From the NCBI GenBank assembly GCA_018062515.1, contig JAGOSC010000003.1, positions 14,495-78,494 on the forward strand: a DNA stretch of 64,000 bases, read 5' to 3'. Source of the stretch: Candidatus Omnitrophota bacterium (GTDB taxonomy: Bacteria > Omnitrophota > Gorgyraeia > Zapsychrales > Zapsychraceae). Shown here piece by piece: positions 1 to 64,000 of this stretch. The notes below the pieces were generated by a model that worked only from the letters and a program-made list of their open reading frames with translations, was not told where the DNA came from and made no database searches. How positions within the stretch are numbered: position 1 is the stretch's first letter; every line of letters begins with the position of its first letter. The position numbers and the translations under genes were made by a program.

Positions 1-218
1 ATCCGACGCTGAGTGAAATCGCTATGATCAAATCTGACTCGATAAAAAAAATCACGTCCTCCATCTTGGCACGGAATATTACTTCGCTTAAAGTTACGGG
101 AACACTTCAAAAGCCGGCCATTGAACCAAAGACCTCACCTTTACGCATTTTAAAAAACACGGGCGGAGCCATTAAAGAAGGTGTGGGCGGAATTGTGGAA
201 GGAATAATTAAACGCTAA
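1..218 (+). CDS. 3' end of an unidentified + strand gene; frame is open to the window edge and stops at 216-218
   Basis: No stop codon between position 3 and 218 in this frame. A hairpin plus T-run follows immediately. The product is not recognisable. Confidence 0.25.
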   Translation, partial: PTLSEIAMIKSDSIKKITSSILARNITSLKVTGTLQKPAIEPKTSPLRILKNTGGAIKEGVGGIVEGIIKR

Positions 219-250
219 CGGTTTATATAATTCTTAAGCGTTTTTTTCAA
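207..250 (+). terminator. Candidate rho-independent terminator (AAACGCT ... AGCGTTT stem, then TTTTTTT)
   Basis: Read directly: aaacgctaacggtttatataattcttaagcgttttttt. It overlaps the 3' end of rdgB on the other strand, so it is weakly supported. Confidence 0.25.
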
Positions 251-814
251 GGCCTGAAGGGCCATCGCTCGATGGCTCATTTGGGATTTAATGGAAGGAT
301 CAAGCTCTCCAAACGTCTTGTTATATTTTGGGATTAGAAAATAGGGGTCGTATCCAAAGCCATTTGTTCCGCTCGGCTCCGTAGCAATAAATCCGGAACA
401 TTCACCCTCGACGACATCAATAATCTTTTCATCATCAACCAGCGCAATACAACAATGATACTTAGCGCTTCTTTTATTCGCCGGAACGCCTTTCAACTCA
501 GAAATCAATTTTTGATTATTTTTCTCGTCGGTGGCATTTTCTCCGGAATAGCGGGCTGAATAAATTCCCGGCGCATTATTCAAGGCTTCTACCGAAAGCC
601 CCGAATCTTCGCCCATGGTCAATTGATTGGTATAGGCCGCGATGATATTGGCTTTTATTAAAGCATTTTCGCGGAATGTCGTCCCATCCTCGACGATATC
701 CGGGGCATTGGGATAATCCGCCAAAGAAGTAATTTTTAAATCGAACTCTCTTAATAATTCTTTGATTTCTCTTAATTTCCCCTTGTTTTTCGTAGCGACG
801 ACCAGTTCTTTCAT
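215..814 (-). CDS. rdgB: Non-canonical purine NTP pyrophosphatase (RdgB/HAM1 family dITP/XTP pyrophosphatase)
   Basis: Translation carries the RdgB hallmarks TKNKGKLREI, EDSGL, NAPGIYSARY, FGYDPYF, SHRA. The ATG at 812-814 overlaps the rph stop by 1 nt (TGATG); the track's first M is a TTG. Confidence 0.85.
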   Translation of the reverse strand: MKELVVATKNKGKLREIKELLREFDLKITSLADYPNAPDIVEDGTTFRENALIKANIIAAYTNQLTMGEDSGLSVEALNNAPGIYSARYSGENATDEKNNQKLISELKGVPANKRSAKYHCCIALVDDEKIIDVVEGECSGFIATEPSGTNGFGYDPYFLIPKYNKTFGELDPSIKSQMSHRAMALQALKKTLKNYINR

Positions 815-1530
815 CAAATCTTTCCGATACTCTTTTTCTGTATACTAATTAAATCTTCGATTCCCTTTTTCGCTAAATCAAGAAGTTGAGTCAATTGTTT
901 TTGATCAAACGGGCTGCCCTCGGCGGTGCCTTGAACTTCAACGAATGAACCAGCTCCCACCATGACCACGTTCATATCCATTTGGGCTTTGGAATCTTCT
1001 TTATAATTCAAATCCAACATCAATTCATTCTCGAAAATTCCGACGCTGATCGCCGCGACAGAATCTTTTAAAGGAATTTCCTTAATCAATCCATTCTTTT
1101 TGATTTTTTTGAGCGCTAATGCCAAGGCAATATATCCCCCCGTGATCGCAGCGGTGCGCGTCCCGCCATCGGCCTGAATAACATCACAATCCACCATAAT
1201 CGTTCGTTCGCCTAATAACTTCATATCGACGACGGCGCGTAAACTGCGTCCGATTAACCGTTGAATTTCTAATGTCCGTCCGGCTGTTAAAGATTTTTCC
1301 CGTCGCATTCTTGTATCCGTCGAGCGCGGAAGCATGCCATATTCAGCCGTGACCCAACCTGTTCCCTTACCTTTTAAGAATGGCGGAACCGTTTCCTCGA
1401 CGCTGGCAGTACATATTACTTTAGTATCTCCAAACTCGATTAAACATGAACCTTCGGCGTGACAGGTATAATCTTTAGTCACCTTAATATTTCTTAACTG
1501 ATTGTTTTTTCGTCCATCATTACGGGCCAT
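814..1530 (-). CDS. rph: Ribonuclease PH
   Basis: Motifs [72 protein letters not shown]. The likely start is the internal MARNDGR (1528-1530) rather than the ORF-track start at 1575, which would overlap queF. Confidence 0.85.
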
Positions 1531-1543
1531 GGAAAACTCCTCA

Positions 1544-1948
1544 TTATTTCTTTTTTGATTTATATTCAGATTCAACCGTCGTGCCTATTCCTCCCCGAGG
1601 ATTCATCACGATTTTAATCTTTAACCAGCGCGGCTGACAACTCTTTACAAAATCGTCCTGAATTTTATTCACCAAATGTTCATGAAAAATCCCGACATCA
1701 CGATACGCGACTAAATAAAGTTTAAATGATTTCAATTCGACGCAACTCCGTCGGGGGCCATAAGAAATATAAATTACAGCAAAATCCGGTAATCCCGTTT
1801 TAGGACAAATGCAGGTGAATTCGGGAATTTCAAGATCTACTTTATAGTCCCGGTCGCTGTATTTATTTTCCCACACTTCAATCTCGGGTAATTTGAGCGT
1901 CCGTACATTCTCTTGTAACTCATCATATGAACTTTTTTTATTTGGCAT
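1544..1948 (-). CDS. queF: NADPH-dependent 7-cyano-7-deazaguanine (preQ0) reductase, unimodular QueF type
   Basis: [15 protein letters not shown] and [10 protein letters not shown]...FHEH match the QueF Cys-containing and QueF motifs. Confidence 0.8.
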
Positions 1949-1960
1949 ATTTATCTTCTC

Positions 1961-2650
1961 CTAACGAACTTTAAGCATTTTGTGTATCTGAGGCAAAATG
2001 CGCACATTGTTTAATTTTTGAGAACACAAGGTTTCATATCTTTGACAAAGATTCATGATGCCCTGGCCTAAATCAAATGTATTCGGCTGCAGGATGAACA
2101 GTATATTCGGATCCACGCCAGCTACTAAATCAATGGATTGTTGAATATCTTGTTCATTCGTTTTTAAACTTATCACCGTTTTAATAAACACATCTTTCCG
2201 TCGAGCGATACTTAAAAATCTTCTATGTTCATCCCAGTAAGGCCGGCATTGTGTGGAACTGGGAAGTTTTAAATCCATGGAAACAACGTCTAACTGTTCA
2301 ATCACTTCGCTAAGTTCATCCGGCAATATGCCATTGGTTTCCAAGTGAACCGGCATTTTTGCGTCATTCAGTTTCGGCAATAATTCTTTGATAAATTTAT
2401 ATTGTATTAATGGTTCACCGCCGGTCAATGAAACCGAATGACTTCCCGGCCAATATTTTTTAATTTCCATAAAGACTTCATCTAATGACATTTCTTTATA
2501 ATTCCTGGTCGTGTCGCCGATGGAATGCGGCGTATCGCACCAGACACAATGCATATTACATTCAAAGAACCGGACAAAGACTTGTTTCACGCCGGAAAAT
2601 TTTCCTTCTCCCTGAATAGACTGAAAAAATTCAATAAGTTTCGCGTTCAT
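1961..2650 (-). CDS. queE: 7-carboxy-7-deazaguanine synthase (radical SAM)
   Basis: LIEFFQSIQGEGKFSGVKQVFVRFFECNMHCVWCDT is the QueE N-terminal radical-SAM signature. The start is placed at MNAKLIEFF (2648-2650), 7 nt after the queC stop; the ORF track extends to 2695. Confidence 0.8.
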   Translation of the reverse strand: MNAKLIEFFQSIQGEGKFSGVKQVFVRFFECNMHCVWCDTPHSIGDTTRNYKEMSLDEVFMEIKKYWPGSHSVSLTGGEPLIQYKFIKELLPKLNDAKMPVHLETNGILPDELSEVIEQLDVVSMDLKLPSSTQCRPYWDEHRRFLSIARRKDVFIKTVISLKTNEQDIQQSIDLVAGVDPNILFILQPNTFDLGQGIMNLCQRYETLCSQKLNNVRILPQIHKMLKVR

Positions 2651-2657
2651 AATAGTA

Positions 2658-3326
2658 TCAATTATTTCGGATGGCCGGATCTTCATATCCAGCATCGGAA
2701 AATCCTTTAGCCCTCAAGACGCAACTATCACACGTGCCGCATGGTTTCTTTAATCCTTGATAACACGACCACGTCAACCGATAGGGAACCTTCAAGGCCA
2801 TGCCTTTACGTATAATGCCGGCCTTGGATAATGTGATTAAAGGAGCGTAAATCTTAATGGAATGCCCTTGCACTCCGGACTTCATCCCTTTCTGTACAGC
2901 CGATTGAAAGGCCTTCATAAAATCAGGACGGCAATCCGGATAGCCTGAATAGTCAATGGCATTGGCGCCAATAAAAACAGCTTGCGCGTGAATCGCTTCC
3001 GCGTAAGACATGGCCAAACTTAAAAAGATAATATTTCTGGCGGGCACGTAAGTCGACGGTATTTCTTTGGGATTGATTTTCTTTCTCGACGGGATTTTGA
3101 TTTTTTTATCCAGCAGTGATGATCCTAACCACGGTAATTGAATGCGCACAACTTGATAGTCGCATTTGACTGATTGGGCAATTTTCTTCGCGTGATCGAT
3201 TTCCCGTTTGTGCCGCTGACCATAATCAAAAATCAAACCGTAAGGCTGAAACTTTTTTTCTTTGGCCATGTAAAGAATCGTCGCTGAATCTAACCCGCCG
3301 GATAATAAAACAACTGCTTTTTTCAT
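2658..3326 (-). CDS. queC: 7-cyano-7-deazaguanine synthase
   Basis: KAVVLLSGGLDS (PP-loop), YGQRH, and C-terminal CxxC...C zinc ligands. The start MKKAVVLL at 3324-3326 forms an ATGA overlap with the queD stop. Confidence 0.85.
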   Translation of the reverse strand: MKKAVVLLSGGLDSATILYMAKEKKFQPYGLIFDYGQRHKREIDHAKKIAQSVKCDYQVVRIQLPWLGSSLLDKKIKIPSRKKINPKEIPSTYVPARNIIFLSLAMSYAEAIHAQAVFIGANAIDYSGYPDCRPDFMKAFQSAVQKGMKSGVQGHSIKIYAPLITLSKAGIIRKGMALKVPYRLTWSCYQGLKKPCGTCDSCVLRAKGFSDAGYEDPAIRNN

Positions 3327-3688
3327 GTTTCGTAATAAGACGCGCTCGCCATGTCTGATTCCCACACCTGAACTTTAAAAACTTTGAGAGGAGATACGAC
3401 CGGAGTAAATTGTTGATATATATATTTGGCGATGTTTTCCGCCGTCGGATTGACCGCTTTAAAATAATCCAAATCATTTAAACATTTATGATCTAACGTC
3501 TCCAGAAAATGTTTAAACTGTTTTTTTAAAATCGCAAAATCTTCAACCATGCCTATTTCATTTAGTTGTTCCGACTTTATAAAAACTTCCACTTTCCAGG
3601 TATGCCCGTGCAGGTCTTTGCATTTTCCTGGATAACCTCGCAAAAAATGCGCTGAGGCAATATCACCTTTTAATAATAATTCAAACAT
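3323..3688 (-). CDS. queD: 6-carboxy-5,6,7,8-tetrahydropterin synthase (PTPS family)
   Basis: SAHFLRGYPGKCKDLHGHTW is the QueD/PTPS Zn- and catalytic motif; size 121 aa. Confidence 0.8.
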   Translation of the reverse strand: MFELLLKGDIASAHFLRGYPGKCKDLHGHTWKVEVFIKSEQLNEIGMVEDFAILKKQFKHFLETLDHKCLNDLDYFKAVNPTAENIAKYIYQQFTPVVSPLKVFKVQVWESDMASASYYET

Positions 3689-3698
3689 TTCTGATCCT

Positions 3699-4487
3699 TT
3701 AAATCTTGGTTGCCTTTATTTCTTTTCCCAAAAAATTTCTCGCAATCTTACCGAATTGTTGCGGTTTATCAGACACTAAAAAACTGTACTTAGGTATTCC
3801 GCTTGTTTTCGTCAGGTCATTTTCTCTTAATATGACCTTGACCTGCTCGGCAATCTCATGAGCTGAATCTACCAAAACAACATCATTCCCGACGGTCTTT
3901 TGAATCACTTTCCTTAATAATGGATAATGAGTGCAGCCTAAAATCAGAGTATCAATTTTAAATTTATTTAAACTGCTCAGGTATGTTTTCGCAATGAGCT
4001 TCGTTGCCTCATCATCGAACCAGCCTTCTTCGACTAAAGGAACAAATAAAGCGCATGGCTGTGAAATAATTTTCGCGCTGCGGTTAAACTTCAGAATATT
4101 TTTTGTGTACTGGCCGCTTTTGATGGTGGCTGATGTCGCGATAACACCGATACGGTTATTGCGTGTTAAGCGCGCAGCTTTTTCAGCTCCGGGTTTAATA
4201 ACCCCGAGAATCGGAATCGTATAGTTTTTCTTTAGCAGCGGCATAGCGTAACTCGACGAGGAATTACAAGCTACCACCACCATCTTGACATTCTTTTTAA
4301 TAAGAATGTCAGTGTTTTCTTTGGAAAAACTAATAATTGATTCTTTGGATTTTGTACCGTATGGAACCCGGGCGGTATCACCGAAGTAAACAATATCTTC
4401 ATGGGGCAATTGTTTCATCAATTCTTTAACAACCGTCAGCCCGCCCAATCCGGAGTCAAATACGCCAATCGCAGAATTTCTATTCAT
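3699..4487 (-). CDS. murI: Glutamate racemase
   Basis: IGVFDSGLGGLTV...YFGDTARVPYG...VVACNS...LGCTHYP are the canonical MurI motifs. Confidence 0.85.
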   Translation of the reverse strand: MNRNSAIGVFDSGLGGLTVVKELMKQLPHEDIVYFGDTARVPYGTKSKESIISFSKENTDILIKKNVKMVVVACNSSSSYAMPLLKKNYTIPILGVIKPGAEKAARLTRNNRIGVIATSATIKSGQYTKNILKFNRSAKIISQPCALFVPLVEEGWFDDEATKLIAKTYLSSLNKFKIDTLILGCTHYPLLRKVIQKTVGNDVVLVDSAHEIAEQVKVILRENDLTKTSGIPKYSFLVSDKPQQFGKIARNFLGKEIKATKI

Positions 4488-4493
4488 AGAATG

Positions 4494-5576
4494 TTATTTA
4501 CCTTGAGAATATTCCAATAAACTGTTCGCAATGCCCGCAGCAATCTTGTCTCTGTAGCTACTGGATTTTAAAAGTCTTTCTTCTTTCGGATTCGATAAAA
4601 AACCAACCTCGATCAATACCGCCGGAACAAATGTGTTACGTAAAACATAAAAACCGGCCGTCTTTGTCCCGCGATTGGTAGCCTTGGTGGTTCTGGATAA
4701 ATTATCTCCAATGATCCGCGCCAACTTTATAGATTCGGACCCTTTATATTGCGTCAATAAATCCTCGACGATAAATGCCACATTTTTATCGTTGGAGTTT
4801 GTTGCCAAATTGGATAATAATAATTTTCGATTCAGCCTGCGGTTTTCATCATCTTTTTCTGCCTGGGTTAATTCCCTCAAGGAAAATATTTCAATACCGC
4901 TAACACTTTTTTTGGGTGATGAATTGGCATGAATACTGATAAAGGCATCGGCTTGAGTTTTACTCGCAATCTCGGTGCGGCCTTGTAACGTAACAAACTG
5001 ATCATCCGGGCGTGTCATAAAAACTTTGATATTCTGTTTTTCAAGAAGCCTTTTTACTCGTTTAGAAATATCCAAAACGATTTCTTTTTCTTTTGAATTA
5101 TTGTTCCCCATCGCCCCTGGGTCTTTCCCTCCATGTCCAGCGTCAATGACGACTTCTCTAATCTTTGTCAGCCTGTAAGAACCGCCCGTGCGTGCTTTTT
5201 TGTCAAAATGCTTATCGTCCGCCGCAACTTCGGCTTTTTCAAAAATAACCAATATTTTATCATGAAAATCTTTAGGGATGAGAATAGCGCCTTTTTTCAC
5301 CCGTAATGGTTTAATCAATTCGATTTGCTTATTGCCATATAAAGCAAAATTACTGTCAATCAACATGGTTACCGTCACATCGCCTTTTCTTAAGGTGATA
5401 ATTTGAGTAATCTGATCCCAATCCCAGGCGATATCAAGACGCTGGCAAGCATCTTTAAGGTAAATGTCCTGAATAGGTTTAATATTGGATTTTTTTTGTC
5501 CCGACGGGACGGTGGCACATCCGGAAAAAACAAGGCTGAGCAAAACAAAGAGAGTCAATTTGATTTTATGTTTCAT
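4494..5576 (-). CDS. N-acetylmuramoyl-L-alanine amidase (AmiC-like), lipoprotein
   Basis: Lipobox LVFSGC. An N-terminal AMIN-like region is followed by Amidase_3 motifs VVIDAGHGGKDPGA...ISIHANS. The ATG at 5574-5576 overlaps the upstream stop (ATGA). Confidence 0.75.
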   Translation of the reverse strand: MKHKIKLTLFVLLSLVFSGCATVPSGQKKSNIKPIQDIYLKDACQRLDIAWDWDQITQIITLRKGDVTVTMLIDSNFALYGNKQIELIKPLRVKKGAILIPKDFHDKILVIFEKAEVAADDKHFDKKARTGGSYRLTKIREVVIDAGHGGKDPGAMGNNNSKEKEIVLDISKRVKRLLEKQNIKVFMTRPDDQFVTLQGRTEIASKTQADAFISIHANSSPKKSVSGIEIFSLRELTQAEKDDENRRLNRKLLLSNLATNSNDKNVAFIVEDLLTQYKGSESIKLARIIGDNLSRTTKATNRGTKTAGFYVLRNTFVPAVLIEVGFLSNPKEERLLKSSSYRDKIAAGIANSLLEYSQGK

Positions 5577-7048
5577 AAGGCCGAATCGTCTATTTTTGCG
5601 TCAATCGTTTTTGCCGTCACAAACACGATGATTTCCGTCTTGCGCAACGTTTTATTTTGATTCCGGAACGCGAAACCCAAAAACGGAATTTCCTCGAAAG
5701 GTACGTCACGGATAAGCGGAATATCGCTGATCAAAGGAATCCGGCTTTCCGTGTTCACGGTCACATTCTTAAATAAACCGCCAATCACGATGGTTGATCC
5801 ATTTTTTACCGCAATATTGATGGCTTTTTCATCCAGTGAAAAAACAACAGGCTTGATATTCACGTCGATGGTTTCTTTTGTGTCGCCTAATGTCTTTAAA
5901 TAAAACCTTAAATCTTCTTTTTGATCTTTTGTTTCAAACTTGGTTCTTTGATCAGACATGTCAACCGCGTCCAAGCCGTTGATTGAAATGATCGCTGATT
6001 CTTCTCCCGACGCTGTAGAATTAAGTTCTCCTAACGTTGAAATATCCCCCACCGTTTCCAATGCCGCCAGCAGTACACTGTAATCTTCACCGCTAATCGT
6101 TCCGAGGCTGATCATTCCGTTTTTTCCTTCAATCGAATTTTTCATCCCCAGAAATTCGAGACTTTTATAGTCGGAAACAATGGCTTCCCAATCGACGCCG
6201 CGCGTGTGCTCATCATTAAGAATAATTTGAAGAATCTTTGTTTCAAATTTAACATTTTTGTCTACCTGATCATACTCTTCAATTCTCTTTTTAATGTCTA
6301 TCAATTTAGTACGCATATCGGTAACCGTGAGCGACTTTTTTTCTTGATCGATCTCAATTTTTCCTTTAACAGACAATAAGCTCTTGACGGCTTCCGCTGT
6401 CTTTTCCGGATCTTTAAATTTAAGAACAATGGTCATATGATCAATGGGAACGTCCATTTTCTTAATATAAGCTTCCATCGCCGGTATTTTCTTCGGTAAG
6501 TCAATTAAGACAAATGTCTGTGTTTGATCATTAAAAATAATCCGGCCGGATTCACTTTTCATCTCGTTCAGAACTTCCATGATTTCATTAGCGTCAGCGT
6601 GAAGAATAGGGACCATTTTTGTCTGAACTTTCTGAGTAAAGGGATAACCATAACGCTCTTCAAAACCTTTCGCCGTCAGGACACGTATAATTCCAGTTTC
6701 CTCACTGTAAGCCAGGCCGTTGGTATCCAAAATAATCCGCAAAGCATCACGGGCAAAAACATCTTTTAAGAAAATGGTGATTTTCCCCTGAACATCCTGA
6801 CCGGTGATAATATTCAGTCGTCCTTTTTGGGCTAATAACTCTAAGACTTCATAGATATCTTTGTTTTTTGCGTCGAGGACATCAATCTTAACGTCTTCTC
6901 CACCCATTTCCAGCTCATGCACAGCATTATCGACTTGATGGCTTATGCCGTTCTCTGCATAAACAAAGTCTTGGCATAATCCTAATACGCAAAAAACAAT
7001 CGCATAATTAAGATAATTTCTGAAATTGAATACTTTCTTCATGCTCAA
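5573..7048 (-). CDS. Secretin family outer-membrane channel (type IV pilus PilQ / T2SS GspD-like)
   Basis: Signal peptide, N-domain repeats, and a C-terminal secretin signature NGSTIVIGGLF...ESRIPLISDIPLI...RKTEIIVFVTAK. Confidence 0.7.
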   Translation of the reverse strand: MSMKKVFNFRNYLNYAIVFCVLGLCQDFVYAENGISHQVDNAVHELEMGGEDVKIDVLDAKNKDIYEVLELLAQKGRLNIITGQDVQGKITIFLKDVFARDALRIILDTNGLAYSEETGIIRVLTAKGFEERYGYPFTQKVQTKMVPILHADANEIMEVLNEMKSESGRIIFNDQTQTFVLIDLPKKIPAMEAYIKKMDVPIDHMTIVLKFKDPEKTAEAVKSLLSVKGKIEIDQEKKSLTVTDMRTKLIDIKKRIEEYDQVDKNVKFETKILQIILNDEHTRGVDWEAIVSDYKSLEFLGMKNSIEGKNGMISLGTISGEDYSVLLAALETVGDISTLGELNSTASGEESAIISINGLDAVDMSDQRTKFETKDQKEDLRFYLKTLGDTKETIDVNIKPVVFSLDEKAINIAVKNGSTIVIGGLFKNVTVNTESRIPLISDIPLIRDVPFEEIPFLGFAFRNQNKTLRKTEIIVFVTAKTIDAKIDDSAL

Positions 7049-7262
7049 ATTTTTCCTGGATCTGTTTTAATGTTAAATTCTTTTTTTGCAGCTGTTGAAT
7101 TTTCTTTAATTGCTGGTGAGTCCCGTCATTAAAATACCGTATATTCGTTTCTTTCGAACGGCCAATCTCTTTTAAGAGTCCGATGCTCAAATAATATTTA
7201 AGTGTATGAGTCGGGCATCCGCTTAGTTTGGATAAATCTTTAAGTAAGTAAATTGTTTGCAT
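7008..7262 (-). CDS. MerR-family HTH transcriptional regulator (small)
   Basis: LKDLSKLSGCPTHTLKYYLSIGLL resembles a MerR-type HTH. It overlaps the secretin 5' end by about 40 nt. Confidence 0.45.
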   Translation of the reverse strand: MQTIYLLKDLSKLSGCPTHTLKYYLSIGLLKEIGRSKETNIRYFNDGTHQQLKKIQQLQKKNLTLKQIQEKFEHEESIQFQKLS

Positions 7263-7509
7263 ATAATGGGGAAAATTGATTGAAACCAGGTAAATTTAAA
7301 TAGAAATGGTACATAAAGTGTTACAGTTGTTATGTTTAACTCAAATTGAACTATCCGGATGGGTAGTTAAGCTTTTATTCTCATATATTTAATCTGCCCT
7401 GTCAAGGTATTTGTCCGCCCGAATCTTTTAGAAACGATATTTTTTGTGGACGGTTAAAATTTTATCTGTTATAAATAATAACAATGTATAACCGCAACCA
7501 GAGGTACAT

Positions 7510-7899
7510 ATGATTATTGCCTTATGGATCATTTTAAGAATATTATTTTTTGCCGCAGCTATCTTCCTCTTATATCAGTATTTTAAAAGCCTTATAAATG
7601 ATGGTTCTTTTCATGTGATGAAGCACGGACTGAACAAGCCTTTTAAAAATAGCCAATTCGATACAAAAGCGAACCATAACCAATATACCCTTGAACTATA
7701 TAAATGGTCGATTAATGAGGGTGAAAATGTGTGTGAGGAAGCGCTTGACCGAGCCGCATGGCCGGCGATGGATATCGCCGATTGGATGAAAGAAGGCTTA
7801 CCTCGGTCTTCCGACGGCACTTCCCTCTGCGGACGAAATTGTCAATGTAAATTGACCCGTTATAAAGTTAAACCAACACGACAGCCAAAATCACTTTAA
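7510..7899 (+). CDS. Hypothetical small protein with N-terminal TM helix and Cys-rich C-terminus
   Basis: RBS AGAGGT sits 6 nt upstream of the ATG; hydrophobic N-terminus; no recognisable family. Confidence 0.4.
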   Translation: MIIALWIILRILFFAAAIFLLYQYFKSLINDGSFHVMKHGLNKPFKNSQFDTKANHNQYTLELYKWSINEGENVCEEALDRAAWPAMDIADWMKEGLPRSSDGTSLCGRNCQCKLTRYKVKPTRQPKSL

Positions 7900-7904
7900 C
7901 TTCT

Positions 7905-8306
7905 ATGTGGAATATTTTAATAGCCGAAGATGATCCCGCCGACGCCGAAAAATTAATCAAAGGCTTATCTTCCATCGCCCAATGCACCGTAGCAAAAGAC
8001 GGATCGGAAACAATTGCCGTCTACAAATCTGCTCAGGCCAAGAAAATAAATTTCGATTTCATATTGTTAGACGTACAAATTCCCCGGGTAAACGGCTTTG
8101 ATATTTTAAAGACCATAAGAAAATTAGAAGAATCCAATCGAGCTGTTTCTTCTCATGAGTCCAAAATCATCATGATTACGACATACAAAGATTCCCTGAT
8201 GGAAAATTACAATATGGGATGGGATGATTTTATGTCAAAGCCCGTCGATATCACTATCCTGATCAACCGCCTAAAAGAACTTCAATTAAAAAAAGAAACA
8301 ATTTAA
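7905..8306 (+). CDS. Single-domain response regulator (CheY-like receiver)
   Basis: ILIAEDDPADAE...ILLDVQIPRVNGFDILKTIRK...KIIMITT matches the receiver-domain pattern (D, D, T, K positions). Confidence 0.65.
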   Translation: MWNILIAEDDPADAEKLIKGLSSIAQCTVAKDGSETIAVYKSAQAKKINFDFILLDVQIPRVNGFDILKTIRKLEESNRAVSSHESKIIMITTYKDSLMENYNMGWDDFMSKPVDITILINRLKELQLKKETI

Positions 8307-8307
8307 C

Positions 8308-9657
8308 TTAGTTCGCGCTGATCAATTTCTTCAATTGTTCCATGCGTTCTTTTTGTGTTTTCTGAAGAGAACCATCAGCTGAAATTTCGCAGATTTTCTT
8401 TCGTATTTCAAGTGCTTCGCTATAATTCCCCAAGCGCTCAAGAATTTCCGCTTTTGTATCCAAATATATATCATTGTCCGGAGAAATTTTGAGAGCTTGT
8501 TCGACTAGTCTCAAGGCTTCATCCAACTTAATATTTTCTTCGGAATAAAGCCACGCCAAATCATTATACGCAAGCGACCATTCCGGCTGCTGCTGTATAC
8601 TGTTCAGCAATAATTCTTCTTTTCCCGACGGCGTGAGAGAACTATATTTTGCCTGATATTCAAAATAATAAGGATGGGTAATGACCAAAACAAAAACAGG
8701 AACGATGACGACACCAATATTGTAAATGTAGTGAGTGATGAGGCCTGCCTGCGTTGTTCCGCTCCATGCCCGTAATAATGTTATGGCGAAGGCCAAAAGC
8801 GCGATAATCGAAATCGCCAACCAGTCTCCCCAATATTGTCCGACATGAAGAACCGCAAATGATAAAGCAATGGTGTAAATAGCAAAACGCTGGCCCTTTA
8901 CTTTCTCAAAGATTTGAAATGAATATCCGCGAAATAAAATTTCTTCGAATAATGGCGCGACCAGCCAGGCCCACACGATGAATATAAAAATAATGACCGG
9001 CGAGTCGGCCGTCGCCAAAGCCTCGGTCATCGGCGTGGAAGGGTTATATTCTCCCCGTTGAATAATCACCGCCGAAGAAAGTCCGGCAAAAACTAAACCC
9101 ACGAGAGCCGGGACAAAAATACTTTTCATTTTTGAAATATTCTTCTTAAAACCAACATTGACCCAAAATCCTTCAGCCGAAAAACGTATAGACGATTTGT
9201 AAATAAGTATCGTGCTGACAAAGGTTAAGAAAATCGTCGATAACATGAGCCGGCTGATTTCGCTGAGGTGAACCAAAAACCTTTCGGTCAAAATTTCAAA
9301 TAAAATAGAAACATAAAAACTCAAAATCAACACATGAAACCATTCAAATATTAAATAAAATTTAGTCTTACGGTCGTCGGTGTTTAAATAATCCAAAGGT
9401 TTTTCTTTATCCGTATGTAAAAACCGATTTCGGTTTAATAAGTACGCTGGAACGATGCTAACTAAGAAAAAATAATTCAAAATTGTTTTCGGTTCTGGAG
9501 AAAAAACAGCCAACAATACGCTTGCGATGGTGAAAGACGCGGTAATTATTAACGACAGACGAAATATATCTTTAAAATGATCGCGGTTATAACGCTTAAG
9601 AAACTGGACGTCTAAAAATAACAGCACGAAAAATATAATCATCGTGATTTGACTCAT
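8308..9657 (-). CDS. CPBP (CAAX/Abi-like) intramembrane metalloprotease fused to C-terminal TPR repeats
   Basis: Multi-TM protein with the EEILFRG motif and a downstream H...H, plus a TPR-like C-terminus (WLYSEENIKLDEALRLVEQALKISPDN). Confidence 0.6.
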   Translation of the reverse strand: MSQITMIIFFVLLFLDVQFLKRYNRDHFKDIFRLSLIITASFTIASVLLAVFSPEPKTILNYFFLVSIVPAYLLNRNRFLHTDKEKPLDYLNTDDRKTKFYLIFEWFHVLILSFYVSILFEILTERFLVHLSEISRLMLSTIFLTFVSTILIYKSSIRFSAEGFWVNVGFKKNISKMKSIFVPALVGLVFAGLSSAVIIQRGEYNPSTPMTEALATADSPVIIFIFIVWAWLVAPLFEEILFRGYSFQIFEKVKGQRFAIYTIALSFAVLHVGQYWGDWLAISIIALLAFAITLLRAWSGTTQAGLITHYIYNIGVVIVPVFVLVITHPYYFEYQAKYSSLTPSGKEELLLNSIQQQPEWSLAYNDLAWLYSEENIKLDEALRLVEQALKISPDNDIYLDTKAEILERLGNYSEALEIRKKICEISADGSLQKTQKERMEQLKKLISAN

Positions 9658-10625
9658 ATGGAATCCCGCCTTCTAAATTTAGCGATAAAAAAACCGCTCA
9701 TAAAATCGTTTGGTAAGATTCGAAGACTATTGGAAACGTCCGGCGTGAATACCATTTCCCCCCAGGCTTCAATGGCCGGATACGTTTGAACACCGGTAAA
9801 TTCCGACGGATCTATCTTCTCGATAAAAAACTGTTCTTTTTCTTTTCTTAAAAACCAATCAATCACTTGTTCATTTTCTTCCGGCGCAAATGTACACGTT
9901 GAGTAAATCAAAACACCGCCGGGCTTTAACCAGCGGGCCGCGTTAAGTAATATTCCCTTTTGTTTTTTACGCATTTCCCTTATCTTTCGCAAACTCCAAT
10001 ACGAAAATGATTTTTTGTTCGCTAAATCAAAGCGCCCCTCAGAACTACATGGAGCATCGACGAGAATCCGGTCAAATAGGACATCGGATTTAAATTTTCG
10101 CGCGTCCATACATATTGTTTTAATATTCACCGCATTGTGCAATTTAATGACAGATTTGAGTTTAAACAAACGCTCTTTCACGGCTTCAACCGCGATAATT
10201 TCTCCAGTATCCTTCATCATTTGGGACATTTGAGTCGTTTTGCTTCCCGGGGCGGCGCAGACATCGAGAATTTTTTCTTGCGGCTGCGGATTCAAAACGA
10301 CCGGAACCAGTAAACTCGATAAACCTTGACGGTAAATGGCGCCGGATTCTTCCAATTCTCTAATTTCATCTATGTTTTCCCCGCTTTTGACAATGTATGC
10401 AGCATTAAACCACGGGATTTCTTCGACGCTTAATCCCGACGATAAAATTCTTTTTAGGACGGCATCCTTTGGATGATTGACATTGATGCGAAAGGTAATG
10501 GCCAAATCATTTTCAAAAGATTGAAGAACCTGTTCGTAATAGCCTGGCGGAACGATTTGTTTCAATCGTTCAACAAAATTAAAAGGCAAGCGTTGTTCTA
10601 TGTCAGCTGAATTATGTTTGGGCAT
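9654..10625 (-). CDS. RsmB/RsmF (NOL1/NOP2/Sun) family rRNA m5C methyltransferase
   Basis: DVCAAPGSKTTQ (SAM-binding), FDRILVDAPCSSEG (motif IV Cys) and TCT (motif VI). Confidence 0.7.
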   Translation of the reverse strand: MPKHNSADIEQRLPFNFVERLKQIVPPGYYEQVLQSFENDLAITFRINVNHPKDAVLKRILSSGLSVEEIPWFNAAYIVKSGENIDEIRELEESGAIYRQGLSSLLVPVVLNPQPQEKILDVCAAPGSKTTQMSQMMKDTGEIIAVEAVKERLFKLKSVIKLHNAVNIKTICMDARKFKSDVLFDRILVDAPCSSEGRFDLANKKSFSYWSLRKIREMRKKQKGILLNAARWLKPGGVLIYSTCTFAPEENEQVIDWFLRKEKEQFFIEKIDPSEFTGVQTYPAIEAWGEMVFTPDVSNSLRILPNDFMSGFFIAKFRRRDSI

Positions 10626-10631
10626 ATTCTT

Positions 10632-12257
10632 TTACCACACCATTTGTTCAATAGATGGCGGAACATAAATGTTTTGTTTCTTTAATTCCAAAAGCTGTTT
10701 CTGCGCCGCGAGTTTATTATTCGTTCTCGCGTAATAAACCACCAAACTTTTACGGGCATCCACATTCCTCGGATTTAATTCTACAGCCTTTTCCCAGGCG
10801 TCCAGCGCCTGCGTGTATTTGTGTTGATCACGATAAAACAATCCTAAATTGTAATAAACATTGTCGTACGTCGGATTAATCTTAATTTCACGGAAAAAAG
10901 ATTCTTGAGCCTTTTGTTTATCTCCCTTTAGTCCATAAATAAGCCCCAAATTATTATTCACCATATATTCATTTGGGTTTAACTGCAAAGCCCGTATAAA
11001 CTCCTTCTCGGCCGCGTCATAACGCTGATCCAAAAAATACATGGCCCCCAAATTCCGGTGTGCCAAGGGCGAATGCGGTGACGTCTGTACAGCATTATTC
11101 CAAAAAGCGTATCTATCTTTATAATTCTGTGCGTTGGCCCACGTCAAAGAGGATAAAAAAATAATAATGACCACCGCTGGTATAAAACTCATTTTATTAA
11201 AGCGTTTGACCACCGCTTGGATCACATTACTCTCGAGAAGAACGATCATCACTCCGATCATTGGAATATACACGCGGTACTCATGAACAATAAAACTGCC
11301 GATAAATGACGGCATTAAAAATATCAAGAACCATAAAATCCCGAATAGGATTTTTTTCCAATTTTTTTTAATAGGCAGTAAACACCCAGCGGCTAAAATT
11401 CCTGCGGCGGCGAAGCCATACATAAGATTTATATCTTGTAAAAACGGAAGAACAGATAACCGCACCGGAAAAAGAATTTTTCCCAAATATACGAAAACCG
11501 CTGAAAAATTATCCCATAAACTTTTAATAACATAATCTAAGGACACATTTGATAAATCACCGAGAATTAATTTTCTCAGCAATAAATATCCGCCGAGGCT
11601 TAACAACCACAGCGTCGACAAACTTATAATTAATTTAATAGATATATTTTTTTGATTAAAAAGAAAAATATATAAAAAACACACAGACGGAAGGGCAACG
11701 GCTGTCTCTTTCGTTAGAAATGAAAAAATCATAAATATAAAATGCAATCCCAACTGCCACCATTTTCTTGTATCCAAATAATTTGAAAAACAGATAAAAG
11801 ATAGCAGCACAAAGAAAGCTAATAGAGAATCCGTCCGTCCAGGAATCCAAACAATGGCCTGAGTCAAGACCGGATGAATGGCAAAACAAGACGATATCCA
11901 GACGGCGATCCATTTGTCATATTGGAACTTCCTTAACAAACAATATATCAAACAACAATTAACAGAATGCAGGACTAGGTTTGTGATCCGATAAACCATC
12001 CATGAGTCTTTATAAAACAAAGTATCAATGATAAAGGAAAAATAAATCAGCGGACGGTAAAATAATCCGGTTAATAAATCCGGCCTTAAAAACACCGTCC
12101 ATAAATTGGATATATCTTTTAAATAACTGTGTGCGTCCAGAAACCAAACATTATCATCCAGGTAAGTCAGTTGAAATTTTAATGTATGGACATACATACC
12201 GACGCATAAAAGAAATAGCGCCAAACAAGCTATTACATCAAAAATGATCCTTTTCAT
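10632..12257 (-). CDS. Polytopic membrane protein with C-terminal TPR repeats (PMT_2/TMTC-like putative glycosyltransferase)
   Basis: An N-terminal DDxxWFxD...YRPL...HxxN pattern and about 10 TM helices, then TPR repeats (NLGAMYF..., NLGLIYG..., YNLGLFY...). Confidence 0.45.
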   Translation of the reverse strand: MKRIIFDVIACLALFLLCVGMYVHTLKFQLTYLDDNVWFLDAHSYLKDISNLWTVFLRPDLLTGLFYRPLIYFSFIIDTLFYKDSWMVYRITNLVLHSVNCCLIYCLLRKFQYDKWIAVWISSCFAIHPVLTQAIVWIPGRTDSLLAFFVLLSFICFSNYLDTRKWWQLGLHFIFMIFSFLTKETAVALPSVCFLYIFLFNQKNISIKLIISLSTLWLLSLGGYLLLRKLILGDLSNVSLDYVIKSLWDNFSAVFVYLGKILFPVRLSVLPFLQDINLMYGFAAAGILAAGCLLPIKKNWKKILFGILWFLIFLMPSFIGSFIVHEYRVYIPMIGVMIVLLESNVIQAVVKRFNKMSFIPAVVIIIFLSSLTWANAQNYKDRYAFWNNAVQTSPHSPLAHRNLGAMYFLDQRYDAAEKEFIRALQLNPNEYMVNNNLGLIYGLKGDKQKAQESFFREIKINPTYDNVYYNLGLFYRDQHKYTQALDAWEKAVELNPRNVDARKSLVVYYARTNNKLAAQKQLLELKKQNIYVPPSIEQMVW

Positions 12258-12367
12258 CGCTCGTATTATAAGTCTTTTATGAAATTTTGGTTTAAAAAAT
12301 CAAAAGAAGGGAATTTATTAAATCAATATGAAGTTTGGAGTGGATATGGTCGAAGACCCAAGAAAGA

Positions 12368-12808
12368 TTAAAAATCGGCATATCCCATTCTTCGACATAT
12401 CCCTCCACAAGGGGTACAGAATATGCGTCCGTCATCGAGCAGAACAATTTCATACTCTAAAGTGCCATTGACCATTTTCTGCATTTGGGCGAGAGCCACC
12501 GAACTTGAGCTTCCACAAGAAGCCTGGGCAGGAATAAGAGAAGAGCTAAAATTTTTTAGCGACGGTATTGTAATATCTAATTGAGAACCATCGCTAGCAA
12601 AAACGTCGTTTTCCATCTGATAATCTTTCTGAGCTATCCAGATGGCTCTAAGGACTTGTTCGGCTTCCTGATTTTCCGTACGCCTAAGGGCTAGGCTGTA
12701 ATTAGGAATAATGAGTGAAATCAGAACACTCAATATGACGATAACAGCCATAATTTCATAAAGGCTAAAACCGGCGGAATTTCTAAAATTAAATGAAGAA
12801 TTTATCAT
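12368..12808 (-). CDS. Type IV pilin / pseudopilin-like protein (prepilin N-terminus)
   Basis: GFSLYEIMAVIVILSVL is a class-III signal (G|FxxxE) plus hydrophobic helix. The start is placed at MINSS (12806-12808), with AGGAAAA 8 nt upstream. Confidence 0.65.
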   Translation of the reverse strand: MINSSFNFRNSAGFSLYEIMAVIVILSVLISLIIPNYSLALRRTENQEAEQVLRAIWIAQKDYQMENDVFASDGSQLDITIPSLKNFSSSLIPAQASCGSSSSVALAQMQKMVNGTLEYEIVLLDDGRIFCTPCGGICRRMGYADF

Positions 12809-12926
12809 ATTTTTCCTTTGTGAAACAAGTATAACACGGCCAAATACGCAAAAATAATTAAGATTAAAAATTGTTGGTTTAGTTTGAATCAACGCTGAAA
12901 TTAAGGAAAGGATTATCTGGAAATTG

Positions 12927-14012
12927 TCATTCTGAAGAATCTTTTTCTAAAATAATATGGCCTTCATTGGCGAGCGAATTTAATAACTGTTCTCTTTCAT
13001 TCATCAGATTAGAAATCTTTTGCTGCGTTTGTTCCAGTTCTTCTTCCAAACAGGCGAGCTGAATATCCCGTTGCTTGAGCTGGGCGGCCTTTTGGATCAA
13101 CTGATTTTGCAAGTCATCTTGTTTGGTTTCTAAAAACCCCATATAATTATTTTCTTCAGATATATAAAAGGCATGGCCCTCGCCTTTCTTCAGAACCTCG
13201 TCATAAAGATCATTCAGCTGTTCCTTAGACTTTACTTGAACCGCCAAATCTTTTTGTGTCTGACTTAAATCAATTTGAGTATGAATTAAGTCATCCTTGG
13301 CGGATTGAAGTTCAATTTCTCTCTCATCTAAATAATCATCCAAAAGCTGAATCAGCTTATCTTGATAAACAAACTGATCATAATATTTACTTTCTAAATT
13401 GGGATTGATCCATTGGTGAAAATCAAGTTCATTGCGGGAACTGTCGTCGACCAAGGTTTGCAGGTCATGATATCCACCCTGATCAAAATGTCCATATTCA
13501 TTTTTGGTATAAAGTGGCCGACTGGCCGGTAATGTTGGCGCTTGTCTTACATAGATGACTGTTTCAACCGGTTGTATCACATTATTCTGTTGATGATTAT
13601 CCATATCCAAATAACTATAACGGTCTTGTTCGCGTTCATGTTGTACACGCTCCAAACGGAATAACATTTGATTAATTTCGGTGTTGAGCCGAGTGACTTT
13701 TTGCTGATATTCCTTCAATGATTGATTGGCTTGATCCGCCATCCGCAGTTTTCTCCGAGGGGAATCGGAAAGAGCATTCGGTGACGCTCCTAAATGACTT
13801 AAGTGAAGATGCGCTTCTTCATTATTAGGTTCCACCATAATCGCTTTTCTAAATTGGCAAATAGCGCCTTTTTCATTACCTTTATCTAATTCTCTAATAC
13901 CCGATTTAATGAGATATTGGGCGGCTCTATTTTCAGCTAATGCCGGCCGACCGAAAACCATAGAACTAATCATAATGATCAGCGCGACTCTCACTATATA
14001 GGTATTTTTCAT
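12927..14012 (-). CDS. Secreted TPR plus long coiled-coil protein, function unknown
   Basis: A signal peptide and one TPR-like unit, followed by about 250 aa of Q/E/L-rich heptad sequence. Confidence 0.45.
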   Translation of the reverse strand: MKNTYIVRVALIIMISSMVFGRPALAENRAAQYLIKSGIRELDKGNEKGAICQFRKAIMVEPNNEEAHLHLSHLGASPNALSDSPRRKLRMADQANQSLKEYQQKVTRLNTEINQMLFRLERVQHEREQDRYSYLDMDNHQQNNVIQPVETVIYVRQAPTLPASRPLYTKNEYGHFDQGGYHDLQTLVDDSSRNELDFHQWINPNLESKYYDQFVYQDKLIQLLDDYLDEREIELQSAKDDLIHTQIDLSQTQKDLAVQVKSKEQLNDLYDEVLKKGEGHAFYISEENNYMGFLETKQDDLQNQLIQKAAQLKQRDIQLACLEEELEQTQQKISNLMNEREQLLNSLANEGHIILEKDSSE

Positions 14013-14430
14013 ACTCTACGCCTCAACTGTTTGATCTGATAATTTCAGATTTTCATCTACGGAATAATAATCACAAGAAATTAATACCAAAAAATGATCC
14101 ATCCACATGTTGACCTCCTAGCGACGGTTCATTCAACTGACCATCGCATTGCGTTGAAAGTATAACACGCCCTCTTTTGTTGACAAGATAGGCGCCTTCA
14201 CTTTCTTTCGACGAGGATCACTTTCAGTAGTTTTCCACAGTTTGGTCATTTTTGAAATTGTCGTAACTCCTTAATTTTGTGTTTATCTTGACTCGAATAA
14301 AAATAAAAACCCGATTAATGAGCATGTGCTTATAAATAAAAAATATTTTTATCCCCTCCTTTTTTTCCTCTCTTTGAAGACAAAGTCAAACTATTGCGTG
14401 TTCCATTGATTTATGATATAAAACCTTTCT

Positions 14431-17034
14431 ATGAATCAGTCATCCCCGACTCTTGATCAGACGATCCCTGCTTCTGTTTCAGAAACCCCGATGCTCAAAC
14501 AGTATCACGCGCTTAAATCCAAACATCAAAACTGCATTTTATTTTTCCGTCTGGGTGATTTCTATGAAATGTTTTATGAAGACGCTCAAATTGCCTCGCG
14601 TGTTCTTGATTTGGTTCTTACTTCTCGAGGGAAGTCTCCGTCGCAAAAAGTGCCTATGTGCGGTATTCCCCATCACGCGGCCGAAAATTATATCGCTAAG
14701 TTAATTAAGGAAGGCCATAAGGTCGCTATCTGTGATCAGATGGAAGATCCGGCTATGGTCAAAGGCATTGTTAAACGCGATGTCACGCGAATTATCACCA
14801 AAGGAACATATTTAGACCAAAATGATCATCAAACACGTTATATTCTCGCGCTTAGTCCCCATCAAAAAATCGTTGGAGTATCATTTATTGATCCAACCAG
14901 CGGAACAATTCAAACCAATCAATTTTCTTATAATCCAAAAAGTCTAACTGAAATCATCGCGAATTTACCTATTTCCGAATGCATTTTTCCTGAATCGCTT
15001 TCCGATCAAATCAGATCACTCTTTGAACAACCTATTTTGAAATCAAAAAATATTGTCTTAAGCCCTTTTGACGATTGGTGTTTTAATCCTGATGTAACCA
15101 AGAAATCTTTGCTGGATCATTTTCATGTTCATAATCTCGTCGGATTCGGAATTGAAGATCGTCACTCTTCCGTGTCGAGCTGCGGCGCCTTATTGGAATA
15201 TTTGAAACAAATGAACAAACAACCAATACGGCATATCGATAAAATTGCTTTATATACGAACGAAGATTTTGTCTTTATTTCGCCGGCCGCGCATCGCGGT
15301 TTGGAATTTGATACTTTGATCCGTACCATTGATTTCACTCAAACCGCTTTAGGCAAACGCAAATTTAAGGAATGGTATTATCATCCGCTTAAATCCAAAG
15401 ATCAGATTGAACAGCGTCAACAAGCGGCGACATTGTTATTAAGTCATCCTGCAATCGGCCGAGAACTGAAACTTCTTCTTGGAAAAATTCCTGATCTTGA
15501 AAAAAATATATCTCGGCTGGGCTGCGGATACACGCATCCGCGGGACTTCATGGCTATTCGTAATACATTGGCGCTGTTGCCGGATATTAAAAAAATCATT
15601 CAGCCGCTCGTCGAAAAAAATGATTATTTTCAGCTGGCAGATATTAAGGAATTAAGAGAATTGCTGATTAACGCCGTCAAAGAACACATACCAATGGCGC
15701 ATTATGAAGGACAAATTTTCAATAAAGGTTATCATACGGAATTGGATGAATTACGCGGCCTGCAGGAAAATGGACGGGCTTGGTTGAAAAAATATCAGGA
15801 AACAGAAATCCAGCGTTCCGGAATCAATTCGCTCAAAATCGGTTTCAATAAAGTGTTCGGATATTATATTGAAATCACGAAGACGAATATCAAACATGTG
15901 CCTCAAGAATTTATTAGAAAACAAACCTTAGCCAATGCTGAACGTTACATCACACCGGAACTTAAAGAGTATGAAGAAAAAATCCTGACTGCCCAAGACA
16001 AAATCGTTAAAATCGAACAGACATTGATGATGAATTTACAGCAGAAAATTTTGGAACAATCCTTGAGCTTACATCAGTTTTGTCAAACGATCGCGCAAAT
16101 CGACTGCATTCAATCAATGGCGCTCTTGGCCGAATCTCCGAATTATATCTTGCCGGAAATTTCAATTGATTCAACAATTAAAATCACCGACGGACGGCAT
16201 CCCGTTGTTGAGAATACGACAGCTGAGACATTCATTGCCAATGATACATTGTTGGATAGTCAAGATAATCAATTGATCATATTAACCGGTCCTAACATGG
16301 CCGGAAAATCCACGTATATTCGTCAAACAGCGCTGTTGGTGATCATGGCTCAAGTTGGCAGTTATATTCCCGCGCGCCAGGCACACATTGGGATCGTCGA
16401 CAAAATCTTTACCCGCATCGGGGCTCACGATGATATTAGTAAAGGACAATCCACATTTATGGTGGAAATGAATGAAACCGCCGACATTCTCAACAATATG
16501 ACCGAAAAAAGTCTGGTGATTCTCGACGAGATTGGCCGTGGAACATCGACATATGACGGCCTTTCATTAGCATGGTCATTAGCGGAATATTTACGGACCA
16601 CAAATACGAGAACTCTGTTCGCGACACATTTTCATGAATTGACCGGGCTCGCGGATGAATATCCGTGTGTCAAAAACTACAATGTTGCCGTCAAAGAATG
16701 GAAAAACGAAATTATCTTTTTACATAAAATTATTCCCGGCAGCAGTGACGACAGTTATGGAATTTATGTCGCTAAATTAGCCGGTATTCCAGAAAATATT
16801 ATCAGCCGCGCCCGTCAAATCTTAACGCAGCTTGAACTGAAAAAAGACTTAAAAGAAGATTTAAAGAAAAATTTCCGTCATGAAAATCAATTGAGCTTAT
16901 TTTCGTCAAGTAAACATCCCGCTTTTGAAGAGTTTAAAGAAATGTTGGATCAAATCAATATTAACCGCTTAACACCGATAGAGGCTTTGACTCGTCTGGC
17001 GGAAATGAAACAAAAAATGGATAGTTATGAATAA
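14431..17034 (+). CDS. mutS: DNA mismatch repair protein MutS
   Basis: N-terminal mismatch-binding GDFYEMF, Walker A GPNMAGKSTYIRQ, and STFMVEM...DEIGRGTSTYDG. An internal start at MLKQYHA is also possible. Confidence 0.9.
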   Translation: MNQSSPTLDQTIPASVSETPMLKQYHALKSKHQNCILFFRLGDFYEMFYEDAQIASRVLDLVLTSRGKSPSQKVPMCGIPHHAAENYIAKLIKEGHKVAICDQMEDPAMVKGIVKRDVTRIITKGTYLDQNDHQTRYILALSPHQKIVGVSFIDPTSGTIQTNQFSYNPKSLTEIIANLPISECIFPESLSDQIRSLFEQPILKSKNIVLSPFDDWCFNPDVTKKSLLDHFHVHNLVGFGIEDRHSSVSSCGALLEYLKQMNKQPIRHIDKIALYTNEDFVFISPAAHRGLEFDTLIRTIDFTQTALGKRKFKEWYYHPLKSKDQIEQRQQAATLLLSHPAIGRELKLLLGKIPDLEKNISRLGCGYTHPRDFMAIRNTLALLPDIKKIIQPLVEKNDYFQLADIKELRELLINAVKEHIPMAHYEGQIFNKGYHTELDELRGLQENGRAWLKKYQETEIQRSGINSLKIGFNKVFGYYIEITKTNIKHVPQEFIRKQTLANAERYITPELKEYEEKILTAQDKIVKIEQTLMMNLQQKILEQSLSLHQFCQTIAQIDCIQSMALLAESPNYILPEISIDSTIKITDGRHPVVENTTAETFIANDTLLDSQDNQLIILTGPNMAGKSTYIRQTALLVIMAQVGSYIPARQAHIGIVDKIFTRIGAHDDISKGQSTFMVEMNETADILNNMTEKSLVILDEIGRGTSTYDGLSLAWSLAEYLRTTNTRTLFATHFHELTGLADEYPCVKNYNVAVKEWKNEIIFLHKIIPGSSDDSYGIYVAKLAGIPENIISRARQILTQLELKKDLKEDLKKNFRHENQLSLFSSSKHPAFEEFKEMLDQININRLTPIEALTRLAEMKQKMDSYE

Positions 17035-18802
17035 GGTGCGCGTTTTACCTGAAGAAATCATTGCCAAAATCGCGGCGGGCGAAGTGATCGACCGTCCCGC
17101 CTCGGTGATTAAAGAATTGTTAGAAAATTCGATTGATTCCGGCGCGGACAGAATTGAACTCAACGTCAAAGAGGCTGGTAAAACATCGATCATCATTAAA
17201 GACAATGGCTGCGGCATCAGCCGTGAAGATTTAGAAACCATTTTTCAGCGTCACGCGACAAGTAAGATTAAAACCATCGACGATCTTTTTAATATTTTTT
17301 CTTTGGGTTTCCGTGGAGAAGCCTTATACAGCATTGCCGCCGTTTCCGATATTATCCTACAAAGCAAGACCAATGAACAAGATGAAGGTTGGCAAATTCA
17401 CACCCGCGGCGGACAAAAACAAAATATCAAGCCGTGCGCTTTTAATGAGCATGGAACCCATATTGAAATCAAAGAACTCTTTTTTAATACCCCGGCGAGA
17501 AAAAAATTTCTAAAAACTGATACATCTGAATTTCATCAGATTCTGAGCACGTTTATTCCGTATACGCTGCTTCATCCGCACATCCGTTTTAAATTGTCTC
17601 ATCAACAACGTGATATCCTTGATTTGGCTTCCATCAGAGATTTAAAAAGCCGTGTGGCTCACGTATTGAATTTAAAAGAAGAACATTTGCTGGACGTCAC
17701 CAGAAATTTCCCGGAACAAAACATGGAAATGCGATTAATCATGGGCGATATTAATATCAAACGCGCCCGACGTGATTTGCAATATATTTTTGTAAACGGA
17801 CGTCCTGTTTCTAATAAGAATATCGCGTATCATTTAAATCAAATCTACCGGCTCATTCTTCCACCGGAATCAGCTCCATTCTTTATTCTTTATCTCACTC
17901 TTCCGCCGTCAGACGTAGATGTGAATATACATCCGACGAAGCGTGAGGTAAAAATAAGACAAGAACGCGAAATCTGTTCACTTTTGCGTAAAATGGGCGA
18001 AGAAACATTGATGGGCTCTTCAGGATTTAAACAAGCCTCTTTCCCGAAAGAGAAAACAATATTTGAGGCTTCTCGTCCATATAATGATTCCTCGTCTTAT
18101 GAAGCCAACTCACAAACATTATTTGAGAAAAATAGTTCGAATACCTACGAGGCCGTGAATAAAGATTATGCCTATCCACGGGCCAATGAACCGCAGGCCT
18201 TTTATCTTCCAACTGATCGTCCGTTGTTAGATGAAAATATTCTAAGCAAACTGGAAAGCGCGCGTTATATCGGCGCTTTTATGCATAAATTTTTATTATT
18301 TGAATCGAATAAGGATTTATTGGTTGTGGATCAACATGCGGCGGCCGAGCGCATCACTTATGAAAAATTGATACGTCATATGGACAAGGGCGACGTCGAG
18401 ATTCAGCCCTTATTGAGCCCCGTTTTGGTGAGCGTATCTCCGCAAGAACTGATTATTTACGAAGAAATTCAAGATGAATTTAAAAAGGTTGGCTTAGAAA
18501 GTTCATTATTCGACGCACAAACCATCGCCGTTCATACTCAACCTTTGCTTTTGCGGGATGTCGAACAAACCGTGCGTTATCTGCTCGCTGGTGACAAAAT
18601 CACCAACCGTGATCATGATCAAATCGCCCGTCGAGCTTGCCGTTCCTCCATTATGTCCGGCGACAAACTTAAACCTAATCAGGCTGAATTCTTGCGCGAA
18701 GAATTGTTACAATGTTTAGACCCTTTCACTTGCCCGCATGGAAGGCCCACCGTTATTGAATTGACCGAGAATTTTTTCGATCAACAGTTTCTAAGAACCT
18801 AA
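17027..18802 (+). CDS. mutL: DNA mismatch repair protein MutL
   Basis: GHKL ATPase motifs ELLENSIDSGA, DNGCGI, GFRGEAL; C-terminal dimerisation region. Its start overlaps mutS by 8 nt. Confidence 0.9.
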   Translation: MNKVRVLPEEIIAKIAAGEVIDRPASVIKELLENSIDSGADRIELNVKEAGKTSIIIKDNGCGISREDLETIFQRHATSKIKTIDDLFNIFSLGFRGEALYSIAAVSDIILQSKTNEQDEGWQIHTRGGQKQNIKPCAFNEHGTHIEIKELFFNTPARKKFLKTDTSEFHQILSTFIPYTLLHPHIRFKLSHQQRDILDLASIRDLKSRVAHVLNLKEEHLLDVTRNFPEQNMEMRLIMGDINIKRARRDLQYIFVNGRPVSNKNIAYHLNQIYRLILPPESAPFFILYLTLPPSDVDVNIHPTKREVKIRQEREICSLLRKMGEETLMGSSGFKQASFPKEKTIFEASRPYNDSSSYEANSQTLFEKNSSNTYEAVNKDYAYPRANEPQAFYLPTDRPLLDENILSKLESARYIGAFMHKFLLFESNKDLLVVDQHAAAERITYEKLIRHMDKGDVEIQPLLSPVLVSVSPQELIIYEEIQDEFKKVGLESSLFDAQTIAVHTQPLLLRDVEQTVRYLLAGDKITNRDHDQIARRACRSSIMSGDKLKPNQAEFLREELLQCLDPFTCPHGRPTVIELTENFFDQQFLRT

Positions 18803-18955
18803 TTTAAAAATTAATCTCGAATATCGAAGTCCGAAATACGAAACAATTTCTAATTTCCGAATAATTAAACAGGTCAAAAACGTTTTAAACATTAAAACAT
18901 TCTGATTTGAGTTATTGTTTCAAATTTCGATATTCGGATTTCGAAATTTCTTTAA
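18803..18955. terminator. Convergent intergenic spacer rich in TTCGAAAT/CGAATATCGAA palindromic words; candidate bidirectional terminator
   Basis: cgaatatcgaa (18818-18828) is complementary to ttcgatattcg (18925-18935), and tttcgaaa palindromes are present. It lies between the mutL stop and the giant-gene stop. Confidence 0.3.
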
Positions 18956-21900
18956 CTATTTCCAAGCAATTTGCATATCGATCGACGGATAGTTTAATAC
19001 CAGGATGGGTTCGCCATTTTCATCAATCAGAATTTCATTTTCACCTAAATGAATACGGTCATAATATAAATTCGGAATCGACATAAACTTGCGGTTGCCT
19101 TCATCTAAGATACTTTCCTGATAAGTTTTTTCTTCTTCCAAGAAAACGCCCGACGGAATTTTAACCGGCAGCGGTGTGATGGTGATGGGAACCATAAAAA
19201 TATCCATCATTTTCAGTTGTTCGATGAGAAGGTCTTCCTGATCAAAAAATTCTAAAGGAACATGAATAGACTTTTCAATCGGAATAATATTGAACTCTAT
19301 GTACGGCCGGCCGGGAACTTCCTCGACGGGTTCTGGAGGTAAATATTGAGATAAAAAGTTTAAGTATTTGATCGTATACATGTGATCTGGTATTGCTGTC
19401 AACGGAACTTCCAGGAATAAAGGATACGGAAGTTGTGTGGGTTTATAGTCCAACGTTATGACGATCGGCATGACCTTTGGAATGTAAACTGGCCTAATAA
19501 TATACTTTTCTCCAAAAACAAAATTCGTTTTAAACGGGAGTGGATCCCAAATATATGGGACAAGGTCAAAGGTTTGAGATATCTGTACACTAATTGAATT
19601 CACAATGTATTGAAGATCCTGCACCTCATACTCACTTTGTGTATTATTTGAGGATAAAGAAATATTGCTTTGATTTGACCGGCCATATTCTTTCGTCATT
19701 TCGTCAGTAAATTCTGTTTTTCCTTCTTGGCTGTATAATTTTTCTTCTCCAGGTGAATTTTTACCTCTCGGGGTAATTTCGCCCATTCTTGTTAAAAATG
19801 CATCGATCATATGATCAGCTGGATGAGAAAGGCCAAATATACTCATCAAATAAGCTTTGTTCGCCCCTCTTTGATTATTATTTTTTATATACAAAAGTAT
19901 AGGCCATGGAGCATTACCGCGATCATCAAAATATTCTTCGTAATTAACGACATATCGAAAATCCCAACGATTATCCGCCCGATATTTTTGCTGAGCTAAT
20001 CGCCGATCATTCATTGGTCTTTCGTTTTCATTCACGACCAGAGCCCGATCGTTCATCAAGGCAAAAACATCAGCCCATTCAGGATTATTTAACCGGTCTT
20101 TCATATATTGTTGCCATGTTTCGCGCTTATCTAATTTAAACCGCTGGACGATTTGTTCAATGTAACGCATATCTTTTTCTCTGACTTTTTGATCATAAAA
20201 GTTTCTCCACGCAGCCGTTTTTTCAATATTACTTTCTTCCATTTCCGGCTCTCCGCGGGTTAAATCAAGTTTTAGAGCTAAAAAAGCTTGATCATCATTG
20301 CCGTCGACGCTGTCCCCGGTGTTAGTCGCTGCATAGAAAACAGCGCTTTTACGTCCATATCCCTTACCTCTTTCAGATTCACGGACAGCTTGAACCACAA
20401 TATTCTGATTCTGACGGACATCCTTCATACGCTGCAGGACAATGACAACGTTGGCCCGTATAGAAGCGGCCAATTTATTCATGTACTCGATAAGGAAATC
20501 ATATACCAACTCAATATAATTAATGATCCTGAAAAGAATATCAAAAATACTATTCAAGAATTGTTTACCTTTTGCATGTGAAATAACCAGCGGCACATCA
20601 GCGAATTCTTTATTTACATCGATAAAATCATTGATTCGGTAAATTTCTTTTTCTATTGAACGATGAGCAATCATCGATTCCACATTCCATTCCGGCATGC
20701 CCAACGGTGTGTATTTTTTTATGTCAATCGACGGGCTATTTTGTTCCACATATAAAAACAGATAGCTTAACCGCTTCGTATTTTCTTTTTTATTGGCGCC
20801 GGATTGATTGTTCATCAAGACAAAAACGACAGCCCATTCAGGATTATTTAACCGGTCTTTCATATATTGCTGCCATGTTTCGCGCTTATCTAATTTAAAC
20901 CGCTGGACGATTTGTTCAATGTAGCGCATATCTTTTTCTCTGACTTTTTGATCATAAAAATTTCTCCACGCGGAAATCTTTTCAGAATTACTGTCATTCA
21001 TTTCCGGCTCACCGCGGGTTAAATCAAGTTTTAGAGCTAAGAAAGCTTGATCATCATTACCATCGACGCTGTCCCCGGTGTTCGTTGCTGCATAGAACAC
21101 AGCGCTGTATTCTTTTGGATTATTGTTCTGATCCGATGATTCCTCTCTAATTGAAACTGGCAAAGCGATTTGATTCGGATAATTATTTCCGATGGTACGG
21201 AACGGTTTCAAACCGTTCCCTACTGTTCCCGTGACATTAAAAAACAAATCTTCAATTAATCGGGTTAAATATTCAATCCAAAAATCTAATAACGTTTTTC
21301 TCTTAACTTTTGATTCAGGGATGGCATATTCCGTCAGTGATGGTGAATGTTTAGCAGGTATTACATTGGCAATATTGATTGTAATAATATTAAGAGGCAC
21401 TTCATGGAATTCGCCGCTTGCCTGAATTTCTTTTTCAATCGCCGGTTGTCCGCTTATTTTTAAACTGTCTTTAACAATCATCGGTTTATCCGCATACATC
21501 GGCACAGTGATTTCTTCTATATTAGATTCCAACAATTTATTCGCCTCATTTAACAATTCATTCATTTGTCGATTATCATTCAACATATCATTAACCAATG
21601 ATTTTAATTCCTTAACTTTATTTGGATCTTTCGACGGTGTTTGTTCTTTCAGTAAGTTGAAAACAATCGCCCAAGCCGGATTATTTAATCGGTCCTTCTT
21701 ATATTGCTGCCATGTTTCGCGTTGATCTAATTTAAATCGTTGGGCAATTTGCTCAATATAACGCATATCCTTCTCGGCGATTTTCTTATCGTAGAAATTT
21801 CTCCACGCGGCCGCTTTGTCTGGTGTTGTTTCAAACATTTCCGGCTCACCACGGGTTAAATCAAGCATCTTGGCTAATTGCGCTTGATCATCACTGCCGC

Positions 21901-24900
21901 TCATACTGTCACCGGTATTGGTTGAAACAACGAAGACCGATCCAACTGGGCTTGTTTTGTTTTGTACGTCTTGTTTAAATGTTGGTTCGGCATTTTGATG
22001 AGAATCACTTCTATACTCGACAGGCTCTTGAGTTTTTCTCGTCGGATGCATGGCCGAGAATTCACCCAAGAATAATTGTTTTAAATAATTAACCATCATG
22101 TCAAACCAAGAGAATAATTGATCAATACGAATTGTGATGACGGTTTCTTCTTCAGTAGCGATCGACGGCAAGAAGAATGGAACTTGTTTCGGTGATCCGA
22201 TGCGCGCTATACGAGAAGATAAGTCTTCCGGTGGTAAAATCATGGATTTAACTGCGTCTGCTAAGAGATTAAGTTTGATTTGTTTAATGTCGCGTTCAGC
22301 GATCATGGCTTGATCGTCGCCTTTTGCCTTTTCGGAAGTCAAATCATGACCTTCAATCTTCGCTTGTGATGGATCAACTAAATGCGCGATCATTTCTTGC
22401 GGTATGACGGCGGTGAACTGTTTATTATCCATTTTATAAAGTTCTAATTCTTTAAACTTAATATTCATCATTTCTGTTAGTTTCTGTAACTGTGCTTTGG
22501 TGCCTACTGCTATATGAGTATACGCTCCAATCTTTTCACCGATCTGCTCGTCGAGAATGACTTTATTCCTATCCCATAGAGAGAATATTGTCTTGACCAA
22601 CTTGACATCACCTAACATAAGATGATCTTGGTCAACTTCAACAAAACCATTTTCCGTAAATGAATGGAAAATACCTTGATGAATAACACCGCCGGAAGTC
22701 GGCTGCACATAATAAGGATTGTCGCTGGCTTCAATTTGCGGATCATGATATCCGGCATTCTCGTCGACTAAACCAAGCATTTTAAGCATCTTGCGTTGTA
22801 TAACCATATTTTGCGCGTCATTCCTTCTTGATTTTTGAACAGGATTATTTGGACCACCGACGACGTGAAGACCAATCAACTCATGCAGCATAGCTTCTGC
22901 TCGTCGTTGATCGGTATATTGTTCGCCGGACATTTCTTTCGGATTTAAACCGATATCTTTCAGGAATCCATCATTTAGATCAGAAGCCTTGGTCACAATA
23001 ACGTTATTGTTATCTTCGTCGGCAAAACCGGCCGGGAATGAACTTTTCATGATGTGTTCAAATGTAATTCTTTGGGCCGGGCTCATACCTTTAAGAATAT
23101 TCAAATCACCTAAACTCTTGAAATCAAGATCAAATTCATTTCCGACGAGGATATCGTTAATATCTGCGATCATTTCTGAGGTGTAATCCTTAAATTCCAA
23201 TTTCTCAATTTCTTCAATAGCGTTTTCCGCGAAGTGAGGAGTCAATTTAGTGATTATCTGGTCATAAATTTTTTGATCAAATAATCGTTGTTGTTCATCC
23301 TTGAACTGGTTCATCATGTTAATGGTTTCCTGAGCACCCAGATTGATCAAGGCTAATACATCAATTGATGAATCATTTGGATCAAGCGCGCGCTTCATCA
23401 TTTCTCTTAGGTCTTTCACCAATGCATGGAAGTTGGCCGTCATTTTCTCTGGTTGAGCGAGCACATCATCCAATCGTTTCACGATAATTTGAGCAGAGCG
23501 GTAATAAGGCGATTGTTCCGGATCTGTTGGATTAATTTCGCTGATCTTGACGGCCGCGCCCATCAATTTCTGCATATATAGATTCCAGACTTGGAAATAT
23601 CCGACAAAATTATTATCGTTGGCGCGTTTGTCGTCGATCTCAAAGGCGCGTTCAAATCCAGCTTTTGTTACCCGCTTGGTTAGAACAGGCGATTTTTTAT
23701 TCTTTGTTTCAATTTTCGTATGGATCACTTCATCATTATTGAAATGAACAAACGCATGCGCTTTTTCCGTTCCCTTAATATCGACTTGTACGACATTAGG
23801 AACGCCGTTCTCATTAATTTCATAAACGGCCCGGCTGACTTTAAGTTGACTGTCAAATGAGTCTTTCACATCTAATTCAAATTGATGATTCTTGTCTGTT
23901 CGGTTCACACGATTATCAAATATGACCAGATCCCGTCCGATTAATGTGAAACTATGCATTAATTTTCTGTATTCTTTCTCAGTTTGATCAAAGAACTTGG
24001 CATCCAAACCTTTTTCATAGCGTTTTGCGTCGATGGTCACACTTTGCGCTAAAATTTGTTTTTCTAAAATTAAATCTCCAGAGTCTTCCACTGTTTTGGT
24101 AATCCATAAAGGTAAGTAAGTACGTTTATTTGTTCCATTTTCTTGGTACTTATATACAAATTGTTTTTGATAAGCAATTCGTCCATTTTGTATCGGTACA
24201 ATTTTACGATTATATTGATCGCTGCCTTCATTGTGCTCAACAAATGTAACAGCGAGGGCATTTTGTGTTAAAGAATTCAGGATCAAATTATTTTCATAAA
24301 CCAATGTTTGACCATTCGGCAAATAGCCTCCGAAGTTTAGTTTGATCGGCTTATATTGATTATTTGCCGACATACTAACAGCATTCGCAGCGACGACGAC
24401 TTGCTGTCCCTCTTCGTTTGTATCGAAGGCCGTGGCTTCGTAAGTTTCAAAACCTGTGCCGGCATCAATGGAAACATTCATAGACGTTGTACTTGATCGG
24501 TTCAAATGCGTGATGATTCTTTGTTCGGTGCTTTCGGTAATCAATTGATTGATTTTCTGATTAACTTCCTTCTCGGTGATGCGTCCAGATTGGCTCTTGG
24601 CGGCGGAAACCACACTATGGATTTGTGATCTGACTTCAAGCGTTTTAAGAATGGTTTCACCTAAAAATCTTAATCGTTTAATATCACCGTCGGCCAATGC
24701 TTGTTTAATATCTCGCCGTAACGTTAAGTTGATGTCAGGATCGTTATGAATACTCATGATGATTTTGGCTTTATTATTATCCAAACGTCCGATACCTGAG
24801 TCTTTCACTAAGTTTGAACGATAAATAAACTGAAGGAATTCAGCTAATGCCGTCGATCCGACAAATATTGTATTAGCTTTTGTTGGCGCATCTCCTCGTA

Positions 24901-27900
24901 TCTTGGCTAAAATATTGGTTCCACCGGAAAGACCTAACTCGACGATGACTAATTCCATGTCTGGGTTATTTTGTGCTTCACGGACTAATTCAATCGCCTT
25001 TCTTTCCTGAAGAACATCCGGCTCGCCACGTAATTTCGCGTCTTCGCCGACGAGAACAATTAATTTTTCTTTATCAAATTTCACTTTTTCACCGTTCATC
25101 AATTCAATTTCTTTGACTCTAAAGACATGATCTGTGCCTTCGACCAAATGACCTGATTTCTTTAATCGTTCAGTTAATTTCTTGAAGCCTAAAGCGTTCC
25201 ACAGAGAAACTAACGTAACTCTGGTATCTTTTGTGTTCATTTCTGGATGAGTTATGGCTTTTGATATGACATCAACAATCGGATCTCCCGGTCTATCGTG
25301 GCTCGCCGGCGTTAAATCAAATTCTATTTTCGCTGATTCCGGAAGACCAGGTTCTTTACCTAAACGGAAAATCCTCATTCCTTGCATTTCCGCCGATAAA
25401 CGCATGGATTCCGCCGTCGCTGTCATACCTATACCACCAGCGACCAAACGATGGACATCTGCCGGTTTGACAGCATTTTCGACTTTTGACAATGCCGCAG
25501 TCAAGTAATGATCCATGCTGAGTTTTTCCATAATAACTATGGCGCGGGCTGTATGAGCATCGCCTGGAATCGTTCCCGGTTGAGAGAATTTATTAGCGGT
25601 CAACATGTAAATACCAAGATCACTATCCGGATCTAGGCCATGAATCGGATTGTCACGGGCAAATATCATTTCGATAAACGCATTCACCTGTTTGATAATT
25701 TCTTCACGAGTTTCCTCAAAAACTTCTTTTCCGTTTTCTTTCAATTTATTTAATTCTTCTTTATATTCTTTAGAGAATTTCGCCAATGGACTTAATTTTT
25801 CGCCATCCTTCACGAAGGAACGAAGAACCGGGCGTCCATATTGGTCTGTATCGAAAATTAATTCTTTTTGGCCTTTAACTTCAGCCAGCATTTTCATGAT
25901 GATTTTTTCTTTGATTTCATCCAGCGGCTTCATCAATTCAAGTTCATGTAGTTTTTCTTTTGCCTCTTTATCGCCGAGCTTAACTTTCGCTTGTAATTCT
26001 TGACGTTCTCTATTTCCCTTAATTAAGTCAGCGGAACGTTCGTTAGCATCTGTTTCGTCGCTGATTTCAAAAACGCGTTTTCCGATAACCTTATTTAATA
26101 TTTTGCGTGAAACTAATTCTTTAGAATCTTTGAAATCTCCGACGTTAATACCGTCCTTAAAGATAAAGTTATCTTTTTGCTTAATACGGCGTATACCGTT
26201 CTTTTCGCGTATTTCTTTCAGCAATGGATGATTCATAAATCGGTCCACTAATTTTTCCGGAATATTTACCAAAATAATTATCTTGCCATTTGTTTTTCTA
26301 TATAACCAGCGGGCAAAAGCGGCCGATAAGTCAGATTTACCAATACCGGCATCGGCGGCGTTAATGTCAAATCGGCCTTTTCCGTTTAAAAACGCGCGGG
26401 CAGATTCCAAAAATACCTTGGCCGCGTGAATCTGAGCCAAGCGGTTTTTGGACAGATCATAGAGTTCAATTCCGCCTTCGCTGACTGGCGTGGATTCCAT
26501 ATCACGTTTAACTTCGACGAGAATTTCGTATAATTCCAAAGTTTCCTTATCCAATTGACTCAAATCTTTCTTCAGTTTAAGTTCTTTAACTTTATTTTCA
26601 TCGTTAAACAGACGTTCCACTTCTTTAGATACTTCAATATAGTGTTCATTGATTTTTTCCGTTGATTTTGTTTCCGTCGGAGTTTTACGAATAGATGATT
26701 CAGCCGCGCCGCGTTTGTTTTCCTTGATGAGCCTTGGATCAAATCGATTAATGAAATTTTTCATTAATGATTTTTTCGATTTCTTGGCGATCATACTTCT
26801 ATCTTTAGTCGACGTCGTTTCTTTTGCTTCCACCTTGGAACTGAACATTTCCTTTAGAATTCTTAACATCTTTTCATACCATGATTCTTTCGGTGGAGTC
26901 GGTGAACCATTCGATGAACCTGAACCTAAAGTACCATTAGATGATGAAGGATTATTACCGCCGTTATTACCTGAAGATAAACCGCCACGACCACCTGTTC
27001 CGAAGAAACCGCCCATAGCCATTGCGGTCATTATGGATACATGTTCGCCGGAATTCATCCAAGTCGTTAAAACGTAACCGGCGACCGCTGAAATAATTAC
27101 CGGTCCGACGGAGTTTCTGTCCAACACTCGTTTGATCTTATAGAATAATTGTTGAGCTGAATCTTTTGTTACACGTTTAGCTTTGCGATGTGTGACGACG
27201 GACGCGATCAAACTGCCTAAAGTTAATAAGATAAATAATACGGAGACAGCCGCCTGATTCTTTTGTCCCGATTCCCCAATCGTAACTCCAGTTTTAGCGA
27301 AATAGGCGCTTTCTCCATAGTTTTGTCGACGAGATGATGTAATAACAGGGGCAAGACCATGAACTTTAGTTTTCGATTCCCCAATCGTATCCTTAGTTTC
27401 ACTATGGTCATTGCCCCTGTTGAAATAAAGGACAGCGTCATTCAGTTTCGATTCCCCAATCTTAACTTTAGTTACACTCAATGAATGTGTGACGCTGCCT
27501 TTAATATTTGTTTCTGAAATTAAGTTGTCTAAATGAATTGATTGTCCTTTAGCCACATTCATCGACGAGATATAGAGCATGAAACCGATCATAAACGGCG
27601 TAAAATACTTCAAAACACGTTTGATCAAGCTTGTTTGTTTCGTCGATGTTTGTTCTAATTCTTTATCAAGACCAGCCTCAATCACAGCTGGAGCATATTC
27701 AATCGGTGTGCCGTCACGTCTGGCTATAAAATAATTCTTGATATGACCAGGGTGATCACGGTCAAAAGCGACAATGGCTTCAACAATATCAGACACATAT
27801 TGGCTTCGATTTTCACTGCTCTTAGGTACAATAAACATCTTTCCTTTAACGAGGCCTAAAGCAATAGCGACGAGACTCAGAGCTGCCGTTCCTTCCACCT

Positions 27901-30900
27901 TAATACCAAACTTTTGATATAGAGCCATGCCGTAATAAGAGTCAATATTTGTCATACGGAAAGCGCCATCCGCATATTCACGTAGGCGATTCATAGCGCC
28001 GGGTTCCGGTGTCGCCGCGTTACCGTCGGAGGCTATCCCTTCATGCATCTCCCCAGTCGTTTCTGTAATCATTTGGATAGGTTCGCCAACTGGAACATTC
28101 TTGTTAGCTTCGAGTGTCATGTAACTCAAATCCGCAGGCGCTGTCGTAAATACGTACAAATGCGCTTGATTAATCATCGTCTTCACTTGAAGCCCGGCGC
28201 CGGCCGCCCAGCCACCTGAACCCATCGGCATAAGCACAACCAATTCACCATCTTTAAACCCTTTTATGGTAAACGATTTACCTTCTTTAAGCGCTGTCCT
28301 GCCAGCTGAATCTCCTTTATCTTTATCAAAATTATTTGGATCATATACTTCACCCGTTTCGGAATTTGTGACTTCATAACCACTCATGATTAAATCTTCC
28401 AACAATTGACGTACAATTTCCAAACCGCATGCCGAGTAACCTGAAAGGACCCATTCATATTTGGTTTTGTCAGCATGGCCGATTTGTAAATTCTCTTCCG
28501 GATTTTCGGCCACTAATTTCTCGACCTCTTCCAAAGCATGCTTATAACTCTTAAATTTGTCGATCAAAGTTCCAATTCCACCGGCACGCTCAATGTTATC
28601 TGCTTTGTGTTTCATAATCGGACCTGAGAAAACCAGGCCTTTCAGCTTCTTAATTGCTGCTTCGAATTTTGCTTCACTTAAACCACCTAATGGTTCTCCG
28701 CTCAATATTTCTTTAAATACATCTCTGGCGGCAAGTTCCTTATAGGTATTAACAAACCACTGATAGCCTTTCTTCTCATAAATTTCTATAACCGCACGTA
28801 CAGCCGTAACCGTGGCCAATCCATGATTACCAGTCGAAACGGCAATAACTTGTTTCGGAATTCTTCCTAAAAGAATGCGGATAAAAACTTCTACTGGCGC
28901 GCGATTTTTGAATGATCCGGTACGGTATAGCCATTCAAATAATTCGACAACAAAACCACTTGTTTCGTCTTTAAATTTCACTTCGACAGGTCGGCCAACA
29001 ATGTCGGATAGAAAATCGTTCATGCCTTTTATTGTGTAAAAATGTGTTACGACTTTAGAAACCATGCCGAATATACGCTGAAGTATTAAGGAAAGTCTAA
29101 CTTTCGCAAGTGTGATACCGCCTTCTTCTCTTCTAGCCTTAGCTTCAGCATGCGATAACGGAGTTAATTCAACATAATCAATTCCTTCTGGTAATTTTGT
29201 CTTTGCTCGACGAATGATATGACGGATGAATAATCCGGCGATAAGCGCTGTTCCAATAATAACAATACCAATAATAATTGTTTCGAAGCTGATCGTAGTT
29301 TTGGCAATCACATCAGAAAGGCTTTGAGCTTGAATACCGACGGCAGCTGAGAGTGATGCCGTCATTGTCGTGAAGAATATAACGAGAGAAATTAATTTAG
29401 ATCCACTATCATTTGATTCGCTATCGGTGGAGGCGTTGAGATCGGCTTCATTTTTGATTGAATCTTCAATAGGTGTTTGCTCAACTTTGCGTGTGCCTTT
29501 GAACACCATCATGCCCAATGGAGGCAATGTCATCGAAATGGAATTTTCACGATCATTGTATGGGATTTTTTCGGAATGTTGTCCTAACTTATTACCTATG
29601 TCACTGCCGCCGTATTTGGCAGAATCACTGTCTAAAATTGGTTCGAATTGACCAGCAAACGGTACACCGACGCGGTAATCGTTATGTACCGTCGGAGTTA
29701 AATTCGCGACAAACACAATCACTTCATCCGGATTATCACCTTTACGGCCAAAACTAATTACACTATGGTCATTATCATTAGCGATAAACTCATATCCGGC
29801 GTAATTCGAATCATATTGGTGAAGGGCTTGCTCATTCTTATATGCACGATTTAGATCGCTGAACCATTGTTGAACGCCGGCATGCAATGGATATTGCGTT
29901 AAGTTGAAATCGATACCTTGGTTATGATTCCATTCGGAATATTGGCCGAATTCTCCGCCCATAAATATTAATTTCTTACCCAACATGGCAAACATTAAAC
30001 CAAATAAAAGTCTTAAGTTCGCAAACCGCTGCCATTCGTCGCCGGGCATTTTGCTGAGTAGTGAAGCTTTCATGTGAACCACTTCATCATGCGACAAGGC
30101 CAGCACATATTTTTCGCCGGTCATGTAGGTAAAGTAGAAGGTCAGATCATTGATGTGATATTTGCGATATATCGAATCACGTTTGAAGAATTTAAGAATA
30201 TCATTCATCCATCCCATGGCCCATTTCAGGTCAAAGCCCAAAGCTTTACTATTATTTGACGCAGTGGATTCAGTAACGCCTGGCCAAGACGTTGATTCTT
30301 CGGCGATCATTAAGACACCCGGGAATTCTTTGTGAACCGTATCATTCAATAGTCTTAAGAAGCGGACAGCCTCGAGATTTTCATTTCCGCCATAAATATT
30401 CGGTTCCCATTCTCCAGCGTTTCGGCCATAATCCAGATGAATCATTGAGGAAACAGCATCGATGCGCATACCGTCGATGTGATAATATTCCAACCAGAAA
30501 TGGACATTGCTTAATAAGAAACTCATCACTTCATGACGTCCATAATTGAAGATCAATGTGCCCCAATCCGGATGTTCACCCTTCGATTTAGAATCATGAC
30601 TATAAAGTTCAGTACCATCGAAGCGGGCTAATCCATGAGCATCTTTCGGGAAATGCGCCGGAACCCAATCAATAATGACGCCAATGCCGGCTTGATGAAG
30701 TTGATCAACCAAATATTTGAAATCATCCGGCGTTCCGTAACGTGATGTCGGAGCGAAATAATTGCTGACTTGATATCCCCATGACGGATAATAATTGTGT
30801 TCGAATACAGGCATCATCTCGACATGGGTAAAGCCCATGGCTTTTACATATGCAACCAGTTCAGCGGCCAATTCACGGTACGTTAAGAATCCTGTTTCTC

Positions 30901-33900
30901 CATTTTCTAGTATTTTCTTTCTGAAAGAACCCAAGTGTATTTCGTAAATTGAAATCGGATGATTGATCGATGTTTCAACTCTATTCTTCATCCATTCCCC
31001 ATCATTCCATGTGTACTTCTTAACATTCACGACTTCAGAGGCTGTGCTATATTCTTTTCCTTCGGTTGGATGTTCGTTGTACTGCGCGTATGGATCCGCT
31101 TTAGTTTGAACTTGACCATCTTTACCGACGACGTGGAATTTATAACGACTTCCTTCTTTCACGCCAGCGATATAAATCGACCATACGCCGCTATCTGTAT
31201 CCAATGTCATTTGATTTGATTCATGTTGGCCATTGTTAAAATCACCGATGACTGAAACGGCCTGAGCATTTGGCGCCCAGACGGCGAAATAAGTACCATA
31301 TACTTTTTGTTCAGTTTCGATTAGATGAGCGCCGAGCTTTTCATAAACGCGGCTATGAGTACCTTCGTGATTGAATAAAAGTTTATCGAATCCGCCGAAT
31401 TGTAAGCTATTGATTTTTTCTTGAACTAGACGAGCTTCTTCATCCAATTCGGTTTGATAGGTAAAGAATTGATCTTCACGTTGGCTGTTGAGTTTATGGG
31501 AAAGGTTGAATTCAGCGACGGCGCCGATTTCGTGGACCAAGCTGGCGGCGGCTTGAACGTCGGTTAAATATCCGCGTGTTACGTATTCAGGATGATTAGA
31601 TAGGAGTATATATTCTTCATTGTTATATTCATAAACGGTAGCTAAAAATCCTTTGAATGGACCGGCGCGGACATAACCGGCGCTAACCATCGCACTCAAT
31701 CGTTCAGCCATGGCTTTGTAACCGTGACTATATAAATAATCAAGCGCAATCGTAACGGCTGCATCATTGATCATTATCGTGGCCAAACGATTAATATCAT
31801 TCTTTCTCGTTCTTTCTCTTATTTCTCTGAGAATAGAAATAACTTTTAGCGTTAAGCCTTCTGCTTTTAATCTCCAATCCCAATTGTTCACCGTTGTGTT
31901 AGGCTTATTCATTCTGGCTTCTCCGCCCAAACCAAGCACATCTTGCATTTGAACAATCGCTGTATTGGCTTTTGATGACATCGCAATCTGAATTAAAGCC
32001 AAATGAATATTTTTCTCGTTAATTTCTTTATTCAAGAATTCTTCAATCTCAATTTTTTCTTTAGCCGTGGCATCCGCAATATACCAACCGACTGTCGTGT
32101 TATTATCATGAGTTCCGGGATAAACCACTGTATTTGAATCAACATCACCCAATCCGAACTGAAGAACTTTCATGCCAGGCAAGTTAAATTGTTTTAACAA
32201 GGCTGTTACTTTTGGCGTAATTTTATCTTCCGCGCCTAAATCCTCGGCGATAAACGGCATATCTGGGAAATCTTTTTTCAATTGATTAAACAAGTCGGCT
32301 TGTGGACCGTCGAGCCATTTTCCATTTTTGGCTGTCTCTTCACCAGCTGGAATGGCCCAGTAAGCCACAAACCCGCGGAAATGATCCAATCGAATAATGT
32401 CGAAGAAATTAAGTTGATGGCGTAAACGGGCAACCCACCAGGCATAATTATTGTTCTTAAGCACATCCCAACGATAAAGCGGATTACCCCAAATTTGTCC
32501 AGTTTTACTAAACGCATCAGGCGGAACTCCAGCTTTAAACTTGAGCTGATTGTTTTCAGCCAGATCAAAATACTCACGGTTAACCCAAACATCGGCGCTG
32601 TCATGGCTGACAAACATTGGGACATCTCCGATAAGACGGACATTATTTTTAGAAGCATAGCTCTTCAATTCCTTCATTTGTTTGTACAACATGAATTGTA
32701 CAAACATGACTTCTTGAATATTGTCTTTATGCTTTCGCTGATATTTCTTGATCGCCGTTTTATTTCTATTTCTTACATCTTCTTTCCAATCCCACCATGG
32801 TTTTAATTCATTATTTTCTTTGAGAGTTCTGAATAAAGCGTAATCTTGCAACCAATCATCATTATTGGCGATAAATGTTTTAAATTCTTTTTTGTTAGCC
32901 GTTGATTTGAAGCGTTGATAGGCAATTTTTAATAAACGCTTTTTGAATTGGACAACAGCTTCATAGTCGACGAAGTTTTCATCGCCGGATTTAAAATCAG
33001 ATATTTCTTCTTCCGTCAAGAATCCGTATTCAACCAATTTTTCTAAACTGATCAATAACGGATTTAAGGCAAAGGCTGAATCGCTCAAATACGGTGAATG
33101 TTTGGTATAACCATCCGTCGGTGATAATGGAAGCATTTGCCAAATATGTTGTTTGGCTTTGGCTAAAAGATCAATAAATAGATACGCAGCCGGTCCAAAA
33201 TCTCCAATACCATGACGTGATGGCAATGATGTCATGGACAACAATACGCCGCTTTCTTTCGCTTCCGTCACGCGCTTGACTTCTTTACGGACCGTCACTC
33301 GGGTCGGCATTTTCTCGCCGGGAACTGGACGGGCTGCATCTTTTCTGACTGGTTTTAACTCCAATTCCAAGACTAAGTAACCCTGCGGATTTAAGATCAC
33401 TGTTGAGTTCTCAGTGAATGGATATTGTTCTTCACTACTTTCAAGACTGGTCCACAGGCCATTATTCTTCTCAGAAATATTCCATTCAGCTGGATTTAAG
33501 TTGAGCGTGAATGTTTGTGTTTCTTCTGAACGATTCACAATAACTAATCCCTGTTTCTGTCCGAGTTTTCGCTGGAAGACAAGTATGCCGTCTGGCAACC
33601 GACCGGTTACAATTTTATTAATTTCACCATTGCTCCATAAATCTGTACGGGTTTTGGGCAACCAATAATCATAAAATCTTCTTACATCAGGATTATTGGT
33701 TTCATTTTCAGGATGTCGTGTTACATACGTAGCGGTTGGTTTTTCCTTTGATCGTCCGTCGCGTTGACCAGAATTGATCATCACCATACCAGGTATCGTC
33801 ATCATGATGATCGCAGCAGCCATTTGCTGTTCTGTCGTCAAGAAGCTGGCTATACGTCGAGAAGGATCGTCATGATTTTCTAAGAAATGAACCGTGCGAG

Positions 33901-36900
33901 ATAAATAATCTAAAGTCGTTCTATCACGATTGGTTAAATAATCCCACAATTCGTGTGTCGATTGTTGTCCGTCGACGAGAATGTCAAACACATGTTTGTC
34001 ATAGGTATAATCAGATCCCAATTCTTGTAAATATTTCTGCAAGAAATATGATTCAGAAACGAAAATAGCATTCTTATAACCTTTCTTTAGTTCATTTAAT
34101 AATTCCGCAAAAACTTCCGTAGAAACCAATTTTTTGCCGCCATTCGTATGCAAAAATCCGTTAAGTTTTTCTTTTAACAATAATTCGGCCATATCGATTC
34201 GGAATCCGCCGCCATTAGTTAAGCCAAGAATATGTTTCAAGACCTTAATCATGTGTTCTCTTAATTCCGGATTGGTCCAATCTAACTCAACGGTATCTAT
34301 CCACGGCGCGCTGTTTGGCCCTTCTTGTCCATGGAGAAACGCTCTTGGACCATGGATCGTATCAGCGATGAAATATCGATTGTTATATTTCATGGCATCT
34401 TTACGATTCTTCATATAATCCCCGAGTCTAAGTGCCGTCAACCCTAACGCTTTTAATTTTTCCAAGCTGATAGAAACGAACCACTCTGGATTGGAGTAGA
34501 TCCATGATGAATCGGCAGCCATATGATTTGGAACAAAGTCGACGATGACTTTCAAGCCAGCGGCATTGGCACGTTTCACTAATTTACGGAATGATTGTTC
34601 CGTTCCTAATTCTTCATTGATCGTGTAATCCTTAATGCTATAAGCTGAACCGATTCGTTTTTCATCCCACATTTTATTGAACTTGACCGTAAAGTCGCCG
34701 GTTTGCCAAATACCCATCATCCAAACGATGTTAAAGCCTTCTTTGCGTAAATTCTTCAACATCTTCGTCGAGACTTGATCGAAACGAAGGCCTTTTTCAC
34801 GGGCATTCCATAAATACATATTGGCGCCTTGGGTTTTGATTTCTTCATCAACATTGATTTTAGATTTCAAGATCGTTGCCAACGCTTCGTCATTCAGATT
34901 GACTGAATGGTCACCCTTCTTAATCGCTTCAACCTTGGCAAAAATTTTGCGATTATGTTCAGCGTGGATTTCAGCGGCGGCCATGATGGCTTCTTGTTTG
35001 GCCAATTCAACTAATTCTGAATTATCCATTTCCGGTGATTCCTTACGTACTCTTTCATAGGCCTTCCAGAATGTTTCTGCGAAAACCTCGTCAGTTTTGC
35101 GGGCTAATGCAAGAAGTTTTTTCATTTGACCGATTGTCGGCAGGACACGTTTATTTTGAATAGGATCGTAAATTCCAGATTTAAGATGGTCGTAAACGAA
35201 TAGATACTCTGATTTACGATCAAAGTTGGTGGAAATTAGACTGAATTTGCTAATTCTGTTTGACTCTTCAATATATGGACCAAATTCAGGCGTGGTTGCG
35301 TAGATTTTAATAATTTCTTCTTCTGTATAATTCTTATTCGGGTTCTTTTCTTTAAGAATATTTCTAATGAATTGCATCCATCTATGATCGAAAATCATCG
35401 CCGGCGGAGCGTTGGATGAACCATTATTTCTATTCTTATTTTCTTTAACCTGTTTACGATTTTCCGTCGCTGAGTGAAGTGCGGTGTACATCTTTTTACC
35501 CATCCAAACAAACGGGCCGGCAAAACCGACAAAAATTAAGTACCATTTATTCTTTCTTAATTGTTCATTCTTGATGAAGAAGTCTGGTTTGTTAACGGCT
35601 GACGTATAGAAAACACTGAAATATTGTGTTGAAATACCGTCGATGGCGACGGCAAATGAAGCTAAGACTGGATGCTGAACGATGAAGCTGCGTACGATTG
35701 AATGTATACGTGTCATCCAATAGGCTTCAAATTGTTTAGCACCGACTTTTCCAGCTTCTTCTTTCAATCTTTCGATGTTTCCACGGACAAATCTAACCAT
35801 ATTGGTATAACCAAATGTTCGTAATCGAACCATGGTCATGATACCAGCAATTCTTAAGGCGGTTGTCACCGCTTCTTCTATACCTGTTGATTGACCGCCA
35901 AATAAACTTGGAGCTAGATGACTTACCATCCATACTATGGCCGCAATTCCCGTCGTGGCGACGACTGCAAATTTAACATCCTTGATAAACTCCTCTTTAT
36001 CAAATGCTTTGGATAATTTAATTGTTCGGGCTTTATCCATCATTCCCATAAGATCCACTGCAACCATAAATGCGCTGACTGACAGAATTAAATATGTTAA
36101 ATCTAAATCTTTCGGCGCGATGACGGTGAAGTAAACCCAGCTGAACGCTCCCATGATCAAACCTAATGGGAAGGCCGCCACGATTTGTTTCTTGATAATG
36201 TCCTGACCGCCGATCCATTGACCAGAAAAGTCCGTGGCTGCCATGAACATACCGAAGATGATAATGTTAGCGACCGGTAAAGCGACGACGAGCGTCAATA
36301 ATCCGAAGAGATAACCGTAGGTTAACAAGGCTAAAGCTGAAATAGCAGAAACACTGACCAGGGCTTTGAATAATACATTCTTGGTCCGTTTGTTTTTCTG
36401 AACAGAATTATTCTTTTGATCGTCGACTCCATTGCTCGCGGCATTGTCCGTCAATAGTTTGGATTGTTCCGCTTTAGCCAACGCGTTATTTTTGTTTATT
36501 TGTTCTATTTCTTGAGCCGTAAACAATGGTTCAATGAACGGCTGGAATCGAGCAGGAACTGCCTTTGAACCATTCTTTAGAGAGCCAAACAAACTTCCCA
36601 AATATGTTTCAACATTAAAGACATCCATGGTTTGTTTTAATTTAATTCCTGATTGGCGAGAAAGAAGTTCCGCGCGGTCCTTTAATTGTTTCAGACTATC
36701 GTCAGTAACGATAAACATGCGGTGACGTCGGCCGCTCAAGATATTTTTGTTCAACTGATCCGCGCCATATACCTTGAATCTCTTTTTATCTTTATCATCT
36801 TTCTTCTTGGTCATCATCATGAAAGCGATATAAAGCGAATGCTTCCACAAAATTTCTTTAACCATCTTGTCAAAACCTCTTTTCTCAGCGCGTTTCTGCA

Positions 36901-39900
36901 ATTTACTGCTGTTGACCGAATACCCGTTAGAGATTCCTTTGTTTATTTCATGTTCTATCTTTGTTTTGTCTAATTCACTAAAGTTAAAATTCTCAATAAT
37001 TTTCTCGATATACTTGTTCAGCACTCTCAGTTTTTCTAAGTTAATAACATTATCTTCTTTAACCAAACTTAAAATCTGCATAATAATAGCCAAATGTCCG
37101 CCTACTTCTGGAAAAGTATTATAATAATAGGCCTTTAATGACATCGGAAGATTATGGCGGTATTGAAAATACAACATAATCGGCACACGAATAAGCAGCG
37201 CCACAGCCAGCGAGACAATTAAATATGAAATAATTGGCGCTAATAAAGTTAGCAGAACACGTTCCCCTACTAAATTATTTACCGTAAGATACGTTCCAAT
37301 CGACATACCGAAAACCTTTAAAAAGGTAGTGAATACCTTCAACCCTGTGAAAATTTTAAAGATTTTCCAATACTGACCAATTTGCTTACGTGACAATTCT
37401 TTTTTCTTAAGAGCCAAAACAATAACAAGACTAAGAAGTTTCCTTATAGAATTAATCTTCTTTATTGTGACCCGTGTGGTGCCTTTTAATATTGAGAATG
37501 AGCCAACCAAAACCAGCGCTAAGACTGCGGTCAACAGCAAGCCAGGTATAAATTCAGAGGTGATGCCGTCACCTTCAGTTTTTTCCGATTCCCCAATCGT
37601 TTCAACTTTAGTAATTGTTGATGACTCGGCATCACCTCTTCCTTCAGATTTCTTGGAGACAGCGTCGTTTTCTATTGTTTCCGATTCCCCAATCGTCACT
37701 TTAGTTTTTGCAAAAGAACGATCGCTGTCTCCAATATGGCGCGTATCTGAAATATTTTTCTGAGAGTCTACAGAGGTGATGCCGATAACTTTAGTTTTTC
37801 CGATTCCCCAACCGTTAATAACTTTAGTTTTATCTAAATCGACATCACCTCTGTAAATGAATGTGAAGACAGCATCAAGCTTTTCAGTTTTTTCCGATTC
37901 CCCAATCGTATTAACTTTAGTTTCTGTAAACGAACGGCTGACACTGCCTTCAATAGATTGTGTTGCTTGAGAATTTACAGGGATGATGCCGCCAATGTTT
38001 CCGATTCCCCAATCGTTAACTTTAGTTTTGTCTAATGAACGGGCATCATCCCTAGAGTTTGTGGAGACAGTGTCAGCGTTTTCAGTTTTTTCCGATTCCC
38101 CAATCGTATTAACTTTAGTTTCTGTAAATGAACCGCCGACGCTGTCTCCAATATTTATTGTGACGAAAAGCACAAATGTAATTAAAGTGGCTGCTGTAAA
38201 GCGTGCAGCTTTCTTAAATATTGCGCGGACAACGCCCATAACTGTTGTATTTCCGATTCCCCAATCGTTAATAACTTTAGTTTTTAAAGAACGATGGGCG
38301 TTGTCTGCGATATGTTTTATGTTTGAAATGTTTGTTGGTAGATATTGAGTGGATGTTTCGATCGTGCGGATGGTGAAGGCGTAAAACTTGAATACAACAC
38401 CATTTCGATCAACTAAAACGTTCAACCGGGCTAACCAGCTTAACAATTGGATCAGAACACCTTTACCCGCAATTTCTTTTTCTTTCAAATCATTTGAATT
38501 TTCAGCGGCGTAAACAGGTGTCGCGGCAAATGGATTCAATTTGCTTAATAATGTAAAAATGGTCGGCATCACTGGCAACACTGGTGTAGGCGCAGCTGGT
38601 AATGTCGTCGGAACGTTTACAGGAATCGTCGAATCTAAATGAGCCGGAATGTTTGTTTTGATCTTCTTAATTTCTTGTGCTTTATCTAAAATCTTATTTT
38701 CTTTAGTTTTATTAATTTGTTTTCGAAGTTTTACAACAGCAGCGATTGAAACAGCGACAATGATGAACGCTTTGATCACAATCGGGCTGAGGAAGAATGT
38801 CGCGACGGCCAGCAATATGATTGGACCGCGGTCATGTATTCCCAGCTCATCTTTAAAATAAACATCCCTGATCTCAACTATTTCAACTTCATCAATTTTC
38901 TCTAATGCCTTTCTTAAACCATTTTCCGCGTCTTCTATTGAAGTAGTTATCGGCATTTCCAGTCTCAATTCCAACAAGACTTCGTCATTATTATCTTCTC
39001 GAGCAATAACTGTATTATCGATATTGATTTTCAACTCACTTATGGTCGCTGATATTTTATTCATCAGTCCTTTGGCATCCGTTACCGTAATATAAATATC
39101 CCGTTTAATTGTTTGATCAGGCCGTATGGGAATATTTCTATCTTCTCTCAAATCTTGTTTTAACCGATTTATGCGTTTATCGAGATCGAGATCAGTAATC
39201 TCATTAGATATGATAATTTCAATTATTTTCTTTCCTTGTCTTTTTGACTTTTTAGTAGAAACATTATATATAAAGATATCGCCAAAAATACCCGTCGCTA
39301 ACTTTTGCATACCAGGCCGGTCTAACAAATCTATCTTGATAATTATTTTATGTTTCCCGGATTTGTTAACAGTAACGTCAATCTCATCCCAGGACTTCAA
39401 TTTTTCTGTAACGACCGCTGGCTTCAATTCACCGAGTGCGACGGCCTGGAACACGCCATCAGCGGTAAATTTAATACCCTTAATTTTTAATTCAGATAAT
39501 AAGTCTTGAGCTGAATAGTTCAGACGGTCGGTTATCACTTGATTATTTAAATCGATGCCCTCTTGAATTAATGCTTGTCTTCCGGTTTCATTGAGAATTT
39601 TAATAATCGTTTCCCGGATTATATTTCCGTTACCGTTACTGTTAAACGCGGCCAGTCCAACGATAACTTCTTTAATTTCATTGAGCTTCAAAGATTCTTT
39701 GACCTGTTCCAAAACTTGATTAGTTACGCTTGTTCCAAGACCTAATTTTTGCAATAATCCCAATTGCGGTAAGCCAATATTTTTAAGTTCTTGCATACCA
39801 AGCGCGTAATAATTTGATTTTGGATGAGCAATCTCCATAACCCTAATCTTTGTACGCCATGATTTTGCCGAATTCAATATAGCTCTTTGCATGGCCGGAT

Positions 39901-42900
39901 TATTACCCAGCTTAATTTTTGTTGAATTTGATCCTTGTCGAACCATATCTCCAGGTTGAAGTTCTGAATTTTCCCGGGCTTGGGCTGGATCCTGTGAGGC
40001 ATCATATGAATCTGATTTATCAACCCAAGAATTTGTTCTTGGTCTGTACGTTTGCACACCGATATAATCTTCCGTCAACCCTTTTTCGAATTGAGCGGAA
40101 CTTTGTTTGAAATTTAGCATAACAAAATCAGCCCCAGTTGCGTCTCTCGGTAGTTCGACGATATCAACAAACTTTTCACCGTCGATTTTTACCCATGTCT
40201 GAACGTGCATAATTCCTAAAGTTTTAAGTTTCTGATAAACAATATTAACCGACTCGTCTGCATCTTCACTTAAGTAAACTGATTCCTCCGGAGAAACTTT
40301 TTGCCCGGTTTTTCGCTGAATTGTATACAACCAATGAGAAAGTTTTCCGGCTTCATTCTTGACGCCAAAGCGCTGAGCATCAAATCTTTCTTTTGACTGA
40401 AGCATTATTTCATAAACTAATCCGTCTTTATAATTTCTAACCAAAATATGGACGTTATCATCTTCTTTGCGATCAGGGTTTGGATTATCTTTTGTTGAAG
40501 GCAATAGCTGCCCAAAGTTTTCCTCGATCTTACCGACTATATTCCAAATAGCTGCAGCCGCAGCCCGTCCTGTTTTATTCTTAACGATAAGAGTAATACC
40601 CAATAAGTCATTAAGTTCTGATACCTTTTTATATTTTGAACTGTCTTTTCCTTTTCGCACTTCATTAACTTTTTCATAAGCGCTGTGAGCTGTCTTAACT
40701 CGTTGATAGCTCTCAATAGAATTATCAAATACATCGTTTAAAACGCCTGTCAGTTCATTAGTAATTTCCTTCAAATAATTCTTCAATGCTTCGTAGGTGA
40801 ATTTACTATTTTTATATTGTCTAGGTGTCTGCGCTGTAACAATTTCTTCAATTGTTTCATGATATTTAACCGGATCTTTCAGAATAAAGATGCGTTCATG
40901 TAATACTCTCACTAAATTGGTACGATAAAATAGAGAAGCTAAAGTTACATAAATATCTTCAACTTCCCGAATGAAAGATTTTTCGGAATCCGTTAATTCA
41001 TGTTTTTGTGTTCCTTGTTGTTTGATCATTTCTTCGAGAAAAACAATATTCTCAGCAAACACCAAACGAAGAATATCCGCTTCAGCCACATCGTTTTTAT
41101 CGTCAATGCCGCCAGTCATTTCTACTATCATATCGACATAATCTTGAATTAAACTGTCTGTTATTCTTTGATCAACATCTTTTCGTTTTCTAATAACTTT
41201 ATCGGGATGATATTGGAGATTAAGGATGCGTTTGAAATTATAGACCATCTTCAAAGCCCACTCGACTGAACCATTCTTGATGCGCTTGCTGTTGCGTAAA
41301 ATATATTTGTTTAAATCTTTGTCACGATGATCGGCTTCAAAGAACAAGGCCGCGATAACTCCCTTAAACTTAGCTTCTTGACGGATAACAGCATCAACCA
41401 ACTTAAAGGCATATTGCATTTGTTCTTCGTTATATTTCGTCGAGATAATATCATAAGCTTCTTTAATAGCATCGGTGTGTTGTTTGAGGGTTTCTTCATC
41501 AACAGGATGTCGACGATATTGATTACGTTTACTATAAGCTTTCATTAATTCATCCATCTTTTCATCAAAGTTGTTATTATTTCTATTATTATCACCGCCG
41601 TTTATTAACACCGCCAATCCAGCGAATATCAAACCAGCTCCAAGAATATTATCGATCACATAAGCGACCGCCGCTGCCACAATCACGACTAGAAAGTCCC
41701 AAATCTTAGAGGTGCTGATATGGTTTATGAGTCCTTTTAACTTATTGTTTTTTGAAGGGCCGATTTTCATCAAGAATTGTCGGCTAAATTCATTGTTTTG
41801 GCTTTCAACCAGACGGATAATCCATTCTTTTTCATCATCGTATTTAAGTTTATTAAATATTTTAATAAGCGTATCTGTGTTATTTGTTGGGTTGCTCGCT
41901 TCTCTTATAACATCAATTCCAAAATATCTATCTTTTCCAAAGAGACGAGAAATATCCGCCCGAACTTGCGCATCTGCTCTTAACCACAATAAAAGCATGG
42001 CGCTCATCATCGTTCGTTTATGAGGAACTTTATGAATTATGTTCTTGTAATGATCAGATATGGTTAAAACCCAATCAATACTGGAATGATCACTCAATTC
42101 AACTGCTTTGGCGTAAACCTCCCAAATGCTATTCATTAATTCGCTAGCTTGTTCAAAAATACTTCTAATCGCTTCTTCTTTAATTTCCTCTTGAGTCGGA
42201 TTTTTATTTTTTCTCAAAAGTCTATCTTTTGCATTTTTAAGGAGGTCTTTGTCAGACGCTAATTCAAAAGCGTCTTCTATAATTATTTCTACCGCGTCTC
42301 TGGCGTTTTTCAAAGTTTTGATTTCTTTCGGCAATCGATAAAAATTATCCTTGTCGGCGATGGCGTTCAATAAGATTCTCTTAAATTCAAATCGGATATG
42401 TTTATATTCATTAGGAAGGCTGTCAATAAATGATTTGCCCGTGCTTGGCATTTTGGCGATGAAAAATTGGTATAATGTTCCGTCTTTAACATCCTTAATA
42501 GCTTGGCCTTCCATTATTCGTCCGAACGTATATCGTCCGACGAGTTCTTCATTGCTTGAATTTTTATCACTCATCAAATTATGAGCGCGGTCAGCCAACT
42601 TAACCGTCATTGCTATATAACCCGCGCGGATAATTCGGTCATAATAGCGAATGGTTAAACGTTTTTGATTCCAGTCCGCTAACTTCTTCGCCAATTCAAC
42701 CAACACGGCCGGAGCGCCCAATTTTTTCAATACTGAATATATTTTCAACGGAATTAAGTTTTCGTTTTTATTTCTGGTCAATACCTTGACCAATTTGATG
42801 ACCTCATCAATATCAAGATTTCTCGCTGGGTCGTTTTCATCTAATTTCTCGACCAATTCCTCTAATTGTTGACGAAGTCTCTTTTCGACTAAGGCCATCA

Positions 42901-45900
42901 TTTTCTTGGTCACGTGAATTTTTCGTCCGTCATTCAACCGGCGAATTTTCGCTGGCATTAATTTATTTTTGTCATTCGTGTAATAATCAATACTGTTTTC
43001 AATAACATCATGGAGAATGTCTACGGCCACAGCGACAGGGTTTGATATCAGGAACCAGTTAACTGACATACTAGCAACACTGTGAAGATGTGAAGTATAA
43101 TCCGTTCCGACTACATCTTTTCTGACATCGCCTTCGTGATGGTCTTTAACAATTTCGTTTAAACCTTCAACATATTTTCTAGTTAAACCGGTATTGAGCT
43201 GTCCTAGGCCAATAAAATTATCTGGATCAAACACGTGTACTCCATAAATCTTCTTAAAGATTTCTGAAAAAATATCTTCAGCGGAGCCGGCCTTAAATTG
43301 TTTATAGAATTGTCTTTCTACGGCCGGTTGTTGTGATGCGTCTTTAATATTTTCAACAACACTTGATTTAATCATAGGCTCATTACGTTTTGATAAAATT
43401 TTCCAAATGGCAAAACCAGCCGCGCCAACAGCCAACGCGCTAACAGCCACCCAGCCCCAAACTGGCATTGAAACCAATATAACTGGAGTGAAAGCGATCA
43501 ACGCGTCGACGACGATAATACTTGATCCAGCTTCATAAACATTTTTAATCGTTTTATTAAATACCGCGACAATGCCCTTACGACCAATGTTTTCGATTCC
43601 CCAATCGTTAACTTTAGTTACAAAAGAACGAAGGGCATTGTCGGCGGTAATATTTGAGATGTTGGATTGAAGATACTTTGAAGATTTGATCCTGGCAAAT
43701 GTAAGAACAGCGACGATGAATATCATCTTTATGACAATCGGGCTGATTATAAATACAACACCGGCTGTTAAAATTATTGCTCCTAAATCATTGGATTTAG
43801 TACCGCGCTCTTCAATTCTATTGAACAATATATTTTCTAAGAATGTTTTAGCTTTACCCGTTACGCTGGCAACTAATCGTGCCTTAGTGACTTTAGTTGT
43901 ATTGACATTTTGTATAAATCGATTAGCTAATATGTTTTGTTCTTTTTTGCTTAAACGGTTAAATAAACGATTTACCGCAGCCCAATGAGCGGCTGGTATA
44001 GCATTTATTCCTTGTTTTCCGTCGTGAACTGGCTGTATGTCGCCTTTAACGGTATATAAAGCTAAGCCGAACATTTCGCTGATTAAGGTTTCACTTAATT
44101 GTTTTGACGTTAAATCAGCCTTCATTGTATGGCTGATGGCTTTAATGTTTCCGGTGTTGATGGACGTTTCAAAGATTTGTTGAACAGTAGCTTTCGTGCG
44201 GAATTGTTGTAATGGAGTAGTGATAAAGACAAACGTATGGGCGTTTAGTTTTCTTTCAGCGGATAATATTTTGCGGTAATTTTCGAAATTTTGTTTTGTA
44301 TTGGTTGATTCATTCTCGAGGATAACATTTTTACCTTCGGTTAAAGTGATATTTTTGAATTCAACTTCAGTAGCGATCATTTGATTCATCACTTGCAAGA
44401 TGATTTGCGCTTCGCTGATCTTCACTTTTCCTGCGCTTAAAGCTGAACTTAATTCAGCCAAATCAGCCGCTGAACTGATAATCTTTCCGGCGACTTCGAC
44501 CGTGTAACCAGCTTCAAGGGCTTTGATGATCAACGGCATGGTTAATCGTCCATATCCGCCGAGAATAACAATACGTTTGGCGTTTGCTGCTTCATAAACT
44601 CTCAAGGTGTGTCGAATCATATCGATATCATCATTTCCAGCGAAAACAACATCGTCGACGGATTCTTGACTTAATTGTTCCATGGTCATATCAGATTGGC
44701 TGAGGCCTTCAGCCAATTGTTCTTTAGCTTCAGCGGCCAATTTGGCTTGACGTTGGAAGTACAAGCGGGCAGCTAACCAAGCGGCCAGTGATAAGGCAAC
44801 GATACCGGCGATGACAGTCGCATAAGCGCTGAACAATACAACAGCGACTATCCCCGGAGCCAAATCATTCATTTTCTTGGTATTCTTGGTATCTTTAACA
44901 TTCTTATGATTGGATACAGTCAATTTATTATTAAACAATCGTTTGGCTTCATTGAATAAATAATACAAGGATCCTAATATCCAGGTGATGAAAAAGACGC
45001 CAGTAATGGTAACCGGTAAGAAATAAATCAAAGCTGTTGCGGATTCTGTGACGGCCAACCCAATACCGAACCCTAACATAAGTAATTCATAGAATATAAG
45101 CGCTAAACCTTTAAAATATAATCCTCCCTTATTCTTTCTCAAATCTTTCTTAATGGCTTTTGTTAATTCTTGTTTTTCAGAATATATCGTGTTCTTATCA
45201 GCTTTAGCTATTTTAAAGAGTTGTTTGGTGATTGCACCTGGAACCCAGATAACATCTAACCAAGATCGGATAATTCCCGTTTTGGTCCATTGTGTATATC
45301 CTTTGAATCCTTTATAACCAGTTGTTCCGGGGAATATGCCCGGCATAGTCAGAATCGGCGCGAAGGCCCATAAGAAAATAGCGGCAATATAGAAGAATGA
45401 CCAAAGAATTGGTAAGGCTTGCCACAAGAAAACACCTAATGAAGATATGAAAATAAAGATAAGTGAGAAGTTTATCTGGAATTGGAATGAATCGGTCGCC
45501 TTAAGTTTATTACCAGCATTATCCATGAATCTATAAATGCGTTCGATGAACTCAAATCTAGCTATGTCCCATCCCTTCTCTGACTGATTAAACTTAGCCT
45601 TTCCGTGCAAACCTTTGAAAATACCAAGCGAATAATTGATGATGTAAGTGATGTAAACCATCATCAAGGCTGGGAACAATCCAAATAAACTTGAAATACT
45701 GCCTTGAATACCTTTGCGATTGAAATTCACATAATGTTTCACTAATGTGATGGCAAGCACGACTGCCGTGGCCAACCCAGTGAAAGGCATAAACGCCATA
45801 CCCAAAAAGGCCGTTAATCCTAAGAAATGCGCGATAAGTGAGGCCAAAATGGTCGTCGGAATAATACCTAAATAATTTACTAATCCGCGCATAATACCTT

Positions 45901-48900
45901 TTTCCTGTTGTGATTGAGCTATACCGCTCATGGTCACCATTTGTGAGAACCATACGCCGACGAAAGCCAAAAATACCGCGAATGGGAAGCCGGCAAAACC
46001 GCTGACACCCAAATAAAGGACGGTGAATATATATGACGGAACCGCTAACATAATGAACGGTTTCTTGGTAAAGAAGCTGATCGTGAAGAAGAGCATCATT
46101 TTTTGATACCAATTAAATTCTTTACTCTTCATTAAGCGGGTTAATTGACGTCCAAGACCTAATTCCGCCCCGCCAGCCGCAAATTTTTGGAACGGAACAG
46201 AACCGCCCGCGACGCTGACCTCGCGACCTTTACCTACCTGTAAATATTCACGGTGAGCGATGTAGTAACCTTTTCTCTTCAACCAAACTTGAATCGCTAA
46301 CATAATGTCTTCGGATACATAATCCGGAGGAAGCGTTCCGAATTCTTTTAATAATTCAGTTCTGAAAAATGCGCCGTGACCATAGAAACCTAATGCCGCA
46401 GACATGGCATTTACACGCATGACAAATGTTGTCCATGTGCGGTCACCGAAACCATGAACCTTACCAATCCAGTTGAACTTATCGGTGATGATATATTCAG
46501 CGACGTTAACCGCCATCAATTGCGGATCATCGTTGAATTCGGCCAAAAGGTTCGGGAATTTCAAGGCGTCTTCGAAGCGAATATCGTTATTAGCATCCAA
46601 GAACAAGTTGATGTCGCCGGTTGAATAGTTCATCATATTGTTTTGATTCATCGGTTTATAGTTTGGATAAATATTCCACTTTGCCGGTGATCCAAATTCT
46701 TTAAACGTTCCTTCTCTTGGATTAAATTTGTACATACTGTGTTCTTCGTCCGTCAAGAAAGCGACTTGAAGCATTGGATATTTACGTAATAAGAATTTAA
46801 GGTCTTCAATCTTACGGCGCTCTTCTTCCTTGTCATGTTTTTCTAATTTTTTGAAACTTTGATATGCCCAAACGATCTGTAATTTTTCAGCGACTTTAAG
46901 ATCGACAGCGGCTTCACTATGAGCAATTTCCGGGAATAATTGTTTAACGATAAAGCGGTAGGCTTCCCAGGCAGTAATGAGGCCCATAATGGTTCGGTAA
47001 AACGGATGGAAACGCATATTGACGAAGTCTTCCACCATTTCCGTAATCTCTTGGACGATTTCGCTATTCATATTTGTTGGGAACATAAACTCTTCTGTAC
47101 CTTCCAAAGCGCGCCATTCTGAAATGGTTGATTCGTCAATATTTTTGCCATATGTAGTAACTAAACGGCTCACAAAATTCTGCCATTCATCCGGCATTTC
47201 CTTAATAATGTGCGTTAACTTGGTTTTACCGACACCGCCCTCTTCTTTATTCAGGTCGGAGAAGTGAACCATAACAACTTCATCATTACCAACGGCGTTG
47301 ATCGTCAATTTCGGTAATCTTGTCCATGCCGGCATGGTTGGCATTCTCATCTTGACGACGCTAGTCATATAGAATTGTAAACGCTCTCTGACTTCTTCAT
47401 TTTTAAAGGTTCTGCTGAAATCATTAATAGCTACGCGTTCTTTTTCTTCTTGATCAATTAAATTCTTTTCGTATAAGTGTTTAGCAATTTCACTGCCTGT
47501 TTTCTTAGCGCCAAAATTTTTATCTAATTTGCTTACAAACGCGTCGGCATTTCTTCTTAACCCGCGGGCTGACGTAATAAAGCCTAATCCATCCATCCAT
47601 CCCTTTATTGAACCAGTGATCCATTGTGTAAAGTTAATAAAGGTAAATGTATCAAGAAAGTAGAACATGATGAATGTTGACCAAATAGCAATCGCTAGTC
47701 CCCAACCGGCAACCATACTTAAAGTATGATCTCCAAAAATATTAGACGTTATAATCTTTAAACTACTAAAGACGAAATCATTCCAAACATACTTAAATCC
47801 AAACGTAACGGCCCAGAAGAATGTACTAAAGGACAACTCTTTAAGAGAGCGTCTAACATAATTCTTTCTCAAATAACTGCTACTTATTCCTTTATCTATT
47901 CTGCTTGCCGTATTTACTATATTTCGGATGTTTTGAATCAAATTCTTAACAACCAAAAAGGCTATAAAAGCAATGGCCGCCCATGTCACAAATACCGGAA
48001 TCACCGCATAAATCGGTCCTAAGATAATGATCAATGTCGCCGGAATGGACAAAACAAATGGCCAGTTATTTTTACTATATTGAACAGCACCTCTAAATCC
48101 GGCAAAGTAAGCTGATGCCGCAATGATTATGCTTACCAGCATGATCGCAACTGAGGTAATAAGCATATTATCCGCCAAACCGTAAAACGCGATAACTCCA
48201 TTTAGGATTAAACCAATTACAACGCCGATGATAATATAAGTTTTGCGTGAGGCATAATTTCCGGATTTATCTTTGTATGTCTTGAATTTCTGAATTTTCT
48301 CTGCAATATTTTTAAAACTTGTACTATCTTTGTGTTTATACAACAATGTACCTAAACGGCCTAATCGTTTGAGTCCTTCCTCAAGTGGTAGTTGATTTCC
48401 TTCATTATCTCTTAGTTGCTTACTCAATAAATCTTTAACAAATTCTCGATTATTCAATTGATCAATCAAATCTTCCCAGGTAATTCTAGATTCTTTTTCC
48501 ATATCACCGACCGCTCCGCGATCATAGAATCTAGTTAAATTGAAGTACCATAGATCAATTTCCTTACCGAAGCGTTCTCCAACTCCTGCAGCCCATTTTT
48601 CTTTATCGTGGATATTACTGTCGATCAACTCTCGCAACATAATGGTATATCTTAATCGCGGCAGAATGGCGCGGATATGTGAACCGCGGGTAAACATAAG
48701 CACAAATAATACATACATTTCAAAATTGAATTTAATATTTTCGGGCAACTTTTGTCCGATTTGTATCATCCAATCATTGAATTCACTGAAATTATCGTCG
48801 AGGAATTTATCAGCGGATCGGTTGGTTCCATATAACATGTCAATGATTTTGTATAAGGCGATATCAACGGTTGGTTTATCAAAACCAAATTTTTCAGCGA

Positions 48901-51900
48901 CCGGCTTGATTTTATTTTCGATGGCGATATAAAAATCTTTCATGGCTTTATCAATCTTATTATTGGATTCAGAAATCTTATCCTTTGAACCGCTTTCCCC
49001 TTTCACCAGCTCTTCTTCTATTTTCGCAAGTTCTTCGGTCTTTATTGTCTCCAAAACTTCTTTCGCTTTCGCAAGATCTTCCTTAGACATGATCTTTTCT
49101 CGAGTAACCATTACTTCCAGCGTATTAATTTCTTCTCCTGACTCATCACGTCGATCACCGATAACATATTTGGTGAAGTCATTGCCATTTTTCTTTCTGC
49201 GTTTGGCTAATAAATTGCCTACTCCATAAGATAGTGGACGGCCAACATAACTCCACAAGAAGAGGATTAATGCGGCGATGCTGATCCATTGCATAATCTT
49301 GAACGAATCACCGTTGAAAATTCGGTCAATAAAGGACGTTTGATCAACATCAAATACTACATCAACGGTTTGATTTTCTTGATCAACCACAGTATGGAAA
49401 GGAATATCGAAACTTTGATTATTCTTAAGTTCCCATTGCTCGTCAAAGGTACGGTCCAATTCGGTTAATTCATCCAATCGTTTCGTGTCGGCAATTTTAC
49501 CGTCTTCATAAATATAACGTCTTACATAAACATTGCCTGAAGCTTGATCTTTTTCGGTGACGATGATCACTTCACGCACAATTTTCTTACCATCAACATC
49601 TTTGATAAAGGTATGAGAACTATTAAAGATAACGCTTAATTTCCAATTTCCATCTCCATTATGTGTCGTATAAGCTCTGACGGGTTTTTCATTCTCGTCG
49701 TAGATAACATATTCAACGCCGGATGTTATAATCGGCGCACCGGCATAACCTTGCGCCACCGGATAGAGAAGTTTATGAAATCCTTTAGCCAATAATTTTC
49801 CGCCCGGAGAACGAATTTGTGTGATTTTGAATTGTGAGTCAAGTACAAGAGATTCATAACCTTCAAGTGTCTTAATCACCTTGCCGGCTTCATCATAATA
49901 TTCAAACTGTACTTTATGCGTAGCATCGCGAGAGATTTTTGCGAACACAGCTCCATATTCACCTGGCCCACGGGTGACTGTAAAGTTTTCAAATTTTTGA
50001 CGGCTATACTCAACGTCTGGTGAACGGAAAACTTCAACTTCGGTTAATTGATGATCTTTTCCGACGACAATAGCGCCAGGCTGGACACCGCTGAACATGC
50101 GTGTTAATGTCGTCAACTCGCCGCCATTGTAGCGGACTTGTAAATCGTAAACTCCTTCAAAGTTCCATAAATTAATTCCTAAATCACCATTGGCGAACAA
50201 TACGGCGATTTTGCGTCCGCGAGCATCATTCGGGATCAGGAATTCATGTGTGGTCGTTGTTTCAACTTCTACCGGCTTTCCATCGACGAATGTTTTCGGT
50301 GTGACGAGAACTTCCGGTAATTTGGTATCCGGATAAATGCGCAACGATTCCATAATCTTCCAGAAGCCGCCTTGTTGCTGAACGCGTTCATATTCAGCCG
50401 GGAAACGTTTAGCTAAAGCTTCCATGTAGGTATTGATGACTTGCGGAGTAAAGAGACGTTTGGCAACCACTGTTCTGTCTTCATGAGGAATTTGCATACT
50501 GCGTCGGTAAATATCATAACGGGCTATTGAGAATGTTTCATTCGTCGCGTCATAGACTTTCAGTGAAAGCTCGCCGAATAATGTTCCGTCAGCTAATTTT
50601 TTAACTTCAAATTTTTCGAATTCTGAATGAGTATAAACAACATTTTCTACAGTACCATTCGGATGTCTGACATCCATACTCATAATACCACCCGTCGCTA
50701 AATAAGGATTTTCTTTGCCGTAGATATATTTGGATCTAATAGCTATGATCATATCCCGATTTTCTCTATCCGGAGTGGCGTCGTTTGCGTCAATTTCTTC
50801 TAACAATATGCCTTCAGCAGAGAAGATTTCGATAATATTTCGATAAATTCCGTCACTTAGTACAAGGGTTTTTGTTCTGGTTAATTCGCTAGTCTTATCA
50901 TTATGAGAATATTGGCCATACTTATATTTAAGAATCCAGCGTTTTGACGTTGTATCGTATTCGTAACCGCGTCCGCCGATTTCTTGACCTTGGGCGTTAT
51001 AGATCGGATAAAATCTTTGATCTTTTCCGTCTTGGGTATGGGTCGTTCGGTAAATAAGCTTTCCGTTGACTGTTTGAATGGTGGTTGATTTTTCTAAGTA
51101 TTCTTTCTTGTCATAATCGTACCATTTTGTTTCTTTAAGGATGACGGTTTCGTTGTACGGATTGAACATTCCGACGATGCTCTTAATTACTTTTCCGTTA
51201 ACCTTGATATCAACTTCTTTAGCTGATTGTTGAGCGCCTCGGCCATATCCGCCTTCGGATTGCGCGCCGGCTTTATTTATTTCATAACCTAAAGCGTTGA
51301 AGGTCATTTTCTTGGATTTTCCGGTTCGATAGTCGGTATAGACGATCGTGACTTTAGCGTCGGTTGGTTCAGCGTCGATGTTGTAATAAATGGTGCGTGT
51401 TCCGGCGATCTTGACTTGATGTGCGGCGAAATATTCAATCACTTCTTCGGTATAAGCTTCCATATCTTCGTAATTGTTGTAACTTCCGGTAAATTTAATT
51501 CCGTTCTTATAGATTTCCGTTGATATTTCGATACCGGTTTTTGGATCGTATGTCGGGATGGTGATAAATTTATCGTTAGCTGCGAAAAAGCGTTTTCCGT
51601 TGCGATAAATTTCAACGCCTTCATTTGTTTTCCATTCCGGATTGATTTTCTGAATAATCAAACTCTTATTGATCGGGAATGTTACCGTCGCTAATACTGT
51701 TTCTTCTTGGCCATCTCCGTCGACATCGATGTCAATTTGGAAGTTGGTGAAATTGCCGTTAACAATATTGAGGCGTTCAATTTCGGATAATGTTTTGATC
51801 TTATCCATGACCTTGTTGAGCATGACCAAATCGTATACCTTATATCCTTGTTCGTGAACATAAGCGTCGCCGAGTTCGATTTCGCCGGATGCTGTTTCTA

Positions 51901-54900
51901 CAATCTTGTTGAATGTAATTCCGCCGCGTCTATAGTTGAACTTATTGCCGTTGACATCGGTATAAATGCCGCCGTTCTTAAGCACATTGAAGCGTCGGGT
52001 ATTTTCCAAGTTTTGTTTTTCACGTTTAACATCTTCTTCCATTTGTTTAAGCCCGGCGATGATAACAATTCTTTCTAAACGTCCATCCTTATGCGCGATG
52101 AGGAATTCCATTTCATTCTTGGAACTGGTGAATTCAATATCCATGCGAAGGGCTTTTAGCTCACGTAAGCGGATCTTTTCATCTTTTGTTAAAGTACGTT
52201 CTTTTTTCGTTTGCTCTAATTGAACCTTTTCCTTCAAATCGTCTTTTAAATTCATATAGTATTCATAGTTTTCTTCGCCGGGCTTCACTTCAGTCTTTTG
52301 CACTTCTTCGAGAGTTAACTTTTTCGCCTTTGAGTTATATTTGGCAAATTCATTAGAAATAATCTTAACTTCTTTACCGATTTCATGAGCGATGCGATTT
52401 AAATCAGCCTTCATTAATATAGTTAAAGCTGTTTCATCCGTACCTTTCTCCTCGTCGGATAATTGATCATAAAGTTGCGCAAACATATTCGTTGGGTCAA
52501 TGATATTTCCGTTAACCTTGACTCTAAAATCAATACCTGCATTGCCGCTGTTTCCAATAATTTCACCAACTTTAATTCGATCGCCGATCATGACATCAGC
52601 ACCAGATAAATCTCCGTACACGATGCTGATTTTATTTCCTTCATAATCGATGGCGGTCTCAACTTCAATTTCAAACTTGCCGTTCTCTTTATCTTGTCCG
52701 ACATGGATGACTTCGCCGGTCATATTTGACGGGATTTCTGTATCGTCGGCGACAGCGATGGTGATTCGGTCATTATCTAATGTGAAACGTCCGTCTTTAT
52801 ACGGGCTATTATGGATAAGTTTAGATCGTAATAAAGCCATTCGAAGCGCTGCGAATTTCTTCACATCAGCTATGACAGTTGGTTTTGTAATTTGATTATT
52901 TTCAATTTTCGTTGTTAAGAAATTATCGCCGGCCACGACGCTGATGAAATATTGAGCGGTTGAGCCTAAGGCTTGATTGCCCACGGCAGTTTTAGATCCA
53001 ATACCGGTTTCAACGCCTTTAAGGGTGGCTTGCGGGAAGCTGCCGTCTTCATTCATCATTAATTCAAGTTGAGGTCGGTATAGTTTGACCCGTTCAATTT
53101 GCACATTAGCCTCGTCGAGTAAACCATATTGTCTGAAATATGGAATGAACATTTTGAATACGCCGATCGCTTGGGCGGTTTCTTTAGTAAATCCTATTCT
53201 TCGTTTACTTTCATCCGTGACGTCATTACGCTTGGTCATGGCGGTCTTCAAGTCAACTAAATCAAACAAGCTGACTTCTTTTCCTTTATACATAACGTTA
53301 ACGCCGAATGTCTCGACGATTTTGTTGAGAAGTTTGGCGAATTCCCGGGCGGCTTGCTCATTGGTCATGCCTTTTGTCTTGATAAAGGTGTCAGCATATT
53401 TTTGTGGGCCCATGGCTTCTATCAATTGCATTTGAACATCCGACGTGAATCCTTCAGCATCTTTTTGATTTTTAAATAATCCGGTTTCTTTATCTCTCAA
53501 GGTTTTAATAAAGCTTAAGCTTCTGCGGCTAGCTTCCCGGGAGTCGTCATCATCATTTTGCTCAGCATAATTATTGAAGAAGGCATATACAATCAAATTG
53601 GTTCTTAAGTCTTCAGCATTAGGAGTAATTCCTCTTTCTGAAAGCGGCAAGATATATTCCGGAAGGACTTTACCAAGTTTCAAATCAGTGTCTCCGAACC
53701 GTTTAACTGTCAGTGTTGTTTTTTGGTCTTGTACATCCAGCATCAAATCTTTAATATCTTCCAACATACGATGATAGCGGTAATCATGCGTGGACTTCTC
53801 ATAAGTCATAATTGCCAAACCAATCGCCGCGGTGGTAGGTACATGCGGATTTCCATGAGGTTCACCGGTATTGACGTCGATATCGCGCGCGAATCCGCTG
53901 AAGGAAACGCCACGGCCTTCGACTTGTTTCTTATAGCTAATATTATAATAATAATTAAGTGTGCGTTTGATGCTCTTGATATCGTTACTGATTAAATTCT
54001 TGATAATATCCTCCGCGTGATCCATACCAGTTCCGATTGAATATGAACCAGGCATTTCTTCGTCATAAGATTTAGGCGTTCCCGTCGGTGTGTTATACGC
54101 GCCAAAATCACTACCCATGTTCGTAGAAACTCCACTTTCTTTCAGCGCGAGCTTCATATTTTCCAAAGTTTCCATTTCTTGATGGATCTTCTTCAACTGA
54201 CTCTTAATTCCGTTGCGGGTAAATATAATCACTCTCTTATGTTCTGTGCCGTCGGCGTCAATGGTTGTTGCCAGTGTGACCGGAACTTGTATGGTACGGC
54301 CTTTGCCGTCGTCGATCTCTACGGATTGCACTGTTTTAAATAGGGCATTATATTGTTCTTGGGTATATGTAACGGCTTTATCATTGAATATGTTTGAGCG
54401 AATATCATAGGCTACAATGTTTTTATTATCTTCAATGCGATTCAAATGCTTGAGAAGATCCTTTTCCCAACCTAAAGTAAATGAATAGAACGGTACACCG
54501 ATACTAAATCTGAGCCCGGTCGGCGCTTCTTTAAATGGATAGCTCAATTTGTTATCACCGAATAGATCGGAAGCCCAATTAATCACGGATCGGCCATCTA
54601 ATCCAATGTTGACCACGTTCAAAATCTTATCGAGATAGGTAGCTTTCTGGGTCAATAAATCGTCGAATCTCTGATAATGAATTTGATGGCCAAGGAATAT
54701 GGATGATAAGGCCTCACCAATATTGACGCTGCCATTATATTTGATAATGCGCTGGCTTAAAATATTGACCAAGGTTGGATTTTTAGGTATGTCATACACT
54801 GGTATAATTTCTGTCCAATATTTTGGATCTATTTTTGGCGTCGATGGATCAACACCATTCAATCCAAACGATGATGGGTTGGTATTAGGATCTTGGAATT

Positions 54901-57900
54901 CTTTAGGTTGAGCGGATTTAATATTTTTCTCGGTGTTCAAACTTTCGGCTGCTCCGAGGAAAGAGGCGGCGTTCGACAATAGCCCCATGATAAAGCCGAT
55001 GTTTCTTTCGGCTGGAAGGCTCTTTAGATAACTAAACATACGCTCAGCATCTTCCGGTGTGAAATCACTTTCTAGTCTTTTCTCGGCTCTTCGTTTGTAT
55101 TCATCCTTGGCGCTCTGTGGAAGGGCGTTCCAACGTTTTGTGAATTCCCGGTCAAATTTATTTTGACTGAGCGTCTTTAAAGTCGGATCATTTTTCAATA
55201 ATTCTTCATTGAATAGGTATTTCTTATAGAACCGTATTTGCTCATTCTTCGTCGGGGCTTTAGGTGCTTTTTCCGGTTGAGTCATCATATCAAATACTAT
55301 TCCAGTCCCTGCCGTTAACAGCTTGAGCGGCGGGAAGAATCCTGTAAAGATATCGGCAAAGCCCGTGAAGAGATTAAAGACGCTTCTTTTCTCTAAAGTC
55401 TTTAACTGCTCTTTCTGTGCTTCTACTCTATTTTCTGCTTGCATCAAGCCCATAATGGCCTCGACTTCCTCGGCCTTATGCGTGTTCATGCCGTAAATAA
55501 TCCAGCTTTGATTGCCTTCTTTATCTTTTTCATCTTCGAATACTGAAATTCTTGGCAAAGGAGTTTGGCTGTATAACTTATTCACTGTTTTACGCCATTG
55601 CCCGTTGACATCCTTAACTTTCGTCACGATGACCGGATGTCCGGCTGATTTGTCTTCAAACTCTCTGGTATCGTCGTCGACCAAGAATTTCACGGCTTCA
55701 CTAATCATGCCGTCTTTGGTATTTACGATGACCGCTGAATATGGGTCTTTGCTTGGCGGCAACATGGCCTTTGAAAATTCAGGCGTTTCGCTGATTAATT
55801 CATCGCGTTCTTCAAGATCTTGGGTCTCTAATATATCTAATAATCGTATCAATACTTGTCGGTCACGAAGAACCGTTTCAGCCTTTTGAAGTTTAAGCTG
55901 CTGAGCTTTTTCACCGGAGCGTAGAATACCGCTGATCGGATTTCCTTGAAGGTCAAAACCTTGAACAACAGCAATCATGTCTTTTCCGAATTCTTCAGCT
56001 TCTCTGATTTGTTCATCGGTTAATTTAACGTAATATGGTGAAGTCGTAATATCTTCAAACGGATGTTTTCCTGCCTCAAGCTTGGCTTTATAAATCGTAA
56101 TGGATGCGTTTTCTTTGAATTTGTCAAATGATGGCTGATCATAGAGTGGCATGACGATCTCGTTGTAAGTATCCGGATTCATTGATATGACAAGATACAT
56201 TGGGCTGTCAGCACCGTTTTGTGTCATCAATTCATCAGCCGCTATTCCGTTGATCGACGCTGTGACGGTTCGTTCCAAAGTCTTTTGATCACCATCAATG
56301 TGAAGATTTTTCAATATTTCTTGGCGTTCTTCATCGCTTTGAGCACCGACGATATCTTTAGAAATTTTATTAAACTCTTTGTATAAATCGATCGTTTCAT
56401 CGTCTTGTTGTTTATCTTGATCGAGAGAAATTACCGGTTTGTATGGCTGGACCTTGATGTCTTTAGCTTCGTCGATCAATGTGCTCAACTCAGGCAATGT
56501 TCTGGCATTTTTCAATTTAATTTGAGCAGATTGTTTGGTGACATCAAAATCGTATCGTTCGGTTAATTTGATTCTTGTATCAATCAATGATTTTGTTTCG
56601 TAATGATTGATTGTTAATGATGTTGGGGCTTTCCCTAATTCTTTAAATTTGGTCGGCATTGGCGGAAGATAATTGTTTACTTCTTCTTTCTCGACGTTAG
56701 CTGGCACTGAAGTAATCGCCTTGAATTCACTCATGTCAGATGAAATTGTTTCATCGGTATCACCAAATTCAGTTTTTGTGGTGCTTTCTTCACTTGATGT
56801 ACCTTCTTCAACGTTCGTATCATTGCTAACAAAACTATGTCGTTGGCCGCCTCGGTGTTGTTTCTTCATAGCCATAAGCTTTTGATCCAATTCGCTCTTT
56901 TCGTAAATGCTCATGACATCAGACACATATTTACGTGTATCTTTGATTTCCGGAATTGAACCAGCAGCATTGTTAACCGCGTCTTCTCCGGCGTGATATG
57001 AGGCTAAAGCAAATTCTTTGCTATCAAATGACTTGAATTGTTTAGCGAATTGATATGAGCCAGCCAAAACGTTGATCGCTGGATCAAAAATGTCTGATTC
57101 TTTCCAATCCATCTTCAATTCTTGTGCAATTTTCATAAATTGTTCCGGAGTAATTTGCATTAATCCTCGGGCATTATTTTCAGTAGAGATTTTGTTTGGA
57201 TCAAAACCGCTTTCCTTAATAATGATCGCTTGAATCATTTGTCTGAAACTATCGCCATTTTTGAATTGCTTATTGAGGTTAAGGTCATCCATGTCAAAGA
57301 CCTTGTTAATGGAGCTTGAAATCTCAGCGTTTAAGCTCATTAAATCTGAAGACATAACCGTGTATTTAGCTAACATTTCAGTCACTACGTTTCTGTCGAA
57401 GTTTTCAGCTGGATTTGGTCCGACACCGTCTTTATGGAATTTTTCCATAGTAGACTTGGCCCAAGAAGGCATAACATTTGGCTGATCAGCATTAAACCAT
57501 TGACGTGAACCCATATCCAAGTGAAGTTGAGTCTTATAGAATCCAACCCCTTTAAATCCAGCTTGTAAGCCCATTTCCAAGAACAAGGCTTTTTCTTGAT
57601 CAGTTAAGGATTGTGTTTGGAAGTCAAATGCTCGGCCGGTATGATGTTCTTTTCCATCAACGCCTTCTGTATCTGTAGTTAATCTTGTTCCACTGCGATG
57701 TTCATCTTTGCCGTCTGGACCTTCATGATTAATTTGAACGAACTTGCCGCTCACCGTTGTAAACGCTCGGCCTAATTCATCGGCGGTCAAGGCAGCATGC
57801 GCATCAACGTCTGTTCCCGGCGCCGTCATGTCGGAAAGATCATAATGTTCAAGGTCATTATTTGAAGCCGTCCATTTACCTTCAACTGAATGCTGAAGCA

Positions 57901-60900
57901 TGTTATTAAATAAACCTACCTGGGTGGTGTATCCAGTCTTTGGTGATGGATTTTGAGGAATTGTATCGCTGCCGACGAAAAGGCTTAATGATCCAAATAC
58001 AATCGGAAGAAGATAAACAGGTAGAAGAAGTTTTTTCAGAGGCTTTTCAATGGATCTTAGCGCTGTCATGATCTTTTTGAAGCTAAATTTCTCAAAGAAT
58101 TTAATCGCTATTATTACGGCAAAAACAATACTAGCGACCATATATAGAGAAATTACAGCCCACTGTAATGGTCCGATATTATTCGCAGCCGTATCTTGAG
58201 CCATGGCCATTCCTGGTAACATGGTTACGGCGGCCAATACAGCTGCGAATTTCAATGTTTTCTTAAATAATGCGGAGACAGCGTCAGTTGTAGTTATTAC
58301 GATTCCCCAACCGTTGTTAACTTTAGTTTCTAAAGAACGACTGTCGCTGTCTCCGATATTATTAGTTGAGATTTCGGTAGATACTCTTGGTTGAATACTG
58401 AGGAACTTCACCGCTTTCCAAAGCATGCTGGACAAGCCGGCGAACACTTTTTTGACCAACGAGGTCAAGTTCATTCCAAGTGTCGGTAAGGCCATTTTTA
58501 CTGTAGATATGGTCCATTGTGTTGGTAATGAGATATAACCTGATTTTGTTGGTTGTGGTTTCACGGCAGCTGGCAATGAAACATTGACTTTGAGGGATTT
58601 GAACAAAATGCGTAATCTTAATGCTGGGTTTAGTGTTAAGAACGACCATTTCGCACCTCCGGAAATAGTAAAGGCTTGTTTGAAAATACGTACAAAAGTA
58701 CGTAATCCAAACAAGCCTTTATTTTGGTTGATGATCTTAGATTGAGTTTTTACTTGAGATGACGGTCCTCGGATTTGGCCATATTTGACTGACAATAAGG
58801 CTATGAGAACCAAAGATACAGCAATAGCGATAAGCCCGATGATAACTGGGCTTACGGATGTGGTACCGGCAAAAGCAATAATACTACCGGCATAGCGTAG
58901 GTTGGATGATCTACCAATAGACAAAGTCTCAGATTCGCGTACCGTATCAGTTTTATCTTCTACCGGCACACCTGAGGCTTTTCGATTTCTCTTATTAAGT
59001 AGATTTTCTGAGCGCGCAATTCTTGAATCTTGCTCAGTATATAAGCGAACAAAGCTTACATCATTAACGTTCTTTCTGCCTTTGGCGGCGTACTCAGAGC
59101 TAATGACTTTGCTTTGACTTATTTCTTCTTTAATTGTAGATACTGTTTCGTTCACAGTACCAGAACTGAATCCGCTCTTGTCGTTTCGAGCAGGATTTGT
59201 AAAACGAGTATTCTTGATTTGCTCTATAGCCTTAGCTACTCGCACCCCAAGAATTTCACTCTCCCCATTTACATTGCTGTAAGCGGATCGAATGGCTTCA
59301 ACCAATCTTCCGATTAGGTTGATGTTTTTTCCAATAATGTCTGCAGCATCTTTCGATCCTACAGTGTTGCCAGTAACAGCTTTCACTGCTACAAGAACTA
59401 ATCCAAAGCCCAATGCTTCAGATGAAACTACTGTGTAACCTACTTCTTCTTTACTACCATCTTCTCTATTTACATAGAGACGCACTCCAACAACTTTGTC
59501 CTTTCCAACTTCATTACTGAAGAGGGATTGAACTGCTTCTTCAGCCAATCTTCCGATTAAGCTGACAACTACTTCTACAATAATGTCTGTATCGGCTTTC
59601 GCTTCTACAGTGTTTCCAGTAATAGCTTTCACTATTACAAGAACTAATCCGAAGCCCAATGCTCCAGATAAAACTTTTTCGGTCGTTAAACCAGCTTTAG
59701 TTTCTTCAGCTTTATTTCCTACAACTGTGTAACCATTTACTTCTTTATTACCATCTTGTGTAAGACGTACTACAACAACTTTGCTCTCTCTAACTTCATT
59801 ACTGAAGTCGGATTGAACCGCTTCTTCAGCCAATCTTCCGATTAAGCTGATAACTACTTCTACAATAATGTCTGTATTGGCTTTCGCTTCTACAGTCGTG
59901 CTAGCAATAGATTGCTCTATCGCATGAGCTGATCCGGAAACTAATTTTCCAGATAAAGTTTCTTCAGCCTTACGGCTAGCTGTAACTTCATTAGCTTTTC
60001 CGGATTCTTCAACAACCTCATCCGATTCGGTTTTTGCTTCACTTGCTTGTCCGTGCGCTTTCGCACCAGAACCACTACTTCTACTATAATTGGTACCATT
60101 TTCAGCTAAGACTAACTGAACTAGTACTTCATACTGTTCTTGAATCTTTCGAACATTCATCAAGAATTCTTGAACAGGTCCTGCTTTGACTTTTCGAACT
60201 TCTACAACATTTACTACGATTGCTGTATTTTCTTTCTTTTCAGTGTTGCCACTGGTTTTGCCTTCTTTAGTTGTACCTACAGCAGATACGACTTTAGAAC
60301 CTTCGGCTTGTTCATTTACTACTTTGTTACTTGCTTCTTTACTTCTATCTCCTTCACTTACGTGAACAAGATATACTACTTCAACTTCATTCTTTCTGTC
60401 TGCGTTTCCGTAAACGAATCGAACTGCTTCAGCCAATCTTTCGATTAAGCTGATTACTTCTTGTTTTACGTTGTTTCTAACTCGAGCAACTGATAAAACT
60501 GCTGCTAGAACTAATCCGAAACCTAATGTTTCAGATGAAGTTTTTTCAGCCTTGCGGCCAGCTTTAACTTCGTCAGCTTTATTACCTACTTCTTTGTTAC
60601 TTACTTCAACTTCTTCTACAGTATTTAAAACATTTACAACTTTAATAATTACTTCGTTTGTCCGCGCTACTAGCATTTGCACTGCCTGGCCTATTGCGGA
60701 ATAGGCGGCAGCTAAGAATGCTGTCGGGCTAAGGCCAGAAGTAAGGCCCCGGGTCCTTGATTCTATTGATATTGCAACTAACCATGATTTACTTGCTTTT
60801 AATTCTTCTGAAATCTGTGGACCTACCTTAATATAGGCCTTGGATGGTCCAAACTCGTTTTGATATTTGACCATAGCAATCTTGGTCTTATTTCCACCAT

Positions 60901-63900
60901 TCGAACCTGTTCCGCCAGCACCACCTGAAGGCGATGGTTCGGCGGTAGGCAATTCTGCTGGGGTCGAAGGAACAACCGGTAAGACTGCATTTTGTTGTCG
61001 GCCGCGACCAGGTATGGCTGATTGATTTTGATCTGGATAATCGGAGGTATCTGCTTTGGCAAAACTATAGCCCATTTCAAAGAGATAATCTTGGGCGGTT
61101 TCTAAAATCTTAGGAGCCTGGCTTAACAACATACTTGGTATGTTGATAGTTGTCAGCGGAATATTAGGAATGACCGGTGTGGCCGGCATAATAACGTTTG
61201 GAACTGGGCTAGGCGCCACTGGTTGATTTGGAGTAGCTCGATCTAACCCTTCTTGACCATCAATTTCGGCATCTTGGGAATGCAATCTTGCTTTAAATTT
61301 ATTCTTATCTTCTGTAAGTTCATTATTCTCAGATATTTCTGAACCTTCAGGCGGTCCACGATCGGTAAGTTGTTTTGCTTCCTCAGCCGGCGTTAATTGA
61401 TCAGATTCTAACTTGATGTTGCCTTGGAGCTGATCATTCATCAAATTCATAATTCCACTCGGCGGAATATTTCCAGGCTGATACATAGCCGGAATATTGA
61501 GCTTATCTTGAGTTACAGTAGCATCGATGTATTCTTTAGCTGAGGTTTGATTAGCTATAGCGGAGATAGTAATAGCGCCCGCAATAAATAACTTACCGGC
61601 CCAGCTGCGTAATCGGGCAAACTTTGTTTTTTCACTGACTTTTTCTTTATTTACGGTTGAAGTTTTAGGCGTATCAAGCTGCGCTATTTCAAACATTTTA
61701 CTATTAAACTGTTTCATAGCCGCCTTAATCGGTGCTTCGCGCTGATCAGATGAGAGATTTTCAACCATTCCATTGGCTTTTAACTGCATTTCAGAAACAA
61801 TGGCAAAGGCTAACTCAGAGGTTTCAAACCGAATACCCTTGTTTAAATTCTCACTATTAAGATCTTCAGCCAATTTATCCATCAAATTGGATAATAATTT
61901 AAATTTATTTTGATCAATCGATTTTGTCTTATATTTCCCTGCTTCGTCTTTTTCTAGTAGAAATGTGAAAACTGAGAATAGAACTTGGGCTGTTTCCAGG
62001 GAGAATTTATTGCTTTCATCCTCAAATGTACGGGCAAAATAATCTAAGACAAAGTTCATAACATTCTTGTCTTCAAAGACGGATGAATTAATAGTCAGTG
62101 TTTTTCCATCTTCACTCTTCACTGGAAGAAGCGGGCTGTCACGTTCAATGCTGATAGTCTTGAAAGCCGCTAAAGCCTTGGCTAACTTTTCACTATATGT
62201 AACAGCTTGTTGCAATTTAACAACCGTTTTGATCCTTGTTTCCGCATCCGTACTTTCATTTTCCACGACCACCGGCACATTCCCATCCGGCCCTTGATGA
62301 ATGAGGATTTCGGACTTCTGCAATATTTCGTCTTTGTGATCATTCACCACTTTTTCAAATTCTTCTTTACTTAACGCGTGAACAAGTGATTTTAACCACG
62401 TGTTTCCTAACACTTTCCATATCCTGGCCGACTCCATGGTGGCCTGCCGCATATTATTGGCAATAAATTCCTCTGAGCTTTGAGAATCATCCGGTAAAGC
62501 TTTCCAATAGTCGGCTAATACCAACAATTCATCCGCATTATCGATCGCATCCGAAAGGGTCAATTCGATACCTGAATTCTTCCATATCTTCATAATATCC
62601 GTCATTCGAGGTAGCGCTGAACGGACGGTGGCAAGTCTCGTGTTAAATTCTTCCTGCGTAAAATCAATGCGTCCGGAAATTAGCCTTAATGAATCATTTA
62701 AGACTTGATCAACCTTTTGCTGTGAGGCATTGTCTTCAAGTAAAGCCAGAAGATTTTCTTCCTCTTGAGTTCTCTTTTTCTTGTTTTGCAAATCTGTCTT
62801 GACCGGCTCCAGCATTTCAGCTGAACTTATATTAATAAGGGAAGGCAGGTCCTTTTCCAATTGAGGCCGTAAATGAACATCCACAAAATCGGCACCCAAA
62901 CTCTTCTTCAATTCTTGATACTCAAAGTTTTCTTTATCAGAGGCTAAAAGATTATTAATCGTTTTTAACTGTTTCTTATAAAGCGCTTCTTCTTTCTTGA
63001 GTTTTTTCTCTGCTAATTCAGTCAGCTCAAAACCACTGACAAAGGCATGTTTCATTAATTCTGCGGTCAGCGTGAGGGTTAATTTTTCACGGTCTTCCAT
63101 ATCGGCCGACGGATCAGCTGCCAGACGATTTGCCCTTATGATCGGCGATTCAATCATGGCAATAAAAATATTAACCGGCAATTTGGCTAATACCTCAGTG
63201 TTCATATTAGCTTCAATAAATTTATTGATCTTGACCGCCAATTCCATTTGGTTCAAGTCGGCTGATAATTTGAATATTTCCAGCGCTTTAACCATTTCAA
63301 TCGGGGTTAAGCGACTTTCGACTTCATTCTTATTAAGGGTAGTGATCAGCGTTTGAATATCCGCAACCGTCAGTTCTTTGGTTTTCTTTAAGATTTGTTG
63401 AACCAATGAATCCTGTGATTTTTGTAATTTTCTCACAGCTTTATTCAATGATTTTATTGAAGCATCCGTCATGAAACCTAAACGAATGACATCTTTAATC
63501 ATATAACTATATTTTTTCCATTGCGCGGGGATCTTTTTACCATAAGGCATTTTGGCGATGTCTTCATCTTTCAAAGATTCACGCCGTTCATGTTCCAATT
63601 CAAGCGCTAAGAATTTCGTTCTCTTGGCTTCATCCGCCTCAGATAATAGCCGATCTCTGATTCGTAAGATTTCATTTTGCTTTCCTTGTATCGCTTCCGT
63701 AGTATCATTAAGCGTATGAATCAAGGTCACTAATTCCTCAATATTCACATGTCCTTTAAAGGCACCCTCAGCTACATCGCTAACCAAATAATCAAAGAAC
63801 GGCAATATGGTCGGTTGGGATTCAATCTTTTTAACGAGCGTTTTAAGAGATTCTATGTTTTTGTCAAAGCCCAATCCAATTAAGACCCGAATATATCCAA

Positions 63901-64000: not shown

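What the first reader, a model, noticed from the sequence alone, without database searches (positions are those of the whole stretch)
38900..43150. Complete but expanded RelA/SpoT (RSH) architecture, HD-Synth-TGS-ACT-ACT, inside the giant gene
The HD hydrolase signatures (HLHSVA...NPVAVAVDILHDVIENS; TVKLADRAHNL) are followed by a synthetase-like domain, a TGS domain and two ACT-like domains, in the canonical long-RSH order. Here about 600 aa, including a predicted TM segment, are inserted between HD and Synth, and the whole unit is internal to a 15,000-aa membrane protein. Stringent-response enzymes are normally standalone cytoplasmic proteins. An RSH fused into a megaprotein is not something I know to be described.
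Basis: partly seen in the sequence, partly recalled or inferred. Interest (0 to 1): 0.85.

Follow-up and report, generated by a model that had tools for sequence, protein, structure and literature searches.

The report
Split RelA/SpoT module inside giant protein
A 15,000-residue, almost cysteine-free membrane protein, probably from an uncultured Omnitrophota bacterium, carries two very divergent stringent-response units: a Mesh1-like alarmone hydrolase and a complete RelA-like synthetase unit bracketed by membrane helices, an arrangement I could not find described.

Summary
On the minus strand, aa 6935-8375 of a ≥15,010-aa open frame contain real RelA/SpoT-superfamily domains. They are too divergent for Pfam thresholds but clear at profile level.

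It is not one RSH with a 600-aa insert, but two units:
- **Unit 1:** a Mesh1/small-alarmone-hydrolase-type HD domain (aa 6935-7240) with all metal ligands intact. The same domain occurs on its own in other large proteins.
- **Unit 2:** after a 185-aa linker and a 40-aa hydrophobic segment, a full RelA-like long RSH (aa 7470-8375). It has its own catalytically dead pseudo-HD, a synthetase domain, a TGS-like domain, a helical domain, a cysteine-less zinc-finger-equivalent region and two ACT folds.

The synthetase keeps the R-x-K/S/K/Asp/Glu core but has lost several canonical nucleotide-binding residues. The tRNA-sensing His and the zinc-finger cysteines are also missing.

Only three relatives turned up in billions of proteins. 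Two are from Omnitrophota, one of them inside another giant ORF.

Charge-bias and homology-anchored topology place unit 2 on the non-cytoplasmic side. This is unproven and puzzling. I could not test whether the genome has another rel/spoT gene.

Verdict: a new variant of a known kind.

The parts
18956..63988 (-). Giant open reading frame, at least 15,010 aa. There is no in-frame stop between 63988 and the window end at 64000, so the true start may lie outside the window.
   Evidence: Pfam domains lie in frame along its length. A collinear homologue exists in an Omnitrophota MAG giant ORF.
43685..43795 (-). TM helix aa 6732-6768 ('SPIVIKMIFIVAV'). It is a near-duplicate of the TM that closes the module and forms the upstream module boundary.
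43394..43531 (-). 46-aa hydrophobic stretch aa 6820-6865, probably a two-helix hairpin. Its C-terminal flank contains three Lys/Arg residues (net charge +1).
42269..43186 (-). Unit 1: Mesh1/small-alarmone-hydrolase-type HD domain, aa 6935-7240. Conserved residues are R6956, D6958, H6967, H6993-D6994, E6997 (the ED motif reads EN here), D7133 and N7137. A ~100-aa insert lies between the HD motif and the KLADRxHN helix.
   Evidence: BLASTP to E. coli SpoT residues 29-99 gives E=4e-4.
41714..42268 (-). Linker aa 7241-7425. It has no detectable homologue and its function is unknown.
   Evidence: No family hit, and outside all alignments.
41594..41713 (-). Hydrophobic segment aa 7426-7465 (40 aa; N-flank net charge +3, C-flank -3). 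It acts as the membrane anchor directly N-terminal to unit 2. The same position holds a TM in L003 and in P0007.
40829..41521 (-). Unit 2, pseudo-HD (aa ~7490-7720). It aligns over the full length of the Rel/SpoT hydrolase domain, but all catalytic residues are replaced. The C-terminal helices ('VEDIYVTLA') are conserved.
   Evidence: AlphaFold pLDDT is 70-90.
40304..40711 (-). Unit 2, synthetase (SYNTH) domain aa 7760-7895. Kept: R7763, K7765, S7769, K7773, D7794, H7847, E7860 and HWxY. Changed relative to E. coli RelA: G251->Q7762, R280->T7799, the Tyr of GYQSLH -> Asp (DDNVH), and the Q and R of EVQIRT -> M7862 and Q7864.
39914..40216 (-). Unit 2, TGS-like domain aa 7925-8025 (motif IVELPRDATGADF) with a ~30-aa insert. 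The position equivalent to RelA H432 is Phe.
39764..39913 (-). Unit 2, helical (AH) domain aa 8026-8075 (motif SWRTKIRV, matching ARxKIR).
39419..39763 (-). Unit 2, region aa 8076-8190 at the position of the zinc-finger domain. It has no cysteines and the structure model is low-confidence here.
39164..39418 (-). Unit 2, first ACT/RRM-like domain aa 8191-8275 (motif DLLDRPGMQK). It aligns with the terminal ACT/RRM of canonical long RSHs.
   Evidence: The equivalent stretches hit Pfam ACT_4 in P0007 (E=1.1e-5) and in L003. Model confidence is low.
38879..39121 (-). Unit 2, second and extra ACT domain aa 8290-8370, with a beta-alpha-beta-beta-alpha-beta fold.
   Evidence: Pfam ACT_4 22.8 bits, E=1.5e-4. 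pLDDT 60-80. Foldseek hit to 3ibw with TM-score 0.74-0.76.
38720..38827 (-). TM helix aa 8388-8423 ('SPIVIKAFIIVAV') followed by KLRKQINKTKENK. It forms the downstream module boundary.

Best explanation
The region encodes a split, highly derived RelA/SpoT system built into a giant multi-enzyme membrane protein. The host is very probably an Omnitrophota bacterium.

Unit 1 (aa 6935-7240) is a Mesh1/SAH-type Mn-dependent pyrophosphohydrolase with a complete set of metal ligands. I infer it removes the 3'-pyrophosphate from an alarmone-type nucleotide.

Unit 2 (aa 7470-8375) descends from a long RSH and is RelA-like. Its own HD is dead. Its synthetase domain keeps the phosphate-binding and Mg-binding core (R-x-K, S, K, Asp7794, Glu7860). 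Several base-contacting residues are replaced by motifs that are strongly conserved within this small family (NPDRKxDDNVH, GLVYEIxxQ). I infer it is still a pyrophosphokinase that transfers PPi from a nucleoside triphosphate to a 3'-OH acceptor. The donor or acceptor specificity has probably changed, and activation probably no longer follows the canonical deacyl-tRNA/ribosome route, because the H432 equivalent and the zinc-finger cysteines are gone. The two ACT domains are the likeliest regulatory ligand sensors.

Unit 2 is tethered by a hydrophobic segment at its N-terminus and closed by a TM helix at its C-terminus. Sequence rules place unit 1 on the cytoplasmic side and unit 2 on the other side of the membrane. 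The pair would then work like an exported alarmone synthetase with a cytoplasmic hydrolase as a safeguard. This sidedness is inferred, not shown.

Shown: homology, domain order, residue states, rarity, and embedding in the giant protein. Inferred: enzymatic activity, substrates and sidedness.
For: Homology:
- The HD profile hits MESH1 at E=1e-16 and Rel/SpoT HDs at 1e-12 to 1e-7.
- The core profile hits Rel and RelA structures at 2e-10 to 1e-7 and canonical long RSHs at 2e-5 against 5.8 billion sequences.
- hhalign gives 96.5% probability.
- Pfam RelA_SpoT is hit independently in four family members at 21.5-26 bits.
- The AlphaFold model has pLDDT 70-93 over pseudo-HD plus Synth. Its top Foldseek hits are RelA, Rel and SpoT.

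Two-unit anatomy:
- The HD family occurs alone in nine other proteins.
- The core with its own pseudo-HD is conserved at 37% identity (E=1e-157) in the giant ORF of MAG HK-STAS-OMNI-4, where no unit 1 was detected in the 22.5 kb held.

Functional constraint:
- Synth is the best-conserved part of the core, at 52-53% identity against 21-49% for the other parts.
- R, K, S, K, D and E are invariant across 28 sequences that include canonical RSHs.

Sidedness:
- The positive-inside pattern is self-consistent over five successive TM elements.
- In L003 the core follows a rhomboid 6-TM domain plus one extra TM.
- In P0007 it follows a PglC-type Bac_transf domain plus one TM.
- The same charge rule correctly places SLT and M23 outside and GT2 and a methyltransferase inside.
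- The whole protein is essentially cysteine-free, at 1 Cys in 15,010 aa against 1.26% in neighbouring proteins.
- Exported alarmone synthetases exist (PMC12691689).
Against: - No domain reaches a Pfam gathering threshold.
- The synthetase lacks several residues that matter in characterised enzymes. It lacks the Gly equivalent to RelA G251, whose G251E mutant is inactive (my own knowledge). It also lacks the Arg after the catalytic Asp and the Gln of the E-x-Q motif. That paper lists an Arg close to the catalytic Asp (R124) and a Gln two residues after the Glu (Q184) as ATP-binding; equating them with these two positions is my reading (PMC12691689). Finally, it lacks the guanine-stacking Tyr. 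It could therefore be inactive.
- The ED motif of unit 1 reads EN.
- An ATP-dependent enzyme, with TGS and ACT domains inherited from a ribosome-associated factor, has no obvious substrate supply outside the cytoplasm.
- In L003 the same predicted outside compartment also holds a sugar-phosphate enzyme domain (PF01182).
- Counting TM helices over long stretches fails: it gives the wrong side for the GT2 region.
- The 40-aa hydrophobic segment could be a hairpin rather than a single span (one search is uninformative, pLDDT ~40).
- The structure model was built on an alignment dominated by canonical RSHs, so its fold match is partly circular.
Confidence: 0.5

Rival explanations
1. Housekeeping reading, close to the first reader's. 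Both units face the producer's cytoplasm. Together they are the cell's own membrane-tethered stringent-response machinery: a RelA-like synthetase plus a separate SAH in place of a bifunctional Rel, possibly the only (p)ppGpp enzymes of a reduced genome.
For: - All characterised long RSHs act in the cytoplasm and need ATP, GTP or GDP (stated in PMC12691689).
- TGS, helical and ACT domains are retained in canonical order.
- A dead HD paired with a separate hydrolase mirrors the RelA/SpoT division of labour.
- The 40-aa hydrophobic segment falls between the single-TM class (33-37 aa) and the hairpin class (46-50 aa) of this protein. A hairpin would keep both units on one side.
- The 2026 Omnitrophota preprint reads many multi-enzyme giants as cytoplasm-facing.
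Against: - This topology would put the strongly positive KLRKQINKTKENK flank of TM 8388-8423 outside.
- It contradicts the rhomboid 6+1 topology in L003 and the Bac_transf-plus-one-TM topology in P0007.
- The tRNA-CCA-sensing His (RelA H432) and the zinc-finger cysteines are absent, and synthetase motifs are altered. Canonical ribosome-dependent activation is therefore unlikely.
- Unit 1 is not next to the core in L003.
- Only three relatives were found in 1.8-5.8 billion proteins. A housekeeping solution for the phylum should be commoner.
Confidence: 0.3
2. Pseudoenzyme reading. Unit 2 has lost catalysis altogether. It survives as a nucleotide- or ligand-binding regulatory or scaffolding module (pseudo-HD, pseudo-Synth, ACT sensors) that controls neighbouring enzyme modules of the giant protein.
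For: - The HD is certainly dead.
- Synth has lost the G251, R280 and Tyr319 equivalents and the Q and R of EVQIRT.
- A profile of the Synth-TGS region of the three closest sequences alone barely detects solved synthetases (E=0.74).
- The two ACT domains suggest ligand sensing.
Against: - The Mg-binding and phosphate-binding residues R, K, S, K, D and E are invariant across the family and canonical enzymes.
- Synth is the most conserved part of the unit.
- The replaced motifs are themselves nearly invariant between relatives that share 37-47% identity. That pattern fits a changed specificity better than decay.
Confidence: 0.15
3. Artefact reading. The giant frame, or the RSH part of it, is an assembly chimera or a run of separate genes joined by sequencing errors, so the 'fusion' is not real.
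For: The window probably comes from a metagenome assembly. The only other public copy of the neighbouring mutS lies on an 11-kb contig.
Against: - The 45 kb contains no stop codon at 39% GC.
- Pfam domains lie in one frame along the whole length.
- An independent MAG has a frame of at least 22.5 kb that is open over the whole locus, with the same order: DUF218, RSH core, repeats, multi-TM block.
- The protein-wide absence of cysteine spans all modules, while TGY codons are frequent in the other frames.
Confidence: 0.03

Closest known systems
E. coli RelA and other long RSH enzymes (Rel, SpoT; PDB 5iqr, 6s2t, 1vj7, 6yxa, 7qpr)
   Same: The collinear order is (pseudo-)HD, SYNTH, TGS, helical domain, ACT/RRM. 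The HD is catalytically dead, as in RelA. The R-x-K, S, K, Asp and Glu of the synthetase site are kept. These are the top sequence-profile and fold matches.
   Different: - Identity is about 17%, and no domain passes the Pfam threshold.
- The unit sits inside a protein of at least 15,010 aa, between membrane helices.
- There are no zinc-finger cysteines, and the RelA H432 equivalent is Phe.
- The G251, R280 and Tyr equivalents and the Q and R of EVQIRT are replaced.
- It has an extra second ACT domain, an 8-aa insert in SYNTH and a ~30-aa insert in TGS.
Mesh1/HDDC3 and bacterial small alarmone hydrolases (PDB 3nr1, 3nqw, 7qoc/7qoe, 4yf1)
   Same: These are the best profile matches of unit 1 (E=1e-16). 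The metal ligands His, His-Asp and Asp are conserved, as are the Arg of RKD, the Glu of ED and the Asn of HN.
   Different: It is not a small standalone protein. It carries a ~70-100-aa insert between the HD motif and the KLADRxHN helix. The ED motif reads EN in this copy. Its family is found fused to methyltransferase, metallophosphoesterase, LOG-like and other domains.
Exported alarmone synthetases and toxic SAS (Tas1/Apk1, SaEAS, FaRel, with SAH antidotes; PMC12691689, PMC7229694)
   Same: They set a precedent for RSH synthetases acting outside the producer's cytoplasm, and for pairing a synthetase with an alarmone hydrolase as self-protection. Unit 2 is predicted on the trans side and unit 1 on the cis side.
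   Different: Those are single SYNTH domains with signal peptides or secretion-system adaptor domains, and with canonical ATP-binding residues. Here the synthetase is a whole long-RSH derivative anchored in a giant membrane protein. It lacks two of those residues, as I map them onto this sequence. There was no PADLOC hit. Export has not been shown.
Omnitrophota giant 'multi-enzyme metabolic cluster' proteins (bioRxiv 10.64898/2026.06.07.730766; 10.1101/2023.11.21.568195)
   Same: It is a polypeptide of more than 10,000 aa with many TM helices, tiled with unrelated enzyme domains: SLT, M23, GT2/glucan synthase, DUF218, amylase, GH77 and GlgB. Type II/IV-pilus-like genes lie nearby. Its closest relatives are in Omnitrophota MAGs.
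   Different: Neither paper mentions RelA/SpoT, ppGpp, TGS or ACT domains, and neither mentions cysteine depletion.

Membership tests
RSH superfamily, synthetase domain (Pfam PF04607 RelA_SpoT) | Score at or above the curated Pfam threshold | tested here: inconclusive
   26.0 bits against a cut-off of 27, E=1.2e-5, profile positions 1-103 of 113, when aa 7730-7925 is scanned alone. No hit when longer pieces are scanned. Relatives score 23.5, 21.5 and 22.4 bits.
RSH superfamily, synthetase domain (Pfam PF04607 RelA_SpoT) | Profile-level homology to experimentally solved RSH synthetases | tested here: met
   Profile A1 against PDB: Rel of T. thermophilus 2e-10, E. coli RelA 3.7e-9, RelSeq 1.2e-7. 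hhalign 96.5%, E=8.5e-10. Foldseek E=1e-14 to RelA.
RSH superfamily, synthetase domain (Pfam PF04607 RelA_SpoT) | Catalytic and substrate-binding residues: R-x-K...S...K, Asp of DxxxxR, GYxSLH, ExQxR, HWxYK | tested here: inconclusive
   Kept: R7763, K7765, S7769, K7773, D7794, H7847, E7860 and HWxY. Lost: the G251 equivalent (Q7762), the Arg after Asp (T7799), the Tyr (now Asp), and the Q and R of ExQxR (M7862, Q7864).
RSH superfamily, synthetase domain (Pfam PF04607 RelA_SpoT) | Pyrophosphate transfer from ATP to a nucleotide 3'-OH | not testable with these tools
   Needs an enzyme assay.
Long RSH (Rel/RelA/SpoT) | Collinear HD - SYNTH - TGS - helical - ZFD - ACT/RRM on one chain | tested here: met
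   MAFFT alignment with SpoT and three canonical RSHs is collinear end to end. hhalign covers HD C-terminal helices, SYNTH, TGS and the helical domain. Full-length RelA, Rel and SpoT are the top fold hits.
Long RSH (Rel/RelA/SpoT) | TGS domain detectable, with the CCA-sensing His (RelA H432) | tested here: not met
   No Pfam TGS hit at E<=10. Only the ELPxxATxxDF motif aligns (hhalign on TGS alone: 50% probability, E=1.6e-4, 15 columns). The H432 position is Phe here and Val in L003 and P0001. The role of H432 is from my own knowledge.
Long RSH (Rel/RelA/SpoT) | Zinc-finger (CC) domain with conserved cysteines | tested here: not met
   No cysteine anywhere in aa 7470-8375. The canonical CCxPxPGD...C columns are filled by non-Cys residues.
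Long RSH (Rel/RelA/SpoT) | Hydrolase-competent HD in the same unit (Rel/SpoT) versus dead HD (RelA) | tested here: not met
   The unit's own HD has FE in place of HD, DH in place of ED, and VFAENIVF in place of KLADRxHN. It is therefore RelA-like, not Rel- or SpoT-like.
Long RSH (Rel/RelA/SpoT) | Free-standing soluble protein of ~700-800 aa | tested here: not met
   The unit is internal to a frame of at least 15,010 aa and flanked by hydrophobic segments at aa 7426-7465 and 8388-8423.
Small alarmone hydrolase / Mesh1 (Pfam PF13328 HD_4) | Score at or above the Pfam HD_4 threshold | tested here: not met
   No HD_4 hit for aa 6930-7165 at E<=10. The relatives P0002 and P0011 score 21.6 and 21.3 bits against a cut-off of 27.2.
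Small alarmone hydrolase / Mesh1 (Pfam PF13328 HD_4) | Profile-level homology to solved Mesh1, SAH or Rel hydrolase domains | tested here: met
   Profile A2 against PDB: 3nr1 1e-16, 5vxa 7e-16, 3nqw 8.5e-16, Rel/RelA HDs 1.8e-12 to 1.4e-7, SAHs 7qoe, 7qoc and 4yf1.
Small alarmone hydrolase / Mesh1 (Pfam PF13328 HD_4) | Metal ligands (His, His-Asp, Asp) and the R / ED / N catalytic set | tested here: met
   H6967, H6993-D6994, D7133, R6956, E6997 and N7137 are present and invariant or nearly so in the 10-member family. The Asp of ED is Asn in 3 of 10 members, including this one.
Exported alarmone synthetase / toxSAS | Single SYNTH domain with a signal peptide or a secretion-system adaptor domain | tested here: not met
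   The architecture is a long-RSH derivative inside a membrane protein. No PADLOC model matched.
Exported alarmone synthetase / toxSAS | Location outside the producer's cytoplasm | tested here: inconclusive
   The positive-inside rule, rhomboid 6+1 topology in L003, and Bac_transf plus one TM in P0007 all predict the trans side. No dedicated topology predictor or experiment was available.
Omnitrophota giant multi-enzyme membrane proteins | ORF of more than 10,000 aa with many TM helices, several unrelated enzyme domains, and relatives in Omnitrophota | tested here: met
   At least 15,010 aa with about 35 hydrophobic segments. Pfam hits to SLT, M23, Glucan_synthase/GT2, DUF218, alpha-amylase, GH77 (541 bits) and CBM48/GlgB. 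Relatives are P0001 (Ca. Omnitrophica) and L003 (Ca. Omnitrophota HK-STAS-OMNI-4). The taxon of the window itself is inferred, not shown.

The most novel reading that the evidence does not exclude
The RelA-like unit is a membrane-bracketed loop displayed on the non-cytoplasmic face of a cysteine-free giant surface protein of an episymbiotic or predatory Omnitrophota cell. It acts on, or inside, the partner cell as a long-RSH-derived alarmone (or tRNA) pyrophosphokinase effector. The Mesh1-like hydrolase on the cytoplasmic face protects the producer. This would be the first exported synthetase derived from a whole long RSH. It would also be direct evidence that giant Omnitrophota proteins carry 'cytoplasmic-type' enzymes to the outside.
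Probability: 0.3. Interest if true: 0.85.

Novelty: new variant of a known kind. Interest (0 to 1): 0.62.

Why it matters
RSH enzymes are among the best-studied bacterial regulators, and their classification has no membrane-embedded or megaprotein-borne long RSH. This module shows a complete long RSH being recruited as one cassette of a giant multi-enzyme membrane protein. It has been stripped of its hydrolase, its tRNA-sensing histidine and its zinc finger, and paired with a separate Mesh1-type hydrolase.

If the synthetase is active, it defines a new RSH subgroup with altered nucleotide-binding motifs, and so possibly a new product or target.

If the predicted outward orientation is right, it links alarmone chemistry to the host-interaction machinery of uncultured ultra-small bacteria. 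It would also give a concrete assay for an open question: which side of the membrane do the 'metabolic' modules of Omnitrophota giant proteins work on?

If both units are cytoplasmic and no other rel gene exists, it shows how a reduced genome can fold an essential regulator into a megaprotein.

Tried and rejected
- **Pfam and NCBIfam on the whole 1,667-aa region:** only weak ACT hits. The RelA_SpoT hit appears only when the segment is scanned alone.
- **phmmer against PDB:** the region gave only MESH1 at E~0.3. The synthetase segment alone gave a spurious L27 match.
- **Word-index homologue search with the single sequence:** nothing.
- **Genome-contig scan with the single sequence:** nothing.
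- **Metagenome-contig scans:** two scans, nothing.
- **Viral-contig scans:** two scans, nothing.
- **PADLOC:** nothing.
- **Single-sequence AlphaFold:** useless, pLDDT 35.
- **Profile of the Synth-TGS region of the three closest sequences against PDB:** only E=0.74.
- **Counting TM helices across long stretches to fix the side of each module:** rejected, because it puts the GT2 catalytic domain on the wrong side. Only local flank charges and homology-anchored topologies were used.
- **The reading that the 600 aa is an insertion inside one HD fold:** considered (note) and rejected once the core's own full pseudo-HD aligned.
- **Is there another rel/spoT in the genome?** The rest of the window has none by inspection. 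The source genome could not be retrieved: the neighbouring mutS is found only on an 11-kb contig. The supplement of the 2026 preprint has no relA/spoT entries.
- **Artefact or chimera:** rejected.

Full report
**Observation.** The window holds a single minus-strand open frame, 18956-63988, of 15,010 codons. The 12 bases between it and the window end contain no stop, so the gene may be longer. The finding's coordinates correspond to aa 6947-8363. The quoted strings are there: HLHSVA at 6967, DILHDVIENS at 6990 and VKLADRAHNL at 7129.

Pfam and NCBIfam on the whole region report only sub-threshold ACT hits. When the pieces are scanned separately, the synthetase-like piece hits RelA_SpoT at 26.0 bits (cut-off 27, E=1.2e-5, 103 of 113 profile positions). 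The last ACT scores 22.8 bits. HD_4 and TGS are not reported at all. By curated thresholds nothing passes, so the question was whether the resemblance is real remote homology.

**Relatives are extremely few.**
- The word-index search found nothing.
- An exhaustive phmmer of aa 6940-8139 against 1.84 billion representatives gave 11 hits.
- P0001 is a 502-aa fragment, 47% identical over aa 7546-8074. Its source names it a hypothetical protein of a Candidatus Omnitrophica MAG.
- P0007 is a 3,055-aa protein with Bac_transf, a RelA_SpoT-like stretch, two ACTs and a GlnD-type domain.
- Nine further proteins share only the first HD domain.
- A pattern scan of 185,579 species genomes found one more relative, L003, on a 2.0-Mb contig of Candidatus Omnitrophota isolate HK-STAS-OMNI-4.
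- All 22.5 kb of that locus are one open frame. It matches aa 7470-8346 at 37% identity (E=1e-157). It also matches the DUF218 block upstream and a multi-TM block downstream, in the same order.
- JGI metagenome contigs and IMG/VR gave nothing.
- The window's organism is therefore inferred to be an Omnitrophota bacterium. The gene belongs to the 'multi-enzyme' class of giant Omnitrophota proteins described in a 2026 preprint.
- Other Pfam domains in the same frame are SLT, M23, glucan-synthase/GT2, DUF218, alpha-amylase, GH77 (541 bits) and CBM48/GlgB.

**Homology is real.**
- A profile of this sequence, P0001 and P0007 hits solved long RSH N-terminal regions: T. thermophilus Rel 2e-10, E. coli RelA 3.7e-9, RelSeq 1.2e-7. 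The alignment runs from the KLADRLHN helix of the hydrolase domain to EVQIRT of the synthetase.
- The same profile finds canonical long RSHs at 2e-5 in a 5.8-billion-sequence database.
- hhalign of this sequence, L003 and P0001 against five canonical RSHs gives 96.5% probability (E=8.5e-10) over 348 collinear columns, through TGS and the helical domain.
- An AlphaFold model built on a 28-row alignment has pLDDT 70-93 over pseudo-HD plus synthetase, 55-80 over TGS, and 60-80 over the last ACT.
- Its best Foldseek matches are ribosome-bound RelA, B. subtilis Rel, full-length SpoT, and the ACT domain of a GTP pyrophosphokinase.
- That alignment was mostly canonical RSHs, so the fold match is corroboration, not independent proof.
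- For the first HD domain, a 10-member profile hits human MESH1 at 1e-16. It then hits fly Mesh1, Rel/RelA/SpoT hydrolase domains and bacterial small alarmone hydrolases.

**Anatomy: two units, not one.** The HD family of aa 6935-7240 is self-contained. It has its own C-terminal part and occurs in nine other proteins without any synthetase. It is undetectable in the 22.5 kb of L003, even with an HMM.

The conserved core starts right after the hydrophobic segment at aa 7470. When aligned with SpoT and canonical RSHs, it begins with a full-length hydrolase-domain homologue whose catalytic residues are all replaced. AALLHDVIED became AALFFEADHR, and KLADRTHN became VFAENIVF. The C-terminal helices (ETLEIYAPLA became VEDIYVTLA) are well conserved.

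The order is:
1. Mesh1-like HD (6935-7240)
2. Linker with no detectable homologue (7241-7425)
3. 40-aa hydrophobic segment (7426-7465)
4. Pseudo-HD (~7490-7720)
5. SYNTH (7760-7895)
6. TGS-like domain (7925-8025)
7. Helical domain (8026-8075)
8. A cysteine-free region where the zinc finger should be (8076-8190)
9. ACT/RRM-like domain (8191-8275)
10. A second ACT (8290-8370)

The module is bracketed by two near-identical TM helices, SPIVIKMIFIVAV at 6744 and SPIVIKAFIIVAV at 8403.

**Residue states.**
- Unit 1 keeps R6956, H6967, H6993-D6994, E6997, D7133 and N7137. The Asp of ED is Asn, as in 3 of 10 family members.
- In SYNTH, R7763, K7765, S7769, K7773, D7794 (RelA D275) and E7860 (RelA E335) are invariant across 28 aligned sequences that include canonical enzymes.
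- The RelA G251 equivalent is Gln (Gly in L003 and P0001), and the R280 equivalent is Thr.
- GYQSLH is DDNVH, and EVQIRT is EIMLQS.
- That paper lists an Arg close to the catalytic Asp and a Gln two residues after the Glu as ATP-binding; equating them with the R280 and EVQIRT-Gln positions here is my reading (PMC12691689). Canonical ATP binding is therefore doubtful.
- On the other hand, SYNTH is the most conserved part of the core, at 52-53% identity against 21-49% elsewhere. The replacing motifs NPDRKxDDNVH and GLVYEI are invariant among the three close relatives. This fits altered specificity better than decay.
- In TGS, the position of RelA H432 is Phe here and Val in the relatives. H432 is needed for activation by deacylated tRNA (my own knowledge).
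- Together with the missing zinc-finger cysteines, this argues against the canonical starved-ribosome switch.

**Sidedness.** Flank charges give a self-consistent path over successive membrane elements:
- DUF218 outside.
- TM 6732-6768 crosses from outside to inside.
- A hairpin at 6820-6865.
- Unit 1 inside.
- Segment 7426-7465 (N flank +3, C flank -3) crosses from inside to outside.
- Unit 2 outside.
- TM 8388-8423 (C flank KLRKQINKTKENK) crosses from outside to inside.

The same rule places the SLT/M23 region outside, and the GT2 and methyltransferase domains inside, as their biochemistry requires.

Two homology-anchored cases agree:
- In L003 the core follows a Pfam Rhomboid domain (2e-19). 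That domain has the HxxxxHxxxN, GASG and His motifs in the expected helices. A Lys/Arg-rich loop and one extra TM follow, which is the 6+1 arrangement that puts the C-terminal side outside.
- In P0007 the core follows a PglC-type Bac_transf domain and one TM, and is closed by another TM.

Against this:
- RSH enzymes need ATP.
- The 40-aa segment could be a hairpin.
- TM parity counting fails elsewhere in the protein.
- L003 would then also expose a sugar-phosphate enzyme domain.

The 2026 preprint meets the same puzzle for its 147,155-aa protein. Exported alarmone synthetases are now known, but they are single SYNTH domains (PMC12691689). I put the outward orientation at roughly 40-50%, and the full effector reading at about 30%.

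**Cysteine.** The giant protein has one Cys in 15,010 residues, against 1.26% in the 18 neighbouring ORFs. All other residues lie within 0.8-1.26-fold of the neighbours. TGY codons are common in the other two frames.

L003 has 0 Cys in 7,521 aa, P0001 0 in 502, P0007 1 in 3,055, and P0009 0 in 2,222. Neither giant-gene paper mentions this. Cysteine exclusion is typical of proteins exported unfolded or exposed outside (my own knowledge). It also explains the loss of the zinc finger. It covers modules on both predicted sides, so it does not settle the orientation of unit 2 on its own.

**Comparison and verdict.** Unit 2 works like, and descends from, a RelA-type long RSH. It fails several defining features: curated thresholds, the zinc finger, the TGS His, several SYNTH residues, and being free-standing and soluble. 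Unit 1 is a Mesh1/SAH-type hydrolase by profile and residues, but it is not a small standalone protein.

I found no paper describing an RSH in Omnitrophota, in giant proteins, or membrane-anchored in bacteria. I rate it a new variant of a known kind, of real interest to RSH and Omnitrophota specialists. Its activity, substrates and orientation remain unproven. Whether another rel/spoT gene exists in the genome is still open.

Noticed in passing
window 18956-63988 (-); the single Cys is at aa 11854 (28427-28429); L003 1-22565: The giant protein is almost free of cysteine: 1 in 15,010 aa, against 1.26% in the 18 neighbouring ORFs. All other residues are at normal levels, and TGY codons are frequent in the other frames. 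The relatives are the same (L003 0/7,521, P0001 0/502, P0007 1/3,055, P0009 0/2,222). Neither giant-gene paper mentions this.
   Followed up: partly
window 43685-43795 and 38720-38827 (-); also aa 1877-1916, 6733-6815, 8385-8437, 8522-8830, 12161-12249: Repeated boundary elements occur between enzyme modules. They comprise near-identical TM helices ('SPIVIK.FIIVAV') and a recurring 'TKVNDWGI / TKVN.IGESE' motif block. L003 has 135-aa tandem copies of the related 'TKVAIGESE...' unit (L003p 5020-5770).
   Followed up: partly
window 58193-58276 (-), aa 1905-1932; L003p aa 2154-2179 and 3010-3037: There are internal signal-peptide-like segments ending in AxA, followed by Q/D (for example FKKTLKFAAVLAAVTMLPGMAMA|QD). 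They are conserved in type between the two giant ORFs. They may be signal-peptidase cleavage sites that cut the polyprotein into pieces.
   Followed up: no
L003 9365-9760 approx. (L003p aa 3121-3253): A rhomboid intramembrane protease domain (Pfam 2e-19; catalytic GASG Ser and TM6 His present) is built into the HK-STAS-OMNI-4 giant ORF immediately upstream of its RSH core. One extra TM lies between them.
   Followed up: partly
window 29498-34759 (-), aa 9744-11497: A run of glycogen-type enzymes sits in the same frame: alpha-amylase, a full GH77 4-alpha-glucanotransferase (541 bits), and CBM48 plus branching enzyme. Flank charges of the bounding TMs put this block on the non-cytoplasmic side too.
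   Followed up: partly
window 63989-64000: There is no in-frame stop between the listed TTG start (63988) and the window end. The giant gene probably starts outside the window, so 15,010 aa is a minimum.
   Followed up: yes
window 20042-22024 (-), aa 13989-14649; and 59126-60589 (-), aa 1134-1621: Internal protein repeats occur near both ends of the giant protein. Near the C-terminus there are about three ~140-aa copies at 49-71% identity. At aa 1134-1621 there are copies at 30-53% identity that contain the hydrophobic 'LGFGLVLVAVKA' motif.
   Followed up: no
P0007 (3,055 aa, ENA contig of 10.7 kb): This distant relative carries the same TM-bracketed pseudo-HD/Synth/TGS/ACT-ACT core, fused to a PglC-type sugar-phosphate transferase and a GlnD-type uridylyltransferase region. 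Its synthetase keeps the canonical ExQxR (EFQLRS) that the window's copy has lost.
   Followed up: partly
P0002-P0011 (hits): The Mesh1-like HD subfamily, marked by a 'LHDV.E[DN]SI.YY' motif and a 70-100-aa insert, occurs in other large proteins. There it is joined to methyltransferase, calcineurin-like phosphoesterase, LOG/Lysine_decarbox and GNAT-like domains. Several of these proteins end in a 'GGID(L/F)N' motif.
   Followed up: partly
window 215-18802: The neighbourhood is ordinary chromosome. By eye it encodes rdgB, RNase PH, queF/E/C/D, murI, an amidase, a secretin-like protein, a response regulator, RsmB/F-type methyltransferase, a TPR glycosyltransferase, a prepilin-type protein, and then mutS-mutL converging on the giant gene. 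No rel/spoT gene is present in the window outside the giant ORF.
   Followed up: partly
window 45594-46112 (-): A 172-aa ORF listed inside the giant gene lies in another frame and is most likely spurious.
   Followed up: no

What the first reader, a model, noticed from the sequence alone, without database searches (positions are those of the whole stretch)
44900..48500. FKS1/callose-synthase-like (GT48) beta-1,3-glucan synthase module embedded in the giant protein
About 450 aa align block for block with the conserved fungal Fks1 cytoplasmic catalytic region (LYRTISGFMNY.RAIKLL / LLRAYPDLQIAYLDEE / IDANQDNYLEE.LK.R..L.EF / HYGHPDF / LNEDI.AG...EYYQCGKGRD). It is flanked on both sides by multi-TM blocks, as in Fks1. 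GT48 is overwhelmingly eukaryotic. A bacterial copy fused into a megaprotein suggests the cell makes, or delivers machinery for, a beta-glucan.
Basis: partly seen in the sequence, partly recalled or inferred. Interest (0 to 1): 0.8.

Follow-up and report, generated by a model that had tools for sequence, protein, structure and literature searches.

The report
Bacterial Fks1-like glucan synthase module
A giant membrane protein of an uncultured Omnitrophota bacterium carries an intact copy of the enzyme core that fungi and plants use to make beta-1,3-glucan, and it belongs to a large bacterial branch of this supposedly eukaryotic family that the papers I searched do not describe.

Summary
Window 44795-48235 (minus strand) lies inside one open frame of at least 15,010 codons. 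It encodes a block of membrane helices, a cytoplasmic glycosyltransferase domain and a second block of membrane helices. This segment matches Pfam Glucan_synthase (GT48) at 94.6 bits against a cut-off of 37.2. A profile of eight bacterial relatives matches Fks1/Fks2 at E 2e-85, but cellulose synthase BcsA only at E 0.004. The predicted fold is closest to Fks1/Fks2 by Foldseek. Every family-invariant active-site residue is present. The window comes from a Candidatus Omnitrophota genome assembled from a metagenome. The module is not a lone transfer: dozens of diverged relatives sit inside other giant Omnitrophota proteins. These form a group cleanly separated from the eukaryotic enzymes. The module lacks the eukaryotic N-terminal accessory domain and the essential disulfides. 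The most likely function is a processive synthase that polymerises a UDP-sugar, probably UDP-glucose, and threads the glycan across the cytoplasmic membrane. The product and its linkage are inferred, not shown. I found no paper describing bacterial GT48. In passing: the giant protein has one cysteine in 15,010 residues.

The parts
18956..63988 (-). Giant ORF of at least 15,010 codons that holds the module. Its 5' end runs off the window.
   Evidence: There is no in-frame stop in the last 12 bases of the window. There is one Cys codon in frame, against 281 and 565 TGT/TGC triplets in the other two frames.
44645..48244 (-). Whole GT48-type synthase module (giant residues 5249-6448), as used for the searches.
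   Evidence: The representative search gave 362 hits at E<=1e-3. The profile search against PDB hit Fks1/Fks2 at E 2e-85. Coordinates were verified.
47636..48235 (-). N-terminal block of about 4-6 membrane helices (residues 5252-5451).
   Evidence: Hydropathy. Profile positions 46 to about 215 align to FKS1 561 to about 715, the helices just before the GT domain. This includes the FFLD(T)F motif.
46064..47449 (-). Cytoplasmic GT-A glycosyltransferase domain (residues 5514-5975).
46640..46657 (-). KPMNQN motif. K5778 corresponds to Fks1 K1082 (UDP-sugar binding).
   Evidence: K is invariant in 72 of 72 bacterial-type and 12 of 12 eukaryote-type sequences. The translation was checked.
46589..46597 (-). 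DAN motif. D5798 and N5800 correspond to Fks1 D1102 and N1104, the counterpart of the DxD motif.
   Evidence: D is invariant in 72 of 72 and N is present in 60 of 72. The role is taken from PMC10499315. Checked.
46307..46312 (-). ED motif. E5893 and D5894 correspond to Fks1 E1221 and D1222, the counterpart of TED in BcsA and the presumed catalytic base.
   Evidence: E is present in 71 of 72 and D in 72 of 72.
46220..46240 (-). QVGKGRE motif. K5920 and R5922 correspond to Fks1 K1246 and R1248.
   Evidence: K is present in 64 of 72 and R in 61 of 72.
44795..46057 (-). C-terminal block of about 10-12 membrane helices (residues 5978-6398). This is the presumed glycan channel.
   Evidence: Hydropathy. 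The Pfam hit runs to residue 6281. Profile positions 787-919 align to GSC2 1393-1513.
44069..44572 (-). DUF218 domain directly after the module (residues 6473-6640).
   Evidence: Pfam PF02698 scores 29-30 bits against a cut-off of 27.6. A weak DUF218 hit also follows the module in the closest reference-genome relative, L002.
56960..57244 (-). Context: SLT lytic transglycosylase domain in the same ORF.
   Evidence: Pfam PF01464, E 2e-20.
52493..52765 (-). Context: Peptidase_M23-like domain in the same ORF.
   Evidence: Pfam PF01551 scores 28.6 bits, just under its cut-off of 28.7.
29498..34759 (-). Context: an alpha-glucan enzyme run in the same ORF. It holds GH13 alpha-amylase (33716-34759), GH77 4-alpha-glucanotransferase (31859-33238) and a GlgB-like branching enzyme (29498-31366).
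   Evidence: Pfam: GH77 at E 9e-162, Alpha-amylase at 2e-39, CBM_48 at 8e-23 and Alpha-amylase_C at 1e-23.

Best explanation
Residues of about 5250-6400 of the giant protein form a self-contained, catalytically competent GT48-type processive polysaccharide synthase and translocase. It corresponds to the 'central catalytic region' of fungal Fks1.

By homology, the cytoplasmic GT-A domain sits at the membrane surface and binds a UDP-sugar, most likely UDP-glucose. The binding residues would be E5570, K5778, D5798 and N5800. The domain would add the sugar to the growing chain using E5893 and D5894, with H5871, K5920, R5922 and K5935 holding the acceptor and product. The chain would be threaded through a channel formed by the flanking helices to the outer face of the cytoplasmic membrane. 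The product is most likely a beta-linked glucan, possibly beta-1,3. It would contribute to the cell's coat or to the contact with its host or prey.

Shown: family membership, architecture, fold, residue conservation, bacterial (Omnitrophota) origin, and recurrence in many giant proteins. Inferred: activity, donor sugar, linkage, direction of export and biological role. Regulation must differ from the fungal enzyme, because the Rho1-dependent accessory parts are absent.
For: Pfam Glucan_synthase scores 94.6 bits against a cut-off of 37.2 and covers 740 of 819 profile positions. A profile of 8 bacterial-type modules hits Fks1/Fks2 at E 2e-85 over FKS1 561-1315 plus about 1374-1494, against BcsA at E 0.004. 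An AlphaFold2 model of the GT domain (pLDDT 74.5, pTM 0.78) has Fks1/Fks2 as its 13 best Foldseek hits (E 2e-18, TM 0.62), followed by BcsA, hyaluronan synthases and chitin synthases.

Fifteen Fks1 residues were proposed as active-site residues, and mutations at most of them disrupt function (PMC10499315). Eleven are identical in the window. The four that differ (D1080, K1172, E1173, N1220) also vary among eukaryotes. K1082, D1102 and D1222 are invariant in 72 of 72 bacterial-type sequences, and E1221 is present in 71 of 72. That indicates purifying selection on catalysis.

Helix blocks lie on both sides. The neighbouring genes are exact matches to proteins of a Candidatus Omnitrophota genome assembly, MBP9853415 to MBP9853430. 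Base composition is uniform across the region. Relatives lie inside giant ORFs in 12 reference-genome loci, mostly Omnitrophota. They also occur in NCBI Omnitrophota proteins. One relative's locus has a UDP-sugar pyrophosphorylase gene two genes away.
Against: No biochemical evidence exists for any bacterial member. Identity to eukaryotic enzymes is only about 23% in the GT domain, so donor and linkage cannot be transferred with confidence. The Fks1 N-terminal accessory domain and C-terminal domain are absent. The two extracellular disulfides that are essential in Fks1 cannot form, because the module has no cysteine.

Confidence: 0.7

Rival explanations
1. It has the same fold and is active, but the product is not a beta-1,3-glucan. 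The module would make another polymer, with a different linkage or a different UDP-sugar, as happens across the related GT2 synthases for cellulose, chitin, hyaluronan and mixed-linkage glucan.
For: Identity to characterised GT48 enzymes is only about 23%. The bacterial group is separated from all eukaryotic sequences by a split with 97-100% bootstrap support. Acceptor-side positions vary: N1220 is N or S, Q1243 is E, Q or R, and K1172 is A or G. The fold is shared with synthases of many products.
Against: All characterised GT48 enzymes make beta-1,3-glucan. This rests on established knowledge and on PMC3797821. The residues proposed to hold the donor and acceptor glucose in Fks1 are mostly identical here. 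The same polypeptide carries glucan-handling enzymes.
Confidence: 0.22
2. It is a catalytically dead relic that serves only as a multi-helix membrane anchor or scaffold within the giant protein.
For: Giant Omnitrophota proteins are described as poorly conserved and fast-evolving (PMC10066038). The regulatory parts and disulfides of Fks1 are missing.
Against: The catalytic residues are invariant or nearly so across 72 diverged bacterial-type sequences, while the surrounding sequence has drifted to about 25-35% identity. A relic would not keep them.
Confidence: 0.05
3. It is eukaryotic DNA: contamination, a chimeric assembly, or a very recent transfer from a fungus or alga.
For: The literature treats GT48 as a eukaryotic family. 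Every paper that mentions PF02364 in the library concerns eukaryotes.
Against: The module is in frame inside a 45-kb ORF that also holds bacterial domains, and it has bacterial housekeeping neighbours. GC content is flat at 0.36-0.42. The closest relatives are other Omnitrophota giant proteins at 40-56% identity, while plants are at 23%. The eukaryote and bacterial groups are separated with 97-100% bootstrap support.
Confidence: 0.02
4. It is a GT2 cellulose-synthase-type enzyme that merely resembles GT48.
Against: The GT2 hits are below the cut-off of 27, whereas PF02364 is far above its own. The profile search against PDB gives 291 bits to Fks1 and 18 bits to BcsA. Foldseek ranks 13 Fks chains ahead of BcsA. 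Fks1 itself has a cellulose-synthase-like fold (PMC10499315), so a strong match to BcsA is expected for any GT48 member.
Confidence: 0.02

Closest known systems
[quoted passage not shown]
   Same: The order is the same: membrane helices, then a GT-A domain, then more helices. The signature motifs are shared (K..NQN, DAN, ED, Q.GKGR). It is the closest fold. Homology spans FKS1 561-1315 and about 1374-1494.
   Different: The N-terminal roughly 560 residues (accessory domain, FKS1_dom1) and the C-terminal domain are absent. The module has no cysteines, so the essential disulfides cannot form. No Rho1 partner is possible. Identity is about 18-23%. The module is embedded in a polypeptide of at least 15,010 residues.
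Plant callose synthases (CalS/GSL, GT48)
   Same: They belong to the same Pfam family and share the invariant residues. Like the window, plant sequences have S at the Fks1 N1220 position, and like the bacterial group they lack D at the D1080 position.
   Different: Identity is 23% and they lie on the other side of a well-supported split. The plant enzymes are stand-alone proteins of about 1,900 residues.
Bacterial cellulose synthase BcsA and other processive GT2 synthases (hyaluronan and chitin synthases)
   Different: Sequence similarity is marginal, at E 0.004 and 18 bits. The window has DAN in place of a metal-binding DxD motif. No PilZ or c-di-GMP domain was detected in the module.
[quoted passage not shown] Listed from my own knowledge, not tested here.
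   Same: The likely kind of product is the same: a beta-glucan exported across the inner membrane.
   Different: They belong to different glycosyltransferase families. If this module makes beta-1,3-glucan, it would be a second, independent bacterial route.
Giant multi-enzyme proteins of Omnitrophota ('Archaeovorins', West-Roberts 2023 preprint; 'multi-enzyme metabolic clusters', 2026 preprint)
   Same: The host protein fits the description. It exceeds 10,000 residues and has many membrane helices. It mixes glycosyltransferase, glycoside hydrolase and peptidase domains, including a sugar-metabolism set. Secretin and pilin-like genes lie nearby.
   Different: Those papers list GT5, GT1 and starch-synthase domains. 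Their text does not mention GT48 or Glucan_synthase. No SecA-like domain was found in the part of the protein that lies in the window.

Membership tests
GT48 / Pfam PF02364 Glucan_synthase | Match to the family HMM above the curated gathering score | tested here: met
   94.6 bits against a cut-off of 37.2, E 6e-27, covering profile positions 4-744 of 819.
GT48 / Pfam PF02364 Glucan_synthase | Closer in sequence to GT48 than to GT2 | tested here: met
   Glyco_trans_2_3 scores 17.8 bits, below its cut-off of 27. The profile search against PDB gives 291 bits to Fks1/Fks2 and 18 bits to BcsA.
GT48 / Pfam PF02364 Glucan_synthase | Predicted fold closest to solved GT48 structures (Foldseek) | tested here: met
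   Foldseek against PDB puts Fks1/Fks2 at ranks 1-13 (E 2e-18, TM 0.62) and BcsA at 2e-9. The order is the same with the full-module model, which is of low confidence.
GT48 / Pfam PF02364 Glucan_synthase | GT-A domain inserted between two blocks of membrane helices | tested here: met
   Helix blocks lie at residues 5252-5451 and 5978-6398. Parts of both align to Fks1 helices.
GT48 / Pfam PF02364 Glucan_synthase | Active-site residues of Fks1: E851, K1082, D1102, N1104, E1155, H1195, E1221, D1222, K1246, R1248, K1261 | tested here: met
   All eleven are identical in the window. The residue list comes from PMC10499315.
GT48 / Pfam PF02364 Glucan_synthase | Uses UDP-glucose and makes beta-1,3-glucan | not testable with these tools
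   This needs an enzyme assay and product analysis.
Fungal or plant holoenzyme type (Fks1, CalS) | N-terminal cytosolic accessory domain (FKS1_dom1, Fks1 residues 146-442) | tested here: not met
   There is no such Pfam hit anywhere in the ORF. Homology to Fks1 starts only at about FKS1 561.
Fungal or plant holoenzyme type (Fks1, CalS) | Essential extracellular disulfides (Fks1 C658-C669 and C1328-C1345) | tested here: not met
   The module has no cysteine, and the whole 15,010-residue protein has one. The feature is taken from PMC12715860.
Fungal or plant holoenzyme type (Fks1, CalS) | Activation by the Rho1 GTPase | not testable with these tools
   No Rho-type GTPase is expected in bacteria (established knowledge). 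Not examined further.
Omnitrophota giant multi-enzyme proteins | Single ORF above 10,000 codons with many membrane helices, in an Omnitrophota genome | tested here: met
   The ORF has at least 15,010 codons, and the scan flagged 56 partly overlapping hydrophobic windows. The neighbouring genes are exact matches to NCBI Omnitrophota proteins.
Omnitrophota giant multi-enzyme proteins | Mixture of glycosyltransferase, glycoside hydrolase and peptidase domains | tested here: met
   SLT, an M23-like domain, GT48, GH13, GH77 and a GlgB-like domain are present.
Omnitrophota giant multi-enzyme proteins | Divergent SecA DEAD-like domain (present in 'most', per the West-Roberts preprint) | tested here: inconclusive
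   It was not found at E<=0.01 in the 15,010 residues available. The N-terminus lies outside the window.

The most novel reading that the evidence does not exclude
GT48 is not a eukaryotic invention. Omnitrophota carry a sister radiation of the family whose sequence diversity at least equals that of the eukaryotic enzymes sampled here. That radiation may be the stock from which the eukaryotic beta-1,3-glucan and callose synthases were acquired. These bacteria would then make an Fks1-type beta-glucan as part of the coat or the attachment apparatus they use on host cells.
Probability: 0.25. Interest if true: 0.85.

Novelty: new variant of a known kind. Interest (0 to 1): 0.68.

Why it matters
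GT48 enzymes build the fungal cell wall and are the target of the echinocandin antifungals. They also make plant callose. In the papers I searched the family appears only in eukaryotic contexts.

A broad bacterial branch reduced to the catalytic core would give three things:
- a minimal, cysteine-free version of the enzyme, without Rho1 dependence, for mechanistic and structural work;
- a way to ask where the eukaryotic beta-1,3-glucan synthases came from, by rooting the family;
- a concrete, testable function for one segment of the otherwise opaque giant proteins of Omnitrophota, which are ultra-small bacteria thought to live on other cells. If they export a beta-glucan, that polymer is a candidate for their coat or for host contact.

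Tried and rejected
- **Word-indexed protein search:** it was almost blind here. It found 1 hit with the module and 2 with a 15-sequence profile. The exhaustive representative search was needed.
- **Reference-genome scan:** the 15-sequence alignment was too diverse. A 5-sequence alignment worked. It uses only two peptide patterns, so 12 loci is a lower bound.
- **Structure prediction:** The first 1,200-residue job failed. The rerun gave pLDDT 51, too low to judge the channel.
- **Literature:** Kizina et al. 2022, on the 39,678-residue protein of Velamenicoccus, is not held.
- **Phylogeny:** Kimura distances saturated and gave invalid values. I repeated the analysis with Poisson distances. A midpoint-rooted tree places the eukaryotes 'inside' the bacterial diversity. 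I do not rely on this, because an unrooted split cannot give direction.
- **N-terminus of the ORF:** looking up a neighbouring gene returned only a 10-kb Logan contig, not the 81-kb NCBI contig.
- **Rejected readings:** eukaryotic contamination, a GT2 enzyme, and an inactive relic (see the rival explanations).
- **NCBIfam:** it has no model for the module.


Full report
**1. What is at the coordinates.** The window holds one minus-strand open frame, 18956-63988, of 15,010 codons. There is no in-frame stop in the 12 bases up to the window edge, so the true start lies outside the window. Translating 44000-49501 gives an unbroken frame. A 172-codon ORF at 45594-46112 lies in another frame of the same strand. 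I take it to be a by-product of the long frame.

**2. Is it GT48?** Pfam Glucan_synthase (PF02364) matches at E 6e-27 and 94.6 bits against a gathering score of 37.2. The match spans giant-protein residues 5529-6281 (window 45146-47404) and profile positions 4-744 of 819. The only GT2 signal is Glyco_trans_2_3 at 17.8 bits, below its cut-off of 27. phmmer against PDB finds only Fks1 and Fks2/GSC2 at significant E-values (E 1e-10), aligned over 464 residues to FKS1 811-1317.

A profile of eight bacterial-type modules hits Fks1/Fks2 at E 2e-85 and 291 bits. It covers FKS1 561-1315 and a second stretch at about 1374-1494. BcsA reaches only E 0.004 and 18 bits. So homology extends from the helices just before the GT domain, through that domain, and into the helices after it. 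This is what the Fks1 structure paper calls the central catalytic region (PMC10499315).

**3. Catalytic residues.** The Fks1 structure paper names E851, D1080, K1082, D1102, N1104, E1155, K1172, E1173, H1195, N1220, E1221, D1222, K1246, R1248 and K1261 as active-site or product-path residues. Mutations at most of them disrupt function. In the window, eleven are identical: E5570, K5778, D5798, N5800, E5831, H5871, E5893, D5894, K5920, R5922 and K5935. The other four are changed: D1080 to N, K1172 to G, E1173 to D and N1220 to S.

I aligned 85 full GT domains. In the 72 bacterial-type sequences compared, K1082, D1102 and D1222 are invariant and E1221 is present in 71. The remaining conserved positions are kept in 60 to 65 of the 72. 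The four changed positions also vary among eukaryotes: plants have E, Q, E and S there. This is the pattern of an enzyme under selection for catalysis.

**4. Architecture.** A hydropathy scan places about 4-6 helices at residues 5252-5451 and about 10-12 at 5978-6398, on either side of the GT domain. Fks1 likewise has its GT domain inserted between TM6 and TM7, with the channel formed by helices from both sides (PMC12715860).

Three Fks1 features are missing:
- the roughly 560 N-terminal residues with the accessory domain, since there is no FKS1_dom1 hit;
- the C-terminal domain;
- the two essential extracellular disulfides, since the module has no cysteine.

The 1,200-residue model that includes the helices reached only pLDDT 51. 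Its Fks1-first Foldseek ranking adds little, and the channel remains an inference from homology. The charge distribution of the loops does not settle the topology.

**5. Whose gene is it?** The 14 other ORFs in the window are bacterial housekeeping genes: RdgB, RNase PH, QueE, QueC, MurI, an amidase, a secretin, MutS and MutL, among others. Nine of them are exact matches to sequences in the protein collection. Eight of these carry NCBI names of a 'Candidatus Omnitrophica/Omnitrophota bacterium' genome assembled from a metagenome, on an 81,473-bp contig; with the QueE entry of the same assembly, which clusters with the ninth, the accessions fall between MBP9853415 and MBP9853430. GC content is even across the window, at 0.36-0.42. 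Contamination and chimerism are therefore not credible.

**6. Relatives.** An exhaustive HMMER search of 1.84 billion cluster representatives found 362 hits at E<=1e-3, 210 at E<=1e-10 and 64 at E<=1e-30. The best hits lie inside very long proteins. Those with NCBI names are Omnitrophota proteins annotated as hypothetical, or named after some other domain they carry:
- P0002, 6,932 residues, MBI4846161.1, 40% identity over the matched stretches and 48% in the GT core;
- P0009, P0025, P0027 and P0087.

Fern callose synthases appear only at about E 1e-18 and 23% identity.

A scan of one genome per GTDB species found 12 loci. Seven are labelled Omnitrophota, with the best at 56% and 54% identity. 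Four are labelled Spirochaetes, Planctomycetia (two) or Elusimicrobia, and two are labelled only 'uncultured bacterium'; I did not check any of these labels. In 11 of the 12 loci the frame holding the module is still open at one or both ends of the stretch fetched, which reaches 7,243 codons.

The domains next to the module differ from protein to protein:
- GH2-like, DUF218, UPF0489 and HATPase in L002;
- adenylate kinase and PHP in L007 and P0006;
- methyltransferases and HEAT repeats in P0040.

The module therefore behaves as a mobile building block of these giant proteins. One deep-branching member has a UDP-sugar pyrophosphorylase gene and a glycogen phosphorylase gene nearby.

**7. Relation to the eukaryotic enzymes.** I ran neighbour-joining with 100 bootstraps on 512 columns. 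The 13 plant-like sequences form a group in 100% of replicates. Adding 8 stand-alone sequences gives a group in 97%. Those 8 include one from the glaucophyte Cyanophora. One more lies on a contig with eukaryote-type split genes. Five of the 8 were scanned against Pfam; they have only PF02364 and no FKS1_dom1.

The remaining 64 sequences, among them the window, form the complementary bacterial-type group. The window pairs with P0002 in 100% of replicates. Mean distance within the bacterial-type group is 1.32. That is nearly as large as the distance between the two groups (1.44) and twice the distance within the plant-like set (0.62).

The bacterial branch is thus old, fast-evolving, or both. 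It is not a recent import from a eukaryote. The direction of any ancient transfer cannot be read from an unrooted split. The midpoint-rooted picture should not be over-interpreted.

**8. Most likely mechanism.** By homology with Fks1 and, more distantly, BcsA, the module should work in four steps:
- bind a UDP-sugar at the interface of the GT domain and the membrane;
- transfer the sugar to the growing chain, using the DAN and ED motifs;
- hold the product with the K-G-R motif and H5871;
- push the chain through a channel made by the flanking helices.

UDP-glucose and a beta-1,3 linkage are the best guesses, because all characterised GT48 enzymes work that way (and established knowledge). The same polypeptide also carries glucan-handling enzymes: GH13, GH77 at E 9e-162, and a GlgB-like enzyme. 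At 23% identity this remains a guess.

The protein also carries an SLT lytic transglycosylase and an M23-like peptidase. That fits published ideas that these giant proteins act at the cell surface against host or prey cells. A role of the glycan in the coat or in attachment is plausible but untested.

**9. Novelty.** The host protein fits the published class of Omnitrophota giant multi-enzyme proteins. The text of those papers lists GT5, GT1 and starch-synthase domains, not GT48. The library's 20 papers that mention PF02364 all concern eukaryotes. [quoted passage not shown] NCBIfam has no model for the module.

The Pfam hit is already precomputed on several relatives in public collections. The raw observation is therefore discoverable, but as far as I can see it has not been described. 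I rate it a new variant of a known kind: the GT48 catalytic core, stripped of its eukaryotic regulatory parts, as a module of bacterial giant proteins.

**10. Seen in passing.** The giant protein has a single cysteine (C11854) in 15,010 residues. The other two reading frames of the same DNA hold 281 and 565 TGT/TGC triplets. The neighbouring genes average 1.18% Cys. Several relatives have none at all: 0 of 7,243 in L002 and 0 of 5,785 in P0140. Neither giant-gene preprint contains the word 'cysteine'.

Noticed in passing
window 18956-63988 (-); the single Cys codon is at 28427-28429: Cysteine is almost completely avoided. There is 1 Cys in 15,010 residues. The other two frames of the same DNA hold 281 and 565 TGT/TGC triplets, and the 14 neighbouring genes average 1.18% Cys. 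Several related giant proteins have none: L002 0 of 7,243, L003 0 of 3,518, L010 0 of 3,522, P0140 0 of 5,785 and P0094 0 of 4,807. Others are only moderately depleted. The word 'cysteine' does not occur in the two giant-gene preprints.
   Followed up: partly
window 63988-64000: The giant ORF has no in-frame stop before the window edge, so 15,010 residues is a minimum. The source contig is 81,473 bp.
   Followed up: partly
window 29498-34759 (-): A run of alpha-glucan (glycogen-type) enzymes lies inside the same ORF. It holds GH13 alpha-amylase, GH77 4-alpha-glucanotransferase (E 9e-162) and a GlgB-like branching enzyme. A partial PALP domain follows at 27848-28240.
   Followed up: no
window 56960-57244 and 52493-52765 (-): An SLT lytic transglycosylase domain and an M23-like peptidase domain, both peptidoglycan-cleaving types, lie upstream of the GT48 module in the same ORF.
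   Followed up: no
window 44069-44572 (-): A DUF218 domain lies directly after the C-terminal helix block. A weak DUF218 hit also follows the module in the closest reference-genome relative, L002.
   Followed up: partly
window 5573-7048 (-) and 12368-12892 (-): A secretin gene (Secretin_N and Secretin) lies about 12 kb from the giant gene, and an ORF I read as a possible type IV pilin or pseudopilin lies about 6 kb from it. The West-Roberts preprint reports type II secretion-like genes near giant genes.
   Followed up: no
L015 35634-37946 and 2802-5897: A UDP-sugar pyrophosphorylase gene (PF01704 UDPGP) and a glycogen phosphorylase gene flank a 7,809-residue giant gene (P0106) that carries a deep-branching GT48-like module.
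   Followed up: no
L001 (ENA ERZ26696514, 39.9-kb contig at 2.78x coverage): A related giant gene appears broken into many adjacent same-strand ORFs, with the GT48 module split in two (P0001 and P0157). This is probably due to frameshift errors in a low-coverage assembly.
   Followed up: no
L006, L008, L010, L012: GT48-type modules also occur in metagenome-assembled genomes labelled Spirochaetes, Planctomycetia (two) and Elusimicrobia. Whether these labels are right, or whether the contigs are really from Omnitrophota, was not checked.
   Followed up: no
L014 (JGI 3300058927, 40.9-kb contig): The stand-alone 2,534-residue GT48 protein P0074 lacks FKS1_dom1. It lies on a contig whose other genes look eukaryotic: Kelch fragments split as if by introns, plus Cullin, DYW deaminase and ankyrin repeats. 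This suggests an unidentified protist lineage with a short-form GT48.
   Followed up: partly

What the first reader, a model, noticed from the sequence alone, without database searches (positions are those of the whole stretch)
52480..57900. Peptidoglycan-hydrolase modules in the N-proximal third: M15-like peptidase, SLT lytic transglycosylase, and an M23-like domain lacking the second His motif
The SLT (ES...GLMQI...AYHAG) and M15 (SGxR...HxxGxAxD...HxD) motifs look intact. The M23-like domain keeps HxxxD but not HxH, like non-catalytic EnvC/NlpD-type LytM domains that act as hydrolase activators. Wall-cutting and wall-sensing modules on a giant envelope protein fit either remodelling of the cell's own wall or attack on another cell's wall.
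Basis: partly seen in the sequence, partly recalled or inferred. Interest (0 to 1): 0.7.

Follow-up and report, generated by a model that had tools for sequence, protein, structure and literature searches.

The report
Wall-cutting modules in Omnitrophota giant protein
A 15,000-residue membrane protein of an uncultured Omnitrophota bacterium has two apparently working wall-cutting enzymes and one inactivated one in a large loop outside the cytoplasmic membrane; this is a useful but fairly ordinary annotation of an already described class of giant genes.

Summary
All three modules are real. They lie in one minus-strand ORF of at least 15,010 aa (window 18956-63988).

- **SLT:** clear match (Pfam E=4e-21), with the Glu-Ser, GLMQ and SYHAG motifs intact.
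- **M15-like domain:** no Pfam hit. An exhaustive search gives 268 relatives. Of 46 scanned, 45 match Peptidase_M15_2 and 39 match Peptidase_M15_3. All invariant residues are kept (H2115, D2122, H2156, D2158, R2162). Its AlphaFold model best matches the Streptomyces Zn DD-peptidase.
- **M23 domain:** All five conserved metal or catalytic residues are lost.

Homologous Omnitrophota-type proteins carry the same trio as M15, active M23, SLT.

Hydropathy and the positive-inside rule place aa 2006-4897 outside the cytoplasmic membrane, with M15 and SLT directly after a transmembrane hairpin.

**Best reading (inferred):** an inner-membrane-tethered kit that opens the cell's own wall, like TagX, with a dead LytM domain for docking or regulation. 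**Main rival:** attack on prey walls. The nearest other M15 relatives are podophage internal virion proteins.

Giant Omnitrophota proteins with SLT domains are already published, so this is a new member of a known kind.

The parts
18956..63988 (-). Giant ORF of at least 15,010 aa that holds all the modules; polytopic membrane protein
   Evidence: ORF list, translation and about 40 hydrophobic segments. Other Pfam domains in it: Glucan_synthase, DUF218, ACT, alpha-amylase, GH77, CBM48/GlgB, PALP.
58199..58255 (-). Signal-peptide-like hydrophobic segment, aa 1912-1930, ending in AMA|QDTAA
   Evidence: Hydropathy. The motif is conserved in homologue P0001 ('STAMAQDTAA') in the BLASTP alignment.
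57974..58159 (-). Transmembrane hairpin: TM aa 1944-1962, K/R-rich cytoplasmic loop aa 1963-1986, TM aa 1987-2005
   Evidence: Kyte-Doolittle peaks of 2.74 and 2.25. The loop sequence 'KFFEKFSFKKIMTALRSIEKPLKK' is lysine/arginine-rich. By the positive-inside rule, residues from 2006 onward are outside.
57428..57874 (-). M15A-type (LAS, Hedgehog/DD-peptidase fold) zinc peptidase domain, aa 2039-2187; SGTR 2099-2102, H2115, D2122, H2156, D2158, R2162
   Evidence: No direct Pfam hit.
56861..57403 (-). Family-1 SLT lytic transglycosylase domain, aa 2196-2376 (Pfam core aa 2249-2343 = 56960-57244); E2259-S2260, GLMQ 2275-2278, SYHAG 2330-2334
   Evidence: Pfam E=4e-21. BLASTP to the SLT of P0001, E=3e-18. 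Alignment to MltE and Slt70.
52886..56860 (-). 1,325-aa spacer (aa 2377-3701) with no recognisable domain, no Cys and no TM helix
   Evidence: No Pfam, NCBIfam or PDB sequence hits. No counterpart in P0001, where M15, M23 and SLT are packed together.
52358..52885 (-). Degenerate LytM (M23) domain plus C-terminal helices, aa 3702-3877 (Pfam core aa 3742-3832 = 52493-52765); catalytic positions are N3739, T3743, D3793, a deletion, and D3820
49298..52357 (-). Remaining 1,020 aa of the extracytoplasmic loop (aa 3878-4897), no recognisable domain
49241..49297 (-). TM helix aa 4898-4916 that closes the loop, followed by the positively charged 'RPLSYGVGNLLAKRRKK'

Best explanation
Shown: the region is the membrane-proximal part of a ~2,900-residue loop (aa 2006-4897) of a polytopic inner-membrane protein of at least 15,010 aa from an Omnitrophota bacterium; the extracytoplasmic placement of the loop is predicted from hydropathy and charge rather than measured. 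Directly after a transmembrane hairpin come an M15A/LAS zinc peptidase domain and a family-1 SLT lytic transglycosylase. Both keep the residues that are invariant in their families. About 1,325 residues further on lies a LytM (M23) domain that keeps the fold but has lost all five metal-binding or catalytic residues.

Inferred: the peptidase cuts peptide stems or cross-links and the transglycosylase cuts glycan strands of the producer's own sacculus. Because both are tethered to the outer face of the cytoplasmic membrane, they would act locally. This would open the gap through which the enormous extracytoplasmic part of the giant protein is threaded and assembled. The same job is done by TagX for the type VI secretion system, and (from my own knowledge, not checked here) by VirB1- or EtgA-type enzymes for other envelope-spanning machines.

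The dead LytM domain would then act as a peptidoglycan- or hydrolase-docking module, as in EnvC, NlpD, DipM, Csd2 or SpoIIQ. It may position or stimulate the SLT or M15 domain, or a separate amidase. The cassette shares ancestry with the wall-piercing internal virion proteins of podophages.
For: - Domain identities: SLT; M15; degenerate LytM.
- Topology: there is no hydrophobic segment between aa 2006 and 4897, and K/R-rich stretches lie on the far side of both bounding TM helices. With the same parity, the Glucan_synthase catalytic region (aa ~5452-5977) comes out cytoplasmic, as expected for a glycosyltransferase.
- Tether: M15 starts about 20-35 residues after TM 1987-2005. The TM-anchor-plus-M15 arrangement is conserved at 34% identity over 566 aligned columns in P0001 (E=4e-74). 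P0001 has TM helices only upstream of the module.
- Precedent: TagX is an inner-membrane LAS peptidase with two TM helices and a positive-inside loop. It has phage-endolysin ancestry and is required for T6SS transit through the producer's own wall (PMC5061870).
- Precedent for the dead domain: the inactive LytM domain of DipM binds and stimulates an SLT-type transglycosylase and AmiC (PMC10336132).
- The organism makes peptidoglycan: MurI and an Amidase_3 enzyme are in the window, and Omnitrophota carry complete peptidoglycan synthesis (10.64898/2026.06.07.730766).
Against: - No experiment supports any of this, and the topology comes from hydropathy and charge only.
- In the homologues P0001 and P0002 the M23 domain is intact (E=3e-24). 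The ancestral trio therefore looks like a full lytic toolkit, which fits attack as well as space-making.
- The nearest non-Omnitrophota M15 relatives are phage virion proteins that breach a foreign wall.
- Omnitrophota are reported to be predatory or epibiotic, and peptides of the giant protein of V. archaeovorus increase in attached cells (PMC10066038).
- The M15 domain lacks the near-invariant Ser (K2113) and escapes Pfam, so it may have reduced or altered activity.
- A domain tethered this close to the membrane might not reach the sacculus.
Confidence: 0.5

Rival explanations
1. Prey-wall attack. The loop, or a proteolytic fragment of it, reaches the cell surface. M15 and SLT then digest the murein of an attached bacterial host, as phage ejection proteins or secreted lytic effectors do. 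The dead LytM domain serves as a wall-binding adhesin.
For: - The M15 domain is 40-50% identical to that of ~1,000-aa SLT-M15 proteins. These sit next to tail tubular proteins in ~45-kb podovirus-like contigs and match PHROG families annotated as endolysin, lytic tail protein and internal virion protein.
- M23 domains also occur in phage ejectosomes (9k2v).
- The literature proposes that Omnitrophota giant proteins mediate prey adhesion and wall digestion, and notes SLT domains in them (10.1101/2023.11.21.568195; PMC10066038).
- A secretin and a pilin-like gene lie in the window.
- The relatives keep an active M23 domain.
Against: - M15 and SLT sit immediately after a TM hairpin. Even cleavage at the conserved AMA|QD site would leave them membrane-anchored.
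- No outer-membrane translocation signal or adhesin domain was found in the loop.
- The one cultured relative preys on archaea, whose cell walls (from my own knowledge) lack murein.
- In the NJ tree the Omnitrophota clade is sister to the phage clade, not nested in it, so recent capture from a phage is not shown.
Confidence: 0.3
2. Nutrient processing. The periplasmic hydrolases trim imported wall fragments from hosts, or turnover products, feeding the sugar-metabolising domains elsewhere in the same giant protein.
For: - The same polypeptide carries GH77, GlgB-like, alpha-amylase and glucan-synthase domains.
- West-Roberts et al. speculate that wall degradation products are converted to storage glycans.
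Against: - SLT enzymes act on polymeric glycan strands (from my own knowledge).
- No muropeptide permease, NagZ, AmpD-type or anhydro-MurNAc kinase domain was seen in the ORF.
- The glycogen-type domains act on alpha-glucans, not amino sugars.
Confidence: 0.08
3. Decaying relics. The cassette was inherited or captured once and is now losing function, with M23 already dead and M15 drifting. The segment would then serve only as a spacer in the giant protein.
For: - All M23 catalytic residues are lost.
- M15 has lost Ser, Pro and Asn residues typical of the family and is invisible to Pfam.
- The domain order is rearranged and a 1,325-aa insertion is present compared with P0001.
Against: - Every invariant M15 residue and all SLT motifs are kept.
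- The structural Gly, Tyr and Pro residues of the LytM fold are retained, and the model of its core is confident.
- A 45-kb reading frame is kept open.
Confidence: 0.07
4. Mobile-element protein. The ORF, or this part of it, is a phage tape-measure protein or a 'polyvalent' protein of a prophage or conjugative element, not a cellular envelope protein.
For: - M15, SLT and M23 combinations are typical of such proteins.
- Single M15 relatives (one each among the 47 sequences scanned) carry LPD38 or LPD22 polyvalent-protein domains.
- The SLT domain weakly matches a tape measure protein (9b45).
Against: - The ORF has dozens of TM helices and metabolic domains.
- Its GC content equals that of the flanks.
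- The neighbours are housekeeping genes: mutS, mutL, queCDEF, murI.
- Only weak, domain-level matches were found in phage and plasmid collections.
Confidence: 0.03

Closest known systems
Omnitrophota giant proteins: 'Archaeovorin' or multi-enzyme class (West-Roberts et al. 2023, bioRxiv 10.1101/2023.11.21.568195; bioRxiv 10.64898/2026.06.07.730766; Seymour et al. 2023, PMC10066038)
   Same: An ORF longer than 10,000 aa with many TM helices and a mosaic of glycan-metabolism and peptidase domains. An SLT domain is already noted as 'less common' in this class. T2SS-like genes lie nearby. The window's MutS is 58% identical to that of an Omnitrophota MAG.
   Different: No SecA-DEAD, C39, HEAT, GT5 or dockerin Pfam hit was found here. 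In the passages I searched (terms M15, M23, transglycosylase, peptidoglycan), neither paper mentions an M15 or M23 domain. The N-terminus may be cut by the window edge.
P0001 (ENA ERZ28655987 scaffold_536) and P0002 (MBZ0165397.1, Candidatus Omnitrophota bacterium): TM-anchor, M15, M23, SLT proteins
   Same: The TM region plus M15 is collinear at 34% identity, E=4e-74. The SLT (E=3e-18) and M23 (E=8e-13) domains are homologous. The upstream ORF is also homologous to giant-protein aa 765-1545, and only a run of N separates the two ORFs in the scaffold.
   Different: In these proteins the order is M15, M23, SLT within about 600 aa, and M23 is catalytically intact (HxxxD, YAHL, HxH). In the window the order is M15, SLT, a 1,325-aa insert, then a dead M23. 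The source genome is 52% GC against 39-41% here.
TagX of the Acinetobacter type VI secretion system (PMC5061870)
   Same: An inner-membrane protein with two TM helices, a positive-inside loop and a periplasmic LAS-family zinc peptidase of phage ancestry. It opens the producer's own peptidoglycan for a large envelope-spanning assembly.
   Different: TagX has a VanY-type domain (PF13539), not an M15_2 or M15_3-type domain. It is a small stand-alone protein without SLT or LytM partners. No homology beyond the shared LAS fold was tested.
Podophage internal virion (ejection) proteins with SLT plus M15 domains, e.g. L082 ORF 8636-11866
   Same: The M15 domain is 40-50% identical, and it is paired with an SLT domain in one polypeptide that must cross a murein layer.
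   Different: The order is SLT then M15. These proteins have no TM helices, are about 1,000 aa long, and are encoded next to tail tubular genes. In the NJ tree they form a clade separate from the Omnitrophota sequences.
Catalytically inactive LytM factors: EnvC, NlpD, DipM, Csd2, SpoIIQ
   Same: An M23 fold with the metal ligands replaced. DipM's dead LytM domain binds and stimulates an SLT-type transglycosylase and AmiC.
   Different: No Pfam match to a LysM, coiled-coil or FtsX-binding accessory domain at the thresholds used. The domain is embedded in a giant polytopic protein. No partner binding is shown. It clearly derives from an active M23 domain of the same cassette, not from the EnvC or NlpD lineages.

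Membership tests
Peptidase M15A-type (Pfam Peptidase_M15_2/DUF882 and Peptidase_M15_3; LAS zinc peptidases) | Match to the family HMM above the curated threshold | tested here: not met
   No Pfam family at E<=10 for the isolated 169-aa segment, and none at E<=0.1 in 1,000-aa chunks.
Peptidase M15A-type (Pfam Peptidase_M15_2/DUF882 and Peptidase_M15_3; LAS zinc peptidases) | Significant sequence homology to proteins that are themselves family members | tested here: met
   268 hits at E<=1e-3, the best at 4.7e-30, in 1.8e9 representative proteins. Of 46 scanned, 45 match M15_2 and 39 match M15_3.
Peptidase M15A-type (Pfam Peptidase_M15_2/DUF882 and Peptidase_M15_3; LAS zinc peptidases) | Metal-binding and catalytic motifs: SGxR, H-x6-D (HxxGxAxD), HxD | tested here: met
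   SGTR 2099-2102, H2115, D2122, H2156, D2158 and R2162 coincide with columns invariant in 46/46 relatives. Exception: the Ser found in 45/46 is K2113.
Peptidase M15A-type (Pfam Peptidase_M15_2/DUF882 and Peptidase_M15_3; LAS zinc peptidases) | Hedgehog/DD-peptidase fold | tested here: met
   AF2 model with pLDDT 85 and pTM 0.84. Foldseek best hit is 1lbu (E=6e-4, prob 1.0), then Hedgehog N-domains, MepA and VldE. Phage 'Peptidase M15A' models match at E=1e-7.
Peptidase M15A-type (Pfam Peptidase_M15_2/DUF882 and Peptidase_M15_3; LAS zinc peptidases) | Zinc-dependent cleavage of peptidoglycan peptides | not testable with these tools
   Needs the purified domain and muropeptide analysis.
SLT family-1 lytic transglycosylase (PF01464) | HMM match above the gathering score | tested here: met
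   75.2 bits against a cutoff of 21.3, E=4e-21. Repeated with offset chunks, 74.9 bits.
SLT family-1 lytic transglycosylase (PF01464) | Catalytic Glu-Ser, GLMQ and AYNxG-type motifs | tested here: met
   E2259-S2260, GLMQ 2275-2278 and SYHAG 2330-2334. The Glu-Ser aligns with the 'IES' motif of MltE and Slt70.
Peptidase M23 / LytM domain (PF01551) | HMM match above the gathering score, and the LytM fold | tested here: met
   34.7 bits against a cutoff of 28.7. AF2 core pLDDT is ~90. Foldseek matches LytU, Csd1/2, lysostaphin and LytM at E=1e-6 to 1e-5.
Peptidase M23 / LytM domain (PF01551) | Active site: HxxxD, the His of 'YaHL', and HxH | tested here: not met
   The family residues H, D, H, H, H (54-58 of 58 members) correspond to N3739, T3743, D3793, a deletion and D3820. 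This is therefore not an active M23 peptidase.
Hydrolase-activating LytM factors (EnvC, NlpD, DipM type) | Degenerate active site with the LytM fold retained | tested here: met
Hydrolase-activating LytM factors (EnvC, NlpD, DipM type) | Accessory targeting domains (coiled coil with FtsX binding, or LysM) | tested here: not met
   No LysM or EnvC-type Pfam or NCBIfam match anywhere in the loop.
Hydrolase-activating LytM factors (EnvC, NlpD, DipM type) | Binding to and stimulation of an amidase or transglycosylase through the LytM groove | not testable with these tools
   Needs complex modelling or biochemistry. An Amidase_3 gene exists at window 4494-5576, but no link to it was shown.
Omnitrophota giant membrane proteins (West-Roberts et al. 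2023) | Very long ORF with numerous transmembrane regions in an Omnitrophota genome | tested here: met
   At least 15,010 aa and about 40 hydrophobic segments. MutS is 58% identical to Omnitrophota MAG246, against ~43% or less (39-44%) for every other listed locus. Note that 15,010 aa is below the paper's >30,000-aa 'giant' set but within the >=10-kAA class of the 2026 preprint.
Omnitrophota giant membrane proteins (West-Roberts et al. 2023) | Divergent SecA-DEAD domain ('most') and an N-terminal C39 or S8 peptidase | tested here: not met
   No such Pfam hit at E<=0.1 (aa 1-15,010) or E<=0.01 (offset re-scan of aa 501-6500). The N-terminus may lie outside the window.

The most novel reading that the evidence does not exclude
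The TM-anchor, M15, SLT and (d)LytM cassette is a cellular counterpart of the podophage ejectosome. It would be a wall-piercing device shared between phages and Omnitrophota giant proteins, which the bacterium keeps anchored in its own membrane and pushes through its envelope to breach the murein of an attached bacterial host. In this lineage the former M23 endopeptidase would have been converted into a built-in regulator or docking module for the two remaining enzymes.
Probability: 0.2. Interest if true: 0.7.

Novelty: new member of a known kind. Interest (0 to 1): 0.4.

Why it matters
Giant Omnitrophota proteins are abundant, but their functions are almost entirely unknown. This segment offers three small domains that can be expressed, with clear predictions. 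There are two putatively active enzymes with named catalytic residues and one dead domain that has an active orthologue for comparison. Together they would make the question 'does the giant protein cut murein, and whose?' directly testable. The work also shows that Pfam-only surveys of these proteins miss real enzymatic domains, here the M15 domain. Beyond that, the finding is an expected kind of domain content for this protein class.

Tried and rejected
- **Word-indexed homologue searches.** Searches with the whole finding region and with the M23 region returned nothing. This reflects the limited sensitivity of the index: P0001 is in that collection and was found only by the exhaustive search.
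- **Exact 49-mer in genome contigs.** No match, so the source genome is not a GTDB representative. An earlier guessed DNA pattern was simply wrong.
- **Synteny with L001.** L001 is the closest MutS locus, but it has no giant gene next to mutS/mutL, so no syntenic comparison was possible.
- **Metagenome scan with the Omnitrophota-type M15 alignment.** It returned only phage-type loci, not further giant ORFs.
- **Spacer segments.** PDB sequence searches of the spacers (aa 2377-3701 and 3878-4897) found nothing. Offset Pfam chunks found nothing, and NCBIfam found nothing useful. A self-BLAST found no internal repeats.
- **PDB search with the SLT segment.** It first gave spurious hits to designed repeat proteins.
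- **Phage and plasmid collections.** Only weak single-domain matches were found, which argues against a mobile-element origin of the locus.
Rejected as the catalytic HxxxD because of its position in the alignment.

Full report
**Where the finding lies.** The window holds one minus-strand ORF, 18956-63988, of 15,010 codons. There is no stop codon in the 12 nt between its first listed start codon and the window edge, so the true N-terminus may lie outside the window. The finding (52480-57900) corresponds to aa ~2030-3836. GC content is uniform (0.36-0.42) across the ORF and its flanks.

The flanking genes are ordinary bacterial ones: rdgB, rph, queFECD, murI, an Amidase_3 amidase, a secretin, a pilin-like gene, mutS and mutL. 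MutS is 58% identical to that of a Candidatus Omnitrophota MAG and 39-44% identical to every other listed locus. An exact 49-mer from the window is absent from the GTDB representative genomes. The window therefore comes from an unrepresented Omnitrophota bacterium.

**SLT.** Pfam PF01464 matches aa 2249-2343 at E=4e-21, and the match is reproduced with offset chunks. E2259-S2260, GLMQ (2275-2278) and SYHAG (2330-2334) are present. The Glu-Ser aligns with the 'IES' motif of MltE and Slt70.

**M15.** Pfam gives no hit, even at E<=10 on the isolated segment. The best PDB sequence match is Sonic hedgehog at E=0.61. Stronger evidence comes from four other results:
- An exhaustive phmmer search of 1.8 billion representative proteins gave 268 hits at E<=1e-3, the best at 4.7e-30.
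- Of 46 relatives scanned, 45 match Peptidase_M15_2 (DUF882) and 39 match Peptidase_M15_3.
- Every column that is invariant in the family is kept in the window: H2115, G2118, A2120, D2122, G2144, G2149, H2156, D2158 and R2162.
- An AlphaFold2 model (pLDDT 85, pTM 0.84) best matches the Streptomyces albus Zn DD-peptidase 1lbu (prob 1.0), followed by Hedgehog N-domains, MepA and VldE. In the viral library it matches phage 'Peptidase M15A' proteins.

The domain does deviate at three typical positions: S to K2113, N to T2107 and P to T2104. This probably explains the Pfam miss, and it is a caveat on activity.

**M23.** The isolated domain scores 34.7 bits against a cutoff of 28.7. Its model has a core pLDDT of ~90 and matches LytU, Csd1/Csd2, lysostaphin, LytM, EnvC, SpoIIQ and DipM.

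In a 58-member alignment, the family residues correspond to the following in the window:

| Family residue | Frequency | Window |
|---|---|---|
| H | 57/58 | N3739 |
| D | 58/58 | T3743 |
| H | 54/58 | D3793 |
| H | 58/58 | deleted |
| H | 55/58 | D3820 |

The structural residues G3758, G3770, Y3791, G3802, G3815, G3818 and P3832 are kept. The domain is therefore a fully degenerate LytM fold.

**Relatives.** The two best M15 hits carry the same trio, tightly packed as M15, M23, SLT, and their M23 domain is intact (E=3e-24). They are P0001 (2,280 aa, from an ENA metagenome) and P0002 (MBZ0165397.1, annotated Candidatus Omnitrophota).

BLASTP shows collinear homology between these proteins and the window's giant protein:
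- The ORF upstream of P0001 matches giant aa 765-1545.
- P0001 aa 190-717 matches giant aa 1672-2187, which is the TM region plus M15 (34% identity, E=4e-74).
- The SLT of P0001 matches aa 2196-2376.
- The M23 of P0001 matches aa 3702-3877 (29% identity, E=8e-13).

The two ORFs in that scaffold are separated by a run of N, so they are probably one longer gene. The window version is thus a rearranged derivative of the same cassette: M15, SLT, a 1,325-aa insert, then a dead M23.

Other M15 relatives fall into two further architectures. The first is a set of 1,500-1,800-aa proteins that begin with M15 then SLT. The second, much larger, is a set of ~1,000-aa proteins with SLT then M15. These match PHROG families annotated as endolysin, lytic tail protein and internal virion protein. 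They sit beside tail tubular genes in ~45-kb podovirus-like contigs. In an NJ tree the Omnitrophota sequences form their own clade, sister to the phage clade rather than nested in it.

**Topology.** Hydropathy finds TM segments at aa 1439, 1516, 1715, 1912, 1944 and 1987, and then none until aa 4898. The loop between TM 1944-1962 and TM 1987-2005 is lysine/arginine-rich ('KFFEKFSFKKIMTALRSIEKPLKK'), and TM 4898-4916 is followed by 'AKRRKK'. By the positive-inside rule, aa 2006-4897 is extracytoplasmic. With the same parity, the Glucan_synthase catalytic region falls in the cytoplasm, as expected.

M15 begins about 20-35 residues after the membrane, and SLT follows directly. P0001 has TM helices only upstream of its module, so the membrane tether is conserved. 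No other domain is detectable in the rest of the loop.

**Mechanism.** What is shown is two wall hydrolase domains with intact catalytic motifs, plus one dead LytM domain, in a large loop that the hydropathy and charge analysis places outside the cytoplasmic membrane; M15 and SLT sit right next to a TM hairpin.

The explanation I favour (confidence 0.5) is local opening or remodelling of the producer's own sacculus, so that the huge extracytoplasmic part can be assembled. This follows TagX, an inner-membrane LAS peptidase with two TM helices and phage ancestry that is required for T6SS transit through the producer's own wall (PMC5061870). The dead LytM domain would act as a docking or regulatory module, as in DipM, whose inactive LytM domain stimulates an SLT-type transglycosylase and AmiC (PMC10336132).

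The main rival (0.3) is attack on a host's murein. It is supported by the kinship with phage ejection proteins, by the active M23 in relatives, and by published proposals for Omnitrophota giant proteins. Minor rivals are nutrient processing (0.08), decaying relics (0.07) and a mobile-element protein (0.03). The weak matches in phage and plasmid collections argue against the last one.

**Comparison with what is known, and novelty.** Giant, TM-rich, multi-enzyme proteins are described for Omnitrophota. West-Roberts et al. already list SLT as a less common domain and propose wall degradation. A 2026 preprint catalogues 916 proteins of >=10 kAA, including a 'multi-enzyme metabolic' class. In the passages I searched for the terms M15 and M23, neither paper mentions these domains.

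What is new here is modest:
- a cryptic M15A domain;
- evidence that the LytM domain is a dead derivative of an active M23 in a conserved cassette;
- the placement of the cassette next to the membrane;
- the link to podophage virion proteins.

I rate this a new member of a known kind, with interest 0.4.

Noticed in passing
window 45146-46660 (- strand; giant ORF aa ~5777-6281): Pfam Glucan_synthase PF02364, the eukaryotic FKS/GT48-type 1,3-beta-glucan synthase, matches at E=7e-29 over profile positions 273-744 of 819. The match is embedded among many TM helices. This is an unusual domain for a bacterium and deserves its own look.
   Followed up: partly
window 29498-34759 (- strand; aa ~9744-11497): Glycogen-type enzymes are fused in the same polypeptide: alpha-amylase, GH77 4-alpha-glucanotransferase (E=2e-162), and CBM48 plus a GlgB-like branching enzyme, followed by a PALP fragment. 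ACT and DUF218 domains occur elsewhere in the ORF.
   Followed up: no
window 58199-58255 (aa 1912-1930) and ~61535-61606 (aa ~795-818), - strand: Internal signal-peptide-like segments end in AxA motifs: '...LPGMAMA|QDTAA' and '...IANQTSA|KEY'. Both are conserved in the L081 homologues ('STAMA|QDTAA' and 'PEAMA|QNE'). They may be signal-peptidase processing sites inside the giant protein.
   Followed up: no
window 59354-59674 (- strand; aa 1439-1545): There are two copies of a TM-like repeat, 'ALGFGLVLV.VKA.TGNTV', each preceded by 'GYTVV'. The homologous region of the L081 upstream ORF also aligns twice.
   Followed up: no
L081 9900-9908: A run of N separates the 3,279-aa ORF from P0001 (2,280 aa). 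The two are probably one gene of more than 5,500 aa split by a scaffold gap, and gene callers missed the upstream ORF entirely.
   Followed up: partly
window 4494-7048 and 12368-12892 (- strand): An Amidase_3 peptidoglycan amidase lies next to a secretin, and a pilin-like gene with an N-methylation motif lies 6 kb from the 3' end of the giant gene. This echoes the published association of giant genes with T2SS-like genes.
   Followed up: partly
L082 (Ga0182226_1000008) 2513-19450: This is a podovirus-like structural module: tail tubular proteins (phrog_394 and phrog_376), a 1,076-aa SLT-M15 internal virion or endolysin protein, a 2,141-aa protein matching phrog_9880, and a further endolysin-like ORF. 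Five of the nine contigs found are about 45-46 kb long, which may be the complete genome length.
   Followed up: partly
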